The notes under the pieces: generated by a model
The model's input: the letters and a program-made list of their open reading frames with translations, nothing else
Database searches by the model: none
What the model was told of the DNA's origin: nothing
From: Nitrospiraceae bacterium
GTDB lineage: Bacteria; Nitrospirota; Nitrospiria; Nitrospirales; Nitrospiraceae
Length of the DNA stretch: 64,000 bases
Assembly: GCA_051293815.1 (NCBI GenBank)
Contig: JBPKLU010000003.1
Location: 327,426-391,425 of the forward strand
Direction of reading: 5' to 3'
Program-made: the position numbers and the translations under genes
Shown: positions 1 through 64,000 of the stretch, one piece after another
Layout: each line of letters starts with the position of its first letter
Position numbering within the stretch: position 1 is the stretch's first letter

Positions 1-1025
1 TCGACCCGTGGCATATCCGGCTCGGCAGCTAAAATTTCACCGATCTGGTACGCAGGATCTCCCAGTTGCACGGCGCGGGCAATCACTCCTTCGGCGGCCG
101 CTTGCGGCAGGATCAGCATCAGCCCAATCCCCATGTTGAACACGCGATACATCTCGTCCCGATCGATGCGCCCGCGTTCCTGAATCGCTCCAAAAATCGC
201 CGGTACTGGCCAAGCCCCACGCCGGATCCTCGCCCGGCATCCCTTGGGCAACACCCGCGGCAGATTCTCGGTGATCCCACCCCCCGTGATGTGCGCCATG
301 CCCTTGATGGGAAACTCGCGCGCAAGCGTCAGGAGCTGCCTGGCATAGATGCGCGTCGGCGTCAGCAGCACCTCGCCAAGTGGTTGCGTCAATTCGGGCA
401 GACGGCTGTCCACCTTCAACCCGCATTCATCCAGCAATACACGCCGTACCAGCGCATACCCGTTGCTGTGCAGCCCTGTGGACGCCAACCCGACCAGCAC
501 GTCGCCGGGAACAATGTCTCTTCCGTCGATCAATTTCGGTCGATCGACCACCCCGACCGCAAAGCCGGCCAGATCGTATTCCTCTTCTGCGTAAAAGGAC
601 GGCATTTCGGCAGTCTCCCCGCCGATCAACGCACAGCCTGCCTGCCGACACCCTTCTGCGATGCCACGCACGATCGCTTCGGCTTTCGCCACGTTGAGTT
701 TCCCAGTCGCCAGATAATCGAGGAAAAAAAGCGGCTCGGCGCCGCTGACCGCGACGTCGTTCACGCACATGGCGACCAGATCGATGCCAACCGTATCGTG
801 GCGGTCCATCAAAAATGCGATCTTGAGCTTGGTCCCGACACCGTCGGTCCCCGAGACCAACACTGGGTCCGTATACCTCTCGGCCTGGAAACGGAACAGT
901 CCCCCGAACCCGCCCAGATTGGTCAACACTTCCGGCCGAAAGGTGGAACGCGCGAGCGGCGTGATCCGGCGCACGAACTCGTTGCCGGCTTCGATGTCCA
1001 CTCCGGCTTGGCGGTAGGTCGTCAT
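1..1025 (-). CDS. purM: phosphoribosylformylglycinamidine cyclo-ligase (AIR synthetase), C-terminal end cut by window edge
   Basis: Manual minus-strand translation from ATG at 1025-1023 gives [21 protein letters not shown]...[14 protein letters not shown]...GGETAEMP...[10 protein letters not shown], typical PurM. It is missing from the ORF track because it runs off the window. Confidence 0.9.
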
Positions 1026-1119
1026 GAGGAAGCGCATCTTAGCGGAGGGATGCCGAGGTGGTCAACGCACGAAAACCGCCGCCCACCGCCTCGCACTCGC
1101 CGCACGCAACCTCACCCCT

Positions 1120-2469
1120 TCATTCCGCCGTTCCCGCGGCCACAACGGCGGTCGCGCTTGGACACGTGCCACGAGCCAACTCCACGAGCGTTTCCAAGTG
1201 GGCGGTCTGGGGAAACATATCGAAGGGCTGGACCCGGACGATCCGATAGCCGCTGGCGCAGAGGCGGGCCAAGTCACGGGCCAAGGTGGGGGGATCACAG
1301 GAGAGGTATAGCAGCCGAGTCGCACCGAGACGCACCAGTCCTTGCACACAGGCTTCACTCAACCCGGTGCGCGGCGGATCGACCAACGCCACGTCATATT
1401 CGCCGGGATGCACCGTCTCCAAAAACGCTTCAGCCGACTCGCAGCGGAACCGGCACCGGCCAACGTGGTTGGCTCTCGCCGCACGGCGCGCATCGGCCAT
1501 TGCCCGGGGGTTCCCTTCCACCAGCGTTACCAGGGCCCCACGCCGCGCGATCGACAACCCGAGCGTGCCGATCCCGGCAAACAATTCGAGCACGCGCAGC
1601 CCCGGCGACGGCGCCGCCCACTCGGCGACCGTCTGCACAAGTTTCTCATTCAGTGCCCAGTTGGCCTGCATAAACGACCGATCGCCGATCCGGAACATCA
1701 ACCCGCCGAGTCGATCGGCAATCCAATCCTGACCGGTCACCCATCGCGTTCCACTCCGGCTGACGACGATCTGGCCGACCACGTTCAGGCCGTTGCCCCA
1801 CAGATCCCAGAGTTCGCAAGCCTGCTCCCGTGTTGCCGAGCGGGTATGCCAGACCAGCAGAATCGAACCGAATGCAACCGAATATTTGACCTCTAGTGCC
1901 TCCAGCCGCACTGGCAAGCTCCGCTGAGCGGCCAACCCCTCGCGCACCCGCGCGACAAGGCGACGAACCGGATCCGGCACCAGCAGGCAACACGACGCTT
2001 CGACCGGCTCATGCGAGCCTTCCTGATGGAAGCCGAGTGCAAACCCATGTCGCTGACGAAACACGGTGAAGCGAACTGAACTGCGGTACCCATACGGGTT
2101 CGGCGAGGGCACAACCAGCGCGATATCCTCGACCTGCAACTTTCCCACCCGGCTCAGGGTCTCCCGCAGCATTTCGCGCTTCAGCTCGATCTGTGCTTCG
2201 TAGCGGATATGCTGCAGTTGGCATCCCCCGCACGTCGCATAGACCGGGCACGGCGGCTCGACCCGATCTGGCGACGCCCGCAGGACCTCGTTGATCACCC
2301 CCTCCCGATACCCCCTCCTCAACGCCCCCTCGGTAACCGCCACAATCTCCATCGGAATCGCCCCGCGCACGAACAAGACTTGTCCCGCGTGCCGTGCCAG
2401 TCCCTTTCCACCCTGCACCAATTTTTCAATGGTGACGGTCATCGGTTTGTGAATCACCAAATTTCCCAT
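1120..2469 (-). CDS. rlmD: 23S rRNA (uracil-5-)-methyltransferase, RumA/RlmD family (TRAM + Fe-S Cys cluster + SAM methyltransferase)
   Basis: 449-aa ORF. N-terminal TRAM-like segment (IEKLVQGGKGLARHAGQVLFVRGAIPME), Cys cluster CPVYATCGGCQLQH, and SAM-binding LELFAGIGTLG with C-terminal YLSCDPPTLARD. Confidence 0.85.
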   Translation of the reverse strand: MGNLVIHKPMTVTIEKLVQGGKGLARHAGQVLFVRGAIPMEIVAVTEGALRRGYREGVINEVLRASPDRVEPPCPVYATCGGCQLQHIRYEAQIELKREMLRETLSRVGKLQVEDIALVVPSPNPYGYRSSVRFTVFRQRHGFALGFHQEGSHEPVEASCCLLVPDPVRRLVARVREGLAAQRSLPVRLEALEVKYSVAFGSILLVWHTRSATREQACELWDLWGNGLNVVGQIVVSRSGTRWVTGQDWIADRLGGLMFRIGDRSFMQANWALNEKLVQTVAEWAAPSPGLRVLELFAGIGTLGLSIARRGALVTLVEGNPRAMADARRAARANHVGRCRFRCESAEAFLETVHPGEYDVALVDPPRTGLSEACVQGLVRLGATRLLYLSCDPPTLARDLARLCASGYRIVRVQPFDMFPQTAHLETLVELARGTCPSATAVVAAGTAE

Positions 2470-2819
2470 ACGCCTCTTCGTTTCGCCGGCTCATTCCCTC
2501 TTTACGACCCAACCAAGTTTGGTAACCAGCGATGGCAATCGGGGAAAAGTGTGCAACCCGACTTAGGTTGGTATACAGACGACCTCTTCCCACCTTCTAT
2601 TCCACCGAGAATAGGCCGGGCTGCTGCAGCGAGCATCGAGCCGTTCTGGGTTTCGATGTTACCGAGTTGACGCGGACGGCCAAAGGCCGACGGCGAGCAC
2701 TGTCCGAAGCGGCGTTCGCGCACGGCACGGAAAGTAGCGCATTCCGCAGCCACGCAGAAAGGAGGCTTACAGCGATCCCAAACGGCTCTGGCTTCAAGCG
2801 GAAGCAGCCCAGCCTGTCC

Positions 2820-4211
2820 TCAGCCTTCCGGCCGCATCTCCACATCGAGCAACTTGATTTTCCGATGCAGGTGGCTGCGTTCGATTTTGAGGTCGTCGGC
2901 GGTGCGGGAGATGTTCCAGTTGTGCTCGCGCAGCTTCCGGGTAATGTACTCCTTTTCGAAGGCGTTCCGCGCGTCGCGGAGCGAGTCATACTGTTTGGTG
3001 AGCAACGACCCGGCTGAAGCAGCGGCTGGAGCCACCGTGGCGGCAGGGCGGGGGTGCAAGGACATCGCGACGTGCGACGCCTCGATCACGTGGCCAGGCA
3101 CCATGATCAGCAGTCGCTCGATCAAATTGCGGAGCTCCCGAATATTGCCGGGCCATTCGTATTGCATGAGCAAGTCCATCGCCTCAGGAGAGACCTGCTT
3201 CGCTTTGAGCCCCTGTTCCTCCGCATTCAGGTGCATGAAATGCCGCACGAGCAACGGAATATCTTCCCGGCGCTCGCGGAGCGGCGGCACCTCAACGGGA
3301 ACGACGTTCAACCGGTAGAACAAGTCCTCCCGAAACGTTCCCTTTTCGATTTCTTTGGGCAAGTTCTTGTTGGACGCGGCCAACACCCGCACATCGACCT
3401 TCAGCACCTTCGTCCCACCCACACGGGTGAATTGCTGTTCCTGCAGTACGCGCAACACCTTCGCCTGCGTGCTGAGACTCATGTCGCCGATCTCGTCGAG
3501 GAACAGGGTACCGCCGTCGGCCTGTTCGAACTGCCCGCGTTTCATCGAAATGGCCCCGCTGAATGCCCCTTTTTCATGGCCGAACAGCTCGCTTTCGATC
3601 AACGTTTCGGGAATTGCCGCGCAATTTACGGCGACGAAGGGCCGGTCCGCGCGCGGGCTCTGTTGATGAATAGCGCGGGCCACCAACTCCTTCCCTGTCC
3701 CGTTTTCGCCGGAGATCAAGACACGGCTGTTAGTCGGCCCCGCGGTCGCGATCAATTGGCGGAGCCGCTGCATAGCCGGCGACGTGCCGACCAGCTCAAA
3801 CCGCTTTTCGACCTTGATTCGGAGGCTGAGGTTCTCTTGTTCAAGCCGGTGCTGATCCAGCGCGTGCCTGACGCGAAGCGTCACGTTCTCCAGCGACAGC
3901 GGCTTCTCGATGTAATCGTAGGCGCCCAGTTTGATCGCTTTGACCGCGGTCTCGATAGACCCGTGGCCCGACATCATCATCACCATCGCCTGCGGCGCCA
4001 GCTCCCGGACACGCCTCAACGTCTCGAGCCCGTCCATCTCGGGCATCCAAATGTCCAGCAACATGAGATCCGGCGGATCCGTAGCGAAGATCTTGAGCGC
4101 CTCGGAGCCGCTCTTCGCCACAACCACCTCGTAGCCTTCGTCTTCCAGAATGCTGCTCAGCGAATTCAGGATAGAGACTTCATCATCCACGATCAAAATC
4201 GTCGCCGACAT
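2820..4211 (-). CDS. ntrX: sigma-54-dependent response regulator (receiver + AAA+ + Fis-type HTH), NtrX/NtrC family
   Basis: ILIVDDE receiver domain, GENGTGKELVARAIH Walker A, GAFSGA sigma-54 contact motif and a C-terminal HTH. Start moved to the ATG at 4211 (MSATILIV), which follows a GAGG RBS; the ORF track starts at 4253. Confidence 0.85.
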   Translation of the reverse strand: MSATILIVDDEVSILNSLSSILEDEGYEVVVAKSGSEALKIFATDPPDLMLLDIWMPEMDGLETLRRVRELAPQAMVMMMSGHGSIETAVKAIKLGAYDYIEKPLSLENVTLRVRHALDQHRLEQENLSLRIKVEKRFELVGTSPAMQRLRQLIATAGPTNSRVLISGENGTGKELVARAIHQQSPRADRPFVAVNCAAIPETLIESELFGHEKGAFSGAISMKRGQFEQADGGTLFLDEIGDMSLSTQAKVLRVLQEQQFTRVGGTKVLKVDVRVLAASNKNLPKEIEKGTFREDLFYRLNVVPVEVPPLRERREDIPLLVRHFMHLNAEEQGLKAKQVSPEAMDLLMQYEWPGNIRELRNLIERLLIMVPGHVIEASHVAMSLHPRPAATVAPAAASAGSLLTKQYDSLRDARNAFEKEYITRKLREHNWNISRTADDLKIERSHLHRKIKLLDVEMRPEG

Positions 4212-4327
4212 TGCTACCTCATTACACGTCACGCGGGACCCGCGACATGTCACGAACGAGAATGACGGGGCCTTCTCGGCCGGATCGGCCTACCGCCCGT
4301 CACGTTCTCTGCCGCATGCCACTGGTT

Positions 4328-6688
4328 CTACACTGGCAATTCGAACGTAAACACCGCCCCTTTGGGTTGGTTGTGACTCGCTTTGATCTGCCCTTCATGA
4401 TCCGTGATGATGCGGTGCACGATGGCCAAGCCCAACCCTGTCCCGGTTTTTTTGCGCGAAAAGTACGGCACGAATAATTTGTCCTGATCCTCGGGTGCAA
4501 TTCCCACGCCCTCATCGGCCACACTCACGACCGCTCGGCGCCGCTTGATGTCGTAGCGAGTCGAGACCCAGAGCCGGCCCTTCTGATTCATGGCCTGCAC
4601 GGCGTTATCGAACAGGTTTACGAACACCCGTTTGATCTGCTCGTAATCAAAATTGAGTATCGGAAGATCGTCGTCCAGACTCAGCACGAACTCCACGTCG
4701 CGATGGGCTCCCTGATAGAGGGTGACCACTTCTCTGATCACGTCATGGAGCGACCCCGGCACCAGGCGCGGCGCCGGCATCCGAGCGAACTTGGAAAATT
4801 CGTCTACCATCTGTTTGAGACTGGCGACCTCATTGACGATTACTTGGGTGGACTCGTCGAGGATCCGATCGAAGTCCGGCGCCTTGTCGAAGAATTTCTT
4901 CCGTAGCCGCTGGGCCGACAATTGGATCGGCGTCAGCGGATTCTTGATCTCGTGGGCGACCCGTTGCGCGACTTCCTGCCAGGCGGCCGCCTTTTGGGCC
5001 TTGATCAATTCAGTCAGGTCCTCGAATACCAACACGAAGCCCAGGTCCTTGTTGGCTTCGTCCCGCATCCGCGAGCAGCTCAGTCCAATGGTGAGAAATT
5101 TGCCCTGCACCTCCACCTGTCCTTCGATCGCCAGATTGTCCCGTTGATCGGCCAGCATCCGGTCGTACACCGTTTGAAACAGATCCAGCCCAAATTCCTT
5201 GAAGGCTTCGTTGGCCGGACGGCCGCGGAACCGATCTCCCCACAGACCGAGAATGCGCTCGGCCGACGGATTGAAGGTCGTGATGATCCCATGGCGGTCG
5301 ATCGATAGCAGACCGGCCGCAATTGTATCCACCACGGTCTCGATGTAGGCGCGCCGGCGATCGAGCTCAAGGTTCGACTGGCGGAGCGAGATGTTGGCCT
5401 CTTCGAGTTTCGACTTGCTGAACCGCAGATCCTCGGTCATTCGGTTGAACGAATCCACCAACGTACCGATCTCGTCGGCGGCCTTGACCTGGATGTTGAC
5501 GTTCAAGTCCCCCTGTGCGATGGCCTCGGTCGCCTCGGCCAGCCGTTGGATCGGCACTGTAATGCCGCGCGCCACATAGAAGCCGAACCAGGTCGCGCCG
5601 AATAGAATCAGGACCGTGATGACGGCGACAAAGAGGTACGCGCCTGCCTTAATAGGATTTTTCATCGCCTTGAGCTGTTTGTACTCGGCGTACTGCCGGC
5701 TAATGCCTTCCATTTTGGCCAACAGCGATTCCGGCACGTAGGCGTCCACCACGACCACGCCATCGATCTCGCCGCGGCGAGTGTTCGAGGCGATGGGCAC
5801 CCCCGCGCGGATCAGCCGTCCGTTCTGCGCTTCCTGCACGGACGTGAGCTCATGTTTTTCGTTCAGCACCTGCAGGACCAGTTGGCCGATCGGCAAATCC
5901 AGCACCATCGCAGGCACATCCGGACTGAGGGCCTTGGTGAGGGTCTCCAGCTTGGCGGAAAAGACCTCGACGCCGGCGACATTGTATTCCAGCCGCTTGC
6001 GTGCCATCGTTGCCACCAGGAGATCACGTTGCTCGTGCGTCAGCAGGTCTTCCCGGTAAATTTCGTGGCTGATAGCTCGTGCGCTGTTCACCGCCAAGGC
6101 GATGTGGCCCGCATGATGCATGCTCGCCACTTCGTAGGAATCTTTCATCACGCGCTCGATCTGATCGCTGAACCACACATCCACCGCCTTGTTCACTAAC
6201 CCACTTGCCACGAACGCCAGGAGCACGGTCGGGATCAGCGAAAAGCCGATGAACGCCGCGACCAGCTTGGCGCGGAAGCCCGATCCCGCCAGCCGGTGCC
6301 GGCGTTCGAAATAGGTTTTGATCAGGTTGCGCGAGAGCAACAGAACCAGCACAACCAGGCCGATCAGATCAAGATTGATCAACAACAGCACGAAGGCGTA
6401 CCCGGCACTGGGCAGAAACGAACCGGAGTCGGCAGCACCTGGCACGTACTGGGAGTAGTAGACCGTGAGAATCAGGCAGGGAATGAGAAGAATCAAAACA
6501 ATCCACACCGGCCGCAAGTGCCTTATGCGGCGATCCGGCTCGGCAGAAGTTGCTGGTGCCAGGCCGATTGGGCGGATAGCCGCCTTTGCGCCGCCCGCAG
6601 ACGGCCTGGCCTCACCCGGCTGATCGCCAGAATGTTTCAGCGCCGCGACCGGCGTGTCGAGCTTGCCGACTTCAAGCGGTTCTGACAT
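4328..6688 (-). CDS. ntrY: membrane sensor histidine kinase (TM region-HAMP-PAS-HisKA-HATPase), NtrY-like
   Basis: 786 aa. N-terminal TM helices, a HAMP region (IQRLAEATEAIAQGDLN), a PAS segment, H-box HEIKNPLTPIQLSAQRL and G-box GTGLGLAIV. It sits directly upstream of the NtrX-like regulator. Confidence 0.8.
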   Translation of the reverse strand: MSEPLEVGKLDTPVAALKHSGDQPGEARPSAGGAKAAIRPIGLAPATSAEPDRRIRHLRPVWIVLILLIPCLILTVYYSQYVPGAADSGSFLPSAGYAFVLLLINLDLIGLVVLVLLLSRNLIKTYFERRHRLAGSGFRAKLVAAFIGFSLIPTVLLAFVASGLVNKAVDVWFSDQIERVMKDSYEVASMHHAGHIALAVNSARAISHEIYREDLLTHEQRDLLVATMARKRLEYNVAGVEVFSAKLETLTKALSPDVPAMVLDLPIGQLVLQVLNEKHELTSVQEAQNGRLIRAGVPIASNTRRGEIDGVVVVDAYVPESLLAKMEGISRQYAEYKQLKAMKNPIKAGAYLFVAVITVLILFGATWFGFYVARGITVPIQRLAEATEAIAQGDLNVNIQVKAADEIGTLVDSFNRMTEDLRFSKSKLEEANISLRQSNLELDRRRAYIETVVDTIAAGLLSIDRHGIITTFNPSAERILGLWGDRFRGRPANEAFKEFGLDLFQTVYDRMLADQRDNLAIEGQVEVQGKFLTIGLSCSRMRDEANKDLGFVLVFEDLTELIKAQKAAAWQEVAQRVAHEIKNPLTPIQLSAQRLRKKFFDKAPDFDRILDESTQVIVNEVASLKQMVDEFSKFARMPAPRLVPGSLHDVIREVVTLYQGAHRDVEFVLSLDDDLPILNFDYEQIKRVFVNLFDNAVQAMNQKGRLWVSTRYDIKRRRAVVSVADEGVGIAPEDQDKLFVPYFSRKKTGTGLGLAIVHRIITDHEGQIKASHNQPKGAVFTFELPV

Positions 6689-6859
6689 CCGACCCTCGTG
6701 ACGGTTCCTGCATACGGCTACGTCACTGTAGCGAATTCACCGCCGAGTCTCAAAAGCTCTTCGTCAAACCGCGACAGGCCCCAAACCAGCGTCCGGCACG
6801 ACGACGAGGAAGGGCAAAACCTCACGAAAGAAGCCGGCGACCGGGATGAACCTCGGCGT

Positions 6860-7297
6860 TTACGGCGTGTGGATCGCGTGCTTGCCCGTCGCCAACTCGA
6901 CGTACTTCATGCGCAGGGCGTAGAGCATCTCGCTCAGCACCCCCTGCTCCTCCGCAGTCAGGTTGCCCTTTGTTTTGACTTCCAGAACGGATAGGAGATC
7001 GATGATCTCTTTGGCTTGCGGCAGGTTGATCGGAATCTTTTGCTGCTGAGGATCCACCTGTTCGCCCATCAGCATAAAGGCGGACGTACCGAGGGAGATG
7101 ACGAAGGATGAAAACGTGACGGGAACGTTTGACCCGGACGATTGTCCCGCAGTCGGCGCAGACGCACCTGTCGAACGGGCTTCCGACGCGGTATCGGCCT
7201 GACCGGCGGGCGCGGATTCTTCCGAACTCCCCCTCCCCCGGCGATCTCGAATGACAAAGCCTCTCTCCTCCGCTCCGCTCATCGTCGCCACCGTCAT
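6860..7297 (-). CDS. DUF1844-like small protein
   Basis: C-terminal FSSFVISLGTSAFMLMGE...NLPQAKEIIDLLSVLEVKTKGNLTAEEQGVLSEMLYALRMKYVE matches my recollection of DUF1844. Start chosen at the internal ATG 7297 (or 7282), because the upstream part of the 222-aa track ORF looks non-coding. Confidence 0.6.
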   Translation of the reverse strand: MTVATMSGAEERGFVIRDRRGRGSSEESAPAGQADTASEARSTGASAPTAGQSSGSNVPVTFSSFVISLGTSAFMLMGEQVDPQQQKIPINLPQAKEIIDLLSVLEVKTKGNLTAEEQGVLSEMLYALRMKYVELATGKHAIHTP

Positions 7298-7441
7298 CCA
7301 GGCAGAGAAAGTAGGACGTAAGCTATCACACGTTGAATTGGGGGCGCAAGCCGCAGACGGGCATTGAAGCAGCGATGGAAGCCGGTATATAAAATTGAAC
7401 GTGTATTGCCGTGCCTCCGCCGGCAGAGCAGGATCTGCGGT

Positions 7442-8323
7442 ATGTCGTACCGTTTCAGCAAGCTCGTGGAATTGATGGCCGCACTCCGGGCGCCGGACGG
7501 CTGCCCCTGGGACCGCAAGCAAACTCATGAGTCGTTGAAACCCTACCTCTTGGAAGAAGCGTACGAGGTTCTGGAAACCATCGATCGGCAGGACATGGTT
7601 AAGCTCAAAGAGGAGTTGGGAGACCTGTTGCTACAGGTCCTGTTTCACACCCAAATCGCGGCAGAAGCCGGTGCCTTCACGATCGAGGAAGTCATGCGGG
7701 AGCTGGCCGACAAGCTCGTCCGCCGCCATCCGCACGTCTTTGCCAAAAACCAACAGGGTCAAGCAGCGGTCGACGCCGATCAGGTGCTGAGCCGCTGGGA
7801 AGACATCAAGCGGGCTGAGCGCGAACAATCCGGAGAGGCACGTTCTGCCCTCGACGGCATACCCATCACCTTGCCGGCCCTGCTGCGGGCCTACCAGGTC
7901 CAGGCCAGAGCGTCGCGTCTCGGCTTCGATTGGCCGCACAATGCACAGGGGATCGAGCAGGTGCTCGACAAGATCGAGGAGGAAATCCGCGAACTGCGGG
8001 CCGAATTGGCTTCTCCGACCCGCGGCGATGCTCCGTCCTCACCTGAGAGTGTTGGGACCGCGCCGCCTGAGGCCGTGGCGATGGAGTTCGGAGACATCTT
8101 GTTCGCGCTGGTGAACCTGGCCCGTCTGCTCAACGTCAATCCCGAAGACTCACTGCGGCGAGCCACGAACCGGTTTTCGGCGAGATTTCGTCACATCGAG
8201 GCAGAGGCGACACGCCGGGGCCGGGCGCTCGGAGACCTCTCGCCCGACGAAATGGACGCGCTGTGGGAGGAAGCCAAACACCACGAAGCGAAAACGGCCG
8301 TCCGACCGGATGCCGGATCGTGA
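7442..8323 (+). CDS. mazG: nucleoside triphosphate pyrophosphohydrolase MazG (tandem MazG domains)
   Basis: SKLVELMAALRAPDGCPWDRKQTHESLKPYLLEEAYEVLETID plus a second EEIRELR...EFGDILFALVNLAR domain. Start at ATG 7442. Confidence 0.9.
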   Translation: MSYRFSKLVELMAALRAPDGCPWDRKQTHESLKPYLLEEAYEVLETIDRQDMVKLKEELGDLLLQVLFHTQIAAEAGAFTIEEVMRELADKLVRRHPHVFAKNQQGQAAVDADQVLSRWEDIKRAEREQSGEARSALDGIPITLPALLRAYQVQARASRLGFDWPHNAQGIEQVLDKIEEEIRELRAELASPTRGDAPSSPESVGTAPPEAVAMEFGDILFALVNLARLLNVNPEDSLRRATNRFSARFRHIEAEATRRGRALGDLSPDEMDALWEEAKHHEAKTAVRPDAGS

Positions 8324-8349
8324 CGCCGCATCAGAACGCACAGTGACCT

Positions 8350-8967
8350 ATGAAGCGTGAGGAGAACTCCTACCAGGAAGGGAAACGCGCCGGCGTGCAT
8401 CCTCTTATCGTCGTCTTTGGCGTGATCTTTGGATTGTGGATATTCATCGCCCTCATCGTCCCGAGTTCCAAGCATAAACAAGCCGCGAACCCCGAACCGG
8501 TGCCGACCGCGATTCCCGATGACGCCGACGCTGCGCCGGTCCTCTTCAAAGTTCACGCCACGATTCCGGACATGAACGCTATCAGCATCGTGGTTCCCGC
8601 GCAGGCAACCACCAGCCAGATCGTCGGCTTGTTGAAACGGTTCCGCGATGCACGACTTTCCAACACCCTGTCGAACCTGTTGCCGCCGACCACGCCCGGC
8701 CACCAACTCGGCGATCACACCGTGGCGGACATTTACATCTTTTCCGACCCGAAATACGCGCAGCCTGATGCGGTGCGCGTGCTCGCCCGAGGCGCCCACG
8801 CCCCCGGCGAGCTGTACCCACGGGCGATCCCCTTCGAAGAGGCGATGGAGCAGGTCCGCGGCCACTATCGCATCAATCTGCACGACACGGGGCAGCCCGA
8901 CATCGCCTCGCTCGGTTTCGCGGATGAGTCGGGAGTCCATTCCAAGCACTACCGCCGCATCTTCTGA
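8350..8967 (+). CDS. hypothetical membrane-anchored protein
   Basis: 205-aa ORF with one N-terminal TM helix (HPLIVVFGVIFGLWIFIALIV). No domain I recognise. Confidence 0.5.
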   Translation: MKREENSYQEGKRAGVHPLIVVFGVIFGLWIFIALIVPSSKHKQAANPEPVPTAIPDDADAAPVLFKVHATIPDMNAISIVVPAQATTSQIVGLLKRFRDARLSNTLSNLLPPTTPGHQLGDHTVADIYIFSDPKYAQPDAVRVLARGAHAPGELYPRAIPFEEAMEQVRGHYRINLHDTGQPDIASLGFADESGVHSKHYRRIF

Positions 8968-9084
8968 TCCATGACTCCCGGCTTACTCCCAACAGAAAAA
9001 CCGGCTTTCAACGCACATGCTATCCCCAGTGCGTTTTGCCGTTTCTTGCTAACCTCGTCAGTTCCCTAGCTGAAAGTTTGTAAA

Positions 9085-9218
9085 CCACAAGATCTTGTGG
9101 GCCGAGCGTTAATCGGCCCAATGCCTAAAAGTTGGGCAGATTGCTCGCAGCCTCGCCGTTGCTGCGATTCCTCGCGTAGAAACTCGGTTATCCACATGGT
9201 TGTCCACAGATTCTGTGG
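9085..9218. promoter_or_regulatory. cluster of two related perfect palindromes and consensus or near-consensus DnaA boxes in a convergent intergenic gap
   Basis: CCACAAGATCTTGTGG (9085-9100), GGGCCGA/TCGGCCC hairpin (9099-9119), TTATCCACA (9188-9196), TTGTCCACA (9200-9208) and CCACAGATTCTGTGG (9204-9218). Confidence 0.35.
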
Positions 9219-9264
9219 GTTGATCCTCGATATGGGAATCGCCTCTTCGGAAGTGCGGATTCCG

Positions 9265-9672
9265 TTACAGACGGACCCGCTGCCGGATTTCCGCTTTGAG
9301 TGTCGCCTGCTCATCGTTGAGCCAGGCTTCCAGCCGCGGAAACAGATGGCCCAGGGGACCAGTGAAGGGACCGATCAACACGTCCTGGCGCTCCGACAAC
9401 ATGCCTTCCTGATCGGCGATGCGCAATTTCTGATCGGCGATGCGGCGGGTGAGCACCTGATTGAGCAGCAGTTGTTGTCCTGGACTGCCTGTAACCTGCC
9501 CCAGCAATTTGCTCTTGACATAGTCCAGTTCGTCAGCGATCGAGATCTTCACCCGGACGCCGAACGGGGTGGCCCAGGTCGGACGCTGGATCGCATAGTC
9601 ATAAGAGAAGACCGGTTCGCGCGGTTCCCGATAGGGACCGCTCACGTTCAGGATAGTCAGCGTGTTATCCAT
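9265..9672 (-). CDS. hypothetical protein, translationally coupled to hemY
   Basis: 135-aa ORF whose start overlaps the hemY stop by 8 nt. It contains an in-frame 21-bp tandem duplication (CTGATCGGCGATGCG at 9409-9423 and 9430-9444, giving RIADQKL/RIADQEG). Confidence 0.55.
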   Translation of the reverse strand: MDNTLTILNVSGPYREPREPVFSYDYAIQRPTWATPFGVRVKISIADELDYVKSKLLGQVTGSPGQQLLLNQVLTRRIADQKLRIADQEGMLSERQDVLIGPFTGPLGHLFPRLEAWLNDEQATLKAEIRQRVRL

Positions 9673-11152
9673 GGAGAGATCGCGTTATATCCAATAACCT
9701 GGATTTGCCACTGGTCAAGTAACGGACGGCCGTCTCCGCGACGGCAAAACCGTCTTTGATGCAATCCGGAATGCCGACCCCCCGATAGGCGGCTCCGGTC
9801 AGGAACAAACCAGGAAATCGACTCAGCGCCATCTCAATATCCTTTAATCGATCAAGATGCCCCAACGTATACTGGGGCATGGCGCGGTTCCAGCGATGCA
9901 CCTCGACATAACGCGGCGGCGCGTTGAGGCCAGTGATAACCAACAGTTCCTCGCACACCGTCCGCACGATCGTTTCGTCGTCCGCCTGCACGATTGCTTC
10001 TCGTCCGACGCCGCCGAGATAGCACCTGACGAGCAGCGTGTCCGGCGGCGCGCGGTGAGCCCACTTCAGGGACGTCCACGTCGCGGCGATCAGGTTACGG
10101 CCTTCGACGCGTGGCACAACGAACCCGACCCCTCTCGCGCAACCTTTGGCCTGGCTGGCATCATAGGCCAAGGAGACCGTCGCCGTAGAGGCGTAGGGGA
10201 TCCTCTCCAACAATCCTGCCGCCGATGGACTGAGGGGCCTAACCAATTCGGCCGACACATAGGCGGGCGTTGCCAAGACCACGACGTCGGCCGTCAGCGC
10301 AGTTCCGTCTTCGAACAGCACGTCATGCACCCACCTACCGACTTCCCGGGAGCGGACCCGCAGCGCAACCGCCCGGGTGCCCACCCGGAGGCATGCTCCG
10401 TCTTTCCGCAAGCGGTTCGACAGCGCCGCGACCAGATCGCTCAATCCGTTCCGCAGCGCGACAAACATCGTGCGGCGAAGCTTCGGCTCCGGCGATCCCA
10501 TCTGAGCAGCCTTGCGGGCGGCCAGCATGCCGCAAATGAGACTCCCGTACCGTTGTTCCAGTTCGAGAAACCGCGGGAACGTCGCGCGGACGCTCATCTG
10601 CTCAGCATCGCCCGCGTAAATGCCGGCCATGAGCGGTTCAAACACCCGCTCGAACGCTTCGCGCCCGAAACGGCGGCGGAAGAAATCCGCCAGAGACTCG
10701 TCACCCGCGGCCTGGCGGGGCGGCAGCACCACATCCAGCGCCATCCGCGCAAGCCCCTTCCAGCTCAGCAACCCGCTCCTGACGAACGATCCGATCTGGC
10801 CGGGGGCGAGCACGACCAAGCCCTCCGGCAGCTCGCGCAGACGTCCCCGTGAATACACGCAGGCCTTCGCACCTGTCTCGTTCATGTTGATGAGCTGATC
10901 GGCCAATCCGAGCTCTTCGCATAACCGGACGCCCCATGGCTTCTGGGAGAGGAAGGAATCGGGGCCGGCCTCAATCACAAGGTCGTGCACACGACTCGTC
11001 CGGATCTTGCCACCAAGAATCCGGTCCGCATCGACGACGGTACAGACGAGCGGCAGGCCAGACGCTTTCGCCTGTTCCTGAAGGGCGAAGGCCGTCGCAA
11101 GTCCTGCGATCCCTCCGCCAACCACGACGACTGTTCGGGGTGTTCCGGTCAC
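9665..11152 (-). CDS. hemY: FAD-dependent protoporphyrinogen/coproporphyrinogen III oxidase (HemY/CgoX type)
   Basis: 495 aa with N-terminal VVVVGGGIAGLATAF dinucleotide fold. The length and its position after hemE-hemH also fit. Confidence 0.85.
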   Translation of the reverse strand: MTGTPRTVVVVGGGIAGLATAFALQEQAKASGLPLVCTVVDADRILGGKIRTSRVHDLVIEAGPDSFLSQKPWGVRLCEELGLADQLINMNETGAKACVYSRGRLRELPEGLVVLAPGQIGSFVRSGLLSWKGLARMALDVVLPPRQAAGDESLADFFRRRFGREAFERVFEPLMAGIYAGDAEQMSVRATFPRFLELEQRYGSLICGMLAARKAAQMGSPEPKLRRTMFVALRNGLSDLVAALSNRLRKDGACLRVGTRAVALRVRSREVGRWVHDVLFEDGTALTADVVVLATPAYVSAELVRPLSPSAAGLLERIPYASTATVSLAYDASQAKGCARGVGFVVPRVEGRNLIAATWTSLKWAHRAPPDTLLVRCYLGGVGREAIVQADDETIVRTVCEELLVITGLNAPPRYVEVHRWNRAMPQYTLGHLDRLKDIEMALSRFPGLFLTGAAYRGVGIPDCIKDGFAVAETAVRYLTSGKSRLLDITRSLHG

Positions 11153-11162
11153 GGAGGCCGCA

Positions 11163-12110
11163 TCAACGGACCGGCGCAGCTTCGTGCGCCCGGATCACGG
11201 AGGCAAGGGTCTCAATCAACGCCGCGGAGGCGTTCAGCATCGGAATACGTTCCAAGCGCATGCCTTTGGCTCGGGCGGATCGTTTGAGTTGGATATCGAT
11301 ATCGTAAAGCACTTCGAGATGATCCGAGACAAACCCGATCGGAGCGACGAGGACGTGCCGGTAGCCCTCGCGATGCAACTCGTCCAGCACGATTTCCACG
11401 CCAGGCCCCAGCCATTTTTCATCCGATCGTCCCTGGCTCTGGAACGCCAAGCGGGCAGTCGCCAGTCGGATCCGTTCGCAGACCGCCTCCATCGTGCCCT
11501 TCACTTCATCAAGGTAGGGATCCTTCATCTCCACGATAACCCGCTCCGGCAGGCTGTGCGCCGTGAACAGGACTGGCACCTGCGTGCGCACCTCGAGAGG
11601 AAATTGCATGAGACCAAGCTGAATATTGTCGGCGATGGCTTGGATAAGCCCGGGGTGTCGGTGCCAGCTTTTGACATAACTGACCGGACACTCGCTGCGA
11701 AGCGCCTGCCGCGCCTCTTCGAGCTTGCCAATGTAGGCTCCGATGCTCATCGAAGAGTACTGCGGTGCCATGCACACCCCGATCACTCGCTCTGGCCTCT
11801 CATCCAGCAACTCCTCGTACGCCTCCCTAATGGAAGGACGCCAGTGCCGTAGACCAACAGCGACGCGATACCGCTCGCCGCCGGGGCCGTTCAGCCGCTG
11901 TTCCAGCTTGCGCGCGACCTCGCGCGTGATCTCCAGGACCGGCGACTTTCCACCGGTAAGCCGGTAGCGCTCCTTGATCTCTTCTACCAACTCCGGCGGC
12001 GCAGGCCGCCCGCCTCGCACGTCGCGGAGATAAGGCTCTACGTTCTCGACCCTATCCGGTCCTCCCATCGCCATGAGTAGCACGGCGATGGGTCTGTGCG
12101 GTCCAGGCAT
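11163..12110 (-). CDS. hemH: ferrochelatase (proto- or coproporphyrin)
   Basis: IAVLLMAMGGPD..., SAHSLPERV..., FQSQGRS...WLGP, typical ferrochelatase. Start at ATG 12110 (MPGPHRP). Confidence 0.9.
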   Translation of the reverse strand: MPGPHRPIAVLLMAMGGPDRVENVEPYLRDVRGGRPAPPELVEEIKERYRLTGGKSPVLEITREVARKLEQRLNGPGGERYRVAVGLRHWRPSIREAYEELLDERPERVIGVCMAPQYSSMSIGAYIGKLEEARQALRSECPVSYVKSWHRHPGLIQAIADNIQLGLMQFPLEVRTQVPVLFTAHSLPERVIVEMKDPYLDEVKGTMEAVCERIRLATARLAFQSQGRSDEKWLGPGVEIVLDELHREGYRHVLVAPIGFVSDHLEVLYDIDIQLKRSARAKGMRLERIPMLNASAALIETLASVIRAHEAAPVR

Positions 12111-12195
12111 CACGCAGACCTCGTGAGGCGTGAAGCGTCGGGAAAGAGGAAGAATGCCAGCCGTTCGCAACAACACGTCACGAATGACGATGGGG

Positions 12196-13221
12196 CTATC
12201 GTTGGCTGAGCTTGTGCACCATCTCGATCGTCGCTTCCACCGATTCTATCGGCGTGTTAGGCAGAATCCCATGGCCAAGATTGAAGATGTGTCCCGGTCG
12301 TCCGTCGGCACGCCGTAAAATGTCCTCTACGCGCCGCTCGATCTCGTGCAGCGGCGCGAACAATGCGACAGGGTCCAGATTGCCCTGTACCGCCACGTCA
12401 TATCCGACCATCGCCCAGGCCTCATCCAGATGGACGCGCCAATCGACGCCGATGACGTCGCCGCCTGCCTCCCGCATCAGGCGCAGGAGCGACGCGGTGC
12501 CGGTGCCGAAGTGAATCATCGGCACGCCTTCGCGCTTGAGCCCGTCAAAGATCAGTTGCACATGGGGGAGGACGTATTCGGCGTAATCGCCGGGCGACAG
12601 ACAGCCGACCCAACTGTCGAACAGTTGCACAGCCTGCGCGCCGGCACGGATCTGGCGTCGAAGGTAACCGGTCACCACGCGCGCCAGTTTGTCCATCAAC
12701 CGGTGCCACGCCTCCGGCTCCCGATACATCAACTGCTTGGTCAACACGTAATTTCTCGACCCCCCGCCTTCGACAGCATAGCTGGCTAACGTGAACGGAG
12801 CGCCAGCGAACCCAATCAACGGCACCCGACCGTTCAGCGCGCGGCACGCCTGGCGGATCGCCTCGGCGACGTACTCCAATTCGTCCCCGTCTACCATCCG
12901 CAGCCGTTCCACATCCGCCCGGTCTCTGACCGGATTGCGAATGACTGGCCCCTCTCCTTCCGCAAATTCCAACTGGATGCCCATGGCTTCTAGCGGCAGC
13001 AGGATGTCGGCAAAGATGATAGCGGCGTCCAGCGGGAACCGCTCGATCGGTTGCAGCGTCACCTCGGCGGCCAGCTCCGGCGTCTTGCACACATCGAGGA
13101 TCGAGTATTTCGCCCGCACCCTTTGATATTCGGACAGATAGCGGCCAGCCTGGCGCATGAACCAGACAGGCGTACAATCGACTGGCTGCCGACGGCAGGC
13201 CTTGAGGAAACGATCGTTCAT
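12196..13221 (-). CDS. hemE: uroporphyrinogen decarboxylase
   Basis: [32 protein letters not shown] is the canonical HemE N-terminus. 341 aa. Confidence 0.92.
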
Positions 13222-13266
13222 GGAATCGGCATTCTAGTGGGCGATGCGAAAGGGTGTCAAACGCGG

Positions 13267-13734
13267 CTAGACCCATTCAGAATCATCGCGGTCCCTGGTC
13301 GAACGAACCTGATCACGCAAGTCCTCACGGATGGAGCGGCTGTCGGCGTCGAGCTCGACGGCTTCCTGATCGCTCAGCACCCACGCATCTTCCGGAGCCA
13401 GTTCGATGCGGTAATGGTTGTTCCGGATCGAAAACCATTCGATGTAGGGATGGGGTGTAAGCAGCGGATGAGGATCGAACGAAATCAGACTCACTTCGCC
13501 GACCTGGGGCACTTCAAAGTCCGCCAACACCTGCGCGGCCAACTCCTCCTCCACGAATCGACTGTTCCGGAAGCGGATGGCCTTGCCGTAAATCTCGCCT
13601 TTGAAGTTCCCAGCCAGATAGAATGGGACCGCTCCCACCGCGGCAAACGTGACCCGTCCGACCACACACCCTGCCACCCGGTTATCCAGATACCCCTCTC
13701 GGACCCAGCGACCGTTGCCGAATTTCTGCGCCAT
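13267..13734 (-). CDS. hypothetical protein
   Basis: 155-aa ORF in the same orientation as its neighbours. No motif I recognise. Confidence 0.45.
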   Translation of the reverse strand: MAQKFGNGRWVREGYLDNRVAGCVVGRVTFAAVGAVPFYLAGNFKGEIYGKAIRFRNSRFVEEELAAQVLADFEVPQVGEVSLISFDPHPLLTPHPYIEWFSIRNNHYRIELAPEDAWVLSDQEAVELDADSRSIREDLRDQVRSTRDRDDSEWV

Positions 13735-13744
13735 CGCTCTCTGC

Positions 13745-14641
13745 TTATCTCACCTTACCCTGCCTCACCCCCGCATGAATGACGGGCTCCCCTGGAAGTT
13801 CGATCACCTTGACTACCTTCGGATCCATGCTGCCGAGCAGGACCGCTCCCAGGATCATTCCGCTCCCTAGCCAGCCCCAAGCATCCAGGTGCTCGCCTAA
13901 GAAATGCCAGGCCAACCACGAGGCACAGACAGGTTCCAGGGCGAACAACAACGCCGTCTGTTGAGCCGACAAAAACCGTTGCGCCCAGATTTGCACTGCA
14001 AAGGCGCCCGTCGCAAGCAGGCCTGTCACGAGCAACCCCACCAGCAACACCCCGCTCGGCGTCAGGACAGAAAGCGTTGGGGCCTCCCACATCATCGCAG
14101 GCAGCATCGCGGCTGTGACAAACAGCAATTGCCACATGAAAAACGAGGCCGAATCGCCAACCCGCGTAAATCGCTCCACGCAAGCAATGTGCGCCGCAAA
14201 GGCGACGGCACAGCCGACTGTCAGAACATCGCCCTGATTGACAGTGAGGATCGGTCGGACGAGGAACCAAAGGCCGATCGTCGCCAGGGCAGCCGAAAGC
14301 CACACGCGCCATCCGCGCCGGCGCAGAAAGAGCGGAACAAAGACCACATAGAGTGCAGTGAGGAAAGCGGAATTAGAAGCCGTTGTGTGGCGCAGGCCGA
14401 TGGTTTGAAGAAGATAGCCCACAAACAACCAGACGGCCGCGATCACGCTGATGCGCAGCATTTCCCAGTCGAACCGGAGCCGCCTGCCGAGCAACGCGAA
14501 TAAACCGACAACCACCATGGTTCCCAGCAGGAAGCGAAGGAACAGAAAGGAAAGAGGGGGAACTTGATTGAGAACAGCCTTGGTCGCCGGAAAGGTCGCC
14601 CCCCAGATCACGGTGCTCAACAGGAGGGCGAGTCTGGGCAT
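13745..14641 (-). CDS. EamA/DMT-family transporter
   Basis: 298 aa with about 10 TM helices and two EamA-like halves (IWGATFPATK...). Confidence 0.8.
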   Translation of the reverse strand: MPRLALLLSTVIWGATFPATKAVLNQVPPLSFLFLRFLLGTMVVVGLFALLGRRLRFDWEMLRISVIAAVWLFVGYLLQTIGLRHTTASNSAFLTALYVVFVPLFLRRRGWRVWLSAALATIGLWFLVRPILTVNQGDVLTVGCAVAFAAHIACVERFTRVGDSASFFMWQLLFVTAAMLPAMMWEAPTLSVLTPSGVLLVGLLVTGLLATGAFAVQIWAQRFLSAQQTALLFALEPVCASWLAWHFLGEHLDAWGWLGSGMILGAVLLGSMDPKVVKVIELPGEPVIHAGVRQGKVR

Positions 14642-14653
14642 ACGGAAAGCGAC

Positions 14654-14729
14654 TTCTGAGTTCTCAGGAGAGTGGTGCGTGTGGAATGCTGAGTTTGACC
14701 GCTCAGCACTCAGGATTCAGAACTCACCA
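14654..14729. repeat. heptanucleotide repeat tract (CTCAGNA / TNCTGAG family) with embedded hairpin
   Basis: TTCTGAG TTCTCAG (14654-14667); hairpin TGCTGAG(14687-14693)-8 nt-CTCAGCA(14702-14708); then CTCAGCA CTCAGGA TTCAGAA CTCACCA in strict 7-bp register (14702-14729). Confidence 0.8.
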
Positions 14730-14736
14730 TACACGC

Positions 14737-14940
14737 CTACGGCTTACACAACGGGCACTTCCGCTGTTCGGTCGTTCCCGCCTGCTCCATCGCCTGAAGC
14801 GCCCGCTGCTTATCGGGATAGTCGAACCATCCCCCTTCCCAGAAATCGCTGCTGGTCACATTCGATGGCACTTCCGAGCAGCGTTCACGATGCAGCGTAG
14901 CCCGATCGATAGCGCGCGCGATATGAACCCAGTAGATCAT
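14737..14940 (-). CDS. small hypothetical Cys-containing protein
   Basis: 67-aa ORF (MIYWVHIARAIDRATLHRERCSEV...QRKCPLCKP). It resembles small conserved proteins with a C-terminal CxxC-like pair. Confidence 0.45.
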   Translation of the reverse strand: MIYWVHIARAIDRATLHRERCSEVPSNVTSSDFWEGGWFDYPDKQRALQAMEQAGTTEQRKCPLCKP

Positions 14941-15098
14941 GGTGCCGAACTCCTTCGCTCAAGCTGCCCATCCACCTCAAGCCCTGCACGGGCATGACCA
15001 CCGGGACAACACGCTTCCCTCCGTTCACCATCACGGGAGGCCAACGTTTGTCGACTTGGGCTTCCAGGGAAGGGGAAGACGTGCACAAGAGGGCAGAG

Positions 15099-15275
15099 TT
15101 ACGGCAGAAGTTGCCACTCATCCTTTTCGATGAACACCGTAGCTCCGGATTCCAGTTTTTTCAAATCTTCTTTGTCGAAGATACGCATGTACCGCTCGAT
15201 GCGGTCCGGGTCGTCGATGCGTTCTTCCTGCATCAACCCGCTCGACATCTTGTACTTACGAATCAACACCGGCAT
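15099..15275 (-). CDS. small hypothetical protein (58 aa, below the ORF-track cutoff)
   Basis: Manual translation gives MPVLIRKYKMSSGLMQEERIDDPDRIERYMRIFDKEDLKKLESGATVFIEKDEWQLLP. A GGGAGGGAGG RBS ends about 5 nt upstream of the ATG at 15275. Confidence 0.45.
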   Translation of the reverse strand: MPVLIRKYKMSSGLMQEERIDDPDRIERYMRIFDKEDLKKLESGATVFIEKDEWQLLP

Positions 15276-15450
15276 GCACGCCTCCCTCCCCTGGTCAACA
15301 GCTCTCCTTGCAGCCTCTTAACTTATGGTACAATAGTGCAAACTTGAGCGGCCGGTCAAGCCCCGGAGGGTGGAGCAAACGTACAACTTCGCGGTAAGCG
15401 ATTCTGTCCGGCGCTCCGAACGATCGCCTGCGCTCACCGGGAGGATTACC

Positions 15451-15780
15451 ATGCCGATGTACGAATACCGCTGCGAAGGCTGCGGTGAACGGTTCGAGAT
15501 CGTGCAATCTGTGCACGCAAGACCAGAAGACACCGTATGCCCACACTGCAAAGCCCAGAAGGCGACCCGTCTGCTTTCCTCCTTTGCTTCAAAAGTCGTC
15601 GGCGACCATAAGCCGACGTATTCGGATATGAAGGCGTACAGCATGCTCAATGAACGAATGCACAAGTTTTCGAAGCTGCCGCCGATGTTCGGCAAGCGAA
15701 CCGAACCTCCACCCATGGGAACGTATATCGGGCAGCAGGACCCGTCACCGACAACCGACCGCAGCTCGGGAAATGCCTAA
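15451..15780 (+). CDS. FmdB-family putative regulatory zinc-ribbon protein
   Basis: MPMYEYRCEGCGERFEIVQSVH...VCPHCK is the CxxC-CxxC signature. ATG 15451 follows GGAGG. Confidence 0.75.
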   Translation: MPMYEYRCEGCGERFEIVQSVHARPEDTVCPHCKAQKATRLLSSFASKVVGDHKPTYSDMKAYSMLNERMHKFSKLPPMFGKRTEPPPMGTYIGQQDPSPTTDRSSGNA

Positions 15781-15894
15781 CCGCGGTTGTGGCGGCCGCC
15801 TCCGCCCCCTCTCTTTTTTCTTTAAAAATGCTCACCTCGGTGCAGCCAATGTTCTCATCGGACGACCATGAGGCACGCTGAGAGAGGAGGAATC

Positions 15895-16722
15895 ATGTGC
15901 ACAAGAAGCCTGTTTGCGTTCCTGTGCGGGCTTACCCTGGTTGGCGTGCCGTTTTCGGCCAGCAGCGAGGAGGTCTCGGGGACCCTCGTTATCGCTGGCA
16001 ATGGCCCGGAACTGCAAACCATCGAAGCCCTTGCCAGGGCTTTCGAAAAAGTCCATCCGCGCGCCTACGTCGATATTCTTTGGGATGAGAATTCCAAGCC
16101 CGTCGAAATGGTGAAATCGGGCCGCGCGCATCTCGCCGTGACCGGAACCGAGGATCCAGAACTTGCGGCTGCCCAGATCGCCTGGGACGGTATCGCCATC
16201 ATCGTCAATCTTTCCAATTTCACCAAAGAAGTGACAAAACAGCAGGTTGCCGATATTTTTTCGGGCAAGGTCAGGATGTGGTCCGACCTGGGCGGACCAG
16301 AAACCAAAATTCTGGTGATCGACCGGCCCCGCAACCAGAACCTCCGGGATGCCTTCGAAGCGCAATTGGGTATTGAAGGCAAGATCCCCACTTCGGCCAA
16401 AGTGATTGGGCGCGACGACAAGGTCATCAAGACGGTCGTCGGCACTCTCCCCCCCTTGTCGGCTGTGGCCTATGTGTCGTTGGGACAGGCGTTGGCGGCC
16501 GTCACGACGGGCGTCGCAGTGCGGTTGCTTCCTGTCGACAAAGTTGAACCGGAAATGCCGACGGTGAAGGACGGACGCTATCCTCTTCGCCGGCCCGTGC
16601 TGCTCCTCTCGAAGAAGGAACCCAACCCGGTGATCGATGCGTTTCGGAAGTTTGCCCTGTCCGAGGCGGGTCAGAAAATCGTATCCGAAGCCTACACACC
16701 GCTCGCGAAAAAACAATCCTAG
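15895..16722 (+). CDS. PstS-like periplasmic substrate-binding protein (PBP-like_2)
   Basis: Signal peptide MCTRSLFAFLCGLTLVGVPFSA, then ...IAWDGIAIIVN...QQVADIFSGKV..W..LGG...PLRRPVLL, typical of the phosphate-binding-protein fold. No pstCAB genes are adjacent. Confidence 0.65.
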   Translation: MCTRSLFAFLCGLTLVGVPFSASSEEVSGTLVIAGNGPELQTIEALARAFEKVHPRAYVDILWDENSKPVEMVKSGRAHLAVTGTEDPELAAAQIAWDGIAIIVNLSNFTKEVTKQQVADIFSGKVRMWSDLGGPETKILVIDRPRNQNLRDAFEAQLGIEGKIPTSAKVIGRDDKVIKTVVGTLPPLSAVAYVSLGQALAAVTTGVAVRLLPVDKVEPEMPTVKDGRYPLRRPVLLLSKKEPNPVIDAFRKFALSEAGQKIVSEAYTPLAKKQS

Positions 16723-16735
16723 CAAGGAGGTTCGT

Positions 16736-17188
16736 ATGTGGAAGCGAGTCTCTCCGGCTCTCTTACTGCTGCTCATCACGGGATTCGTCGCCGTGCCCGT
16801 CGGCGTCGCCCGGGGCGAAGGTGCAAATGTCGAGGGATCCGGGTTCTCCCTGTTCGATATGGAATCGATCAAGGGCTTTGACGCCCAAAAGGTGGAAAAG
16901 GATCCCGTCTGCGACCGCACCAAGCGCCCGAAGATCCTGAAGGTCGAACCGGACGAAGCGAAGCCTGGCGAGAAGGTCGTCATCAGGGGCGAGAACTTCG
17001 GCACGAAGGAATGTTTCCACGGTGTGGCCTTCAGTGCCGCCGGATCCGCACAGATTGAATATAAGTTCGTTAACGAGACCACCATCGAAGCGGTCGTTCC
17101 CGATGCGAAGGCTGGCATGTCGTTTATCGATGTGGTGACGGGCGGCGGAAACGCCCGTTCGAAGGCTTTTCTGATCAAATCGAAATAG
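16736..17188 (+). CDS. secreted IPT/TIG-domain protein
   Basis: Signal peptide MWKRVSPALLLLLITGFVAVPVGVARG. The segment KILKVEPDEAKPGEKVVIRGENFG...IEAVVPDAKAGMSFIDVVT resembles an IPT/TIG Ig-like fold. AGGAGG RBS. Confidence 0.6.
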   Translation: MWKRVSPALLLLLITGFVAVPVGVARGEGANVEGSGFSLFDMESIKGFDAQKVEKDPVCDRTKRPKILKVEPDEAKPGEKVVIRGENFGTKECFHGVAFSAAGSAQIEYKFVNETTIEAVVPDAKAGMSFIDVVTGGGNARSKAFLIKSK

Positions 17189-17409
17189 ACCGTTCTTGCC
17201 GGTGCAGAACGAGTGGCACGACCGGGAAGGCGGATCGTCTTCCCGGCTTCGCCATCGCATGATGCTGCCGCCTGATTCCCTTGTGAACCCCTTTCAGGCT
17301 CTTCCCTCCGCGTCTCGACAAGACTCTTGATGCTGTGCTAGGTTACGCGATCTTTTGATTCCTCAGTGGCCGCCCCACCGAGGGGCGCCGCATCAGCGAG
17401 CGTAAGGCC

Positions 17410-18828
17410 ATGTTCAAGAAAATCCTGGTCGCCAACCGGGGCGAAATCGCCATGCGGATTATCCGTGCATGCCGCGAACTGAACATTGCGACGGCCGCCA
17501 TCTATTCTGAAGTGGACACCGCCGGCATCTATGTGAAGAAAGCCGATGAAGCTTATCTGGTCGGTCCCGGCCCGGTGAAGGGCTTCCTGGATATGCAGCA
17601 GATCGTCGACCTGGCCAAACGCATCGGAGCCGACGCCATCCATCCTGGCTATGGATTTCTCTCGGAAAATGCCCAGTTTGCTCATCTCTGCCGGGCTTCC
17701 GGCATCACCTTCATCGGCCCAAGCCCCCAAGCCATTCATTTGATGGGCAACAAGGTCAAGGCGCGGGAATTGGCCAAGGAAGTTGGGGTGCCGATCGTGC
17801 CCGGAACCGATGGCGGCGTGACCAGCGTGGAAAACGCGCTGGCCTTCGCTAGGACGGTGGGCTACCCGGTCATGATCAAAGCCAGCGCTGGTGGGGGAGG
17901 GCGCGGACTGCGCGTCGTCCGGTCGGACGCCGAACTCCGAGAAAACATGGAAGCTGCCTCCCGAGAAGCTGAGGCTGCGTTCGGCGACGGGAGCCTGTTC
18001 ATCGAGAAATACATTGACCGGCCGCACCATATCGAGTTCCAGATCCTGGCCGATCAGCATGGCAATATCATCCATCTGGGAGAGCGGGACTGCTCGATCC
18101 AGCGCCGCCACCAGAAACTGATCGAGATTGCGCCCTCGCTGATCCTGACGCCGCGACTCCGGGCAGAGATGGGCGAAGCCGCGATTGCCATTGCTCGCGC
18201 GGTCGACTATGACAATGCTGGCACAGTAGAGTTTCTGCTGGATCAGGAAGGTCGCTACTATTTCATCGAGATGAACCCGCGCATCCAGGTCGAACATACG
18301 GTCACCGAGCAGATCACGGCGATCGACATCGTGCGGAACCAGATTTCGATCGCCGCGGGCAAGCCGCTCGACATCCGGCAGGAAGACGTGACCCTTCAGG
18401 GCTACGCCATCCAATGCCGCATCAACGCCGAGGACCCCCGCAACAATTTCCGGCCCTGCACTGGCACCGTTACGGCGTACCTCTCTCCGGGCGGGATCGG
18501 TGTCCGGATCGATGGCGCCGTATACAAGGACTACACGATTCCTCCCTATTACGACGCCCTCCTGGCGAAATTGACGGTCCGGGGCCGCACGTGGGAAGAG
18601 GCAGTCAGCCGAATGCATCGTTCGCTGGAGGAGTACGTGCTCCGCGGGGTCAAGACCACGATCCCCTTTATGAAAGCGATCATGGAAGAGCCGGATTTTC
18701 GAGCCGGCCATTTCGACACATCCTATCTGGATACCCACCCGGAGTTGTTCAACTACGTCGAACGGACCGAACCCGAAGACCTAGTCCTGGCCATTTCCGC
18801 GGCAATCGCGGCGTATGAAGGGCTGTAG
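17410..18828 (+). CDS. pycA: biotin carboxylase subunit (pyruvate carboxylase subunit A, or 2-oxoglutarate carboxylase small subunit)
   Basis: MFKKILVANRGEIAMRIIRACREL...ATP-grasp...EMNPRIQVEHTVTE. 472 aa. Confidence 0.9.
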   Translation: MFKKILVANRGEIAMRIIRACRELNIATAAIYSEVDTAGIYVKKADEAYLVGPGPVKGFLDMQQIVDLAKRIGADAIHPGYGFLSENAQFAHLCRASGITFIGPSPQAIHLMGNKVKARELAKEVGVPIVPGTDGGVTSVENALAFARTVGYPVMIKASAGGGGRGLRVVRSDAELRENMEAASREAEAAFGDGSLFIEKYIDRPHHIEFQILADQHGNIIHLGERDCSIQRRHQKLIEIAPSLILTPRLRAEMGEAAIAIARAVDYDNAGTVEFLLDQEGRYYFIEMNPRIQVEHTVTEQITAIDIVRNQISIAAGKPLDIRQEDVTLQGYAIQCRINAEDPRNNFRPCTGTVTAYLSPGGIGVRIDGAVYKDYTIPPYYDALLAKLTVRGRTWEEAVSRMHRSLEEYVLRGVKTTIPFMKAIMEEPDFRAGHFDTSYLDTHPELFNYVERTEPEDLVLAISAAIAAYEGL

Positions 18829-18834
18829 TGCAGC

Positions 18835-20787
18835 ATGGTTCAACGCCGAACCAAGACAGCAGTATCGAAGAAAGTCGCCAAAGGCGCCCGCCGTTCCCGA
18901 CCCGTCGGGACGTCGCCCCGCGAGGCACCCGCCCTTGACTTCGAGCCGGCGCCGGGGAAGAAGCTCCTGATCACGGACGTCGCCTTACGCGACGGCCATC
19001 AGTCGTTGCTCGCGACGCGGATGCGGACAGAGGATATGCTGCCGATCGCTCAGAAACTCGATGCCGTCGGTTTCTGGTCGCTAGAAGTCTGGGGCGGTGC
19101 CACCTTCGACACCTGCTTGCGATTTCTGAAGGAAGATCCCTGGGAACGGCTCCGCGCCCTCCGTGCAGCGATGCCCAACACCAAGCTTCAGATGTTGCTG
19201 CGCGGACAGAATCTCGTCGGTTACCGCCATTACGCCGACGACGTGCTGGAAAAATTCATCGAGCGCTCGGCGGCCAACGGAATCGACGTCTTCCGGATCT
19301 TCGACGCGTTGAACGACATTCGCAATCTCGAGCGGGCCATCCGAGAAGTAAAGATCTGCGGCAAGCACGTTGAGGGCACGATCTGTTACACCGTCAGTCC
19401 GGTCCACAGCTTGGATCGTTTCGTCGATCTCGCCCGTCAGTTGGAAGACCTGGGAACCGACACGCTTTGCATTAAAGACATGGCTGGCCTGCTGGCGCCG
19501 TTCGACGCGTATGCGCTCATCCGCAAGCTAAAAGCCGCCGTCCGGGTACCCATCCATCTGCACACACACTACACGTCCGGGATGGCCTCGATGTCATCGC
19601 TGATGGCGATCCTCGCCGGGCTCGACATATTGGACACCGCGATTTCGCCGCTGGCCGGCGGCACATCCCATCCGCCGACAGAGAGTCTGGTTGCGGCCCT
19701 GCGCGGCACGCCGTATGACACTGGTCTGGAATTGCGGTCGCTGCAACCGATCGCCGAGCATTTTCGGTCCGTCCGCAAGAAATACCGCCAGTTCGAAAGC
19801 GACTTCACCGGCGTGGACGCGGAGATCCTCACATCGCAGATCCCTGGCGGGATGCTCTCGAACCTGGCCGCACAACTGGCCGAACAGCACGCGCTCGACC
19901 GGATGAAGGAAGTCCTAGAGGAAGTGCCGCGCGTCAGGAAAGACATGGGCTATCCGCCACTCGTCACGCCCACCAGCCAGATCGTGGGTACCCAGGCCAC
20001 ACTTAACGTGCTAACTGGCGAACGGTACAAAGTCATCACCACGGAAACGAAAAACTATTTTCTGGGCCTGTACGGACGTGCGCCCGGTCCGGTGGACCGG
20101 GACGTGATGGCCCGGGCGATCGGGGATGAGGAGCCGATCAAGGGGCGGCCGGCGGACCGCCTCGACCCGGAACTGGATGCGATCAAGAGCGAACAACCTG
20201 CTACAGCCAGATCGTTGGAGGATCAGCTTTCTTACGCGCTCTTTCCGGCCATCGCGCGGGAATTTTTTGAGGCGCGCGAGCGCGGCGAACTCACACCGGA
20301 GCCGCTAGAGCCCCCTGTGGCGAGAGGGCCGGCCGTTGCGCACGAATTGCACCTGGCACCGGTGGAGTTCAACGTGACTGTGCATGGCGAGACCTATCAC
20401 ATTCGGATCTCCGGCTCGGGACGCAAGACCGACGGACGCAAGCCGTATTACATTCGCGTCAACGACAAACTGGAAGAAGTGCACCTGGAACCCCTTCAGG
20501 AGGTGCTGGCTGGGGTACCTGAACCCCCGGAGGCGAAAACCGGCGGGAAACCCAAACGGCCGAAACCGACAAAGCCGGGTGACGTGGCGCCGCCAATGCC
20601 CGGGCGAGTGGTGAAGCTCTTGGTAGCTCAAGGTAACGCGGTGAAAGCCGGAGACCCACTGCTGATCATCGAGGCCATGAAGATGGAAAGCCGCGTGCCC
20701 GCGCCCGTCGATGGGACCGTCGCCGCCGTGTATGTCACGGAAGGCGACAACGTAAAGACGGATGAGACCCTGATCCAACTGGAGTGA
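18835..20787 (+). CDS. pycB: carboxyltransferase + biotinyl-carrier subunit (pyruvate carboxylase subunit B / oxaloacetate decarboxylase alpha-like)
   Basis: ITDVALRDGHQSLLATRMR (HMGL-like carboxyltransferase) and C-terminal biotinylation motif EAMKME. 650 aa, 6 nt after pycA. Confidence 0.85.
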   Translation: MVQRRTKTAVSKKVAKGARRSRPVGTSPREAPALDFEPAPGKKLLITDVALRDGHQSLLATRMRTEDMLPIAQKLDAVGFWSLEVWGGATFDTCLRFLKEDPWERLRALRAAMPNTKLQMLLRGQNLVGYRHYADDVLEKFIERSAANGIDVFRIFDALNDIRNLERAIREVKICGKHVEGTICYTVSPVHSLDRFVDLARQLEDLGTDTLCIKDMAGLLAPFDAYALIRKLKAAVRVPIHLHTHYTSGMASMSSLMAILAGLDILDTAISPLAGGTSHPPTESLVAALRGTPYDTGLELRSLQPIAEHFRSVRKKYRQFESDFTGVDAEILTSQIPGGMLSNLAAQLAEQHALDRMKEVLEEVPRVRKDMGYPPLVTPTSQIVGTQATLNVLTGERYKVITTETKNYFLGLYGRAPGPVDRDVMARAIGDEEPIKGRPADRLDPELDAIKSEQPATARSLEDQLSYALFPAIAREFFEARERGELTPEPLEPPVARGPAVAHELHLAPVEFNVTVHGETYHIRISGSGRKTDGRKPYYIRVNDKLEEVHLEPLQEVLAGVPEPPEAKTGGKPKRPKPTKPGDVAPPMPGRVVKLLVAQGNAVKAGDPLLIIEAMKMESRVPAPVDGTVAAVYVTEGDNVKTDETLIQLE

Positions 20788-21758
20788 CTCCCGTGCGTCC
20801 CGCGGCGTCGCTTGCGCCTCCGACGGGTCCACCTCCCTCCATCGCCGTGCTGCTAGTTCTCATGGCTGCCATCCTCGGCGGTTGCACCGCCACTCCCGAG
20901 ATTCCCCACTGGTTCGACGCGATCGAACGAATGCCGATCCATACGGTCCTGGTCGACGGCCATCGCATCGCCTACCTGGACACGGGCGAAGGCCCGCCGG
21001 TCATTCTGATCCATGGATTCGGAGGGTCTCTCTGGCAGTGGGAATACCAGCAACGCGCTCTTTCGGCAGAGCATCGCGTGATCACGCTCGACGTGCTCGG
21101 TTCGGGATTCTCCGACAAGCCCGATCTCGAGTACCGACCGGAACAGTTGGTCGAGTTCTTCCGCGGCTTCATGGACGCACTGAACCTGCCGCGCGCGTCG
21201 CTGATTGGGAACTCGATGGGGGCCGGACTGGCAATCGGCATGGCGCTGACGTATCCCGAGCGCGTGGACCGACTGGTCCTGATCGGAGGGCTGCCGGACC
21301 AGATCGAACAGAAGTTGGCAAGCCCGTTGATCCGGCGTGCAATCGAGACACGGGCGCCGGTTTGGCTCGCCTCTTTGGGAAATTGGTTGCTGGGCCGAAG
21401 CCTTACCGAAACGGTGCTGCGGGAGATCGTGCACGATCCCTCGCTGCTGACCCCTGTGGTGATCGACCGTTCGCACCGAAACCGGCGCCTGGCCGGCTTG
21501 ATCGGCCCCCTGCTCACCATCGCCCGGAATGTGCCGCTCTGGGAGGACGGATTCGCCAAACGCCTGGGCGAGATCCGTCACCCCACGCTCGTCCTGTGGG
21601 GTGCGCAAGACCGGGTGTTCCCCCCGCAGGTCGGCCATGACCTGCACCGGACGATTCCCGGCTCGACCTTTGCGGTGATTCCGAACGCCGGTCACATCCC
21701 GCAGTGGGAGCAACCTCAGGCGGTGAACCCGGTGCTCATCAAGTTTCTGCAACCTTGA
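20784..21758 (+). CDS. alpha/beta-fold hydrolase, probable lipoprotein
   Basis: Lipobox LGGC, ILIHGFGGS and GNSMGAGLA nucleophile elbow, and C-terminal GHIPQWE. The GTG start overlaps the pycB stop. Confidence 0.8.
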   Translation: MTPVRPAASLAPPTGPPPSIAVLLVLMAAILGGCTATPEIPHWFDAIERMPIHTVLVDGHRIAYLDTGEGPPVILIHGFGGSLWQWEYQQRALSAEHRVITLDVLGSGFSDKPDLEYRPEQLVEFFRGFMDALNLPRASLIGNSMGAGLAIGMALTYPERVDRLVLIGGLPDQIEQKLASPLIRRAIETRAPVWLASLGNWLLGRSLTETVLREIVHDPSLLTPVVIDRSHRNRRLAGLIGPLLTIARNVPLWEDGFAKRLGEIRHPTLVLWGAQDRVFPPQVGHDLHRTIPGSTFAVIPNAGHIPQWEQPQAVNPVLIKFLQP

Positions 21759-21831
21759 CTTGGTCGGAACCTGCCCCCTATATAAAATGGGAGATGTTTG
21801 AGCTTCTCGCTGTCGCCTCGATTTTTAACGC

Positions 21832-22512
21832 ATGGAGGAGATGATGAATGGGCTCCGATTTTCCGTTCTCATCGGTGGTATGCTGCTGATGTCGATTGCG
21901 ACCGCAGGCTGCGCTGGCATGGGTCGCTCCGTTGAATCTGGCTTCATGTACAAGAACCTGCCGATAGCGACCGGAACCGTGGCCGCCGGCGAGGGCAACA
22001 GTGTACGGTTCCAGGGCAGCCTCCTAGCCCTGTCCGGACCCGGTGTCAAAGTCGGCGACACCCTCCGAGATGTGAAGCTCACGCAGACGGACTTGTCACA
22101 GGTCAGCATCCTTGACACCAAGGGGAAGGGCAAGGTCAGAATCATCAGCATCGTGCCCTCCCTCGACACCAAGGTCTGCGAGCAACAGACGCACTACCTC
22201 GGCGAGAAAAACCACGGACTCGACAAAATGGTCGAATTGATCACCGTCAGTGTAGATACGCCATTCGCGCAAAAGCGGTTCGCCGAGGAGGCCCACCTCA
22301 ACAATGTCACGTTTCTTTCCGATTATCGCGGGGCGGAGTTTGGCAAAGCCCACGGCCTGTTTCTGAAAGATCTGCACATCTTGGCACGCGCAATCATGGT
22401 GGTGGACACACACAACACGATTCGCTATCTCCAGATCACGCCGGAACTAGGGCAATTGCCGGATATGGACACTGCGTTCCGGTTCGCCCGGTCGCTAGTG
22501 GCGGCTAGCTAG
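21832..22512 (+). CDS. tpx: thiol peroxidase (atypical 2-Cys peroxiredoxin Tpx) with lipoprotein-type N-terminal extension
   Basis: SIVPSLDTKVCEQQ...TVSVDTPFAQKRF...LARAIMVVD matches Tpx. The N-terminus has an IATAGC lipobox. Confidence 0.85.
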   Translation: MEEMMNGLRFSVLIGGMLLMSIATAGCAGMGRSVESGFMYKNLPIATGTVAAGEGNSVRFQGSLLALSGPGVKVGDTLRDVKLTQTDLSQVSILDTKGKGKVRIISIVPSLDTKVCEQQTHYLGEKNHGLDKMVELITVSVDTPFAQKRFAEEAHLNNVTFLSDYRGAEFGKAHGLFLKDLHILARAIMVVDTHNTIRYLQITPELGQLPDMDTAFRFARSLVAAS

Positions 22513-22616
22513 ACGACAACTAGGTTGAGGTTCAGGGCCAGCTCTAGATCAAGGCCCATCGCTACCCCTCGCCTCAACCTCAGCCTGAACCTGGACCTTC
22601 CTTTTGGGCGAGAACG

Positions 22617-24032
22617 ATGGCGCACTACGACATGTTGGTGATCGGCACCGGCCCGGCTGGACAGAAAGCCGCCGTCCAGGCGGCCAAGCTCGGCAAGAAA
22701 GTCGCCATCGTCGAGCGCAAAGAAGTCGTCGGCGGAGTCTGCATCAATACCGGCACCATTCCCAGCAAATCGTTGCGCGAGGCCGTCCTGTACTTGTCCG
22801 GCTTTCACCAGCGCAGCCTGTACGGAACCAGCTATCGGGTCAAACAGGACATCACGATGGAAGATCTGATCTTCCGCGCCAACCACGTCATCAAGCGCGA
22901 AATCGAAGTCATCCGCAACCAGATGGCGCGAAACCGTGTCGAGATGATCTTCGGCACCGCCAGTTTCGTCGATCCGCATCGGATCCGTATCACCCGGGCT
23001 CACGAGATCCTGGAACACACGGCCGACTACATCGTCATTGCCGTCGGCACAGTGCCAGCCAGGCCCGGTCATATTCCGTTCGACGGCGAGACGATCATCG
23101 ACACGGACGGGCTTCTGAACCTCAAGCGCCTACCCAAGGCCATGACGATCGTCGGCGGCGGGGTGATCGGAACCGAATACGCTTCGATTCTCGCTACCAT
23201 GGGTATGCACGTCGTGCTAATCGAACGGCGCTCGCGCCTGCTGGAATTTGTGGACACGGAAATCATTGAAGCGCTCCAATACCAGATGCGCAACATCGGC
23301 GTCACGCTTCGCTTCAACGAGGAAGTGGTTGCCATCGAGAAAGCCGACGATCAGGTGATCGTGCGGCTGAGGAGCGGCAAAGAAATCGCCGCGACCACGG
23401 TCATGTATTCCGTGGGACGCCTGGGCGCCACCGACGAGCTGAATCTCGAGGCGGTCGGCATCAAGCCGGATGAGCGGGGTCGCCTCCGCGTGAACGAGCA
23501 TTTCCAAACTTCTGTACCGCATATCTATGCCGCCGGCGATGTGATCGGGTTCCCCTCCCTGGCCTCCACATCCATGCAACAGGGGCGCCTGGCGGCTTGC
23601 CACGCCTTCGGCCTGCCCGCCACAATCCAAACGGAGTTGCTGCCCTATGGAATCTACTCCATTCCGGAGATTTCCATGGTCGGCCACAATGAAGACGAGC
23701 TGACGCAGGCAGGCGTGCCCTATGCGGTCGGGGTCGCGAGATATCGAGAGATAGCGAGGGGCCAGTTGATCGGAGACGAAATCGGGATGCTGAAACTGCT
23801 GTTCCACCAGAACACACACGAGTTGCTAGGCGTGCACGCGATCGGCGAGGGAGCGACCGAGTTGATCCACATCGGCCAGGCCGTCATGGCCTTCCACGGC
23901 CGGATCGAATATTTCATCGACACCGTCTTCAATTACCCCACGCTCGCGGAATGCTACAAAGTCGCCGCGCTGGACGGTATCAATCGCTTGCCGCGACCAT
24001 GGGCTCCGATTAAGCCGGCCGGCTCGGCTTGA
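22617..24032 (+). CDS. sthA: soluble pyridine nucleotide transhydrogenase (Si-specific)
   Basis: YDMLVIGTGPAGQKAA...GGVCINTGTIPSKSLREAV has a single Cys where lipoamide-dehydrogenase relatives carry a disulfide, as in SthA. 471 aa. Confidence 0.8.
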   Translation: MAHYDMLVIGTGPAGQKAAVQAAKLGKKVAIVERKEVVGGVCINTGTIPSKSLREAVLYLSGFHQRSLYGTSYRVKQDITMEDLIFRANHVIKREIEVIRNQMARNRVEMIFGTASFVDPHRIRITRAHEILEHTADYIVIAVGTVPARPGHIPFDGETIIDTDGLLNLKRLPKAMTIVGGGVIGTEYASILATMGMHVVLIERRSRLLEFVDTEIIEALQYQMRNIGVTLRFNEEVVAIEKADDQVIVRLRSGKEIAATTVMYSVGRLGATDELNLEAVGIKPDERGRLRVNEHFQTSVPHIYAAGDVIGFPSLASTSMQQGRLAACHAFGLPATIQTELLPYGIYSIPEISMVGHNEDELTQAGVPYAVGVARYREIARGQLIGDEIGMLKLLFHQNTHELLGVHAIGEGATELIHIGQAVMAFHGRIEYFIDTVFNYPTLAECYKVAALDGINRLPRPWAPIKPAGSA

Positions 24033-24982
24033 CTGCTCCTTTCCGGGAGGAATTCCGCTTGGCTCGACGCGTCGGTAACCGCCCGCGACACCCGGTGCTG
24101 ATCACCCTGGCTCTCGAATGGTTTTTGAACCCTGATCATTTGCCGCTCGTCGCGGCCAAGGAGCACGGTTTTTTTCGCGAGGAGGGTCTCGATCTCGCCA
24201 TCCTCGTACCGACCGTCCCGGAAGAATCGCTGGACCTCGTCGCGCGAGGCAAGGCCGATTTCGGTGTCGGCGAACAGACCAACGTGATCAAAGCGCGCGG
24301 CCAGGGCCGACCGTTGATCTCGATTGCGCCGGTGCTCGACCACACCGTCGTCTGTTTGATGTACCTCAAGGACGGCCCGATCAAACGTCTGGAGAACCTG
24401 CGGCACCGGCGCGTGGGCTGGCCAGGGGTGGAGATTGATCTACCGATCCTCTGCACCATGCTCAAGGCAGCCGGGCTTACCTTCGACGAGATCCTGCTCG
24501 TCGATGTCGGATTCGGGTTGACCGATGCGTTGCTCACCGGTAAAGTCGACGCGGTGTTCGGAGCCTTTGTCAACTACGAGCAAGTGGAGGCGCAATTGCG
24601 AGGCGCCGACATCGAGTTTGTCTCTCCCACCCAATATGGCGTGCCGGATCTGTATCAGCTTGTCGTGCTGACGTCCGACCGCATGACTCAACGCCATCCC
24701 CAAATCGTCCGCGGCTTCTGCCGGGCTTACGCGCGCGGGCTGGCCTTCACCCATGACTATCCGCACGAAGCACTCGGAGTCTACTTAAAAGCGAACTCAA
24801 TGGCCGACCCGACATTATCCGCCAAGACATTTCATGCCACCCTGCCCTATTTCCCCCAAACTCTGCGGCAGGAATCTACTCGGTGGCAGGCGGTCCACGA
24901 TTGGCTACTGGGCCAACGGATCATCGAGAAAAAACTGCCGCTGAACCGGCTATTCACGAATCACTTCGCACCGAGCCCATAA
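24029..24982 (+). CDS. NMT1/THI5-like (ThiY-type) pyrimidine-binding protein, no signal peptide
   Basis: ITLALEWFLNPDHLPLVAAKEHGFFREEGLDL...GKADFGV is typical of the NMT1/THI5 fold. The start is TTG 24029, or GTG 24095 in the same frame. It is adjacent to tenA. Confidence 0.7.
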   Translation: MTAPFREEFRLARRVGNRPRHPVLITLALEWFLNPDHLPLVAAKEHGFFREEGLDLAILVPTVPEESLDLVARGKADFGVGEQTNVIKARGQGRPLISIAPVLDHTVVCLMYLKDGPIKRLENLRHRRVGWPGVEIDLPILCTMLKAAGLTFDEILLVDVGFGLTDALLTGKVDAVFGAFVNYEQVEAQLRGADIEFVSPTQYGVPDLYQLVVLTSDRMTQRHPQIVRGFCRAYARGLAFTHDYPHEALGVYLKANSMADPTLSAKTFHATLPYFPQTLRQESTRWQAVHDWLLGQRIIEKKLPLNRLFTNHFAPSP

Positions 24983-25030
24983 GCTGCCGGCTCTGAGCTG
25001 GCTTGCTGTAAGCTTTCGAGGAGTTTTCCA

Positions 25031-25699
25031 ATGTCATTTTCGGACCACCTTCGTCGAATGGCCAAACCAATCTGGGACGCGCAGTTCACACATCCCTTCG
25101 TCGTCGCCCTTGGCAAGGGCACGCTGCCGGCACGGAAGTTCAAATATTATATCCTCCAAGACGCGCGGTTCTTGGGAGACTTGTCCCGTGTGTTCGCCGC
25201 AGGCGCGCAGAAAGCGCCGGATTCGGAATCTGCCCTTCGCTTTACCAAGTTGGCCGAGGAAACCCTCACCGTCGAACGGAGCCTGCATGAGAGTTACGGC
25301 AAACGCTGGCGAATGACGCCGCAGCAGATGACGGCGACCCCGATGGCCCCGACCAACTATGCCTACACGCGACACCTGCTGGCGGTGGCTCACTCAGGCA
25401 CCGCCGCCGAGATTACCGCGGTCGCGCTCCCTTGCGCATGGATCTACTGCGTAGTTGGGCAGCATCTTCTAAAAGACGGCCCGCCGCGCGCCGGGCATCC
25501 GTATCGCGACTGGCTCCTCCTCTACGCTTCTCCGGAGTTCGCCAAGGTTCAGAAATGGATGCGGAGCAAGGTGGATGAATGGGCGAAGCATGCTGGACGT
25601 GACGAGAAACGGCGGATGGAGGAGGCGTTCGTGATCAGCTCGCGGTATGAATGGATGTTTTGGGAGATGGCATGGAACGAAGAGCAGTGGCCGGTGTAG
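25031..25699 (+). CDS. tenA: aminopyrimidine aminohydrolase / thiaminase II (TenA_C type)
   Basis: HPFVVALGKGTLPARKFKYYILQDARFL and the active-site context LPCAWIY. Confidence 0.88.
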   Translation: MSFSDHLRRMAKPIWDAQFTHPFVVALGKGTLPARKFKYYILQDARFLGDLSRVFAAGAQKAPDSESALRFTKLAEETLTVERSLHESYGKRWRMTPQQMTATPMAPTNYAYTRHLLAVAHSGTAAEITAVALPCAWIYCVVGQHLLKDGPPRAGHPYRDWLLLYASPEFAKVQKWMRSKVDEWAKHAGRDEKRRMEEAFVISSRYEWMFWEMAWNEEQWPV

Positions 25700-25879
25700 C
25701 CTGGCGGGTCCTGTCGCTGCCCCGTAAAAGGGGTCGGGAATGTTTTCATTGCTTAGCGGGTCCACTCCAGAGGTTAACCGCTAGCCTGGCGCCTCGCTCA
25801 GACGCGCTCAGCAGCGCACCCAACGCAGAGCAAAGTCGACGTGGCGAGGTGTGAAAAAGCTACTGTCTGATCACACTGA

Positions 25880-26408
25880 TCACGGTCCGAAGGCGGCGAA
25901 GAGTTGGCCGGTGAGGTCGAGGGTCCCATCCGACTCGCCGAATCCCTTCCGGCGGAGAGAGGCGTTGAGCACGCGCCCGTCGCCGAAGCGGTGCCCTGTC
26001 GGACATCTTCAGGTTCATCCGGCACTGCCCAATCCCCGCTGAGACCTGGCTGACGAAGAGCACGGTGCCATCCGGCTCGACCGTCTCCACCACGCCCACG
26101 TGAGTGAGCGGATCGTTAAAGGAACCATCCCGGTTGAAATCCCCGGTGTTGTGGAAGAACACCAGGTCACCGGGATAGGCGGTTGGGCTGTAGTGGATCC
26201 GCTCGTGCCGTAGGACATGCCCGTAAATGCGCCCGACACCGTTCCCGCCGTCCGACTCCCCCAGACCATCATACAGGTCGATCCCTTGCACAGCCTACAC
26301 GGCGTGGGCCAGGCCGGTGCAGTCGAACGGAAAAGGCCGGCCCTGCACTTCGATCCGCGACCTTCCGAGGAACCCAACAGCCGCCTGCGCCAGCGCTTGC
26401 TGTCTCAA
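25880..26408 (-). pseudogene. NlpC/P60 (C40) peptidase pseudogene: in-frame TAG plus a frameshift
   Basis: Minus-strand reading gives ...GRPFPFDCTGLAHAV-TAG(26297-26295)-AVQGIDLYD...GDLVFF...THVGVV...RMNLKM. The plausible C-terminus (HRFGDGRVLNASLRRKGFGESDGTLDLTGQLFAAFGP*) continues in another frame from about 26000. Confidence 0.6.
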
Positions 26409-26659
26409 GGTCCCCGCACCCTTCTCGCAACAGGATTATCCGTGCACCCGATTCATGAGGGCAGAGCCATCGCGTATCCCATCCGATCTTGTGTCCGGCC
26501 GAGGCCCCTTTGCACGGTTGTCCATAGCGCAACCTTCGAGCCAAACTGCGAGGAGACCGGCCCGGAGACGGAGCAGCAACATGGAAGAGGGAGCGGGTGA
26601 GGCCATCATGGGAAGGAGAGCCCCAGCCCGCAGAATTCATGAACGCTTCTGCTACCTAG

Positions 26660-26843
26660 GCCCATTGCAACAAAAGAGCAATGGGCACCCCGACTCGCTG
26701 CTGGGCACTGGGCACCCATTGCTCCAGGAATGCAATGGGTGCCCTCCACGATTGCAATGGGCGCCCGGCCTGTCGGCTGGCGCGCTTGCCCGTCTCGCGA
26801 CGCGACTTCCGGGCACCCGCTGCTCTTTCATCGCAACGGGTGG
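26660..26843. repeat. cluster of about 7 copies of a 13-nt motif (GCAATGGGYRCCC) forming three hairpins, each with a 9-nt loop
   Basis: GCCCATTGC-9 nt-GCAATGGGC (26660-26686); perfect 13-bp stem GGGCACCCATTGC-9 nt-GCAATGGGTGCCC (26710-26744); an extra copy GCAATGGGCGCCC (26754-26766); and a degenerate pair GGGCACCCGCTGC-9 nt-GCAACGGGTGG (26811-26843). Confidence 0.8.
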
Positions 26844-27053
26844 AACGCGACGAACCGTCATGAATTATGCGGGCTGAGCATCCACCGGGCCACACGAACC
26901 GGATTTGCGCCATAGCCGGACCGTTAACTCACCCGCGACGAGCAGGCCGATAGAGTTGACCACAGATGGCGAGTGCTTCGGCCGAAGAGAGCCAACAGCG
27001 GATCCGGCGCGGCCGAAGCCATCGAACCCCCGATGCCCGCAGCAGGACACAGC

Positions 27054-27812
27054 TTACTCCCTCCGTCTCGGTAACGGGATGAGCATGGGCACCCGTTCTC
27101 GGTAGTGGCGGTATTGTTCGCCAAAGGTGTTGAGGAGATCCCGCTCTTCCAGGTGAACGCCAATCAGAATGTAGAGCGTCGTGGCGACCGCGAAGAGAAG
27201 ATGTCCCCAGGTCATAACCGGTGTGGCCCAGAAGGCGATGACAAAACCCAGCATGATCGGATGCCGGACGAACTTGTAGAGCGCCGGCATGTTGAATCCG
27301 ATCGGCTGATACGCTTGATTGTGCCAGTGGAGAAAAACCTGCCGCAACCCGAAAAGGTCGAAGTGGTCGATCATAAAGGTGGAGACCAGCACGACCCCCC
27401 ACCCGATCCAGAATAGCCCCCACAGGAACGCACTCCCTGCCGGATGCTCTACTTGCCAGCCCACATCCGGGATCGGCCGCCATTGCCAGAACAGGAGAAG
27501 AAGAATCAGGCTGGAGAGCAGGACATAGGTGCTGCGCTCGATCGGGACCGGCACGATCCGCGTCCACCGACGCTTGAACCATGGGCGCGCCATCAGACTG
27601 TGTTGGACCGCAAAGAGACCCAGGAGACCCAGATTGACGAGAAGGGCTTCCGGTAAGGTTCCCTGTGGGCCGCTATCGAGCGATTTGGGGACTGCGACAT
27701 TGCCCGCAAAGCCGACCGCGTAGAGGAAGGTCGCGAAGAACACGGCGTAGGCGGTGACGCCGTAGCCGAAGGCCAATACCCCGCTCATCGTGTCCTCCCT
27801 TTTCGGTGACAT
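27054..27812 (-). CDS. membrane methyltransferase of the ICMT/PEMT superfamily (MddA-like)
   Basis: 252 aa, multi-TM. C-terminal [12 protein letters not shown]...HLEERDL..FGE.Y..Y is characteristic of isoprenylcysteine carboxyl methyltransferase-like enzymes. Confidence 0.6.
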
Positions 27813-28094
27813 CGGATGATGAGATAAGCAGGTGCATGGTCGCGTTGCGACTGTTAGAACCTACGCCGAACGAAGAGATCAATCAACGGAACACGCGCGC
27901 TCCGTATCCAGAAAACCGGGGTTCTGTGATAGAGTGAGTGCTAAGACGTTTATTTGCGCCAGGCAGACCGACGTATTCCTCGCACTCAGCGGCCGACGCG
28001 CAAAATGTGTGGCGAGACTGGAAACAAGAGACCTGCCGGTGAGCTGAGCCTCAGCTTCTCTTCCTGAGTCCCTCTCTGCGAAGTCGATTGCCGC

Positions 28095-28122
28095 TAGACA
28101 GTTCTCCTGAGCTGAGTATAAT
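28095..28122 (+). promoter_or_regulatory. candidate sigma-70 promoter for thiD
   Basis: TAGACA (28095-28100), a 16-nt spacer, then TATAAT (28117-28122), about 20 nt upstream of the thiD start. Confidence 0.35.
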
Positions 28123-28140
28123 GAGCCACCTCGGAGCATC

Positions 28141-28935
28141 GTGATGATCAAACAGGTTTTGACGATCGCCGGATCGGATTCCGGCGGCGGAGCCGGGATC
28201 CAAGCCGACATCAAGGCCATGTCGGCGAACGGCGTGTTTGCTCTGTCGGTGATTACGGCGATCACCGCGCAGAACACCGAGGAAGTCACCGATGTGTTCG
28301 AGCTGCCGACCTCGATCATCGCAGCCCAACTGGACGCCGTGTTCGACGACTTTGACATCGCCGCCGTCAAGACCGGGATGCTGTCTTCGGCCGAGATCAT
28401 CAAAGTCGTGGCCAACATGCTCAGGCCGCAAAACGTGACAAACCTGGTCGTCGATCCGGTCATGGTGTCCAAGACCGGTCACCCGCTGCTCAAGCCGGAT
28501 GCGATCGAGGCGCTGAAGGGCGAGTTGATCCCACTGGCGCTGGTCGTCACGCCCAACATCCATGAAGCGCAGCAGCTTTCCGGCATTGAGATCACGTCCC
28601 TGGCCGACGCGCGGCGCGCTGCGAAGGTGATCCACCAGTTGGGCTGTCGGCACGTCCTCATCAAAGGTGGCCATCTCATCAAGGAACGGGCAACGGACCT
28701 GCTCTACGACGGACGATTTTTTAACGTGTTCAAGGGTGAATACATCGACACCCCGCACACGCACGGCACCGGCTGCACGTTCGCCTCGGCGATCGCCGCG
28801 CAACTGGCCAGGGGGAAAACGTTGCCCGACGCGGTCCAGACCGCAAAAGCCTTTCTGACGGAAGCGATCCGTCATGGATTGGCAATTGGTCACGGCAGGG
28901 GGCCGACCAATCCTTTTTACTTTCTGGAGGGATAA
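28141..28935 (+). CDS. thiD: hydroxymethylpyrimidine/phosphomethylpyrimidine kinase
   Basis: [27 protein letters not shown]...[18 protein letters not shown], canonical ThiD. Confidence 0.92.
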
Positions 28936-28944
28936 CGTTCGACA

Positions 28945-30228
28945 ATGGCTCGACTGCAGATCCGTCCGTTGGTTTTTCTGCTGACCGGCTTCGGCTGGCT
29001 GGTGCTGTCTTCGCTCTTAGGTCTAGCGATTTTCATCGGAGTCGTCCGCGGGACGCCGCTCCCATCCTGGCTCCGCCTGCTGCACGTCCACGGGGCCTTG
29101 GTCGGCGGGGTCGCCCAGATGATTTTGGGCGCGATGTTGGCGTTCATCCCGCCGCTCCTCATGACAGGGCGTGAACGCCCCGGTTCGCATCCGTTTCTGT
29201 ACCTCGCCGTCAATGGCGGAGCCATCGGGATGCTGATCGGTTTCGCGCTGCAGCGCCACCTGATTGTCGGCGTCGCCGGGCTGTTTGTCTTCACAGCCTT
29301 TGTCTCATTGGCGGGCGACGCGCTCAGACAGGCGCGTCGCAGCCTGAACTCCCCCCCGCTGAATCTCCTTTTCTACGGGTTGGCGCTACTGGCATTATTC
29401 GCCGGATTGGCGATAGGAGAAGGGATGGCGTTTCAGCTCTTCGCTCCGACTTCCATCGCTCACGCTCGATTGGCCCATATTCACCTTAACTTGTTGGGCT
29501 TCGTCATGCTGACCATTGTGGGCACCATGCACAATCTGTTGCCGACGGTGCTGCAGGCTTCGCTCTACAGCGCTGGTCTTGCCCGCGCGGTCTTCCTCCT
29601 GTTGCCCGTGGGCATCGTTACGCTGGTCACGGGCTTTTTCCTCTCCTCACTCTGGACGGAAATCGCCGGGGGCGGCGTGTTGGTCGTCGGAACCGTGCTC
29701 TATGCCTACAACATGTTGCGGACCTGGCTTGCAGCCGGCAAACCTGGCGGCGCTGCTTCGGATCATCTGCTCGTCGCCACGTTTTTTCTTCTTCTCGCTG
29801 TCATCATGGGAGTCCTTGTGACGGTAAACTACCTCTGGGACCCGCCAGCGGTTCCTTTCGGCATCTTGCATATGGTCGCCTATACCCATATGGCGCTCGT
29901 CGGGTTCGTCCTCCAAACCATCTTCGGCGCGCTGTCACACTTGTTGCCGGTGAGTTTGGCAGTGGCACGGGTGGCGAGCAACAAGAAGCGTGGTCCCTAC
30001 CTGGAACGGCTCACACAGATCGTCGATCGTTGGCGAGCGATCCAGATCCTCGCTCTGAGCCTGGGGACGTTGGGGTTGGCCGTGGTAGCCTCTCTCACCT
30101 GGAGCCTCCCGCTCGGTTCGCTCGCCGTTCAAGCCGCCGCATGGGCCAGCTCTAGTTTGCTGTTGTTGAGCTTTCTCCTGTTCGCGGTGAAGATCGGCCA
30201 CCTGCTAGGGGCACGCCCGGCAGCGTAA
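28945..30228 (+). CDS. 12-TM membrane protein with internal 3 x 4-helix repeat and conserved His motifs (NnrS / heme-copper-oxidase-like)
   Basis: 427 aa. Three equivalent helices carry LLHVHGALVGGVAQMILGAMLAFIPP, LAHIHLNLLGFVMLTIVGTMHNLLPT and VAYTHMALVGFVLQTIFGALSHLLPV. Confidence 0.55.
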   Translation: MARLQIRPLVFLLTGFGWLVLSSLLGLAIFIGVVRGTPLPSWLRLLHVHGALVGGVAQMILGAMLAFIPPLLMTGRERPGSHPFLYLAVNGGAIGMLIGFALQRHLIVGVAGLFVFTAFVSLAGDALRQARRSLNSPPLNLLFYGLALLALFAGLAIGEGMAFQLFAPTSIAHARLAHIHLNLLGFVMLTIVGTMHNLLPTVLQASLYSAGLARAVFLLLPVGIVTLVTGFFLSSLWTEIAGGGVLVVGTVLYAYNMLRTWLAAGKPGGAASDHLLVATFFLLLAVIMGVLVTVNYLWDPPAVPFGILHMVAYTHMALVGFVLQTIFGALSHLLPVSLAVARVASNKKRGPYLERLTQIVDRWRAIQILALSLGTLGLAVVASLTWSLPLGSLAVQAAAWASSSLLLLSFLLFAVKIGHLLGARPAA

Positions 30229-30550
30229 CGGAGCGGACTTTCCCGAACATCCTCTCTTCTACGCCTCGCTCCGTGTCCAGCCGTGCAAACCGGTTAGATC
30301 ATCAGCCTCAGAGCAGGAATTTCAGTCTCATAGCTTTCCCTCTCTATGCCGTGCTCTTTGTCGAAACGCAGCCCTGCCATCGACGGCCGTGGACTACGTT
30401 TCAGGGGGTAACCACACGAACACCCGAGAAGGCTAGCATGCCTGACCGAATCGCCGACATCGTTCCCGAGCCTTGGCAAAGCCTATTTGACGTTCTGACC
30501 ATCCCGCCGTCGTGGATTTCCGGCAGACAACAGGCGCTCATGTCCTTTGT

Positions 30551-31133
30551 GCGATCGCCAGCGACCGGATGGTGGGCTGGCATGTCTTCTTCCTGCGTCT
30601 CTTTCCCATTTTCCGTTCTGGATCGGCGCCGTGCGAGTGCACGCGCCTCCCGTTGTACACGCTGCCCTCCGGTCGGGACATAGCAGATCCTCAAGATGTC
30701 GTTGCTCACCTGGTGGGACGCCGCACTCGCCGTCTGGATGCATGGGGTCGGATCGGCGTGATGTATCACGGTAAGGACCGGCTGGTTCTTCACGTCGGGA
30801 CATCGAGCGCTCAAGTTCCTGGTACCCCCTGAAGCACCTCGCGATCCTGTCCTTCAAGATGCCGGGCCGAATGACCTTCAGCTACATTCAGCCCGGCATG
30901 CCTGAACCGCCTTCGTGCTGCTGATCTTTGGGGATCTCCTCGAGGCGAGGATTTTCACGGAAAAGCACAGAAGGCCAAGTCCACACTGGACATCGGCGTG
31001 GCGCCAGCTTTCCATTCAGACATTCCGGCTGCTCCGAGAGTGTGGTATCGTTCCTCGCCCATTACACTTACGGCCACCTCAACGAGTTGGCAGGCTGGGC
31101 AAGCCACAAGCGTGGTTCGTCGCCAGCATCTGA
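30551..31133 (+). mobile_element. possible decayed IS3-family (DDE/rve) transposase remnant spread over several frames
   Basis: Fragments in different + frames resemble rve landmarks: AIASDRMVGWHV (first-D region), LVLHVGTSSAQ (HSDxGsq-like), FSYIQPGMPEP (IQPGKPxQN) followed after a frame change by AFVLLIFGDLLE (NAFVESFNGxLRxE). There is no intact ORF. Confidence 0.3.
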
Positions 31134-31557
31134 GGCAAGAATCTCAGCGAGCCGAAAACCTTACTCCCGATCCATGACTTCGAGAACAAGGACGTCGCCC
31201 GGATCGAGGCGGACCTGCGAACGTGGTTTTCTCCCACGGACACCGTCACAGACTTCACCCCATTTCCCCAGAAAGTCGCGCGCATCACCAAAAGAACGGA
31301 ATCTCGTCCTCGCACTGCGCAATGCAACGCGGCCATGTTCCGCATGAGCGCGTGCGGCTCTGGACGGTAGACGCCGAGAGCGTAAAGAACTGGAAGCAAA
31401 CACCGTAGCCTGGCGAGGACCTACACGAACAGAAGCGGTTCTGCAGGTGGCTGCGTGATACCGTCGATTTCCGCGTCCGCTCCGGCACAGTCCAATCCCA
31501 GAGCAGTCCCACGCATGCATCGGACAAGCCTGTTCCAGGTCTGGTACAATACCCCGC

Positions 31558-32349
31558 GTGGAACAGGCTTTTTCCTTTTCCGACCCTTATCGGCGCAAGG
31601 TCGCCGCGATCCTTGCGACACCCGAGCAACCGACCGACCGCGTCGTCGTGCTGTGTCACGGATTTCTCTCCCACAAGAACAGCACGACCAATACGACGCT
31701 CACCCGCCTCCTGACGGACAAGGGCATCGCGACATTCCGGTTTGATTTTTTCGGCATGGGTGAAAGCACCGGCCCATTCGAAGACATCACGGTTGCGGCG
31801 GCTGTCGATCAGGCGCTTGCAGCCCTCGAGTGCGTGGCCGATCGCGGGTTTCGCCGCATCGGACTGGTCGGCTCCAGTTTTGGAGGTTTGGTCTCTATCT
31901 TCGCTGCATCGCGCTGGCCAGGAACAGCCAGGTCGCTGTTGGCCTGTCTGGCACTGAAGTGCCCGGTCGTGGATTTTGCAGAAGAATTACGGCTGGAATT
32001 TGGCGACGGCGAGATGGCGAAGTGGAAAACGACCGACACCATCCCTAACATCCTGGGCGGGTCCGGTCGGGTCAGACTGCGTTATGCTTTTTACGAAGAC
32101 TGCCTGCGGCACATCGCCTATGATCCGGCCGCCTCCATTATGGCGCCGACGCTGATTGTCCAAGGGGATCAGGATCAACATGTCCCGCCGCATCAAAGCC
32201 GCCGCCTGTACGAGGCGCTGCGGATCCCAAAGCGCCTGGAGATTGTGCCCGGCGCCGACCACCAGTTCACCAAGGCGGAAGACTTCCGTACCATGACGAG
32301 GTTGATTGCAGAATGGCTGATTCGTCACCTGTCGCGAGTTGAAGAGTAG
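31558..32349 (+). CDS. alpha/beta hydrolase (dienelactone hydrolase / S9-like)
   Basis: VVVLCHGFLSHK, GLVGSSFGG nucleophile elbow, and C-terminal GADHQF. Confidence 0.75.
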   Translation: MEQAFSFSDPYRRKVAAILATPEQPTDRVVVLCHGFLSHKNSTTNTTLTRLLTDKGIATFRFDFFGMGESTGPFEDITVAAAVDQALAALECVADRGFRRIGLVGSSFGGLVSIFAASRWPGTARSLLACLALKCPVVDFAEELRLEFGDGEMAKWKTTDTIPNILGGSGRVRLRYAFYEDCLRHIAYDPAASIMAPTLIVQGDQDQHVPPHQSRRLYEALRIPKRLEIVPGADHQFTKAEDFRTMTRLIAEWLIRHLSRVEE

Positions 32350-32459
32350 CCTCATCAGCCCTCGACTCACTCGCGTGGCTGGACACGAGCCGATAGCGGT
32401 GAAGAGTCCAAACCCATTGGTCGCTTGCTACCAGCTACCCCGCCTTTTGGCAGCAAAGG

Positions 32460-32729
32460 ATGCCTGATTGGCCGGCTCGTGGAGAAAGAGAACGGGAGGT
32501 GCTGAACATCCTGTATCCTTGGTACAAGGGAGAGGTGTTCCGCCGGAGGGATCAGATGATGCGTCTGCCCGCCTTTACCAGCGCCTTCCTCGTGCTGCGA
32601 CTCGTGACCATGTTGGCCGTCCCGGACGGGCCTCGCCGAGACGGGACCGGCACGTTGTTCGCCGTGACCAGCGTGATGCTGTTCTCGGGCGTCTTCGGCT
32701 ACTTAATCCTCCAGCCGCGCGACCGTTAA
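32460..32729 (+). CDS. small hypothetical membrane protein
   Basis: 89-aa ORF with two predicted TM segments. The RBS is weak. Confidence 0.35.
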   Translation: MPDWPARGEREREVLNILYPWYKGEVFRRRDQMMRLPAFTSAFLVLRLVTMLAVPDGPRRDGTGTLFAVTSVMLFSGVFGYLILQPRDR

Positions 32730-33191
32730 CCAGACGGCGAAACACACGCCCATCGAGATTGAGCGGGCGCTCGGCCTCTACAGAAGAAGGCCTCTCCCTA
32801 TCGGACAAACCCCTCTATCCGGGAGGCTAGCAGACAGCCTGGCTGGGTGATCGCAGCGTCACCGTCTATTTTCGGTGGTGACAGCACTGACCGTGCTGGT
32901 GATCACGGCCGTCCTTCTTTGGACCTGACCTTCGCCCACTGGCTCGTGCTCACGAAATCTCTTCTTTATTTGCCCAACCCCGTACCAGTTGGTCCTCGAC
33001 CGCAGGGATATTCAGTCAGACATGGCCCGTGGCCCAGTGGATGTCGATGGCCTACCTCGCCAAACGAATCGGTCATTTGGAATTCCGAAGAACAACAACG
33101 GCATGAAGACAATGATCCTTTCCGGCCTGGGCAGGCATGTGTATCGCTAGTGTGATGCGGATTTTTCAATGACGCTCTCAACGGATATTTT

Positions 33192-33848
33192 TTAAATCCT
33201 CCCTCCCACCACCCAGTGCCGGTCATCAATCACATCGACCAGCAGATGGGTCAGGCTCAATTCGGCCAACTGTGCGGCGACCTCATCCTCGGTGAACGCC
33301 GCCCGCAGTGAGTTGTAAAAGTCCCGTCGCAGGATCGCCGGCTCGCCCGCGGCGTACCGATCGACAATGGCTTGGGCTGCCTCCGGCGACTCGGGCCGGA
33401 TCAGATCCATTACCAGCACACAGCCGCCGGGTTTGACCACTTGCTTGAGCTTGTACCAGAACTGCAAGGGATTCGGGAGATGGTGCAGCAAACTGTTTGA
33501 GACGGCGGCCTCAACTGGCTCCGGCACCGTTACCTGTTGGATGCGTTCGCACCGCAGCGTGATGCGATCCGCCAAACCGGCCGCCTGCACGGCCTCCCGG
33601 GCCAGACGGATCATAGGGGCCGACGCGTCCACACCGCTCACACGACACCGCGGCAAGGCACGGGCCAGGCGAATAGGAATATCGGCCGGCCCGCACCCTA
33701 GATCCAGCACATGGCCTTCCGTCAGATCCGGGAAATATTCCCGGAACAGCGCGACGAAGGTCTGATTCTCTTTCTCGAAATTCGCCCGTGCATAGACCAC
33801 CGCTTGCTCGGGATCGTCCATGATTTCGGGTTCGAGAATCCGATCCAT
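33192..33848 (-). CDS. class I SAM-dependent methyltransferase
   Basis: VLDLGCGPADIPIRLA motif I. 218 aa. Confidence 0.8.
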   Translation of the reverse strand: MDRILEPEIMDDPEQAVVYARANFEKENQTFVALFREYFPDLTEGHVLDLGCGPADIPIRLARALPRCRVSGVDASAPMIRLAREAVQAAGLADRITLRCERIQQVTVPEPVEAAVSNSLLHHLPNPLQFWYKLKQVVKPGGCVLVMDLIRPESPEAAQAIVDRYAAGEPAILRRDFYNSLRAAFTEDEVAAQLAELSLTHLLVDVIDDRHWVVGGRI

Positions 33849-33882
33849 GTGCGCCCAGCTATCCGTTATCCGCTATCGGGTT

Positions 33883-35313
33883 TCAACCTTCGGCTCGGAA
33901 TGGGACTCGCTGCTCTTCGGCTGAACGCTGATGGCCGACAACGCATTCGATGAAAACAGGGTCCCCTGTCCGCACCGTTCCTTCAGCCAGCACCCTCGCA
34001 TAGAATCGGCTCCACCCCGGATAGCGCTTGTGCGAAATCCGTTTGTAGTCCCCGTTCAGAAACCAGCGGGCGTTCTGTTCACAGGGTGCCGCATAGTCGG
34101 TGATCTCTAGCCTCACTCGCTCACCGACTCTCAACCGGTCGCCCGGTTTCAGTTGGGCCCAGTCCAACCCGGCCAACGTGAGATTTTCGCCGGCCGAGCC
34201 AGGTACGATCGAATGCCCCTCAGCCCGCAGCGCCTCGATGACTTCCAGCGAGTACAGGCAGACCGCCCGCTCAGGCCCTCCATGAATGCCCGGACGACGC
34301 TGACGGTCGCCGCTCACCCCGTGGACACTGATGTGCGCCTGGGGCACCGGATGTTTCGGCACCCCACCGTCGGAGACATTGATCTGATGAAGGTGCGGAA
34401 CAGCCGGCCGTACCAGACGGTCCATGCGGTCATTCCCCGCGCACGAATCCGGAGCGAGAATTTCCAGCGCCAACCACCCATCGCGCTCGCGCACGCGCCC
34501 GACGTGCCCGCCCACGGCCGAGAAGGCGCCGGCGACCTCCGCCTGCTGATCGACCAGGATCCCGGAAAGCAACACCCTGGCGCCGCGGCGCAGGTATGGA
34601 CCGAACGCCGGTGCCAAGTCGACCAGCGTGCCCCGGTCGAGATTTGCGATAACCCAGTCGTACGCCGGATGCTGCTGCGGATCCAACTGCTCCAGCGCGG
34701 CAGTCTCCAGCTCTAACTCCGAACCGAAGCCGTTCATGACCGCGTATTCACGCGCGCAGTCCACGGCAATCGGGTCGATATCGATCCCCAAGGCCCGCCC
34801 GGCGCCGAGCCGGAGGGCGACCATTGCCAGGATGCCGCTTCCCGTCCCTACGTCCAATACAGACTCGCCCCCGCGAATGACCTCCTCCAACCATTCGATC
34901 AACATCCGGGTGGTGGCGTGGTGCCCAGTGCCGAAAGCCTGTTTCGGATCGATGATCAGTTCGATGTCGTCGAACTGAAGCTCCGCAGGCCGCCAGCTTG
35001 GCCGGATCACAACGCGCCGACCGACGCGGATCGGCTCGACGGACTGCACCCAGAGCCGGTTCCAATCTCGATCCGGCAGTCGATCGATCGTCATTCGCCC
35101 TTCCACTTCCCGCTCGCCGAGATCCTTCAACACCGCCAGCAGATTCTGCAAGATATCGGGATTCCAGCGTGCGGCCGGCCAATACAAATGGATCATGTCG
35201 GGCTCCTGCCACGCACCCTGGACAGCCGGATCGTTCAGCAACGAGACCAATTCCCCCGCATCAACCGACGATCGGATCCGCACTTCAACCCATGCGTTCA
35301 TCATCAGACTCAT
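33883..35313 (-). CDS. prmA: fusion of ribosomal protein L11 methyltransferase (PrmA) with a C-terminal MOSC domain
   Basis: PrmA part: IDPKQAFGTGHHATTRMLIEWLE...VLDVGTGSGILAM. MOSC part: INVSDGGVPKHPV...VSGDRQ...HGGPERAVCLYS...GENLTLAGLD...PC. It is one uninterrupted frame. Start set at ATG 35313. Confidence 0.7.
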   Translation of the reverse strand: MSLMMNAWVEVRIRSSVDAGELVSLLNDPAVQGAWQEPDMIHLYWPAARWNPDILQNLLAVLKDLGEREVEGRMTIDRLPDRDWNRLWVQSVEPIRVGRRVVIRPSWRPAELQFDDIELIIDPKQAFGTGHHATTRMLIEWLEEVIRGGESVLDVGTGSGILAMVALRLGAGRALGIDIDPIAVDCAREYAVMNGFGSELELETAALEQLDPQQHPAYDWVIANLDRGTLVDLAPAFGPYLRRGARVLLSGILVDQQAEVAGAFSAVGGHVGRVRERDGWLALEILAPDSCAGNDRMDRLVRPAVPHLHQINVSDGGVPKHPVPQAHISVHGVSGDRQRRPGIHGGPERAVCLYSLEVIEALRAEGHSIVPGSAGENLTLAGLDWAQLKPGDRLRVGERVRLEITDYAAPCEQNARWFLNGDYKRISHKRYPGWSRFYARVLAEGTVRTGDPVFIECVVGHQRSAEEQRVPFRAEG

Positions 35314-35468
35314 GTAAGGCTCTAGGCAATCGCGATGGGTCGAGGCGGAGGCAGCACGGTTCAATTCTTATGGTTTGGTTCTCCGACCATCGCCTACCGC
35401 CTCACGCCCATCTTTTTCAATTTTTTTCAATATTGACCTGACCGGATGCAACCAGTATCGTCGCTGGC

Positions 35469-37352
35469 ATGTCACCATTGTCGGATCGGGATCCAACCAA
35501 ACCCAACCGCGAGCGCCTGCTGCAACGGCTGGTGGGCAGGCTCGACCGCCTGCACCAACGGGGGACGACTGCCAGCAACCTTGTGACCCGGTGGCGGCTA
35601 GTGATCTTCATGGCCGGGGCGCTCTGCACGATCATTCCTTACAAACTCGGCTGGTACCACGTCGGCAACATGGCGCTGGCGGTATTCGTCGTCGTGTTCG
35701 CCGCGGTCGCGCGGTATCATAACAGGCTCGAAGAGCGCTTGCATCGCCTGCGACTGTGGCGAGAGATCAAACGGACTCACCTGGCCCGTCTGACGCTCGA
35801 GTGGGACAAGATTCCAGCCCGGCCCACATTGCCGATCACTCAACACCCCTATGCCCTCGACTTGGATCTCGTCGGTCCGCACTCGCTTTTGCAGTTGCTC
35901 GACACAACGGTGTCATCGAACGGTCGCGAGCGTCTCTCGGCTTGGTTGCTGTCCCAGCCGTTCGATCCCGCCGCCTGGAGAAACCGGCAGGCGCTCACCA
36001 GAGAACTCACCTCGCGGTCTTTGTTCCGGGACCGATTGGTTCTCGAAGCGAAACTGGTCGGGGACGACGAGGAAATCAACGGCCGACGACTGCACGCCGC
36101 CCTGTGCACACCCATCCATTATCCCGGTCTAAAAACGCTGCTGGGCATCCAGACTGGATTGGCGGCGACTTCCCTGCTGCTGGCATCGGGATCTGTGCTG
36201 AATTGGCTGCCGAATTATTGGATGCTGTCGTTCGGCGCTTATGTGCTGGTGCACCTGCTGTTCGCGGGGCGCGGCGAGGAAATCTTCGAGAAAGCTGTCG
36301 GCATTCATCTCCAATTGGAAAAACTGGGCAGGGTCTTTACCGCTCTCGAACGTCGATCCTATCGCGCCACGCCTGTGCTGGGCCGTTTGTGCGCGCCTGC
36401 CTTGGGCAGGGATCTGAGGCCTTCCGACGCAATCCGCCGCGCCGCCGCGATCATGCACCGGCTCAGCGTGCGCGCCAATCCAGTGATTCATCTGGCCGTC
36501 AACGCTGTCGGCCCCTGGGATTTGTTTTACACGCAGAAACTCCGACGCTTGCAACGTCTCATCCTGTCCCGCCTCCCCCTCTGGCTCGAAACGCTGGCAG
36601 AACTGGAGGCCGCCTCGGCCCTTGCCACCTTCGCGTATCTGCACCCGGAGTATTCATGGCCTATTCCGGCTTTTCCGCCCGAGGCGGCGGAGCACAATGG
36701 CTATCCGGCGACGTTGGTCGCCCTCCGACTCGGCCACCCTTTGCTCCGACCGGACCGGCGGATCGCAAATGATCTGGATTTGCGCGGAGCTGGGCGGATC
36801 ATTCTGATCACCGGGTCCAATATGTCCGGCAAGAGCACATTCTTGCGGACCGTCGGGATCAATGTGTGCCTGGCTCAAGCCGGCGCTCCCGTCTGCGCCG
36901 ACCGGTTCGAATGGAGTTGGGTACGGCTGGCTTGCTGCATTCGCGTGGATGATTCGCTCGAAGCGGGCCTCTCCTTCTTTTACACGGAGGTGAAGCGACT
37001 CAAAACGATTCTCGACGAGACGCGCAACCGGTCGGCACCGCCGGTGCTGTTTCTGATCGATGAAATCTTGAAAGGCACCAACAACCGGGAGCGATTGACC
37101 GGCAGCCGCGCCTATATCGCCGCGCTGGCCCGCGGCAACGGCTTCGGGTTGGTAACCACCCACGATTTGGAATTGACCGAGTTGGAACAGCAGATTCCAC
37201 ATCTGACCAATGCACACTTCCAGGAAACGGTGGCAGCCGGCGCGTTGCAGTTCGATTACCGGTTGCGCGAAGGCCCCTGCCCCACCACCAACGCGCTACG
37301 GATCATGGCGCTGGAAGGGTTGCCGGTGGAGGACATGCGGTCGCCGTCATGA
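35469..37352 (+). CDS. membrane-anchored MutS-related ATPase (MutS domain V only)
   Basis: N-terminal TM helices. C-terminal ILITGSNMSGKSTFLRTVGINVCLAQAG, SFFYTEV, LFLIDEILKGTN and TTHDLEL are the MutS ABC-ATPase motifs. No mismatch-binding domain is visible. Confidence 0.75.
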   Translation: MSPLSDRDPTKPNRERLLQRLVGRLDRLHQRGTTASNLVTRWRLVIFMAGALCTIIPYKLGWYHVGNMALAVFVVVFAAVARYHNRLEERLHRLRLWREIKRTHLARLTLEWDKIPARPTLPITQHPYALDLDLVGPHSLLQLLDTTVSSNGRERLSAWLLSQPFDPAAWRNRQALTRELTSRSLFRDRLVLEAKLVGDDEEINGRRLHAALCTPIHYPGLKTLLGIQTGLAATSLLLASGSVLNWLPNYWMLSFGAYVLVHLLFAGRGEEIFEKAVGIHLQLEKLGRVFTALERRSYRATPVLGRLCAPALGRDLRPSDAIRRAAAIMHRLSVRANPVIHLAVNAVGPWDLFYTQKLRRLQRLILSRLPLWLETLAELEAASALATFAYLHPEYSWPIPAFPPEAAEHNGYPATLVALRLGHPLLRPDRRIANDLDLRGAGRIILITGSNMSGKSTFLRTVGINVCLAQAGAPVCADRFEWSWVRLACCIRVDDSLEAGLSFFYTEVKRLKTILDETRNRSAPPVLFLIDEILKGTNNRERLTGSRAYIAALARGNGFGLVTTHDLELTELEQQIPHLTNAHFQETVAAGALQFDYRLREGPCPTTNALRIMALEGLPVEDMRSPS

Positions 37353-37391
37353 GCGAAGCTGGCGGCTGGGTGCGCAGGCGATGTCTCGCCT

Positions 37392-40300
37392 TTGATCTTT
37401 CCGCAAAGTTCCTCCATAGTAAGTAATGGCATGCTGGAAAAATCCCGCTGTTGTACGGACATGCCCACTGTGCCCCGCCATCCCCTTCGCGGCCTGTTGA
37501 TCGCCCAATTCTGCGGCGCGTTCAACGACAACGCCTGGAAACTGATCGTGGCGCTGCTGGGGATCAAGGTCGTCGCAGCGAAGATCGGCTCGTCAGGACC
37601 GGCGTTTGAGGCCGCCGCCCAGACGCACACCACAGTAGCCTTTGTCGCGATCACCCTCCCGTTGATGATCGTCTCCCTGATCGCCGGCGTGGTGGCCGAC
37701 CGCCTCAGCAAACGCACCGTCATTATCGCCATGAAGGCCGCCGAAGTGCTGCTCATGGCGGCTGGCGCAGTCGTGCTGTTGATCAATCCTTCCGCAATCG
37801 TCTGGCCTCTCTTCATTCTGGGGCTCATGGGAGTCCACAGCGCGCTCTTCAGCCCGGCCAAGTACGGGATCCTGCCGGAGGTGCTGCCGCACGAACGCCT
37901 ATCGGCCGGCAACGGCGTCCTGGAGCTCTGCACGTTCCTGGCCATCATCCTGGGCACGGCGGCGGGCGGCCTGCTGCTGGATCTCACCGATCCTTCGCCG
38001 TGGAAAGCCGGACTGATCCTGACGGCGAGCGCCGTGGTGGGCTTCATCGCCTCCTGGACAGTTCCTCGCGTCCCGCCGGCGCGATCCGACGGCGGGCTCG
38101 CCGCAACGCTCCACGGAGCCTGGTCCGCCCTCCGGACGGATCGCGTGCTGCGGCTCGCCGTCGCGGGCGCCTGCTTCTTCTGGACGGTCGCCAGCCTGGT
38201 GGGCCAGGACATGCTGGTGTATGGCAAGGCCGCGCTCGGCCTCTCCGACCGCTTCGCAGGCGCGCCGTTGGCGGTGTTTGCCCTCGGCGTCGGAGGCGGC
38301 GCCTTCCTCGCGGGACGATTGTCGGCCGCGAAGGTGGAGTACGGCCTGATTCCGCTGGGCGCCAGCGGCCTGGCTCTGTTCCTGGGCCTGCTCGGATCGA
38401 TCACGCCGAGCCTGCCGCACACGCTCGTCCTCATGGCGTGGCTCGGCGTGTCGAGCGGGTTGCTCATCGTGCCGATCAACGCGCTGATCCAGTGGCGATC
38501 GCCGGGGGATCGGCGCGGGGCCGTGATCGCGATGAGCAACACCTTTGTGTTCGGCGGGATTCTGATCGGCTCGCTGGCCGCCGAAGCCTTGTCGCGAACC
38601 GGCTTGTCCCCCAGCGGCATCCTCCTCGCCGCGTCGCTGGCGACCGTCGCGGGAACCGCTTGGGCCCTGTGGCTCCTGCCCGACGCCTTCCTCCGGCTCG
38701 TCCTGGTGTTGCTCACCCACAGCCTGTACCGGCTGCGTGTCATCGGACGGGAGCATGTTCCTCAGGCAGGCGGAGCGCTGCTCGTGCCCAACCATGTCTC
38801 GTTCGTGGACGGGTTCCTGCTGATGGCCAGCCTGGACCGGCCGATCCGCTTTGTGGTCGATGCCGCCTATGTCACCCACCCGCTACTGAAGCCCTTCATG
38901 CGAGCCATGCGGGTGATTCCGATTTCCTCCTCCGGCGGGCCACGGGTGATCCTCCACGCGCTCCGCGAAGCGGGCCAGTCGCTGGACGACGGCGACCTCG
39001 TCTGTATTTTCCCCGAGGGCCAGATCACGCGGACTGGCGCTCTGCTGCCGTTCCGTCGGGGATTCGAACGGATCGTGAGAGGCCGCACAGTCCCGATCAT
39101 TCCGGTCCATCTCGACCGGATCTGGGGCAGCATCTTCAGTTACGTCGGTGGCCGGTTCCTGACCAAATGGCCGGAACGGATCCCCTATCCGGTGACCGTT
39201 TCCTTTGGCCAGCCTCTGCCGCCCGACACGCCGGCGTATCAGGTGCGGCAGGCCGTCCAAGAGCTGGGTGAAGCCGCCTGGAGGCTGCGCAAGCCGGATT
39301 GCCAGCCGTTGCACCGGCGCTTTATTCGCGCGATGCGCCGACACCCGTTCCGCTTCGCCATGGCCGACGCCACGCAGCCCCACGTCACATGCCTCAAGGC
39401 GTTGATCGGTGCCATCGCCCTAGCGCGGGCGTTGCGCCCGCATTGGGACAACCAGCCGCACGTCGGGCTGCTGCTCCCACCGTCGGTCGGGGGCGCGCTC
39501 GCGAATGTGGCCGCCACGCTCTGCGGGAAAGCCAGCGTGAATCTCAACTACACGGTCGGCCGAGCCGGGTTGGAGTCCGCCTGCCGGCAGGCTGGTCTGC
39601 ACACCGTCGTCACCAGCCGCCGTTTCGTGAAGAAAGCCAACCTGGACGTGCCAGCAGGCGTGACCCTCATCTGGCTGGAAGACCTTGTCAAGACGATCGG
39701 ACGAGGTCAGCAACTCGCGGCGTTGTTGCTCGCAATCCTCGCGCCCGCTCGCATCATCGAGCTCGCCTGCGGCCAGTCACGGACCACCAGCCTGGACGAG
39801 CTCGCGACGATCATCTTCAGCAGCGGCAGCACCGGCGAGCCGAAGGGCGTCATGCTCTCTCACTTCAGCATCGACTCCAACGTGGACGGGGCAGCCCAGG
39901 TCCTGCACGTTCAGCGAGGCGACGTCGCGCTGGGCATCCTCCCGTTCTTCCACTCGTTCGGCTATCTGATCTTCTGGTTCGCCGTCACCCACGGCGTGGG
40001 CCTCGTGTGCCACCCTTCGCCGCTCGATGCCGCCGCGATCGGCGACCTGATCGCCCGCTACCGCGTCACCTTGCTCGTTACCACCCCCACCTTCCTCCAA
40101 CTCTATTACCGCCGGTGCACGCCAGAGCAGTTGAGCACGCTGCGCGTCATCATCACCGGGGCGGAGAAGTTGTCCGAAAAATTCGCCCAGGCGTTCTACG
40201 ACCGGTTCGGCATCAGGCCGGTGGAGGGCTACGGCGTCACGGAATGTGCGCCGGTCATTTCGACGAACTTGCCCGATTTTCGCGCTTCGGGCTTTTTCCA

Positions 40301-40883
40301 GCCGGCCTCGCGCCGAGGCACCGTCGGACAGCCGCTCCCCGGGGTGTGCGTTCGCATCGTGGATCCCGACACGTTCGAGCCGCTGCCGCCCAATACTCCC
40401 GGTCTGCTCTTGGTCAAGGGAGCCAATGTCATGAGCGGGTATCTGGGCCGCGAGGACCTCACGGCCCAGGCCATGCGGGACGGGTGGTATATCACGGGCG
40501 ACATCGCCCAGGTGGACGAAGACGGCTTCATCACCATCATCGACCGGCTCTCCCGCTTCTCGAAAATCGGCGGCGAAATGGTGCCGCACGGGCGGGTAGA
40601 GGAGGCCTTGCACGAGGCAGCCGGTGTCGAGGGACAAGTCTTCGCCGTCACAGGCATCCCGGACGAACACAAGGGCGAGCAGTTGGCGGTGCTGCACACG
40701 CTGGACGAGAAGATGATTCCGGAAATTCTGGACAAGGTCGCGGCGACCGGCCTCTCCAACCTGTTCATCCCACGCCGGGACCACTTTATCAAAGTGGATG
40801 CGCTGCCCGTGCTGGGTACCGGCAAACTGGACCTGCGCGCGCTCAAGCGTATCGCGATGGAACGGCTGCAAGGCCGCCGTTGA
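37392..40883 (+). CDS. aas: triple fusion: MFS lysophospholipid transporter (LplT-like) + PlsC-type acyltransferase + acyl-ACP/AMP-dependent synthetase (Aas-like)
   Basis: 1163 aa. N-terminal 12-TM MFS domain, HVSFVDG and FPEGQITRTG acyltransferase motifs, then FSSGSTGEPKGV and GWYITGD adenylation motifs. The true start is probably ATG 37461. Confidence 0.8.
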   Translation: MIFPQSSSIVSNGMLEKSRCCTDMPTVPRHPLRGLLIAQFCGAFNDNAWKLIVALLGIKVVAAKIGSSGPAFEAAAQTHTTVAFVAITLPLMIVSLIAGVVADRLSKRTVIIAMKAAEVLLMAAGAVVLLINPSAIVWPLFILGLMGVHSALFSPAKYGILPEVLPHERLSAGNGVLELCTFLAIILGTAAGGLLLDLTDPSPWKAGLILTASAVVGFIASWTVPRVPPARSDGGLAATLHGAWSALRTDRVLRLAVAGACFFWTVASLVGQDMLVYGKAALGLSDRFAGAPLAVFALGVGGGAFLAGRLSAAKVEYGLIPLGASGLALFLGLLGSITPSLPHTLVLMAWLGVSSGLLIVPINALIQWRSPGDRRGAVIAMSNTFVFGGILIGSLAAEALSRTGLSPSGILLAASLATVAGTAWALWLLPDAFLRLVLVLLTHSLYRLRVIGREHVPQAGGALLVPNHVSFVDGFLLMASLDRPIRFVVDAAYVTHPLLKPFMRAMRVIPISSSGGPRVILHALREAGQSLDDGDLVCIFPEGQITRTGALLPFRRGFERIVRGRTVPIIPVHLDRIWGSIFSYVGGRFLTKWPERIPYPVTVSFGQPLPPDTPAYQVRQAVQELGEAAWRLRKPDCQPLHRRFIRAMRRHPFRFAMADATQPHVTCLKALIGAIALARALRPHWDNQPHVGLLLPPSVGGALANVAATLCGKASVNLNYTVGRAGLESACRQAGLHTVVTSRRFVKKANLDVPAGVTLIWLEDLVKTIGRGQQLAALLLAILAPARIIELACGQSRTTSLDELATIIFSSGSTGEPKGVMLSHFSIDSNVDGAAQVLHVQRGDVALGILPFFHSFGYLIFWFAVTHGVGLVCHPSPLDAAAIGDLIARYRVTLLVTTPTFLQLYYRRCTPEQLSTLRVIITGAEKLSEKFAQAFYDRFGIRPVEGYGVTECAPVISTNLPDFRASGFFQPASRRGTVGQPLPGVCVRIVDPDTFEPLPPNTPGLLLVKGANVMSGYLGREDLTAQAMRDGWYITGDIAQVDEDGFITIIDRLSRFSKIGGEMVPHGRVEEALHEAAGVEGQVFAVTGIPDEHKGEQLAVLHTLDEKMIPEILDKVAATGLSNLFIPRRDHFIKVDALPVLGTGKLDLRALKRIAMERLQGRR

Positions 40884-41550
40884 ACGGTGGACGCGGAGCG
40901 AGAAGCTGGCTGACTTCAGGCCCGCTGAGCGACATCCGCGCGTCTCGTCGGCTGACAAGCGGCACTTCGTGCGTCAACGCCAGATCCACCTCGCCCCCTT
41001 GCAAAGACTCTCGCCCCCTTTCCTTGTGTCCACACAGGCGCCTTGAGCCCTCTTTCGCTGTAGAGCAACCTCATCGAAGCGACAGGTTCCTATGTTCCCG
41101 GGCCATGCCTGAATCAAGATCACGACGCCTTCATGCCAGACGCCAGCAAAGCGGTAACAGGTCCTCATCAACCTCCGGGACAGAGTCTCGATCCCGGTTT
41201 CGACGTCGCGTTTGTTCTTTCGGCATGTCCTTAGTGGTTCACTTGCGTTCGTCTTCTTGATGCGTACCTGACAGAGTCCTCCTCCGCCTTTTCCGGCTAC
41301 GCTCACGACGACGCTTGATCGACGCCGCCAGCCGCTGTGTGAAGTCTGCACCTGCACGCCAACCTCAAGGGACCTCCTCTCATGAGTAAAGCCCCCCTCT
41401 CGCTTCCGCGATCGTTGCATTCGTAGCACACTTCTTTTTCTTGTGTCCGAATTGAAACTCAGGCACTATCTCGTGCCGCAGATCAACAACGTGGAGCGGG
41501 CATCCGGGCTTCGCTCCGGTCGGGCATGAATACTGACCGCTCAGAGACGA

Positions 41551-42936
41551 TCAGAAATTGATCCGCAGGGTCAGGCTTCCGGCATTCGTTGTCGTCCGAT
41601 AAGTCCCATTGACGCCGGAATTGGGGTGGCCAGTGACCGTGCGGGGCTCAAACAGCAGAAGTTGATAGGCGAGGTCGAGTCCGATCGCCTTTCGGGTCAA
41701 CCAGCCGCCAGCGGCACCTTCACAGTCCACTACCCCGAGAACCCGTCCACCTTCCCGACAGAAAAGGCCGAGCCCGATCGACCACACATGCACGTCGGCG
41801 TCGGGGATGACCGGATTGTAATTCGCATCGGGGACGGGTGTGTGCGAACGGTTGTAGCCGGCACGGAGCGCCAGTTGCCAGGCTTCATGGTCTGGTAGAC
41901 GGAGCCACGTGTATTCCGTTCCCACGGCGATCGACACGCTATTGTTCCAGTGTTGCGGGTTGGTGATGACAGCGCCAGTGGAAAGGGCGACATCCACATT
42001 TCTCACCGATCGCCACCGGGTGTAGTCCACATCCACCTCGACCTTCCACGCGCGCTCGGCGTCCCGAAGAGGCCAGAGCGCCAGCCCCAGCGTCCAGACC
42101 TCGGGCAACAGGAAATTCGCGGAGGCGTCGGCGACCGGCGTTCCGTCGACGAGCAGTTGTCCGCGCACCGGCAAAACCGCTTGGCTGCGCCACACACCGG
42201 CAAGATTCACCCGCGGCCGGTCCGCCGTGCCAATGAGCGTGTAGAGCACGCTGGCGTCCAGGCCGGCGGTGGTGCCCTTGCCGTTCAACTCCACACGGCT
42301 GCCCGCCGGGATGCCGCCCGCGCCGGACGAAATGGACAGGCTTTCCGTTTGCCCCTCGCCGATAAAACTCGCGAACGTGAAGATGTCTGCACCGAGCCCG
42401 AGCGAGAGGCGATCCGAAACCTTGTAGGCCAGGGTGGGCTTGATGTCGAGCAGCGGAAGGCTGCCTTGGTAGCTTGTGGAAGAGAACGGCGCGCGTTCCG
42501 GGTACTTGTTGCCGAACCCATAGAGCGACAGCAGGCCCAATCCCAGACTGAGATCCCGCAGGACCGGCAGGCTTGAGCGTTCCAGGTTGGCCGTGAGATA
42601 CAGTTGGCCCGGCGGAGGCCAGCCGACCGGCCCGCCGAGATCGTTGGTCGTCTGCGCTCCGCTTGGATTCGTGAACCGGGTGTGGGGGCTGACGAATTGG
42701 ACGCCGACGGCGTGCTGGATCCCCCGCAGCCTCGTCATGGCGGCGGGATTGTAGAAGACCGCGGTCGGATCGTCGGCCTGAGCCGCAAACGCATTGCCCT
42801 GTCCGATGGCCGCCGAGCCTTGAAAAGGATTGCGAAAGCCGTCGGCATAGGCGGGAGACGCGCCCACGCCCCACACCAGCGAGACCCAGACCCAGCCTAT
42901 CAGACTTAGGAGACACCGTGCGTCGGGATCGCGCAT
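41551..42936 (-). CDS. fadL: FadL/OMPP1/TodX-family outer-membrane hydrophobic-compound channel
   Basis: Signal peptide, then ADGFRNPFQGSAAIGQGNAFAAQADDPTAVFYNPAAM, and a C-terminal ...LTLRINF ending in an aromatic residue. Start at ATG 42936. Confidence 0.8.
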   Translation of the reverse strand: MRDPDARCLLSLIGWVWVSLVWGVGASPAYADGFRNPFQGSAAIGQGNAFAAQADDPTAVFYNPAAMTRLRGIQHAVGVQFVSPHTRFTNPSGAQTTNDLGGPVGWPPPGQLYLTANLERSSLPVLRDLSLGLGLLSLYGFGNKYPERAPFSSTSYQGSLPLLDIKPTLAYKVSDRLSLGLGADIFTFASFIGEGQTESLSISSGAGGIPAGSRVELNGKGTTAGLDASVLYTLIGTADRPRVNLAGVWRSQAVLPVRGQLLVDGTPVADASANFLLPEVWTLGLALWPLRDAERAWKVEVDVDYTRWRSVRNVDVALSTGAVITNPQHWNNSVSIAVGTEYTWLRLPDHEAWQLALRAGYNRSHTPVPDANYNPVIPDADVHVWSIGLGLFCREGGRVLGVVDCEGAAGGWLTRKAIGLDLAYQLLLFEPRTVTGHPNSGVNGTYRTTTNAGSLTLRINF

Positions 42937-43033
42937 AGGGCGCGCATCGTACGAGAGCGATTTCCGCGGAGTCAAGGACTTGCCCTTAGGAGCCAAGTGT
43001 GAGACCATCATTGCCACCGCGGTCGGGAAGCCG

Positions 43034-46000
43034 ATGCCCGCACGCAACCTTACGCTGGCCAAGCTCGCGCGCCCGACTCTGCCTATCGTGCATGAGCGGA
43101 AGCGGCTGTTCCGCCTCCTCGATGCGGCGTGCAGGAGACCGGTCGTTTGGCTCACCGCTCCGGCCGGGTCCGGGAAGACGACGCTCGCGGCAAGCTACCT
43201 CGGCGCGCGGAGACTGCCTCACATCTGGTACAGCATCGACGCCGGTGATGGAGACCCCGCGTCGTTCTTTTACTATTTGGGGCTCGCTGGCAGGCAGGGC
43301 GCTTCCCGCCAGGCACGTCCGCTGCCCCTGCTGACGCCGGAATACCTGCCGGGCCTCGAGGCCTTTACCCGCAACTTCTTCCGTCTCTTTTTTGCCCAGA
43401 TCAAACGGCCGGGCGTCGCGGTGTTCGATAATTTCGAGCGCCTGCCGGAGGACTCGCCGTTGCATGACCTCCTGTCGATCGGGCTGGCCGAGACCCCATC
43501 CGGCGTCACCGTGATCGTGATCAGCCGCGCCGATCCTCCGGCCTCCTTCGCTCACCTGCTTGCATCCGGTTCGCTTGCCCTCGTGGGCTGGGAGGATCTG
43601 CGCCTGACCCAGCGTGAGAGTCTCGCGATCGGCCGGCTGCGGTCCCAGCTGAGCAGAGAGCAACTTCTCGCCCTGCATGAAGAAACGCAGGGTTGGGTCG
43701 CCGGCCTCGTGTTGTTGGTCGAACATGGCTCGCCTCGCGGGAGACGACGAACACGGGATCTCTCCTCTGGCCACTCGATGCTGTTCGACTATTTTGCGGA
43801 GGAATTGTTCAAGCGCGCGGACGCTTCGACGCGCGCGCTGCTGCTTCAGACGTCTCTCCTCTCCAAGATCACGGCTGAGGCGGCCCGACAATTGACCGGA
43901 ATCGAACAGGCCGAGGCCTTGCTGAACGGACTGGTGCGGCGCAACTACTTCACCTTCAAGCTCGCCGGCCCGTCCCTGACCTATGAATACCATCCGCTGT
44001 TTCGGGCTTTCCTGCAGTCCCGCGCCCGTATCGCTTATTCCCCACCGGAGCTGAACCGCCTGCGGCGCCGGGCGGCGGCGCTGCTCGAAGCCGACGGGTT
44101 CGTCGAAGACGCTATCGCATTATTGATTGAAGCCGGCGATTGGGACAGGCTGATCCGACTGGTTCTTCTGCAGGCGCCGGCGATGGCTGCCCAGGGCCGC
44201 AGCCAGGCCTTGGCGCAGTGGATTCAGGCCGTCCCGGACGAGATGCGCGCAGGGACACCGTGGCTCCGCTACTGGCTGGGGACTTGCCGGCTGCCGTTCA
44301 ATCCGGTCGAAGCACGAACGCACTTCAATGGGGCACTCGCGCTGTTCGAGAAGGCGAACGACCCCGCCGGTTCATATCTTGCCTGGCTGGGTCTCATCGA
44401 AAGCGTCTTTTTCGAATGGCGGGATTTCGTCCAGTTCGATCGGTGCAGGGAGCTGTTCGACGACCTCCGCCGCCATTATCCGGAATATCCATCACCCGAG
44501 ATCGAGGCTCGCATCACCTTGGCAACCTTTACGATGCTCATCAACCGCTGGCCCGATCACCCGGACCTTCCCTCGTGGGTTGCAAAAGCCGAAGCGCTGC
44601 TCTGGTCAGAGGCGGACATCAACACCCGCCTGATGCAGGCCAACCACCTGTTGTATTACTGCATATGGCTGGGGGACCTTGCCAAGGCAAAGCACCTCAT
44701 CGCCGAGATCCGGGCGGAATGGGCGAGGCAGGACATCGCGCCCCTGACCCGCCTCTGGTGGCACGCCTCGCTGGCGATCGTGTACTGGCACACGGGGGAC
44801 ATCGAACAGGGTTTGCGCGAAGTCGAGGAAGGACGCAGGCTGGCCGACGCCACTGGCATCCGTATGGTCGAGATTCAACGCCTGGGCGCGGAAATTTTCC
44901 TATTCCTCATCCAAGGCGATGTCGAGGCGGCCGAGCGCCGGCTTCATCAGACATCCTTTGCCCTCCGCCCCCAGAGTCTGCTCGACGGCTCGTACTATCA
45001 TCACCTCGCCTCGATAGTGGCTCTGCACAAAGGCCAAGTGGCCCACGCCGAAGAGTGCGCGCAGTCCGCCCTGAGGATGGTCAGGGCCAGCGGCATGCCG
45101 TTCGGCGAAGCAATCTGTCTTATGGCTTCCGCGCGCATTGCGTTGGAGACAGACCAGACGACCCGCGCACGGGATGCGCTAGACGGCGCGCGCCGGATCG
45201 CCCGCGCCATCGGCAGCCGATCCCTCGAATACATGTGCGACCTCACGGAGGCGGAGCTCGAATTCTCGGTGCAGCGAGAGCCGGAAGGATTGGCCTTACT
45301 CCGGCAAGCCTTGCGCCTCGGCAAAGCCCTTGGCCTCGCCGTTCTTCCGTGGTGGACGCGCGATCGTATCGCCCGGCTGTATGCGCGCGCGCTCAATGCG
45401 GGGATCGAGCCCGCCTATGTCAAGGAGGCGGTTCGGCGGCATGCCCTCGCGCCGCCGGCCGACATTCCGGCCGACGACTGGCCCTGGCCGATCAAGGTCT
45501 ATACCTTGGGACGTTTCGCCGTGGTGAAAGACGGCACGCCCCTTCGATTCAAAGGTAAGACCCAGCGCCGCCCGCTCGAGCTGCTCATGGCGCTGATCGC
45601 CCTAGGTGGGCACGGGGTTCCGCTCGAGAAATTGACCGACGCGCTCTGGCCGGACGCCGACGCCGACGCCGCCTATCGAGCGTTCACTGTGGCGCTGCAT
45701 CGGTTGCGCCATCTGCTTGGGTCGGACACCGCGCTCAGACTCACTCACAACCGCCTCACCCTCGAGCCGCGCGATGTCTGGGTCGATGCCTGGGCGTTCG
45801 AACGCCTGCTCAATGCCGCTGAACACGACAGCGAGAAGGCGGACATCGCCTCGTCGGCCGGCAAGGTGCTGAGCCTGTACCGTGGCCGGTTCCTCGACGG
45901 AGTAGACGCACCGTGGGTCCTCTCGTCGCGTGCGCGGTTACAGACCCGATTCCTCCACTTTGCGATCGTGCATGCTCGGCGCTTGATACGAATGGGCCTT

Positions 46001-46276
46001 TACGATCAGTCCGTGACCCTGCTCGAACAAGGTCTGGCCGCCGACGATCTCGCCGAGGACCTGTATCTGGAGCTGATGCGCTGTTATCAGGCCCAGGACC
46101 GTCCCGCCGAAGCGCTGGCGGTGTATCATCGTTGCCGGCAGGCGCTCAAGGCCGGGCTTGGCCTTGCGCCGAACCCGGAGATCGAACGGCTCCGCCAGAC
46201 GTTGCAACAGCCGAGTGTCGCCCGTGGCGACCACCGGACTGGCTCCACACCCGACATTCCCTCTACCTCCGCCTGA
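43034..46276 (+). CDS. large STAND-type transcriptional regulator: MalT-like P-loop NTPase + TPR-like repeats + C-terminal SARP (wHTH + BTAD)
   Basis: N-terminus LTAPAGSGKTTLAASYL...WYSIDAGDGDPASFFYYL is MalT-like. The C-terminus matches SARP/BTAD: YTLGRFAVVKDGTPLRFKGKTQRRPLELLMALIALG...LYRGRFLDG...LMRCYQAQDRPAEALAVYHRCRQAL. Start at ATG 43034. Confidence 0.8.
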   Translation: MPARNLTLAKLARPTLPIVHERKRLFRLLDAACRRPVVWLTAPAGSGKTTLAASYLGARRLPHIWYSIDAGDGDPASFFYYLGLAGRQGASRQARPLPLLTPEYLPGLEAFTRNFFRLFFAQIKRPGVAVFDNFERLPEDSPLHDLLSIGLAETPSGVTVIVISRADPPASFAHLLASGSLALVGWEDLRLTQRESLAIGRLRSQLSREQLLALHEETQGWVAGLVLLVEHGSPRGRRRTRDLSSGHSMLFDYFAEELFKRADASTRALLLQTSLLSKITAEAARQLTGIEQAEALLNGLVRRNYFTFKLAGPSLTYEYHPLFRAFLQSRARIAYSPPELNRLRRRAAALLEADGFVEDAIALLIEAGDWDRLIRLVLLQAPAMAAQGRSQALAQWIQAVPDEMRAGTPWLRYWLGTCRLPFNPVEARTHFNGALALFEKANDPAGSYLAWLGLIESVFFEWRDFVQFDRCRELFDDLRRHYPEYPSPEIEARITLATFTMLINRWPDHPDLPSWVAKAEALLWSEADINTRLMQANHLLYYCIWLGDLAKAKHLIAEIRAEWARQDIAPLTRLWWHASLAIVYWHTGDIEQGLREVEEGRRLADATGIRMVEIQRLGAEIFLFLIQGDVEAAERRLHQTSFALRPQSLLDGSYYHHLASIVALHKGQVAHAEECAQSALRMVRASGMPFGEAICLMASARIALETDQTTRARDALDGARRIARAIGSRSLEYMCDLTEAELEFSVQREPEGLALLRQALRLGKALGLAVLPWWTRDRIARLYARALNAGIEPAYVKEAVRRHALAPPADIPADDWPWPIKVYTLGRFAVVKDGTPLRFKGKTQRRPLELLMALIALGGHGVPLEKLTDALWPDADADAAYRAFTVALHRLRHLLGSDTALRLTHNRLTLEPRDVWVDAWAFERLLNAAEHDSEKADIASSAGKVLSLYRGRFLDGVDAPWVLSSRARLQTRFLHFAIVHARRLIRMGLYDQSVTLLEQGLAADDLAEDLYLELMRCYQAQDRPAEALAVYHRCRQALKAGLGLAPNPEIERLRQTLQQPSVARGDHRTGSTPDIPSTSA

Positions 46277-46466
46277 ATCGACCGCCACACACCCCCGGGC
46301 ACAAGGTGGAATTCCGCCCGCCGCCCCCTGCCGCCGCACAACTCACGTCGTTCTCGCGTCTTTCCGTCCAGCGGGATCGGTAAGTCATCGGTAAGGGCTT
46401 CTCCGGTAGGATACGCGCGTTTTTCATCACGGCAGCGTCCATCGACCGTTGCGATCCGGTGTTTGG

Positions 46467-46673
46467 ATGGAGTCGTACATCGTGCGCATCTACCGCCGCG
46501 GCCGCAAGGACGGTCTCGCCACGAAAAGCCGGGCAAGACACCTGGTGGGAACGGTCGAGGACAGCGAGGGCCGACGCCGGGCGTTTCACAGCAGTGCCGA
46601 GCTGTGGGAGGCGTTGTGGTCGAAGCTCGGCAGGCAGCGCGCCTCAGGTGACCGGCGGGGGAAAGGCCAGTAA
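46467..46673 (+). CDS. small conserved hypothetical protein (YIVRIYRR-type N-terminus)
   Basis: MESYIVRIYRRGRKDG...LVGTVEDSEGRRRAFHSSAELWEAL. I recall this pattern from small ORFs in other bacteria, but have no family name for it. Confidence 0.45.
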   Translation: MESYIVRIYRRGRKDGLATKSRARHLVGTVEDSEGRRRAFHSSAELWEALWSKLGRQRASGDRRGKGQ

Positions 46674-46708
46674 GAACCCGTGTCCAGTTTGCGGAAGAGG
46701 AGGCCCTT

Positions 46709-47962
46709 ATGACTCGCCGCATGCGTTATCCCACCGTACCCGTGATCGTCGCAGGCTTGCTCCTCGCCTTGGCCGGTTGCGAAGACCTGATGAAACACCT
46801 GCCGGCCGGCACGGATCGCTACCTTCAGACAGGGATGTCAGTCGGCAGCGCCGTCATGAATCGGCCGACCTTCACTGAAGCCGATGAAGAGCGGATGGCG
46901 CAGGAGAACGCGAAGAAGTATGAGAGCAGCCACCAGTTGTGGGACGATCCGCTGCTCGCCACCTATCTGAACGACGTCGTCCAGCGACTCGTCGCGCAAG
47001 CCCGTCCCCGTCCGTTTGTCTACAGCATTCGCGTCGTCAACGATGCGAGCATCAACGCCTTCACGTTCGGCGGCGGGCTCCTCTACGTCAACGCCGGCTT
47101 GCTTGCCCGCATGGAAAACGAAGCCCAATTGGCCATGGTCCTCGCGCACGAGATCGCGCACGTGACAGAAAGCCACGTGACCAAGGGCATCGAAGGCAGT
47201 TACGGCATTCAGGTGCTGGGCCAACTGGCCGCGCAGGCAGCCGAGACCAGCGGCAAGGTCACACTCCCGCCTGCGTTGTTGCAAAAAACCTACGAGTACT
47301 CGATGAAGGCCGCCATCAGCGGCCACGGCCGCGCCAGTGAAACCGAAGCCGACGTCGTGGGGCTGGAGTACATGGTCAAGGCCGGCTACGACCCGCGGGA
47401 GGCGCCGAAGACGTTCGAGCAACTCCTGAAAGAATACGGCGATCAGGGCGCCCTCGAAAACTTCTTCTACGGCGACCACCCGACCAACAAGTCACGGATT
47501 GCCAAGCTCACCGGCTTGGTCCAATCGAAATACAGCCAGGATTTGGCAAGCCGGAAGCTTCTGGTGAATACCGACGAGTTCAACCGGCGGACGCGCGAGC
47601 TGGTGGTGAATGTCGGCAAGCTGGACTACGACCGCAAGCGGTTTAAGACAGCCGCAGCGATGTTTGAAAAAGCGCTGGCGGCGAAGGACAACGACCCCGT
47701 GTTGCACTACTACCTTGGAAAGATCGCACTGGAAACGGAAAGCGGTCCCGAGGCCTCCAAGCGGGCCATCGGACATTTCGTCGCCGCGATCAAAGCCAAC
47801 GAGGCATTCGCCGACGCCTATAGAGAGATGGGGCTCGCGTACTACAAAATGGGGGACCGGAAAACAGCAATTGAAGCTTTCGAGCGGTACCTGGCGCTCA
47901 ATCCTCATGCTAGTGACGCCGACCGGATCCGGAAGTCCATAGAGGACCTTAGAGGTTCTTAG
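46709..47962 (+). CDS. M48-family Zn metalloprotease with C-terminal TPR repeats, lipoprotein (BepA-like)
   Basis: Lipobox LALAGC, HEIAHV (HExxH), and C-terminal TPR-like AAAMFEKALAAKDNDPVLHYYLGKI...AFERYLALNP. Confidence 0.85.
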   Translation: MTRRMRYPTVPVIVAGLLLALAGCEDLMKHLPAGTDRYLQTGMSVGSAVMNRPTFTEADEERMAQENAKKYESSHQLWDDPLLATYLNDVVQRLVAQARPRPFVYSIRVVNDASINAFTFGGGLLYVNAGLLARMENEAQLAMVLAHEIAHVTESHVTKGIEGSYGIQVLGQLAAQAAETSGKVTLPPALLQKTYEYSMKAAISGHGRASETEADVVGLEYMVKAGYDPREAPKTFEQLLKEYGDQGALENFFYGDHPTNKSRIAKLTGLVQSKYSQDLASRKLLVNTDEFNRRTRELVVNVGKLDYDRKRFKTAAAMFEKALAAKDNDPVLHYYLGKIALETESGPEASKRAIGHFVAAIKANEAFADAYREMGLAYYKMGDRKTAIEAFERYLALNPHASDADRIRKSIEDLRGS

Positions 47963-48148
47963 CAGCACAACGCTGAAAACCCAGACCCCTGACGAGCGAA
48001 CGTGACAAGAGACGAAAGGAATATGCGGTATCAGTGTAGCGATTATGACGAGTCCGAGGCGCAATTGTACAGCTTCCGTGACCCCGTCAGACGGAAGGTC
48101 ATAACGGCTGCCATCAATGGTACTGTTTACGTACCTATCCTTGAGTTG

Positions 48149-48164
48149 TGGCAAGAGATTTGGT
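48149..48164 (+). promoter_or_regulatory. candidate sigma-54 (-24/-12) promoter upstream of the paralog island
   Basis: TGGCAAGAGATTTGGT has GG and TTG at the correct 11-nt spacing, but the -12 element is GG rather than GC. It lies about 115 nt upstream of the P1 start. Confidence 0.25.
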
Positions 48165-48276
48165 TAGCCGCCAGAAGGGCAAGCCTCGGTCTGACGAAAC
48201 CAAGACAAGCTCTCAGAAGTCAGTGTCCAACCCGGACTCGCCCCAAAAACGATTCACTGTTTCAAAGGAGGCCACG

Positions 48277-48942
48277 ATGCTGTCTCTAACTGCCAACCAC
48301 TTAAAACTCTATCAGGGATCTTGGTTCGTGATTCTGCTGTGCTCACTGGTCCTTCTGCTTATTCCCCCATTAGTGGATCCCACCTATGCAGGAAGAGCCG
48401 AACGTGTGAAGAAGTGCGCAACAAAAGGGGACGCGCGCGTCAGTAAGAGCATTTCTACTAAAGTGGTTATGCATGCGATCGAGAAATATCAGATCGAGGA
48501 CCTGGTGGATAAAGAGGACATCAAAGCCGCAAGAAAGGAGGTGTATGAATTTCTCAAGTGGAAGCTCGGCAACCCGTCTGCGATCTGTGCAGAGTACATA
48601 GGCTCGGGATTAAGGCACTTTAAAAGAGCCTACTCAGATGAGGCCGCTGCTGCGTTGCTCGGCTATACACTTCCGGGGAAAAACGGGGCCGAAATTCAGT
48701 TACCGAAGGAGCTGGCCGAGGCGCTAAAGCAGTCTTACAAAGAAGCCGGTGACAGTCTTGCCAAGACCTTACAGGATGAGTACGGGATACCACCCGAAGC
48801 CACAGGCCTTGTGGTCGACGCCGTCAGGAAGTACGCCGACAAAGCGACTGACAACTTGGGATTCAACGTGCCAAAGGGGTGGGACTTCGACAACAAGTTA
48901 CTTGACTTGGAAATCAAGCTGAAACGCAAAGCGAAGGCATGA
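48277..48942 (+). CDS. secreted/anchored protein, paralog 1 of an uncharacterised family
   Basis: AGGAGG RBS. N-terminal hydrophobic anchor, then AGRAERVKKCATKGDARVSKSI...FLKWKLGNPSAICAEY...AYSDEAAAALLG, shared with the next two ORFs. It lacks their long charged tail. Confidence 0.7.
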   Translation: MLSLTANHLKLYQGSWFVILLCSLVLLLIPPLVDPTYAGRAERVKKCATKGDARVSKSISTKVVMHAIEKYQIEDLVDKEDIKAARKEVYEFLKWKLGNPSAICAEYIGSGLRHFKRAYSDEAAAALLGYTLPGKNGAEIQLPKELAEALKQSYKEAGDSLAKTLQDEYGIPPEATGLVVDAVRKYADKATDNLGFNVPKGWDFDNKLLDLEIKLKRKAKA

Positions 48943-48967
48943 TGATTAAGCCACTGGGGAGGAGACA

Positions 48968-49834
48968 ATGGACGCCATGATTTCCCCGGTGAGTTCGAAA
49001 GGTCTCTTTCATGTGGCCCGTTTCGTAGGAGCCGCGCTTCTGCCGTTGTGCTTCTCGCTCCATAATCCAAGCCTTGCTGTAGCGGGCGAATTAGAGCGAG
49101 CTGCCAAATGTTCGACCAAGGGCGATACCAAGGTGAGCAAGAGCATCGCCCAAAGGGTGGTCAAGTATGCCATAAAGAAATACGAAATTGCCGATTTGGT
49201 GGATGATGCCGGTGTGAAGAATGCGCGCAAGCAGGTCTACGCCTTTCTGAAATGGAAACTCGGCAATCCCTCCGCCGTCTGCGCCCAATATATAACGGCT
49301 GGGCAGAAGCATTTCAACAAAGCCTACAGTGATGAAGCGGCCGCCGCCTTGCTGGGGTTCGATCTTCCCGATGAAAAAGCAGGGCGCGCTACTTTTCAAC
49401 TCCCGCCCGAACTGGTCGATTTCTGGATGATGACAGAAAAACTCCAGAATACTGGCAAGGCCTATGTCCTCCAGTACTACTATGGCATACCCGCGTTCCT
49501 CACGAAACAGATTTTGGACACGCAGACTGAGTTGACAGGGAAAGTGCTCAAGAAGGTGGGCTTCAACATCCCTAAGAAATACGACTTCCCGAATGAGACA
49601 GTGTTGGTGACAATTGAAGCTAAGAGGAACCCAGAGCAAGCCAGAGCCAAGTTCCAAAAAGTCATGGATGATGCAGCAAAGCAGGAACAGGCCCAGGTTC
49701 AGCCAAGTGGGCCTTCAACTAAATCCCCCAGCACTGTAGGCGAAGAAGAGGGTGAAGAGGAAGAAGACATGGGGGAAGAGGGAAGCAAGGAGACCAAGAA
49801 GACTAAAAAGACCAAGAAGAAGCTTCCTTTTTGA
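48968..49834 (+). CDS. secreted protein, paralog 2 (acidic-then-basic C-terminal tail)
   Basis: Signal-like N-terminus, then ERAAKCSTKGDTKVSKSI...FLKWKLGNPSAVCAQY. The tail is EEEGEEEEDMGEEGSKETKKTKKTKKKLPF. Confidence 0.75.
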   Translation: MDAMISPVSSKGLFHVARFVGAALLPLCFSLHNPSLAVAGELERAAKCSTKGDTKVSKSIAQRVVKYAIKKYEIADLVDDAGVKNARKQVYAFLKWKLGNPSAVCAQYITAGQKHFNKAYSDEAAAALLGFDLPDEKAGRATFQLPPELVDFWMMTEKLQNTGKAYVLQYYYGIPAFLTKQILDTQTELTGKVLKKVGFNIPKKYDFPNETVLVTIEAKRNPEQARAKFQKVMDDAAKQEQAQVQPSGPSTKSPSTVGEEEGEEEEDMGEEGSKETKKTKKTKKKLPF

Positions 49835-49978
49835 ACGCTCTTATCAGGATCGAACAGCAACCACTAGTAATGAGGAGATCCTGAATAAATCAAAACGGGC
49901 CTCAAACTGGAGATTCCGCTGAACCGTAAGGCGTGAATCGAAAATGAGCGCGCCGCTTGAGCGATGGAGGTGAGGGAC

Positions 49979-50833
49979 ATGATCACCTCATATATTTCAA
50001 AGGGTCTGTCTTGTCGAGCTATGGCAATCGTCGGCATCGTTGGATTCGTGGCTTGGTTCCTACTGACTGCCGATGCGGCCTTTGCCGGCAAAGCGGAGCG
50101 AGCTGCAAAGTGTGCCACAAAAGGCGATGCGAAGGTGAGCAAGAGTATCGCGAAAAAGATGATCAACCATGCCATTAAACAATACGAGATTGCGGACCTT
50201 GTGGATGACCAAACGGCGAAACGTGCTAAGAAAGAGGTCTATGCCTTTCTCAAATGGAAACTGGGTAACCCTTCGGCGATCTGCGCGCAGTATGTCACGG
50301 GGGGCCAAAAGCATTTCAATAAAGCATATGGAGACGAGGCGGCCGCCGCATTGCTCGGTTTCAACCTGCCGAATGAAAAGGCCGGCCGTGCAACTTTTCA
50401 GCTCCCTCCCGAGTTGGTTGACCTCTGGGTGATGACGGAAAAACTAAAGAACGCGGGCAAGGCCTATTTGCTTCAGGCGTTCTTCGGGATCCCGCCCGGA
50501 TTATCCCGTCTAGTGCTCGATGAAATCACGGAACAGCAGGGAAAAGTTATTAAACATCTGGGATTCAATATTCCGAAAGACTACGACTTTCCGAATCAAA
50601 TGGTTCAGGCGACGATTGAAGCCAAGCGCAATCCCCAACAGGCCAAAGCGAATTTCCAGCGTGCCGTCGATGAAGCTGCAAAGCAGGAACAGTCCCAGGC
50701 TCAGGTGGGTGGGCCTACGGCTCACACTTCTGACATTCTAGGTAACGAAGAAGGAGAGGAAGAGGATATGGAGGAGGAAGGAAGCGAGCAGACTAAACAG
50801 GTTAAGAAGAAAAAAAAGAAGCTTCTGTTTTGA
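49979..50833 (+). CDS. secreted protein, paralog 3 (acidic-then-basic C-terminal tail)
   Basis: A GGAGG RBS precedes ATG 49979 (the track starts at 49964). Roughly two-thirds or more identical to paralog 2 by eye. The tail is NEEGEEEDMEEEGSEQTKQVKKKKKKLLF. Confidence 0.75.
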   Translation: MITSYISKGLSCRAMAIVGIVGFVAWFLLTADAAFAGKAERAAKCATKGDAKVSKSIAKKMINHAIKQYEIADLVDDQTAKRAKKEVYAFLKWKLGNPSAICAQYVTGGQKHFNKAYGDEAAAALLGFNLPNEKAGRATFQLPPELVDLWVMTEKLKNAGKAYLLQAFFGIPPGLSRLVLDEITEQQGKVIKHLGFNIPKDYDFPNQMVQATIEAKRNPQQAKANFQRAVDEAAKQEQSQAQVGGPTAHTSDILGNEEGEEEDMEEEGSEQTKQVKKKKKKLLF

Positions 50834-50889
50834 AGACCAATAACGAGAGAATTACGTGACATGCAATCATTGGGATGAGGAGGTCATAA

Positions 50890-51861
50890 ATGAATCACCA
50901 TGGAGATCGAACAAGGGTATTTTTCCAGAAAGCGATGAGCCTTAGAGCGATCGTGCCGGTGAGCTTTCTGGTGCTAACCTGTTGCATGGCCCAGGTCGAG
51001 GCTGGAGCACGACCACAACCAGAGGATGCGAAATCACCACAGGGGGTGACACGAGCCAGCGAGCAGTCGGCTCACTCTCAAGTTTCATCCACTCAGCCGA
51101 ATACCTTGACTATCGCAGGTCACGTCTCTGACCCTGTGCAAGAGGGAAGAATGCTCCTCGGCAAGACATCGCCTGAATCCAGGGCAAAAAAGTCTAAAGA
51201 AAAGTCTAAAGATAAGGGCAACGCCCCAACCAAGCGCCTCGACGCCTCCGCTGAAGAAGAGGAGGAGGAAGAAGAGGAGGACGAGGAAGAGGACGAAGAC
51301 GCAGCGGATAGCTCCGAGAAGGGTTCAGGTGGATTGGGTTCCTACATGATTCAGGCGGATTTCGACAAAAACGTCGCGGCCACGCTGAAAGACGTGGTGG
51401 TTCGGGGCGCCGTATTATCCGCGACGGTATCCCTCACTTATCAAGGCGGCAAAGACAAGAAACATTCGGAATGGCTGAGAACCAGCGAAGAGGGGAAATA
51501 TACCCACCTGTTGGACTATGCAACAGGCACCACCTATCCGATCAAGAAACTCGACGGATTTACCTCCGGCACACTCAACCAAGGCCAGGATGTGAAGACC
51601 CTCCGCGCGACGTTCGAAGCGCCACCCAAGAACGTCAAGACGGTCGCCATTACCATTTATGGCATCGGCACGTTCGACGATGTCACACTCGGCAGCGGCA
51701 TGTCGGGAAGAAATCCGAAGATCAAGGGAAGCAAGACCTCCTCACCCGGCTCAGAGTCGGAGGAAGAAGAGGACGAGGAAGAGGACGAAGAGGAGGAAGA
51801 GGAAAATGAGAAGAGCCTGGCAGGGCAAGGCCAAAAGGCATCAGGGGGAAAGGGCCGGTGA
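50890..51861 (+). CDS. secreted protein with a beta-rich core flanked by two poly-Glu/Asp tracts
   Basis: GAGGAGG RBS and signal-like LRAIVPVSFLVLTCCMAQVEA. Acidic runs EEEEEEEEDEEEDED (nt 51253-51300) and SEEEEDEEEDEEEEEENE (nt 51754-51810) flank the core VVVRGAVLSATVSLTYQGG...TVAITIYGIGTFDDVTLG. Confidence 0.7.
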   Translation: MNHHGDRTRVFFQKAMSLRAIVPVSFLVLTCCMAQVEAGARPQPEDAKSPQGVTRASEQSAHSQVSSTQPNTLTIAGHVSDPVQEGRMLLGKTSPESRAKKSKEKSKDKGNAPTKRLDASAEEEEEEEEEDEEEDEDAADSSEKGSGGLGSYMIQADFDKNVAATLKDVVVRGAVLSATVSLTYQGGKDKKHSEWLRTSEEGKYTHLLDYATGTTYPIKKLDGFTSGTLNQGQDVKTLRATFEAPPKNVKTVAITIYGIGTFDDVTLGSGMSGRNPKIKGSKTSSPGSESEEEEDEEEDEEEEEENEKSLAGQGQKASGGKGR

Positions 51862-51895
51862 CGGCGGAACACACAGAACAGAGGGATCTGCGCGA

Positions 51896-52705
51896 ATGAA
51901 CCGCTGGCTCCAAGTAGGACTCAGCGTCACGATTTCCATTGCTCTGGCACTGTCGGCAGCGCGTCCCGCGTCCGCCGACCAGGCGCTGGATACAGCCATT
52001 GACAATGCCGGCAAGTACACCGCGTTTGTGTTTCTGGTCAACGGGTTCACCGGCTGCTGCATCCCCGGCGAGGAATTCCAAAAATTCCTGCGCGAGAAAG
52101 GGGCCTATGTCCACATCTCGAACTGGAACGAGATCGACCGGAAAGGGAACCCCGGCGTGCCGGCGGTGGACCCGGACAACTTCGCCTGGAAGGTCACGCC
52201 TTCTCCGCCCACCGACGAGACCTTCATCCAACAAATGCAGGACGTCATCAAGAGGATCGACGCCAAGAACCCGTCCATCCCAATCGTCCTGATCGGTCAT
52301 AGCTACGGCGGGGACGCCGTGCTGCAGGTCACCAAAAGAATCCACGACAGGAAGATCGCCTTTCTCGGCGTCCTGGATGGCGTGGGGAAAGGAGGATTGC
52401 GGAAGAACATCACCAAGCCGGTGCCCGACAACGTCGAATATTTTTTCAATCGCTGGCAGCAAAACCCGCCCTTTGCCGGGGATCATTTCATTCCGTTCGA
52501 TCGGCTGCTCTCCGGCAAGATCGAGAGCCGCGCGGGGGAAAGCAACCAGAAAAAGCAGAACACGGAAAAGACCGGTAGGTGCAAGCGGAAGTATCGGGAT
52601 CCGGTCAAAGCGATTCCCCAGTTGTTGTCGCATGGAGAAGTTCCCAAGGACAAGTGCATCCAAAAGAAGATGAAGAAGATCCTCGCTCAGCGGGTATTTT
52701 CCTAA
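51896..52705 (+). CDS. secreted alpha/beta-hydrolase (lipase/esterase-like, GHSYGG)
   Basis: Signal peptide MNRWLQVGLSVTISIALALSAARPASA, then FVFLVNGFTG and IVLIGHSYGGDAV nucleophile elbow. Start at ATG 51896, inside the longer track ORF. Confidence 0.6.
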   Translation: MNRWLQVGLSVTISIALALSAARPASADQALDTAIDNAGKYTAFVFLVNGFTGCCIPGEEFQKFLREKGAYVHISNWNEIDRKGNPGVPAVDPDNFAWKVTPSPPTDETFIQQMQDVIKRIDAKNPSIPIVLIGHSYGGDAVLQVTKRIHDRKIAFLGVLDGVGKGGLRKNITKPVPDNVEYFFNRWQQNPPFAGDHFIPFDRLLSGKIESRAGESNQKKQNTEKTGRCKRKYRDPVKAIPQLLSHGEVPKDKCIQKKMKKILAQRVFS

Positions 52706-53182
52706 ATTTGTCTGCGCCGAATCCCAGAGCTTCATCTCGGGGCATCTCCGTGGTTCGCCTGACGTGAGAAACTTCTGGTTCTGGGTGGCGGAATCTGGCT
52801 GTTGGTCGCCAGGCTGTTTCTTGCAATCGGGGTTTTCTGTCGGAATCCAGCGGGCGAGCGCGATCGACCGGCGGGAGAAGGAAGGTCGAAGCGGTGGAGA
52901 GAAAGCTCGTCCGCGGTGAGGCCCAAGGACCGGAAGGTGTTTGGGGCCCACTCGACGAACGCGGCCCGATTCAGGTGACCCACCAGCCAGATCGGCTGGA
53001 CACGTATCGGGTGGCCGACCAGAGCAGAGGAGACCTCATCTTACTCTTGATCTTCAGCGCCTCGGCGGGTTCGTCGTCTTCAACCCCCTCAGTAAAAGAA
53101 CGCGCGAGAACGTGCTACGCCGTAGCAGCATGCTCGTGGAGGCGGCAGTCATCGCATCGTTTCCGCCCATATCCGCAGCATC

Positions 53183-54070
53183 ATGTCGCCGGATAAGGCG
53201 GGTCATTGGCTCCAGGACCACACTGGCAAGGTGGGGGACGAGATGCGCAGTCGCGTGTCAGTATCTGGATCAGCAGAGAGTGAAGATGCCGGGCTCACCG
53301 ATTCTGAAATTGCTGAGTCGTTCGATCCCGCTGTGAGTCGGTATGGGTCAGCGGGATTGTCTTCGCCGTCGGCACCATGCTGGTCTGTGCGGGCGTTTCT
53401 AACTGGCAAGAACCGGAAGCGGTTCTATCGCGAAGCCGTTCAAGCCCGGGCGGCGATCGGCACCTGTATTGCTTTGCTTGGTTTGCTGATCGGCCAACCC
53501 GAGCTGCGCCGCGCGACCGGTCGCCTGGCACGCATTGTCCTCCCGCATTTGGGACAAGATAGCGGAACGAACGAATTCCGAACAGTTCTCGCTTCGAGGG
53601 CTCAAACAGGCCTGGAAATCCGGCGCCGTCTGGTGACGACCATCCTCGCGTTGATCACGGTCGCCGGCTTCTTCGGGTTCTTCGTGATCATCGAACCGCC
53701 GTGGGTCAAAGTCCTCGTAGGCGGCGCGCTGCTGGACGCCGCGGTGTGCCTAGCCGCTGGAGTTCCAGCGGGCTTGATTCGCCCCTCCGTACGTCTTACT
53801 CTTAACGACCTGCGCATCGCGCCAAACAACCCTCAACTTAAAGGGAGGAGAAAACACGATGTTTGCGCTCACACACGCCATGCTGCTCCCGATCCTGCTC
53901 GGAACCTTAATCGCCTCCTTGTCAGCCTGCACCTTGAAGGCGACTCTGGATACGACATCCGACGGTACCACCAATTTCTTGTCTTCCACCTCCGGCAAGA
54001 CTTGGTTCACCGAGGATGGATTGGTACGGGAGGAGTTGAAAGTCGAGGCATTCGCCTGGATGAACTATGA
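53183..54070 (+). CDS. hypothetical membrane protein (boundaries doubtful)
   Basis: 295-aa ORF with 3-4 hydrophobic helices. Its last 212 nt overlap the better-supported DUF3015 gene in another frame. Confidence 0.3.
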   Translation: MSPDKAGHWLQDHTGKVGDEMRSRVSVSGSAESEDAGLTDSEIAESFDPAVSRYGSAGLSSPSAPCWSVRAFLTGKNRKRFYREAVQARAAIGTCIALLGLLIGQPELRRATGRLARIVLPHLGQDSGTNEFRTVLASRAQTGLEIRRRLVTTILALITVAGFFGFFVIIEPPWVKVLVGGALLDAAVCLAAGVPAGLIRPSVRLTLNDLRIAPNNPQLKGRRKHDVCAHTRHAAPDPARNLNRLLVSLHLEGDSGYDIRRYHQFLVFHLRQDLVHRGWIGTGGVESRGIRLDEL

Positions 54071-54278
54071 GAACCTAAAACAGGACATGGCGCGAGGCGG
54101 CGGAGAATATCTCTCGTCGCTCGGCACGTTGATGAACGTGCCTCCCGACCGGCAGACGGAGTTCCTGGCCTTCGTTCAGCAGCGATATCCGATGCTTGTG
54201 GGCAATGACCGAACAACCCCCGCGACGATACTGGCGGCCTTGCAACAAGAATGGGCAGCGCGGTCAGCGCTTCAATGA
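53859..54278 (+). CDS. DUF3015-like lipoprotein
   Basis: Strong RBS AAGGGAGGAG, lipobox LSAC, and ...NYENLKQDMARGGGEYLSSLGTLM..., as I recall for DUF3015. Confidence 0.65.
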   Translation: MFALTHAMLLPILLGTLIASLSACTLKATLDTTSDGTTNFLSSTSGKTWFTEDGLVREELKVEAFAWMNYENLKQDMARGGGEYLSSLGTLMNVPPDRQTEFLAFVQQRYPMLVGNDRTTPATILAALQQEWAARSALQ

Positions 54279-57200
54279 CCGAGCCGCGTCGATAGAGACC
54301 ACCGCCGAAGCCGCACCGGCTGTGACAACCATGCCATCACGGAACACGACAAAGTGGGACGGGTGGGCCGGCACGCGCGGCCCCGGCAGGATGATGCCGG
54401 CCAGGTTCAACGGATCGGCGGCAGACAGTTTGATCTCCTGACTGGACTCGCCGCTGCCACCGCTCTTTCGCAATGCTCGCAGCGATTCCACCGCTTCCGG
54501 CAAGGCAAACTGCTCGCCAGTGAAGCCGCTGACAAACCGCCCGCCACGCACCTCGCCTCGCAATTCGAGCCGCCGATACTGGACCAACAGATCCCGCCAC
54601 GGGAGACTGAGCGATTCTCGCCCGAGCAGGTCACGAAAGACGATGCCATAGCGATGGAGCAACTGGCGGGCCACCCGTTCGATGATTGGGTCCTGAGTGC
54701 TGAGTGTTGAGTGCTGAAGTATCGGCGCTGACGGCTGATGGCTGATGACTGATACGTCCGAGCCGGCGTTACCCTGCTGGTCGCCGCTCGCTGTTGGCCG
54801 GCTGTCGGGTTCTCGCAGCAGCGCCCACCGTCCAGCCGCGTGGCGCGGCCGTCTCATCCGCTCGCGCCCTTCCGCCCGCCGGCGCCGCGGGTCCAGGAGG
54901 GCTCGCAGGTTGTCGAATCCATCTGCCGTCACCAGTCCGGCCGCAACCAACTCCCACAGGCCGTCCTCGACCTGTGACGGCAAATGTCCGGTGCCCCGGA
55001 CCAGATCGGCAAAGAAACTCGCACCGCGCTCCCGCAGGTGCCTGTAGAGATCCTGTGCCACCGCGCTGAGGCCCGAGGCGTCGTCCGACTGGCGGCATTC
55101 CTCTCCGAACGCCGCCAGCAGCCAGACCGCTTCATCGCGCGGGAACAGGCTGATTGGGGCCACGCTGGTAGGAACGATGCGCTGCCCGCGTCGGCCGGGC
55201 TCTGTTTCCCCTCCATCGGCCAAACGCGGATGTGGCGAGAGTCGTCCCCAACTCACGGCCCCGCTGAGACAGAGCCGATCCAACAGTTCCGGCTCGTACT
55301 TGGCCATCCGGACCCGCAGGATCTGCGATTCCCAGGCCGACGCGGCTGCCTCGAACCCAGCCAGTTGCTCAATGATCTTCAACAAGCCTAGTTCCCCATG
55401 TTGGCGCGAACCCGGCGCCACATGTTGCCATTGCAACAGGAACCGCATGAATTCGGCCGCGGTCACTGGTTCGATCTCTTTCCTGAGACGAGCAATCGTG
55501 AGCCGATGGATGCGGGCCAAGAGGCGACGATGGCACCACTCGACCGGCGCAACCTCAGTTGTGCCGGAGTGCTGAGTAGGGAGTGCTGAGGGCGGAGCTG
55601 GCCGGAATCGCCCGCGGAGGACTTGGCCTTGAGATTCCAATCTGAGCAGCGCACCTGTGACCGCATCGACAGAAAGGTGTAGCCGTCCCGCCAATTCCGC
55701 CGCCGTCGTCGGACCGATGCTTTCCATCCAACCCAAGACGATGGCGTTCAACGCCGCTTCATCACTGTCACCGAACGCGCGTTCGACCGCTGCACGATGC
55801 TCCGTCGCCACCCACCCGCTCACCCCGTGAGGGGCAAAGGAAATGGCGCGGCCTGATTCAACGAGCATCGGCAGATAGTGCGTCCATCCAGGGGCAATGG
55901 GTTCAGGTACCCAGATCAGCGTCAGCAACGCATCGTGCAGTTCGTCGGCGTCGCGGACGACGGGCCAGGCTTCCTCGATCACCTCCGCGATGGCCGCAGG
56001 GTCCAACGCGCCCACCTTCCCGGCCAGGTCCGGCGGCAACGTGCGTCGCATTTCGACCGCGCGGGCGCGCCGTTCTTCCAGCGGCGCATCGTCTAGGTAG
56101 GCGTAGGGATTGGCGTTGAGAATCTCGTGGCTGAAGGGCGAGGGAACCGGCGTGTCGACCGCGACGCAGCGGATCTCGCCCCGCTCGATCCGCTGCAGCA
56201 CCGCGATGAGCCCGTCAAGGTCCATCGCCTCGGTGAGACAATCCCGCACGGTTTCCTTGACCAAGGGATGATCGGGAAGATCCCTCGGCGCATGCGGATC
56301 CCGCATATTGTCCTGGCACGCCAACGCCGCCGGGAACACGGCGGCCAACAGGTCTTCCGCGCGCATCCGTTGGATCTGCGGCGGCACGCGCTTGCCATTG
56401 GCGAACCGGAGCAACGCTAGCGCGCGGGTGGCGTTCCAGCGCCACCGGCTGGCGAACATAGGCGCCGCGAGTATTGCCTGTGTGAGCACCTCGCGCACGG
56501 ATTCCGATCGCACGAAGCCGAAGACGCTCTCCAGAGGAAAACTGTGCCGCTCGCCCAGTGAGATCACGATGCCTTCGTCCGTCGCGGCAGCCTGGAGTTC
56601 AAAATCGAAGGTCACGCAGAAACGCTTGCGGAGCGCCAAGCCCCAGGCGCGGTTGAGACGACTACCGAACGGCGCATGAATGACCAACTGCATCCCACCG
56701 CCCTCGTCGAAAAACCGCTCGGCAATAAGGGTCTTCTGAGTCGGCACCGCGCCGAGAACTTGCCAGCCAGCGAGGATATACGCGACCGCCTGCTCCGCGC
56801 CACGGCGGTCAAGGCCGCATTCTGCTTGAAGCCATGTAAGCAGTGAGGGGTCAGGGGGGGCTCGTAACGGATCCACTGAGAACTGATCGCTGACCGCCGA
56901 AGCATTCAGCCGCCCCGCGATCTCTTGCCGGAGCGACGCGACTTCAGCTGACAGCTCCGCAGTGCGCGACGGGGCCTCGCCTCGCCAGAACGGGATAGTC
57001 GGCGGGGCGCCGTGCGCGTCCTCTACCCGCACCTTGCCCGTCTCCACGCTGCGAATGCGCCAGGAAGAATTCCCCAGCAGGATAATATCGCCGGCAAGGC
57101 TTTCAACCGCGAAGTCCTCATCGACCGAACCGACCACGGTTCCGTCCGGCTCGGCGATCACCGTGTAATTGGCTGTATCCGGAATGGCGCCGCCCGACGT

Positions 57201-58766
57201 GATCGCCGCCAAGCGCGCGCCTCGCCGCGCTTTGATGCGCCGGTTGATCCGGTCGTGGTATAGATAGGCACGGCCGCGGCCCGGGTACCTGTTGCTCTTC
57301 TGCTGCAATGGGTGAATGGCCGGAATTCCATCGGACAACATCCTCAGCACCGCGTCAAAGTCCCGGCGGTCCAGCTCGCGGTACGGATACGCTCGCCGGC
57401 ACAGGGCGAACAGCTCATCCTCGCGCCATTCCTGAGTCGCGGCGGCCGCCACGATCTGCTGGGCCAGAATATCCAACGGTGCAGTTGGCACCTCAAGGCG
57501 ATCCAGCACGCCGTGCCGGATCGCCCGCACCAGCGCGGCGCATTCGATGAGCTCATCCCGGGTCGTCGCAAACAGCCGGCCCTTCGGGACGGCTTTGATC
57601 CAGTGTCCGGACCGGCCGATCCGCTGCAAGGCCGTCGCGATGGCGCGCGGCGAGCCGATCTGGCAGACCAGATCGACAGTGCCCACGTCGATCCCCAGTT
57701 CGAGCGACGCAGTCGCCACCACTACTCGGGTCCGTCCGGTCTTCAACCGTTCCTCGGCGGAAAGCCTGATCTGTCGAGACAAACTGCCGTGATGTGCCGC
57801 CACCACCTGCGCGCCCAGATGTTGCAAGCGCTCTTCCAAGTGGTGCGCCACCCGCTCGGCCAGCCGTCGCGTGTTCACGAAGACCAAGGTGGACCGGTGC
57901 TGGTGCACTAGTTCGGCCACCCGATCGTAAACATCGCGCCAGATCGAGTTGGTGGCCACGGCGCCTAACTCATCCTGGGGAACCTCGACCGCCACGTCCA
58001 TATCGCGCCGGTGGCCGACGTCGACGACGATCACGTCGCTCGTCGTGTGTCTCTCGTCCTTCGTACCTTCCGGGACGAGAGACCGTTCACGCTCCACAAG
58101 GGAGACGGCTCTCGCCCCCACCAGAAACCTCGCCACCGTCTCGATCGGATGCTGAGTCGCCGACAGCCCGATGCGGACAGGCGGCGAAGCGGTCAGAGCC
58201 TCGAGCCGCTCGAGCGACAGGGCCAGATGGGCGCCGCGCTTGTTCGGCGCGAGGGCGTGAATTTCATCGACGATCACCGTCCGCACATCGCGCAGCATGG
58301 GTCGACTCTTTTCAGCGGTCAGCAACAGATAGAGCGATTCCGGTGTCGTGATCAAAATATGGGGCGGACGGCTGAGCATCCGCTGCCGGTCCCGAGTTGG
58401 TGTATCGCCAGTCCTGACCAGCACGCGGATCTCCGGCACGAGCAAGCCGGCCGCCAGTGCAGCCTGCCTGATCTCGGCCAGCGGCTGCTGCAGATTCTTC
58501 TGGACATCGTTGCTCAGCGCTTTGAGCGGCGAGACATACAGCACCTGCGTGCGGTCGTCCAACTCGCAGGTGAGCGCCTGCTTGAAGAGCACGTCGATGC
58601 AGGAAAGAAAGGCGGCCAGGGTCTTGCCTGATCCGGTCGGCGCGGCGATCAGGACGTTTGACCTGGAAGCAATCGCTAGCCAACTGCGTGCCTGAACGTC
58701 GGTCGGTTCACCGAACCGAGCCCTAAACCAGTCGGCAATAACGGGATGGAAGCGGGAGAGCGGCAT
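54264..58766 (-). CDS. lhr: large ATP-dependent helicase Lhr (DEAD/DEAH + DEAD-associated C-terminal region)
   Basis: About 1500 aa. FHPVIADWFRARFGEPTDVQ, AAPTGSGKT, VIVDEIHAL, and a long Lhr-type C-terminal extension. Start at ATG 58766 (the track starts at 58805). Confidence 0.9.
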   Translation of the reverse strand: MPLSRFHPVIADWFRARFGEPTDVQARSWLAIASRSNVLIAAPTGSGKTLAAFLSCIDVLFKQALTCELDDRTQVLYVSPLKALSNDVQKNLQQPLAEIRQAALAAGLLVPEIRVLVRTGDTPTRDRQRMLSRPPHILITTPESLYLLLTAEKSRPMLRDVRTVIVDEIHALAPNKRGAHLALSLERLEALTASPPVRIGLSATQHPIETVARFLVGARAVSLVERERSLVPEGTKDERHTTSDVIVVDVGHRRDMDVAVEVPQDELGAVATNSIWRDVYDRVAELVHQHRSTLVFVNTRRLAERVAHHLEERLQHLGAQVVAAHHGSLSRQIRLSAEERLKTGRTRVVVATASLELGIDVGTVDLVCQIGSPRAIATALQRIGRSGHWIKAVPKGRLFATTRDELIECAALVRAIRHGVLDRLEVPTAPLDILAQQIVAAAATQEWREDELFALCRRAYPYRELDRRDFDAVLRMLSDGIPAIHPLQQKSNRYPGRGRAYLYHDRINRRIKARRGARLAAITSGGAIPDTANYTVIAEPDGTVVGSVDEDFAVESLAGDIILLGNSSWRIRSVETGKVRVEDAHGAPPTIPFWRGEAPSRTAELSAEVASLRQEIAGRLNASAVSDQFSVDPLRAPPDPSLLTWLQAECGLDRRGAEQAVAYILAGWQVLGAVPTQKTLIAERFFDEGGGMQLVIHAPFGSRLNRAWGLALRKRFCVTFDFELQAAATDEGIVISLGERHSFPLESVFGFVRSESVREVLTQAILAAPMFASRWRWNATRALALLRFANGKRVPPQIQRMRAEDLLAAVFPAALACQDNMRDPHAPRDLPDHPLVKETVRDCLTEAMDLDGLIAVLQRIERGEIRCVAVDTPVPSPFSHEILNANPYAYLDDAPLEERRARAVEMRRTLPPDLAGKVGALDPAAIAEVIEEAWPVVRDADELHDALLTLIWVPEPIAPGWTHYLPMLVESGRAISFAPHGVSGWVATEHRAAVERAFGDSDEAALNAIVLGWMESIGPTTAAELAGRLHLSVDAVTGALLRLESQGQVLRGRFRPAPPSALPTQHSGTTEVAPVEWCHRRLLARIHRLTIARLRKEIEPVTAAEFMRFLLQWQHVAPGSRQHGELGLLKIIEQLAGFEAAASAWESQILRVRMAKYEPELLDRLCLSGAVSWGRLSPHPRLADGGETEPGRRGQRIVPTSVAPISLFPRDEAVWLLAAFGEECRQSDDASGLSAVAQDLYRHLRERGASFFADLVRGTGHLPSQVEDGLWELVAAGLVTADGFDNLRALLDPRRRRAEGRERMRRPRHAAGRWALLREPDSRPTASGDQQGNAGSDVSVISHQPSAPILQHSTLSTQDPIIERVARQLLHRYGIVFRDLLGRESLSLPWRDLLVQYRRLELRGEVRGGRFVSGFTGEQFALPEAVESLRALRKSGGSGESSQEIKLSAADPLNLAGIILPGPRVPAHPSHFVVFRDGMVVTAGAASAVVSIDAARSLKR
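54694..54754. repeat. in-frame heptanucleotide repeat block inside lhr
   Basis: TGAGTGC TGAGTGT TGAGTGC TGAAGTA (54694-54721), 5 nt, then GCTGACG GCTGATG GCTGATG ACTGATA (54727-54754). It encodes VISHQPSAPILQHSTLSTQ on the minus strand. Confidence 0.8.
55566..55590. repeat. second copy pair of the GAGTGCTGAG motif inside lhr
   Basis: GGAGTGCTGAG at 55566-55576 and 55580-55590, 14 bp (2 x 7) apart. It encodes ...PPSALPTQHSGTT. Confidence 0.7.
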
Positions 58767-58853
58767 GTGTCCGGATGTTACCATGCGAAACACACGGCAC
58801 TCCACCTGAGCCGTCCGGCTCGGTTTTTACCAACGTTGTTGCTGAAGGTCAGA

Positions 58854-59273
58854 TCAGGATGCTGAAGACGGAGGGCCCGATTCGCTGACTGTCAGGACCC
58901 CGCGCATGATCGGATGCAGCTTGCAGTAGTATCCGTAATTTCCAGGTGGCAACCCGGGCAGCTCATAGCTGCCGTCTGGCGGAACAACGCCGGAATCGAA
59001 CAGACAAGGTCCACCTGTCTCGCAACTCTCGTGGGTGATCGTGTGATGGGTACCGGTCATGTTATACCATCTGACCGGTGCGTGCGCGGACACTGTCGCG
59101 GCCTTCGGAAGGAAGTACGGTGCCCCTCCATCGATCGTGATGGAATACGGAGCGGAGGGAGCGGCCACCACCGCCGCCGCGGCCAGCAGCCACACCCCCG
59201 CGCCGACGCAAGCAAAAGGAAATGCAAACGGCGTTCCGGCGAGATTCTTGTTCTCAGGCGGCCTTCTTGACAT
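58854..59273 (-). CDS. amicyanin/pseudoazurin-like type-1 copper protein (cupredoxin), membrane-anchored or secreted
   Basis: N-terminal hydrophobic segment, a His ligand region GTHHTITHE, and C-terminal YYCKLHPIMRGVLTV (C-x2-H-x2-M as in amicyanin). Start at ATG 59273. Confidence 0.8.
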   Translation of the reverse strand: MSRRPPENKNLAGTPFAFPFACVGAGVWLLAAAAVVAAPSAPYSITIDGGAPYFLPKAATVSAHAPVRWYNMTGTHHTITHESCETGGPCLFDSGVVPPDGSYELPGLPPGNYGYYCKLHPIMRGVLTVSESGPPSSAS

Positions 59274-59433
59274 GAGTACCCGTTTCAGCCTCCCCCGCCT
59301 TGCCGAAGAACTGCTCCCACATCCTGCGGACAAAAGCCCCAAACGCCATAATAAGCAAAAGCCACATCAATCCTTCCATCCAGTTGGTATTGAAGATCGA
59401 CATGGCCTTGTCCAAAATTGAAAGGAAATCCAT
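59254..59433 (-). CDS. small single-TM membrane protein (59 aa, below the track cutoff), overlapping the cupredoxin start
   Basis: Manual translation gives MDFLSILDKAMSIFNTNWMEGLMWLLLIMAFGAFVRRMWEQFFGKAGEAETGTHVKKAA. A GGAGGAGG RBS lies 7 nt upstream. Its stop lies 20 nt inside the cupredoxin ORF. Confidence 0.5.
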   Translation of the reverse strand: MDFLSILDKAMSIFNTNWMEGLMWLLLIMAFGAFVRRMWEQFFGKAGEAETGTHVKKAA

Positions 59434-59602
59434 AGAGCACCTCCTCCCATACGAGGTTATGGCGGTCGCTGGGACGCTAGATAATCACAGTTCTCGAACA
59501 GTAAAGAGACGGCGATCCACCGGATAAAAACGGCCGCCAGTCCAATGACTTCTGGTTGCCGGGCTGAAAAACAGGCCCGAGGTCGGAGGCAAGGAGTGGA
59601 AT

Positions 59603-61111
59603 CTAGAAGCGCAGCAGCACGATGACGCTCAGACAGACGAAGAGGTTGTTGGCCGCATGGGCGATCATCCCTGGCAGCAGGCTGCCGGTCTTTTCATAGG
59701 CCCAGGCCCACACCACGCCGCTCCAAAATACGCTCAGAAATCCGACCAGCCCGTAGCCATGCGCAACGGCGAAGAGGCCCGCGCTGATGAGGGCCGACCG
59801 TTCCCAACTGTAGCGCCGCCGTAAGATCGCGAAGAGCAGGCCGCGAAAGGCAAGCTCCTCGAAGACGGGCGCAAAGATCACGTATTCCAGCAGGCTGATG
59901 CTCATGACTGACGGAGGCGCCCAGACCAAGTCGGCATCGAACCACTCCGTCCAATGACTGGAGAGACTGAACGGTTCGATCACCTTGCCCAACACCCATT
60001 CGCCCAGCAAGCCCGCCGCCATAATGGCCGGAACGACTGTCACGAATCGAGGCAGGTACCGTCGAGCAGGTTTCAAGCCAAAGCCTTCGGCGAACCCCAG
60101 TCCGGCCGGTTTCAGCAGGTGCCGGCGGGCCAGCAGCAGCAACGGAAGATGTGTCAGCGGGATGGCCAACACCCGAAGCGAAGAGTAATCGATCGCGGCG
60201 AATAGAAAGGCGACCGTGAGCACCGCACCGATCGCGCCACCGCGCAACAAGACCGCCACCCCCACCCCGCCTGGCCACTGTGGTGGCAGCGAAGCCGATC
60301 CCACCCGCAACGCATCTGTCCCACGCCGACGACACCAAGCCGAGACCAACACCGTGCCGCCGACCAGCATGACAGCCAACTCCGCAGCCGCCAGCGCACG
60401 CGAGCGCCGCAACAGCGCCTCCGCCCGCTCTGTCGAGGCCGCCTCCACCGACGCGAGCAGAGCATGATCGCCAGTCTGCCTCGCAAGCCTCATCGCCAGC
60501 CGATCGTAGAACCATCCAGCCGGCAGTGCCTCCGCCAGCTCCGCCTGCAGACGCTGTCCTTCCGCGAGGTCGATCCGTTCATGCAGATAGGCGGCACGCA
60601 ACAGGCGTGCGAAGAGCGGGAACGGCGCCTCTTCTGCTGCCCAGACATTGGCTTTGCTTGTCACCTCGGAGAGCCGACCTGATTCCGCCTCCAGGACGGC
60701 CAAGTTCAGATGGACCGTCGGGTCCTCCGAGTAGGATGACAGCTCTTCATACCAGGCGATCGCCTGGTCGCGCTCATTGGCGTCGCTGCCGACGGCGATT
60801 TCGTAGAAGACGCGCTCCCACTCCGGTGCCCGAAACAAGGCTTCCTCAACGTCCATCATCCGGCCCACCATCAGATGAAGCGCGCGTTCAGGTGAGGCCA
60901 CGCGGTCCAAGCGGGGCAGCGAGAGCATGAACCACGCGAACAGGCCGATCGACGCGCACAGCACGATCGCCGAAAGGACCGTCACCACGCGCGAGAAACG
61001 AGGATCGTAGGGAAGAGGGGCCGGAGACGAGTCGCCTGTAACCGCAGTGCCCGTATCGGTAAGGGAAGAATCAGGACGCACAATGGTCTCACGTGCGAGG
61101 TAGTATACCAT
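59603..61111 (-). CDS. CPBP (CAAX) family intramembrane metalloprotease with a long N-terminal domain
   Basis: C-terminal FAPVFEELAFRGLLF...FAVAHGY...MIAHAANN are the CPBP motifs. The start is uncertain (ATG 61111 chosen; the track ORF extends to 61417). Confidence 0.7.
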   Translation of the reverse strand: MVYYLARETIVRPDSSLTDTGTAVTGDSSPAPLPYDPRFSRVVTVLSAIVLCASIGLFAWFMLSLPRLDRVASPERALHLMVGRMMDVEEALFRAPEWERVFYEIAVGSDANERDQAIAWYEELSSYSEDPTVHLNLAVLEAESGRLSEVTSKANVWAAEEAPFPLFARLLRAAYLHERIDLAEGQRLQAELAEALPAGWFYDRLAMRLARQTGDHALLASVEAASTERAEALLRRSRALAAAELAVMLVGGTVLVSAWCRRRGTDALRVGSASLPPQWPGGVGVAVLLRGGAIGAVLTVAFLFAAIDYSSLRVLAIPLTHLPLLLLARRHLLKPAGLGFAEGFGLKPARRYLPRFVTVVPAIMAAGLLGEWVLGKVIEPFSLSSHWTEWFDADLVWAPPSVMSISLLEYVIFAPVFEELAFRGLLFAILRRRYSWERSALISAGLFAVAHGYGLVGFLSVFWSGVVWAWAYEKTGSLLPGMIAHAANNLFVCLSVIVLLRF

Positions 61112-61322
61112 GCGCTCTGAGAGCCAGAAAACGCAAGCGCCTCTGCAGTGGCGGAACCCCTCGCAAGCCTTCTCTTGGTGAAGTCGGCGCAACCGCACCG
61201 CTCTTGGCGGAGCGATCCGGAGTTGGTTATACTGCATTTTCCCTGCGCCCCTCTCGATGCAGAGAGGGGGGCTCCGTCTGCCGGAGCAATCGTCTGTTTG
61301 GCCGTTTGGGGACATCCAGGTC

Positions 61323-62543
61323 ATGACTCCTGAGCCCATAGGCGAGTTTGTGCCGCCGCCGCGGTTGCTTCTGGGACCCGGTCCAAGCATGGTCCATCCG
61401 CGCGTGCTGTGTGCCATGTCGGCGCCGCTGCTAGGTCATTTAGACCCAGCATTCCTGGCGCTCATGAACGATATCCAGCGTCTCCTCCGGTACGTATTCC
61501 GCACTGCCAATCCCTTCACGATTGCCATTTCCGGCACGGGTTCGGCCGGCATGGAGGCCGCGCTCGTCAACCTGGTCGAGCCGGGAGAGACGGTCGTCGT
61601 CGGGGTCAACGGTGTCTTCGGCGCGCGCATGGCGACGATGGTGGAGCGAGTTGGCGGCAAGGCGATCAGGATCGAGGCGCCATGGGGACGCATCATCGAG
61701 CCCGACGATGTCCGTACCGCACTCGCCAGATCGGGACCGGTGAAAGCTGTCGCGCTCGTCCACGCTGAAACGTCCACCGGCGTGTGGCAACCGCTCGAAG
61801 AGATCGGGCGGCTCTGCCGCGAGTATGATGCGTTGTTCATCGTCGATGCCGTGACGTCGTTGGGCGGCCTTCCCCTCGAAGTCGACGCCTGGAACATCGA
61901 CCTGTGTTACAGTGGCACGCAGAAGTGTCTGAGTTGTCCGCCCGGCTTAGCCCCGCTGACAGCGAGCGAACGAGCCCTTGACGCGATCCGCCGGCGACGA
62001 ACGCCGTGCCGGAGTTGGTACCTAGACTTGGCGTTGGTGGCGGAGTACTGGGCCGAACACACAAGAGCCTATCACCACACGGCGCCGATCTCGATGCTCT
62101 ACGCCTTGCGCGAAGCCTTGCGCCTGGTCCAGGAAGAAGGGCTGGCAGCGCGATTCGAACGGCACCGGGTGAACAGCACGGCGCTGCTGGCCGGCCTCGC
62201 CGAACTCTCGTTGACCCCGCTGGCGGCGGAAGGCCAGCGCCTGCCCACCTTGAACTGCGTCACGCTCCCGCCGCACCTCGACGACGCTGCGGCGCGGGCG
62301 GCGCTCCTGCGCGAATACGGCATCGAGATCGGCGGTGGCCTCGGCCCGCTCAAGGGTGCGGTCTGGCGCATCGGCCTGATGGGTGAATCATCCACGCGCC
62401 ATCACGTAGAGACGCTGCTCAACGCGGTGGAGAAGATCGTGGCACGCTTCGACCGGCTTTCGCGACCGGGAGCGGCGTTGCAGGCGGCCTCTCGCGTGTA
62501 CAGTGCAGCTTCTCCCTCGTCACCAAGGAGGATCGAAGCATGA
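61323..62543 (+). CDS. class-V pyridoxal-phosphate aminotransferase (serine-glyoxylate / alanine-glyoxylate type)
   Basis: LLLGPGPSMVHPRVLCAM...HAETSTGV...YSGTQKCLSCPPGLAP (PLP lysine context). Start at ATG 61323. Confidence 0.85.
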   Translation: MTPEPIGEFVPPPRLLLGPGPSMVHPRVLCAMSAPLLGHLDPAFLALMNDIQRLLRYVFRTANPFTIAISGTGSAGMEAALVNLVEPGETVVVGVNGVFGARMATMVERVGGKAIRIEAPWGRIIEPDDVRTALARSGPVKAVALVHAETSTGVWQPLEEIGRLCREYDALFIVDAVTSLGGLPLEVDAWNIDLCYSGTQKCLSCPPGLAPLTASERALDAIRRRRTPCRSWYLDLALVAEYWAEHTRAYHHTAPISMLYALREALRLVQEEGLAARFERHRVNSTALLAGLAELSLTPLAAEGQRLPTLNCVTLPPHLDDAAARAALLREYGIEIGGGLGPLKGAVWRIGLMGESSTRHHVETLLNAVEKIVARFDRLSRPGAALQAASRVYSAASPSSPRRIEA

Positions 62544-63136
62544 GTCGGCCAGCCGCATGGATTCTCGCCGGCGCCGCGTTCGCATTCGTCGCCGTCGTGA
62601 CCTATTGGACGATCGCCCTGGTCGTCGCAGAAGCCAGAAAACCCGACATGGTTCCGCCAGAGAAAGTCGTCGAGTACCTCCACGCCGTCATCGAAGCCAA
62701 CCGGACGACTTACACCAAGAACGTCGTGGAGAAGTTGCAGAAGCAGGGCGTCGTGGAAGCGGTGGAACATTGGAAGGACGAAAAGGGTCTTCCCTTACCC
62801 GCCCAATTCTTGATGGAGTCGGGTCGCCTGCTGTCCGAAAAAGGGCACAAGCTCAGCTATCGGCTGGCCAGCCTGACCCCCATTTACGTCTGGAACGGAC
62901 CGACCAGCGACTTCGAACGCCGAGGCCTGGAGGCCGTGATGAAAGAGCCGGACAAGCCGTTCATGGGATTCGTCAGGATTGGCAACGCCCGCTATTTCCA
63001 AGGAGTGTACGCGGACAGAGCGATCGCCCCAACCTGCATCACCTGTCACAACACCCACCCCAACAGCCCGCGCCGCGACTACAAGCTAAACGACGTCATG
63101 GGCGGGATCGTGATCACGATTCCGATCAGCGAGTGA
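62540..63136 (+). CDS. DUF3365 / Tll0287-like protein with a c-type heme-binding motif
   Basis: N-terminal TM anchor, ...LPLPAQFLMESG..., and CITCH (CxxCH) followed by NDVMGGIVITIPI, typical of DUF3365. Confidence 0.7.
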   Translation: MSRPAAWILAGAAFAFVAVVTYWTIALVVAEARKPDMVPPEKVVEYLHAVIEANRTTYTKNVVEKLQKQGVVEAVEHWKDEKGLPLPAQFLMESGRLLSEKGHKLSYRLASLTPIYVWNGPTSDFERRGLEAVMKEPDKPFMGFVRIGNARYFQGVYADRAIAPTCITCHNTHPNSPRRDYKLNDVMGGIVITIPISE

Positions 63137-64000
63137 GCGCCGTGGCGCTGGTCCTGCGGAATGTGGAGCTGATCGACGGGCTCGGCCGGTCTCACAAACG
63201 GGCAACCCTCGTCATCCATGGCGACCGCATCGCAGCGGTCGGCGACAGCCGAGACATCGGCACTCTCCGCGGGGCACGGGTGATCGATGGGCGGGGATGG
63301 ACCGTCATGCCCGGCTTGATCGACTGTCACGTGCACCTGTGCCTCGGCGGCGAACCGGACGTCGTGACGACGATCACCCGGGACACGCCGACCCTGACCG
63401 TGCTCAAGGCCGCGCAGTTCGCTCGCCGAACGTTGGAAGCCGGATTCACAACCGTCCGCGATCTCGGGTTTCGCGATCACTCCGTGTTCTCGTTGAAGCG
63501 CGCCATCGAGTCAAGCTTGACGCCGGGACCTCGTATCCTGGCCGCCGGACTTGCCATCTGTATGACCGGCGGCCATGCGCGATTCATCGGCCGCGAAGCC
63601 GACGGACCGGTCGCCGTCATGGCAGCGGTACGCGAGCAGTTGGCCGCCGGCGCCGACGTCATCAAGATCATCGCCTCGGGCGGGGTGCTCACGCCGGGCA
63701 CATCACCCGAGGCGGCGCAGTTCACTCCTGAAGAATTGAGCGCGGCCGTTGCGGAAGCCGGAAGAGCCGGGCGGCGCGTCGCGGCGCACGCCCATGGAGC
63801 GATCGGGATCAAGAACGCCGTTCGAGCCGGCGTCCATTCGATCGAGCACGCGACGCTGATGGACGAGGAAGCCGCCTCGCTGATGAAAGAACGCGACGTG
63901 TTCATGGTGCCGACGCTATCGGCGCTAGCCACAACCGCGGAGCACGGCTCGACCTGTGGCATACCGGAAAGCGCGGTGACAAAAGCGAAAACATTGCGCG
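63133..64000 (+). CDS. metal-dependent amidohydrolase (imidazolonepropionase / Xaa-Pro dipeptidase-like), C-terminal end cut by window edge
   Basis: Manual translation from GTG 63133 (or 63142) gives VLRNVELIDG...VMPGLIDCHVHL...IKIIASGG...AAHAHG...IEHA. It runs off the window, so it is absent from the track. Confidence 0.8.
   Translation, partial: MSAVALVLRNVELIDGLGRSHKRATLVIHGDRIAAVGDSRDIGTLRGARVIDGRGWTVMPGLIDCHVHLCLGGEPDVVTTITRDTPTLTVLKAAQFARRTLEAGFTTVRDLGFRDHSVFSLKRAIESSLTPGPRILAAGLAICMTGGHARFIGREADGPVAVMAAVREQLAAGADVIKIIASGGVLTPGTSPEAAQFTPEELSAAVAEAGRAGRRVAAHAHGAIGIKNAVRAGVHSIEHATLMDEEAASLMKERDVFMVPTLSALATTAEHGSTCGIPESAVTKAKTLR

Follow-up and report, generated by a model that had tools for sequence, protein, structure and literature searches.

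An exchanged cassette of orphan, predicted exported proteins in a Nitrospiraceae locus flanked by genes for a BepA-like protease and a lipase-like hydrolase

Five co-directional genes span 48277-52705 of the window, which is the whole stretch of 64,000 nucleotides of Nitrospiraceae DNA that was analysed. The original prediction took them for an A/T-richer island of secreted proteins of extreme charge or without recognisable domains. The features of the region, all on the plus strand, are as follows.

42980-46276, +, MalT-like STAND ATPase (NCBIfam MalT E 2.2e-53) with SARP/BTAD at the C-terminus (Pfam BTAD E 3.4e-25)
46709-47962, +, BepA-like M48 metalloprotease, a lipoprotein with a C-terminal TPR domain, LAGC lipobox and HEIAH motif; conserved left anchor
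47934-48276, +, left cassette junction and 314-nt P1 leader; collinearity with locus L010 stops at 47933
48277-48942, +, P1, 221 aa, short P-family member without charged tail; 45% identical to P2 and P3
48968-49834, +, P2, 288 aa, long P-family member; tail with Glu block, then Lys block, LPF end
49979-50833, +, P3, 284 aa, long P-family member; tail with Glu block, then Lys block, LLF end
50890-51861, +, acidic protein, 323 aa; predicted signal peptide and Lys/Glu blocks around a beta-sandwich
51896-52705, +, divergent alpha/beta serine hydrolase, predicted to be secreted, 269 aa, motif GHSYGGD; conserved right anchor of the locus
52767-53764, +, two DUF3592 membrane-protein genes and one 187-aa gene, present as frame-broken remnants; all are intact in relatives
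53859-54278, +, DUF3015 protein (Pfam E 6.7e-17), conserved downstream neighbour

The ORF coordinates bear out the gaps of 25, 144, 56, and 34 nt that had been given for the five genes. A longer hydrolase ORF starting at 51659 was rejected; homologues back the start at 51896. A GGAGG-type ribosome-binding site had been claimed for every gene and was found for four of them, P1 (AAGGAGG), P2 (GGGGAGGAG), P3 (GGAGGTGAGGG), and the acidic protein (GAGGAGG), but the hydrolase has only AGAGGGA. A 314-nt intergenic gap precedes P1, so that a single operon is putative, and searches of this leader for promoters, terminators, and Rfam families gave no signal. All five products appear to have the N-terminal signals ascribed to them, in each case a hydrophobic stretch that leads into an AxA-type site, with putative cleavage, judged by eye from the sequences, at TYA/G, AVA/G, AFA/G, VEA/G, and ASA/D. 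The extreme charges were also recovered, the mature P1-P3 having a pI of about 9, the hydrolase 9.5, and the acidic protein 4.7 with a net charge of -20. None of the five products matched a curated Pfam or NCBIfam family above threshold, and clear profile hits to well-characterised families were not found; the family and fold searches thus support the view that these are real, exported proteins without recognisable families.

P1 had no match in Pfam, NCBIfam, PADLOC, or PHROGs. A profile search of 1.84 billion proteins recovered 88 representatives of the P family, and P2 had 51 homologues among 5.8 billion clusters, none of them named. The AF2 model of P2 (pLDDT 82) has nine helices and is without a structural neighbour (best E 1.2 in PDB and 0.53 in BFVD), and by this confident model the P paralogs are predicted to be an orphan, all-alpha, exported family. 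P genes lie mostly in tandem, a short type with a long type; most P proteins keep two Cys, and the Lys-rich C-terminus ending in LPF or LLF is conserved across the long proteins and absent from the P1-type. P2 and P3 form a tandem repeat of about 1002 nt (76-78% nucleotide identity), in which P2 is an extra copy relative to locus L003. P1 is 84% identical in amino acids to the product of L003 9328-9987 (dN/dS 0.09) and P3 81% to that of L003 10001-10867 (dN/dS 0.16), which shows that both are under purifying selection. Against the same locus dN/dS is 0.11 for the M48 gene and 0.08 for the hydrolase gene, and because of these low values P1, P3, M48, and the hydrolase are real genes.

The acidic protein has 23 homologues, and the named ones are all from Nitrospiraceae MAGs. 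Its predicted order is a signal peptide, a disordered region, a Lys block, a Glu/Asp block (net -17), a beta-sandwich at residues 150-266, a Lys segment, a second Glu/Asp block (net -15), and a Lys/Gly tail. In the AF2 model the sandwich has a pLDDT above 90 and the remainder is disordered; the best fold matches of the sandwich were MPT63 (1lmi, E 4e-3, TM-score 0.46) and adaptin-ear or GAE domains. A small secreted Lys / Asp-Glu / Lys protein, fully disordered, is encoded in L003, L002, L008, and L010.

The fifth gene had been read as a secreted GHSYGG serine hydrolase, and this holds in that the motif GHSYGGD is present and an export signal is seen by eye. Its Pfam scores are all under gathering (Hydrolase_4, 19.8 bits against 27; Lipase_3, 19.6 against 22), and its PDB profile match is limited to the nucleophile elbow (6tj2, E 1e-3). 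S136 and D161 do not vary across 29 sequences and H246 hardly does, from which we infer a Ser136/Asp161/His246 catalytic triad; C54, C55, C229, and C254 are also invariant or nearly invariant. The M48 gene at the other end matches Pfam Peptidase_M48 (E 2e-27) and TPR families, and scores 134 bits on the NCBIfam BepA model, for which the cutoff is 570. Its product matches 3c37 (E 3.6e-27) and BepA itself (6sar, E 2e-22) in PDB and is 93% and 83% identical in amino acids to its counterparts in L010 and L003, respectively.

When GC was compared over 64 intervals of 1 kb, the three lowest were those at 48-51 kb (0.507-0.513), followed by the adjoining 51-52 kb (0.563) and one at 0.565; outside the three lowest kilobases GC ranges from 0.56 to 0.70. 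P1-P3 and the acidic protein gene have a GC3 of 0.56-0.62, whereas that of the large flanking genes is 0.75-0.84 and that of the DUF3015 gene 0.71. Of 17 amino-acid families that were checked, 16 show more codons ending in A or T, Asn being the exception, and Lys makes up 9-12% in the low-GC genes against about 2%. The composition shift is therefore partly synonymous and partly driven by amino acids; it does not come wholly from Lys and Glu with normal synonymous usage. The A/T-richer character holds for P1-P3 and the acidic protein but not for the hydrolase, which with a GC3 of 0.77 is compositionally part of the backbone. As had been stated, the borders are without integrase, transposase, or tRNA: no tRNA was found anywhere in the window, no integrase or transposase among the annotated neighbours, and no att-like repeats at the borders of the stretch. 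Viral-contig or plasmid relatives were not found either. Because tRNA, border repeats, and viral-contig or plasmid relatives are all missing, the stretch is not a mobile island.

How, then, does this DNA vary between relatives? L010 is collinear with the window in three stretches, 38832-47933 (91-92% nucleotide identity), 51964-52706 (95.6%), and 53695-60000 (83-88%), and nothing matches between 47933 and 51964. Collinearity thus runs to the 3' end of M48 and resumes at codon 23 of the hydrolase, and the slot in L010 holds X, which hhalign finds unrelated to P, an acidic allele of only 45% amino acid identity despite flanks of about 92% nucleotide identity, and a small acidic ORF. For the acidic pair dS is saturated, against a backbone dS of about 0.2-0.26. 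The five-gene island as first drawn does not stand, in that the variable segment, about 47934-51963, comprises P1-P3, the acidic protein, and the signal-peptide codons only of the hydrolase, and both the hydrolase gene and the M48 gene belong to the conserved backbone. L003, a P-type locus, is similar to the window from 48142 on, and against L007 the right breakpoint falls inside the acidic gene at 51272. L010, L007, and L008 have nearly identical hydrolase and M48 genes and carry X instead of P. These comparisons show that close relatives have exchanged the cassette and that the breakpoints lie within the conserved genes on its flanks, a pattern that fits homologous recombination.

Downstream, the remnants at 52767-53764 align by tblastn, in pieces that lie in different frames, with L007 3898-4581 and 4584-5306 and L008 12567-13130; no intact ORF was found within them, and L010 lacks the stretch entirely. 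Part of the cluster is thus dispensable, since the DUF3592 genes have become pseudogenes in the window and L010 has lost them. The DUF3015 protein is 82-84% identical in amino acids in L010 and L007. Upstream, the STAND-SARP regulator, the small ORF, and the M48/TPR lipoprotein are present as described. The regulator and the small ORF, which had been proposed as possible parts of the module, precede the cluster only in the window and L010 among the loci compared, L007 being left out as its contig starts inside M48; since L003, L002, and L008 have other upstream genes, the regulator lies outside the conserved set.

The neighbourhood itself recurs in other genomes and metagenomes. The order M48/TPR, P, acidic protein, hydrolase is kept in L003 and L002; L017/18 has M48/TPR, P, P, and the acidic protein on contigs that stop before any hydrolase. 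In 13 distinct contexts the P block has an M48/TPR gene no more than 2 kb away. P occurs with a lipase-like hydrolase in nine contexts and with three kinds of it, the window-type (the window, L002, L003, and L039), the PGAP1-like/DUF7379 type (L014, L015/16, L024/25, and L034), and Lipase_3 (L001). About seven P loci with sufficient flank are without M48 (L001, L004, L005/6, L012/13, L023, L031, and L039). Taken together, the survey shows that P genes are linked to M48/TPR and lipase-like genes across distant metagenomic lineages.

The reading that we prefer, at a probability of about 45%, is that the locus may be a conserved extracytoplasmic module of protease, helical protein, and lipase with a recombining variable cassette, in an uncultured Nitrospiraceae lineage. 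Its backbone would be the BepA-like M48/TPR lipoprotein protease, a Sec-exported, disulfide-bonded, lipase-like hydrolase, the DUF3592 proteins, whose genes are decayed here, and DUF3015. Between protease and hydrolase, the slot would be filled by basic helical P proteins, from one to three of them, or in some other strains by the unrelated secreted X, together with the acidic beta-sandwich protein with its alternating Lys/Glu blocks and sometimes the small disordered protein. P would act alongside the protease and the lipase, either in the periplasm or at the outer envelope, perhaps as a binding partner, activator, chaperone, or substrate, and the enzyme would act on an envelope or external lipid ester. 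More speculatively, the polyanionic protein might tether the basic P proteins and the hydrolase (pI 9-9.5) electrostatically, and the TPR domain might read the LPF/LLF C-termini. These functional steps are read from gene order, as the cluster is in no cultured organism. P cannot be an obligatory, specific partner of the hydrolase, because L010, L007, and L008 keep the hydrolase and carry X, unless X takes over as a functional analogue or these three genomes have P at another locus. The P loci that lack M48, the dispensable DUF3592 genes, and the gap before P1 also weigh against this reading.

It could also be that P, X, and the acidic protein are only clients or substrates of the BepA-like protease, envelope proteins that would need it for their turnover or maturation, and that the hydrolase is an unrelated neighbour. 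M48/TPR adjacency is the most frequent link of P and holds with both P-type and X-type cassettes, and TPR domains commonly bind C-terminal peptides such as the long P proteins might offer. However, some hydrolase accompanies P even where M48 is absent (L001 and L039), and P1-type proteins have no tail, so we consider this unlikely.

Another explanation, in our judgement improbable, is that the hydrolase is a secreted antibacterial or lytic lipase toxin, which would pass through the periplasm of its producer, and that tandem P (or X) are periplasmic immunity proteins or inhibitors in an arms-race cassette. Lipase_3 and PGAP1-like are also folds of the type VI lipase effectors Tle2 and Tle4, and periplasmic immunity genes of Tle effectors are often tandemly duplicated; P genes adjoin three kinds of lipase-like hydrolase, are usually tandem, short with long, and lie in a cassette that close relatives swap. 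Toxin and immunity normally co-vary, whereas the L010 hydrolase is 95.6% identical in nucleotides while P is replaced by an unrelated protein. Moreover, the hydrolases have Sec signal peptides, no VgrG, Hcp, or PAAR was found among the neighbours at 37-59 kb or in the related loci, no PADLOC match was obtained, and the P model matched no PDB fold, solved immunity proteins included.

It is similarly doubtful that the locus is a cation, mineral, or matrix module, an idea of the original prediction, in which poly-Glu/Asp proteins bind Ca, Fe, Mn, or mineral surfaces or form an extracellular polyelectrolyte matrix, with the rest accessory. The acidic blocks of the acidic protein and of the P2 and P3 tails, the extra small protein in four loci, and the recurrence of the Lys/Glu block layout in non-homologous proteins of the cluster would suit it, and the charge pattern is compatible with a polyelectrolyte scaffold, although scaffold and binding roles are speculation. 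Against it, the acidic tracts are disordered, their length varies, and conservation lies in the beta-sandwich and the P core instead, P and the hydrolase are basic, and no metal-transport, mineralisation, or exopolysaccharide genes were linked in any locus.

Least probable is a recently acquired, lower-GC foreign island functionally unlinked to its neighbours, which the low GC3, the absence of the segment from L010, and the unlike P copies of L001 (GC3 0.56 beside two at 0.86-0.89, suggesting movement between genomes of unlike composition) would favour, but which is largely refuted as stated, because the slot is filled in every relative, the gene order recurs in divergent lineages, low GC3 and Lys-richness are shared by the cassette genes of L003, L002, and L010, the breakpoints fall within conserved genes, and the marks of mobility are missing.

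Among known systems, BepA (YfgC) and other periplasmic M48-TPR proteases share with the product of 46709-47962 the arrangement of TPR repeats behind an M48 domain that contains HExxH, and the 3c37 M48 peptidase and E. coli BepA are its closest relatives of solved structure, but the window protein is shorter (417 aa against 487), carries a lipobox, and falls far below the equivalog cutoff; linkage to P/X cassettes and a lipase-like gene is not known for BepA. In the lipase/Lif operons of Pseudomonas and Burkholderia an exported lipase-like enzyme likewise adjoins an exported all-helical accessory protein. Unlike Lif, P matches neither the Pfam lipase chaperone nor a PDB fold, has a cleavable-looking signal peptide rather than a membrane anchor, and can be replaced by X with the hydrolase unchanged. 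The Tle/Tli pairs of type VI secretion resemble the locus in that Lipase_3 or PGAP1-like hydrolases adjoin tandem exported proteins, but here the hydrolases are Sec-signalled, no T6SS genes are nearby, and there is no co-variation with neighbours. MPT63 and related Ig-like beta-sandwich domains resemble the core of the acidic protein (1lmi, probability 1.0), but the TM-score is low, there is no sequence similarity, and MPT63 has none of the long flanking Lys/Glu block regions. Finally, replacement-type flexible genomic islands, of which O-antigen and surface-protein loci are examples, are allelic cassettes that homologous recombination exchanges between conserved flanks, and the window locus is like them in having unrelated content in the same slot in close relatives, breakpoints in conserved genes, lower GC, and no mobility genes; it differs in that, in place of glycosyltransferases or known surface structures, its cargo is a set of exported orphans linked with a protease and a lipase-like enzyme.

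The coordinates of the five co-directional genes in the original prediction agreed with the ORFs found here, which lie on the + strand and are separated, in order, by 25, 144, 56 and 34 nt. They are listed with two genes that lie further upstream.

37392-40883, + strand, MFS transporter-acyltransferase-AMP-binding fusion, 1163 aa (domains from the annotation of the orthologue in L010, a close Nitrospiraceae relative)
41551-43155, - strand, FadL-type outer-membrane fatty-acid channel, adjoining the fusion gene
48277-48942, + strand, P1, first of three paralogous exported proteins
48968-49834, + strand, P2
49979-50833, + strand, P3
50890-51861, + strand, acidic protein
51896-52705, + strand, hydrolase

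A GGAGG-type ribosome-binding site, which had been ascribed to every gene, is present at four of the five starts, and the hydrolase gene has AGAGGGA only. An alternative, longer reading frame starts at 51659 and runs over the acidic gene; the homologues of the hydrolase all begin at MNRW... and are about 269 aa long. At the N-terminus of all five products a hydrophobic segment is followed by an AxA-type site, and the alignments from which this was read show that the five carry predicted export signals. A scan for sigma-70 promoters and terminators gave signals no better than chance, and Rfam had no match within the five-gene island.

The stretch had been described as A/T-richer than its flanks, and this was borne out, the three lowest 1-kb GC values in the 64 kb (0.507-0.513) being those at 48-51 kb; the next-lowest were 0.563, in the adjacent 51-52 kb, and 0.565. 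P1-P3 and the acidic gene have a GC3 of 0.56-0.62; the corresponding values are 0.75-0.84 for the large genes that flank them and 0.71 for the gene of the DUF3015 protein. The hydrolase gene is the compositional exception, and its native GC3 of 0.77 places it in the conserved backbone of flanking genes and not, as had been proposed, in the island. Lys makes up 9-12% of the residues in the products of P1-P3 and the acidic gene compared to about 2% in the flanks, with Arg correspondingly low. Of the 17 amino-acid families examined, all except Asn (16) make greater use of codons ending in A or T, so the shift is partly synonymous and, together with the low GC3, is more than an effect of Lys/Glu content. 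Low GC3 and Lys-richness were also found in the cassette genes (those between the M48/TPR protease gene and the hydrolase gene) of the homologous loci L003, L002 and L010, and more weakly in L007 and L008. In L001 one P copy has a GC3 of 0.56 and two have 0.86-0.89 while Lys is about 11-12% in all, which argues that Lys-richness is a property of the protein. The synonymous A/T bias, on the other hand, looks as if it was left by movement among genomes that differ in composition.

The locus was found on six longer contigs, with the following gene content, in which X is a secreted protein that occupies the slot of the P genes.

L003 (NCBI MAG): M48/TPR, P (84% to P1), P (81% to P3), acidic, small acidic ORF, hydrolase, two DUF3592, DUF3015
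L002 (JGI metagenome): M48/TPR, P, P fragment, acidic, small acidic ORF, extra HEFLH protein, hydrolase fragment
L010 (Nitrospiraceae MAG): backbone as in the window, with MFS-acyltransferase-AMP ligase, FadL, regulator, small ORF and M48/TPR before the slot and hydrolase, DUF3015 and Lhr after it; in the slot, secreted X, an acidic allele 45% identical, and a 148-aa secreted disordered Lys/Asp-Glu/Lys protein
L007 (NCBI MAG): X-type cassette; contig starts within M48
L008 and L009 (JGI metagenomes): X-type cassette

The order M48/TPR, P, acidic protein and hydrolase thus recurs in L003 and L002. When the window was compared with L010 by blastn, the two matched at 91% over 38832-40867 and 92% over 41542-47933 on the left and at 95.6% over 51964-52706 and 83-88% over 53695-60000 on the right, and window positions 47934-51963, from 29 nt before the stop of the M48 gene to 68 nt into the hydrolase gene, had no match in L010. 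The dS between these two genomes is about 0.2-0.26 in the backbone genes, and the acidic pair is saturated. The right-hand match of L007 starts already at 51272, within the acidic gene, and so the breakpoints differ between genomes. The P-type cassette is present in the window, L003, L002 and L017/18 and the X-type in L010, L007 and L008, although the backbone of the window is closest to those of L010 and L007. This discordance between cassette type and backbone similarity indicates that old alleles were exchanged by recombination in the conserved flanking genes, and does not point to insertion of a mobile element. P and X were also considered as remote homologues, and this was rejected (hhalign probability 0.2%).

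A foreign island would fit the composition of the segment, but in its simple mobile form this explanation is excluded, since the neighbours include no integrase or transposase, the 64-kb window has no tRNA gene, the cassette borders have no repeats, and no viral-contig relatives, nor plasmid relatives of P2 or the hydrolase, were found. The borders are thus as had been claimed. The neighbouring genes encode a FadL-type porin, a MalT-like STAND ATPase with SARP/BTAD (the regulator), a small Arg-rich ORF, the M48/TPR lipoprotein, a DUF3015 protein and an Lhr helicase. The regulator had been suggested as part of the module; it does not belong to it, as it lies beside the cluster only in the window and L010, and other genes are found upstream in L003, L002 and L008 (L007 was excluded from this comparison because its contig begins inside M48). 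Taken together, the original observation is confirmed and its interpretation is partly supported: the genes of the cluster were shown to be real and conserved, and the segment to be an exchangeable cassette in a conserved locus.

The product of 46709-47962 matches Pfam Peptidase_M48 (E 2e-27) and several TPR families, with a C-terminal TPR domain and the motif HEIAH (HExxH). Its score against the NCBIfam BepA equivalog is 134 bits, where the cutoff is 570; by these profile scores it is BepA-like in architecture and not an orthologue. Between this gene and the regulator lies the small ORF (46449-46673, + strand), with 19% Arg and the sequence ...YIVRIYRRGRKDG...LVGTVED...FHSSAELWEAL..., which is 90% identical in L010, has no family match and an uncertain start codon, and accompanies the regulator and not the cluster. 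Downstream, 52767-53764 holds the frame-broken remains of three genes, two for DUF3592 membrane proteins and one of 187 aa, which are intact in L007, L008 and L003, and the entire stretch is deleted in L010; the downstream part of the conserved cluster is therefore decaying in the lineage of the window. The DUF3015 (+) and Lhr helicase (-) genes are convergent and their 3' ends overlap by 15 nt at 54264-54278, likewise in L010 and L007. The fusion gene is presumably LplT/Aas-like, with a role in lysophospholipid uptake and re-acylation, and its proximity to FadL and to the secreted lipase-like gene hints at a lipid-salvage theme, an adjacency found only in the window and L010. Rfam matched group II intron D1-D4 (RF01999) at 41266-41381 on the - strand (65.8 bits, E 1.4e-11), a site in the spacer that separates the acyltransferase/AMP-ligase gene from FadL, and no domain V/VI was found at E <= 0.1 within 40000-56000. 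This spacer is 674 nt long compared to 275 nt in L010, and because of the extra length of about 400 nt the site resembles the remains of an intron or an insertion that carries no ORF.

P1 is 45% identical to P2 and P3, which are about 64% identical to each other, and none of the three had a match in Pfam, NCBIfam, PADLOC (anti-phage defence) or PHROGs (phage); neither did the other two cluster products in PADLOC and PHROGs. A word-indexed search of 5.8 billion clusters gave 51 relatives of P, none of which has been named for a function or carries a Pfam domain, and an exhaustive profile search of 1.84 billion representatives gave 88; the longer members have no recognisable fused domain. One relative, P0007, is a fragment on a 1.1-kb contig labelled by NCBI as Nitrososphaera sp., an archaeon; it is 73% identical to Nitrospiraceae proteins and so the label is probably a binning error. 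In the family alignment G99, H115, F116, Y120, D122, A126, L128, P134, P175 and D206 are invariant and R44, G52, D53, W96, Q107 and E123 nearly so, and two Cys are conserved in most members. The AlphaFold2 model made from this alignment is confident and all-alpha, with nine helices (mean pLDDT 82, core 95-98). Foldseek gave it no structural neighbour, its best matches being at E 1.2 in PDB and E 0.53 in BFVD, nor did the P-family (A2) profile match any PDB sequence below E 0.08. With no match in Pfam or NCBIfam or in these PDB searches, we rejected P as Lif, the lipase-specific foldase. The dN/dS between the window and L003 is 0.09 for P1 and 0.16 for P3 (0.11 for M48 and 0.08 for the hydrolase), and P1 and P3 are under purifying selection. 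The mature P proteins are basic (pI about 9). The C-termini of P2 and P3 run from a Glu block to a Lys block to LPF or LLF (49756-49834 and 50755-50833), and several long homologues, among them P0003, P0005 and P0014, end in the same way, unlike the P1 type; this conserved ending looks like a C-terminal recognition tag.

The acidic protein has 23 relatives, and those with a source name are all from Nitrospiraceae MAGs. Mature, it has a pI of 4.7 and a net charge of -20, and in the predicted structure it is folded only at residues 150-266, a beta-sandwich with pLDDT > 90, flanked by Lys blocks and Glu/Asp blocks with net charges of -17 and -15. The best structural matches of this core are M. 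tuberculosis MPT63 (1lmi) and adaptin-ear/GAE domains; that to 1lmi has E 4e-3 and probability 1.0, but TM is 0.46 and rmsd 5.5, and there is no match in sequence. We also considered a lipoprotein; the conserved LTCC probably belongs to the hydrophobic core of a type I signal peptide, and related small acidic proteins have no conserved Cys there. The genes of these small proteins sit between the acidic gene and the hydrolase gene in relatives and are missing from the window, and L002 has in the same slot an additional 261-aa protein with a HEFLH zinc-protease motif. The small proteins are exported, 139-156 aa long and entirely low-complexity (Lys block, Asp/Glu block, Lys block), and are encoded at:

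L003, 11982-12446
L002, 12002-12472
L008, 9454-9873
L010, 10711-11157

The acidic protein, the X family, the small acidic ORFs and the long P members had no usable match in Pfam, NCBIfam, PADLOC or PHROGs.

The hydrolase is a divergent alpha/beta hydrolase with 39 relatives. Its elbow in the window is GHSYGG (G-x-S-x-G); in 29 sequences the GHSxGGD elbow (with G134, H135, S136 and G138) and D161 are invariant and H246 nearly so. The acid and the His thus follow the nucleophile in the order Ser, Asp, His that is expected of this fold, and S136/D161/H246 would form the catalytic triad. Four Cys and the N-terminal signal sequence are conserved across the family. All Pfam matches were sub-threshold (Hydrolase_4, 19.8 bits, cutoff 27; Lipase_3, 19.6, cutoff 22) and the PDB profile match was confined to the elbow (E 1e-3); with no curated family above threshold, it is a new subfamily of the superfamily.

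A metagenome scan with the trimmed P alignment added 25 loci and a scan of genome collections at least three distant ones (two Terriglobales and one MAG labelled Bacillota), and their neighbourhoods, with those of individually looked-up homologues, were scored by tblastn. In 13 distinct contexts the P block has an M48/TPR gene no more than 2 kb away, and about seven others with sufficient flank have none. Nine contexts include a lipase-like hydrolase in the P cluster, and three kinds are represented: the type of the window (window, L002, L003, L039), PGAP1-like/DUF7379 (L014, L015/16, L024/25, L034) and Lipase_3 (L001), the last two assigned by Pfam. A secreted protein of about 524 aa and of no named family is downstream of P in L014, L024/25, L030 and L035. 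In L001 the Lipase_3 enzyme (7515-8465) and a P paralog (10001-10792) have almost the same first 45 or so residues, a signal peptide and a EKGAKAVAKGAKGA segment, which suggests that N-terminal modules may have been shuffled between the enzyme and the helical protein. None of the homologues of P, the acidic protein or the hydrolase is from a cultured organism, and literature searches gave no paper on this cluster and nothing relevant on DUF3592, DUF3015 or Nitrospira/M48/lipase topics.

These contexts show that P genes are repeatedly linked to a gene for a BepA-like protease and to lipase-type genes that differ in ancestry. We infer that the products act together outside the cytoplasm. As the linked lipases are not orthologous, P would have to do with lipolytic activity as such, and as M48/TPR accompanies P and X cassettes alike, the protease would act on the proteins of the cassette or jointly with them. 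The main objection is that L010, L007 and L008 have the same hydrolase but X and not P. More speculatively, the polyanionic protein might be an electrostatic tether for the basic P proteins and the hydrolase, and the TPR domain might recognise the Lys-rich ...LPF/LLF ends. Linkage of M48/TPR to both cassette types would also be seen if the cassette proteins were protease clients only, an explanation that leaves the recurrent lipases aside. The charge blocks would suit a cation or matrix binder as well. The hydrolase might also be a toxin accompanied by immunity proteins; a type VI Tle/Tli pair was rejected because the hydrolase has an N-terminal signal and the annotated neighbourhoods have no vgrG, hcp or PAAR, and fold and profile searches of PDB with P gave no known immunity-protein fold. 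In a more far-reaching reading, P, M48/TPR and a lipase would form a hitherto unrecognised multi-component envelope system, present at low abundance in uncultured bacteria of soil, sediment and hot springs (Nitrospiraceae, Terriglobales and lineages without assignment). A helical fold unmatched in PDB and BFVD would partner a BepA-like protease and interchangeable lipase-type enzymes, several exported proteins that are not homologous would assemble electrostatically, in the periplasm or at the cell surface, through their Lys/Glu/Lys block-polyampholyte tails, and the cassette would be kept polymorphic by recombination. As a whole this is unlikely, at a probability of about 0.15.

BepA has a role in outer-membrane-protein assembly in E. 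coli. If the partnership is real, a BepA-like protease gains a function beyond this, and lipid and protein turnover in the bacterial envelope would acquire a new fold and a new logic of accessory proteins. Because unrelated exported proteins of one locus have a charge-block design in common, the locus is a tractable case for the question of extracytoplasmic electrostatic scaffolding, and the precise exchange of the cassette between two closely related Nitrospiraceae genomes gives a clean example from nature of allelic replacement at an envelope locus. To our knowledge there is almost no envelope genetics in the Nitrospiraceae (nitrite oxidisers and relatives). As these are gene-order inferences from uncultured organisms, their present practical value is a defined target for expression and biochemistry. 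Overall, the genomic evidence points to a well-defined, conserved cluster of envelope genes from orphan families, with a cleanly swapped cassette and a mechanism that is putative.

A comparison with known systems placed none of P, X, the acidic protein and the small acidic proteins in a described family. The alpha/beta-hydrolase superfamily includes the window hydrolase, which fits none of its curated families, and the window protease shares its architecture with BepA but falls below the equivalog threshold. In its genetic behaviour the cassette is similar to the replacement-type flexible islands at surface-structure loci.

Follow-up and report, generated by a model that had tools for sequence, protein, structure and literature searches.

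The lipase-specific foldase Lif (PF03280), a protein of about 340 aa, is present in a single copy, anchored in the membrane and required by its lipase. The envelope protein TonB contains a (Glu-Pro)n-(Lys-Pro)n spacer, that is an acidic block followed by a basic block. We analysed a locus that recalls both systems in a 64,000-nucleotide stretch of DNA from a Nitrospiraceae bacterium (hereafter the window). Its three paralogous proteins, P1, P2 and P3, resemble Lif in being all-helical and extracytoplasmic by prediction, in their N-terminal hydrophobic segment and in being encoded beside exported lipase-type alpha/beta hydrolases, and two of them end, reminiscent of TonB, in an acidic block followed by a basic one.

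Three paralogs in a replaceable gene block

P1, P2 and P3 form, together with a poly-Glu protein, a gene block (47934..51963) that we call replaceable on the basis of blastn against the relative L019, gene content and GC3. By blastn of the window, the flanks are 92-96% identical in L019 while the block has no nucleotide similarity, and an unrelated gene stands there in its place. Also, GC3 is 0.56-0.62 in the block versus 0.71-0.84 in the flanking genes. This 4-kb block sits between two core genes, both on the + strand. The first (46709..47962) encodes an M48 metalloprotease with a C-terminal TPR part (M48-TPR), which carries the lipobox LALAGC and matches PF01435 (2e-27) and TPR families. The second (51896..52705) encodes an exported alpha/beta hydrolase with a GHSYGG nucleophile elbow, weak matches to Lipase_3 and Hydrolase_4 and the signal peptide MNRWLQVGLSVTISIALALSAARPASA at its start; it is 89% identical in L019. 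The exported poly-Glu protein of the block (323 aa, 50890..51861, + strand) is unrelated to P1-P3 and has two poly-Glu tracts flanking a folded region; its orthologs elsewhere have acid-then-base tails. PDB sequence searches with this protein and with a 684-aa neighbour returned nothing useful.

The three paralogs are all encoded on the + strand, with ribosome-binding sequences upstream of their starts. P1, the short-type paralog (221 aa, 48277..48942; identical to database protein P0038), starts at ATG 48277 downstream of AAGGAGG. Its predicted Sec signal peptide of 38 aa (48277..48390) contains a hydrophobic stretch and, after it, small residues at -3/-1, with a cut after T-Y-A and before G39, and is followed by a helical core without an acid/base tail. 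P2 is a long-type paralog (288 aa, 48968..49834, start at 48968; identical to database protein P0007) composed of a predicted signal peptide (48968-49084, cut after AVA), a helical core, an extra helix and a disordered tail. The other long-type paralog, P3 (284 aa, 49979..50833), has a predicted signal peptide at 49979-50086, cut after AFA. Its start is most likely ATG 49979 rather than the alternative ATG 49964, as supported by GGAGGTGAGGG upstream and by the length of database protein P0001, which is 284 aa.

As in the preliminary description, these are three ORFs with a collinear core, which our alignment reproduced with a mean column identity of 67%. In the codon alignment, pairwise identity amounts to 66% for P2/P3, 52% for P1/P3 and 48% for P1/P2, a similarity far above chance. 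Orthologs exist: in L002, that of P1 is 84% identical with a dN/dS of 0.09, and that of P3 is 93% identical in the core with a dN/dS of 0.17. Given that dN/dS against orthologs is only 0.09-0.17, P1-P3 are real genes.

The same data led us to revise the age of the paralogs, which had been described as the product of recent duplication with selection for dosage or diversification. First, the synonymous sites of P2 and P3 are saturated (pS 0.78). Second, in a neighbour-joining tree P2 and P3 each cluster with their own orthologs from other samples, and P1 is a member of a separate short subfamily that accompanies a long-type copy in further Nitrospirota loci. Saturation in P2/P3 and separate orthologs for every copy mean that the triplication took place long ago. 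Third, the orthologs show purifying selection, which does not fit diversification. Thus, P1 (short) and P2/P3 (long) are old paralogs under purifying selection. Tandem or nearby copies of different subfamilies also occur beyond the window, in L001, L002, L005, L014, L016, L018, L022, L023, L025, L028 and L030. A recent triplication for dosage or diversification, with self-assembly via zwitterionic tails and the C-terminal Phe as a sorting signal of the outer membrane protein (OMP) type, would account for three tandem copies and block-charged tails. We consider it very improbable given the saturated sites, the separate grouping of orthologs, a dN/dS well below 1, the lack of a tail in P1 and the lack of both a beta barrel and an amphipathic terminal strand.

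The replaceable nature of the block bears on another explanation, in which it would be a competition locus whose tandem paralogs act as periplasmic inhibitor or immunity proteins against nearby lipase-like or other exported toxins. Exported tandem paralogs adjoining lipase-like hydrolases, a block swapped between genomes with flanks of 92% identity and a codon composition atypical for the genome all agree with such a role. However, the neighbours scanned contain neither secretion-system nor known toxin domains, the hydrolase carries a signal peptide itself and belongs to the conserved core genes, and strong purifying selection with residues conserved across phyla is unlike fast-evolving immunity proteins. 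On balance, we find a competition locus unlikely.

A small family with a predicted seven-helix core

The family to which P1-P3 belong had been called uncharacterised, and the databases agree. P1-P3 had no match in Pfam, NCBIfam or PADLOC (best E at least 0.086, far below curated cut-offs), and a PDB sequence-profile search with the family returned chance matches only. When 67 members were scanned against Pfam, no family recurred, any one being matched by at most three of them, and a scan of ten longer fusion proteins found no match. Precomputed Pfam fields were empty for all family matches found, a second profile search in a 5.8-billion protein set gave no Pfam-annotated fusion, and every member is named "hypothetical protein" in its source. 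We found nothing relevant to the family in the literature.

The family is small, with 89 representatives among 1.84 billion proteins. It occurs in at least four named phylum-level groups of uncultured bacteria from soil and groundwater, among them Nitrospirota, Acidobacteriota and Planctomycetota. The label "Nitrososphaera" on two short contigs is probably due to wrong binning, as the window belongs to Nitrospirota by its flanking genes. Relatives were sought in IMG/VR viral contigs and PLSDB plasmids and none were found; a phage or plasmid origin was rejected.

Export, predicted earlier for the window copies from their sequences, extends to the family: 95 of the 110 N-terminally complete members have a signal-peptide-like N-terminus by a simple heuristic test, and the window copies have cleavage sites of the form AxA before G. 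Two cysteines had been reported as conserved. Mature P1, P2 and P3 do contain exactly two each (one further Cys per protein lies inside the signal peptide), but the pair is not family-wide. Of 41 members in the alignment, about 24, roughly two thirds, carry it, about 11 lack it as a pair, and in a few more the first Cys is displaced by one residue. As both residues co-vary in presence and absence, a disulfide is plausible, and the pair probably forms one. Similarly, the KGD tripeptide is invariant in the three paralogs, but across the family G-D alone is kept, in 88% of 112 domains; an integrin-type significance of KGD was rejected for that reason.

We then predicted structures with AF2. Mature P1 was modelled with a pLDDT of 93.3 and a pTM of 0.84, and P3 with a pLDDT of 82 overall, above 90 for residues 40-250 and below 50 in the tail. 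Both models are all-alpha, with bridges of 2-3 residues only, and the predicted core comprises roughly 180 residues in seven long helices. A Foldseek search of both models against 350,542 PDB chains gave a best E of 0.37 and a TM of at most 0.22, and a search of one model against BFVD gave no match. These models suggest that the confidently predicted seven-helix domain is new, matching no solved structure.

Conserved polar residues raise the question of catalysis. The domain could be a new kind of enzyme, its active or metal site built from such residues and its substrate in the envelope (a lipid or a cell-wall component). Candidate site residues are R46, D55, K97, Q109, H117, D124, E125 and D208 (P3 numbering from 49964). 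The H, D-E, R, K, Q and D positions are kept in 86-96% of 112 domains from several phyla, H117 and D124/E125 lie on one long helix two turns apart, and the neighbourhoods are rich in hydrolases. Against this, Foldseek found no similar enzyme fold, the His and the Glu are lost in the most divergent branch (P0120, P0121, P0132 and P0138), and the majority of the conserved positions are Gly, Pro, Ala, Leu or aromatic residues, as for helix packing. An enzymatic role therefore seems doubtful to us.

Acid-then-base tails

The C-termini are as the preliminary description had them. The tail of P2 (49742..49831, + strand) consists of the Glu block EEEGEEEEDMGEEG, then the Lys block KETKKTKKTKKK and a terminal LPF; that of P3 (50741..50830, + strand) consists of the Glu block EEGEEEDMEEEG, then the Lys block KQVKKKKKK and a terminal LLF. 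Both thus end in L-x-F (...EEEGEEEEDMGEEGSKETKKTKKTKKKLPF and ...EEGEEEDMEEEGSEQTKQVKKKKKKLLF), and P1 ends in KLKRKAKA. Within the family, acid-then-base tails are confined to the closest (Nitrospirota) branch, where the K-K-L-x-F end is kept among orthologs 60-70% identical and the linker is variable. Among the 262 ORFs of the fetched loci, eight have such a tail; all eight lie within a block of the P1-P3 type and they represent three unrelated protein families. Because two further, unrelated families of the block carry the tail and other ORFs of the fetched loci do not, the earlier idea that the tails may mediate electrostatic binding or self-assembly is strengthened.

The suggestion that the C-terminal Phe might be an OMP-like signal did not hold. 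The models are all-alpha, and only P2 and P3 have the Phe, which comes after KKKKKK or KKTKKK and not at the end of an amphipathic beta strand. Curated sorting-signal models of NCBIfam and Pfam had no match in the tails, and inspection by eye showed neither a PEP, LPXTG or GlyGly motif nor a transmembrane segment at their end. None of the known PEP-CTERM, LPXTG, GlyGly-CTERM and type IX CTD signals was thus recognised in them.

Recurrent neighbours and comparison with known systems

The M48-TPR gene adjoins the family in the window, L002, L005, L006/L031, L012, L016/L029, L022 and L026, that is at eight independent loci and in two gene orders, and is more widespread than the family itself. A further M48 link, in L011, was rejected because the neighbour is a sulfatase-TPR protein whose similarity is limited to the TPR part. 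Three types of lipase-like alpha/beta hydrolase likewise adjoin the family, at eight loci (the window, L001 with a Lipase_3 protein, L002, L005, L006, L012 with the GHSRGG type, L022 and L023). In addition, a small "CC...CC" domain adjoins the family domain in six loci, and in P0065 the two are fused. In loci from other phyla both hydrolases are missing, and ECF sigma factors and Ser/Thr kinases are found instead.

Regulatory genes are frequent as well. An ECF sigma gene lies directly upstream of the family in L011 and L034, ECF sigma and/or Ser/Thr kinase genes are found a few genes away in L011, L012, L014, L016, L017 and L036, and a BTAD regulator is encoded upstream in the window, L018, L023 and L036. 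All three arrangements are consistent with P1-P3 being extracytoplasmic signalling partners (ligand, co-sensor or regulator) of these kinases, sigma factors and BTAD-type regulators. However, regulators of these kinds are abundant in the phyla concerned, and the BTAD gene of the window is a core gene that is also found in L019, where the family is absent. A signalling role thus appears quite unlikely.

We tentatively favour the possibility that P1-P3 act in the periplasm, at the membrane surface, as partners of the hydrolases encoded with them. Once exported, one copy of the short type and one of the long type would cooperate in the periplasm or at the membrane surface, such pairs acting as non-enzymatic binding or escort partners of the adjoining lipase-like hydrolases and of the M48-TPR protease. 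Proteins of the Nitrospirota branch may be tethered by the Lys block and the L-x-F end, either to anionic lipid or to the Glu blocks that neighbouring proteins carry, by which several unrelated products of the block would be held together electrostatically. The recurrent mixed-subfamily pairs, the adjacency to hydrolase and M48-TPR genes and the shared tails argue for this partnership. On the other side, L019 has the hydrolase and the M48-TPR protease without the family, most M48-TPR-bearing genomes lack the family, the loci of other phyla lack the hydrolases, and the conserved H (94%), D-E (90-96%), R, K, Q and D also fit an enzyme. As hydrolase and M48-TPR genes occur without the family, the partnership is not obligatory.

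In a broader reading, which we hold loosely, the family would be the hallmark of an envelope system of several proteins that has so far gone unrecognised in soil and groundwater bacteria. Mixed seven-helix pairs would work with the CC...CC domain, the lipase-like hydrolases and the M48-TPR lipoprotein protease, under the control of ECF sigma factors with Ser/Thr kinases or of BTAD regulators. In Nitrospirota, the acid-then-base tail would serve as a common electrostatic assembly or tethering tag of otherwise unrelated components.

What we describe at present is a clearly delimited "dark" family, not a mechanism. A confidently predicted fold without solved relative or curated family, under purifying selection in at least four phylum-level groups, may point to new envelope biology in Nitrospirota, to which major nitrifiers belong. 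The recurrent neighbours and domain fusions make for testable predictions of partners, and if it has a function, a Glu-then-Lys tail on unrelated proteins would represent a novel type of tag shared among exported bacterial proteins.

Compared with known systems, the family departs from Lif in several respects. The Lif profile PF03280 had no match in 67 family members, and the Foldseek search of both models against the 350,542 PDB chains found no Lif fold (no match with E below 0.3, TM at most 0.22). The signal peptides of family members look cleavable, and the genes are found as mixed pairs or triplets. In eight loci a lipase-like gene lies next to them, but the family also occurs without a lipase, and the hydrolase occurs without the family, as that of the window does in L019.

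The type VI lipase immunity proteins (Tli) are likewise Sec-exported tandem paralogs near lipase-like genes, in a strain-variable region. A Tli-like assignment seems unlikely: P1-P3 are exported and in tandem, but no type VI genes were seen among the neighbours scanned, and the hydrolase, a core gene, starts with a signal peptide, which an effector of this kind would lack. Strong purifying selection acts on the family, and it is conserved across phyla.

Saposin-like and other small helical lipid-binding activators offer an analogy only. They too are small, helical, exported, disulfide-containing (by prediction here) and associated with lipid hydrolases, and the basic and hydrophobic end of P2 and P3 could bind membranes. 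The family nevertheless has no sequence or fold match to them, one Cys pair against three disulfides, and seven long helices. The C-terminal Phe of P2 and P3 recalls the C-terminal beta-signal of OMPs, but P1-P3 are all-alpha in the models, with no beta barrel, and the end follows poly-Lys without the alternating hydrophobics of a strand before the terminal aromatic residue; OMP membership was rejected. Finally, whereas the charged blocks of TonB form a spacer with Pro repeats, the tails of P2 and P3 are free of such repeats, form the very C-terminus with L-x-F as its last residues and are common to unrelated proteins of one block.

An exported helical protein family outside known families

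Three neighbouring ORFs on the plus strand, the short-type P1 (48148/48277-48942) and the long-type P2 (48968-49834) and P3 (49964/49979-50833), have good ribosome-binding sites ahead of ATG codons at 48277, 48968 and 49979, respectively, and are identical to the database proteins P0038 (221 aa), P0007 (288 aa) and P0001 (284 aa). By aligning them, we recovered the collinear core, the Cys pair (two Cys in each mature protein) and the invariant KGD of the preliminary description, together with its tails, that is a Glu block followed by a Lys block and LPF (P2) or LLF (P3), and KLKRKAKA in P1. In codon alignments, amino-acid identity is 66% for P2/P3, 52% for P1/P3 and 48% for P1/P2.

The N-termini of all three display a positively charged stretch, a hydrophobic stretch and small residues at -3/-1, with predicted cleavage between TYA (P1), AVA (P2) or AFA (P3) and the following G. 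Across the family, 95 of the 110 N-terminally complete members were positive in a simple screen for signal peptides; of the other 15, most have an export-like N-terminus by eye, the exception being one branch from a MAG labelled Bacillota. P0072 (L007 9824-11140; L008 9632-11290), from a Bacillota-labelled MAG, carries a family domain without a clear signal peptide, followed by three ~60-aa repeats (ERFRAVxxWAxxHGYxGGFPNFHxAxYGxGxVYG) without a Pfam match.

By using AlphaFold2 with the family alignment, we modelled full-length P3 (pLDDT 82 overall, falling below 50 in the charged tail but exceeding 90 across residues 40-250) and mature P1 (pLDDT 93.3, pTM 0.84). The predicted core consists of seven long helices and two short bridges. 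Conserved positions, in P3 numbering counted from 49964, include R46, G54-D55, Y93, F95-L96, W98-K99, G101, P103, Q109, G114, H117-F118, D124-E125-A-A-A, L130, G132, P148, P177, P204 and D208. From this pattern, one could conceive of a new kind of enzyme that relies on the conserved His and Asp-Glu, yet we consider this unlikely. Both Cys are present in ~24 of 41 aligned members and both missing in ~11, which fits a putative disulfide that one branch would have dispensed with.

As the preliminary description proposed, the family is uncharacterised. First, no Pfam, NCBIfam or PADLOC family matches P1-P3, and scanning 67 diverse members singly gave no recurrent weak match. Second, profile searches of PDB sequences returned chance matches only, Foldseek with both models reached at best E 0.37 and TM ≤0.22 in the PDB, and the viral structure set gave no match. 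Third, every member is named "hypothetical protein" in its source. The family comprises 58 clusters (90% identity) among 5.8 billion proteins and 89 representatives (50% identity) among 1.84 billion; it occurs at 6 loci among 185,579 species genomes, all of them MAGs labelled Terriglobales, Planctomycetota, Bacillota or uncultured, and at 19 loci in JGI metagenomes. Searches for relatives in viruses and plasmids found none. The family is thus new, predicted to be exported, and helical, and it lies outside every known family tested.

Age of the paralogs and mixed pairs

Compared with their orthologs in the locus L002 (assembly GCA_975325915.1), P1 and P3 show dN/dS of 0.09 and 0.17, which indicates purifying selection on the reading frames. 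Synonymous differences between P2 and P3 have reached saturation (proportion 0.78). In a neighbour-joining tree of 112 family domains, P3 groups with L002_b and P0004, P2 with P0006, P0003 and P0012-P0014, and P1 belongs, with L002_a, P0031, P0033 and P0035, to a separate subfamily of short members. P0004 and P0006 probably lie on one contig, since the longest contig of each is 2,356 bp. Saturation and separate placement with members from other loci show that the triplication is old, contradicting the recent duplication initially proposed. The wider reading to which that claim belonged, recent duplication combined with self-assembly and an OMP-like signal, is highly improbable, its OMP-like part being contradicted as well.

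Copies of different subfamilies recur in tandem or close by at L001, L002, L005, L014, L016, L018, L022, L023, L025, L028 and L030. The common unit is therefore a mixed pair rather than a single gene.

A replaceable block

The block holding P1-P3 and a poly-Glu protein lies between an M48-TPR protease gene, whose product shares 93% and 91% identity with proteins assigned by name to Nitrospiraceae and Nitrospirota MAGs, and an alpha/beta hydrolase gene. A relative without family genes at this site (L019; 3.8-Mb chromosome OZ335950.1) is collinear with the window, with 88-96% DNA identity across the MFS-acyltransferase-AMP-binding fusion, FadL, BTAD regulator, M48-TPR, alpha/beta hydrolase, DUF3015 and Lhr genes. 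Similarity ends at 47934 and starts again at 51964; in place of the block, L019 encodes an unrelated exported 288-aa protein, a poly-Glu protein only ~40% identical to that of the window, and a 148-aa acidic protein. The block is thus replaceable. Since more distant Nitrospirota loci (L002, L005, L022 and L026) carry the family at this position, it was probably ancestral there and replaced in the L019 lineage.

In the window, GC3 of the block genes is 0.56-0.62 versus 0.71-0.84 in the flanks. The variable block lies ~0.1-0.17 below its flanks in all four Nitrospirota loci (window 48-52 kb, L002, L022 and L019), including the unrelated replacement in L019; this was not seen in loci of other lineages.

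Other differences surround the block. A ~675-bp stretch (40868-41541) contains a group II intron D1-D4 fragment (41266-41381, minus strand; Rfam RF01999, 65.8 bits), where L019, otherwise 90-92% identical, has only ~275 bp of unrelated sequence. Positions 52707-53694 are missing from L019 and include a DUF3592-like remnant (52894-53196), probably a decayed gene since L002 has two intact DUF3592 genes. The ORF at 53183-54070, which runs into the DUF3015 gene (53859-54278), is probably no gene.

Upstream, a core gene (37392-40883, plus strand) encodes an MFS transporter fused to an acyltransferase and an AMP-binding enzyme, a layout resembling that of LplT-Aas lysophospholipid recycling. Next to this gene is one for an outer-membrane transporter of the FadL type (41551-43155, minus strand), and in L005 the genes for MlaE, an ABC ATPase and MlaD lie upstream of the block copy; together, these genes hint that the locus is surrounded by envelope-lipid housekeeping functions. 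The M48-TPR gene is directly preceded by that of a 1098-aa BTAD-domain regulator (42980-46276, plus strand), whose L019 ortholog also has a MalT-type winged helix; a BTAD regulator adjoins the family in L018, L023 and L036 too.

Neighbours, tails and a possible role

The neighbours of the family are consistent across independent loci. The M48-TPR gene adjoins the family in the window and in L002, L005, L006/L031, L012, L016/L029, L022 and L026, in variable order (in L012, family, lipase-like gene and M48-TPR follow one another in this order, with ~30 bp gaps). It is far more widespread than the family, which is its optional companion. Lipase-like alpha/beta hydrolase neighbours are of three types: GHSYGG (window), Lipase_3 (L001) and GHSRGG (L012, L006, L031 and L039). 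A ~70-aa "CCxI...CCxI" domain occurs on its own in L018 and as the N-terminus of a 673-aa neighbour in L006/L031; it is also detectable in L036/L038, and P0065, P0265 and P0266 contain it as a fusion with the family domain. Likewise, the C-terminal domain of a lipoprotein neighbour is fused to the family domain in P0070, P0081 and L014_b. BNR/Ycf48-like propellers, DUF3592 membrane proteins, ECF sigma factors, Ser/Thr kinases and BTAD regulators also recur; the last three would suit a role as partner in signalling through ECF factors, kinases or BTAD regulators, which we regard as very unlikely.

Vicinal Cys-Cys motifs recur in unrelated exported neighbours (window 50890-51861 and 51896-52705; L006 10801-12822; L018 7199-7519 and 1213-2811; L001 10873-12087), such as LTCCM in the poly-Glu protein, GFTGCC in the hydrolase, the CCxI...CCxI domain and xCCA in BNR propellers. 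Of the 116 ORFs no more than 4 kb from a family gene, 20 contain CC, versus 12 of the 139 more distant ones; metal binding or a modification site are possibilities.

We also screened the C-termini of all 262 non-overlapping ORFs from the retrieved loci for an Asp/Glu-rich window with a Lys/Arg-rich one after it. The 8 matches all lie in the Nitrospirota block and belong to three unrelated families (the P1-P3 family, the poly-Glu protein and a ~150-aa acidic protein); within the P1-P3 family, the tail is confined to the closest Nitrospirota branch. Long-type orthologs 60-70% identical keep the K-K-L-(P/L/R)-F end with a variable linker. Together, these data suggest that the tail is a selected feature shared across the block, which extends the earlier tail observation to unrelated proteins.

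Tentatively, we propose that the copies function in mixed pairs, either in the periplasm or at a membrane surface, where they would be binding or escort partners of the co-encoded exported hydrolases, and that in Nitrospirota the Lys block and L-x-F end may anchor them to anionic lipid or to neighbouring proteins through their Glu blocks. Tandem copies beside lipase-like genes could also belong to a competition locus, as an array of inhibitors or immunity proteins, which we find quite unlikely. What emerges is a well-defined "dark" family that has a confidently predicted new fold, shares an unusual tail with other proteins, and comes with partner predictions open to testing. Among the membership features of known systems that we tested, it has only generic ones (exported, tandem, near a lipase). 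Its closest known counterparts, as analogies only, are lipase-specific foldases, type VI lipase immunity arrays, saposin-like activators and the acid/base spacer of TonB.
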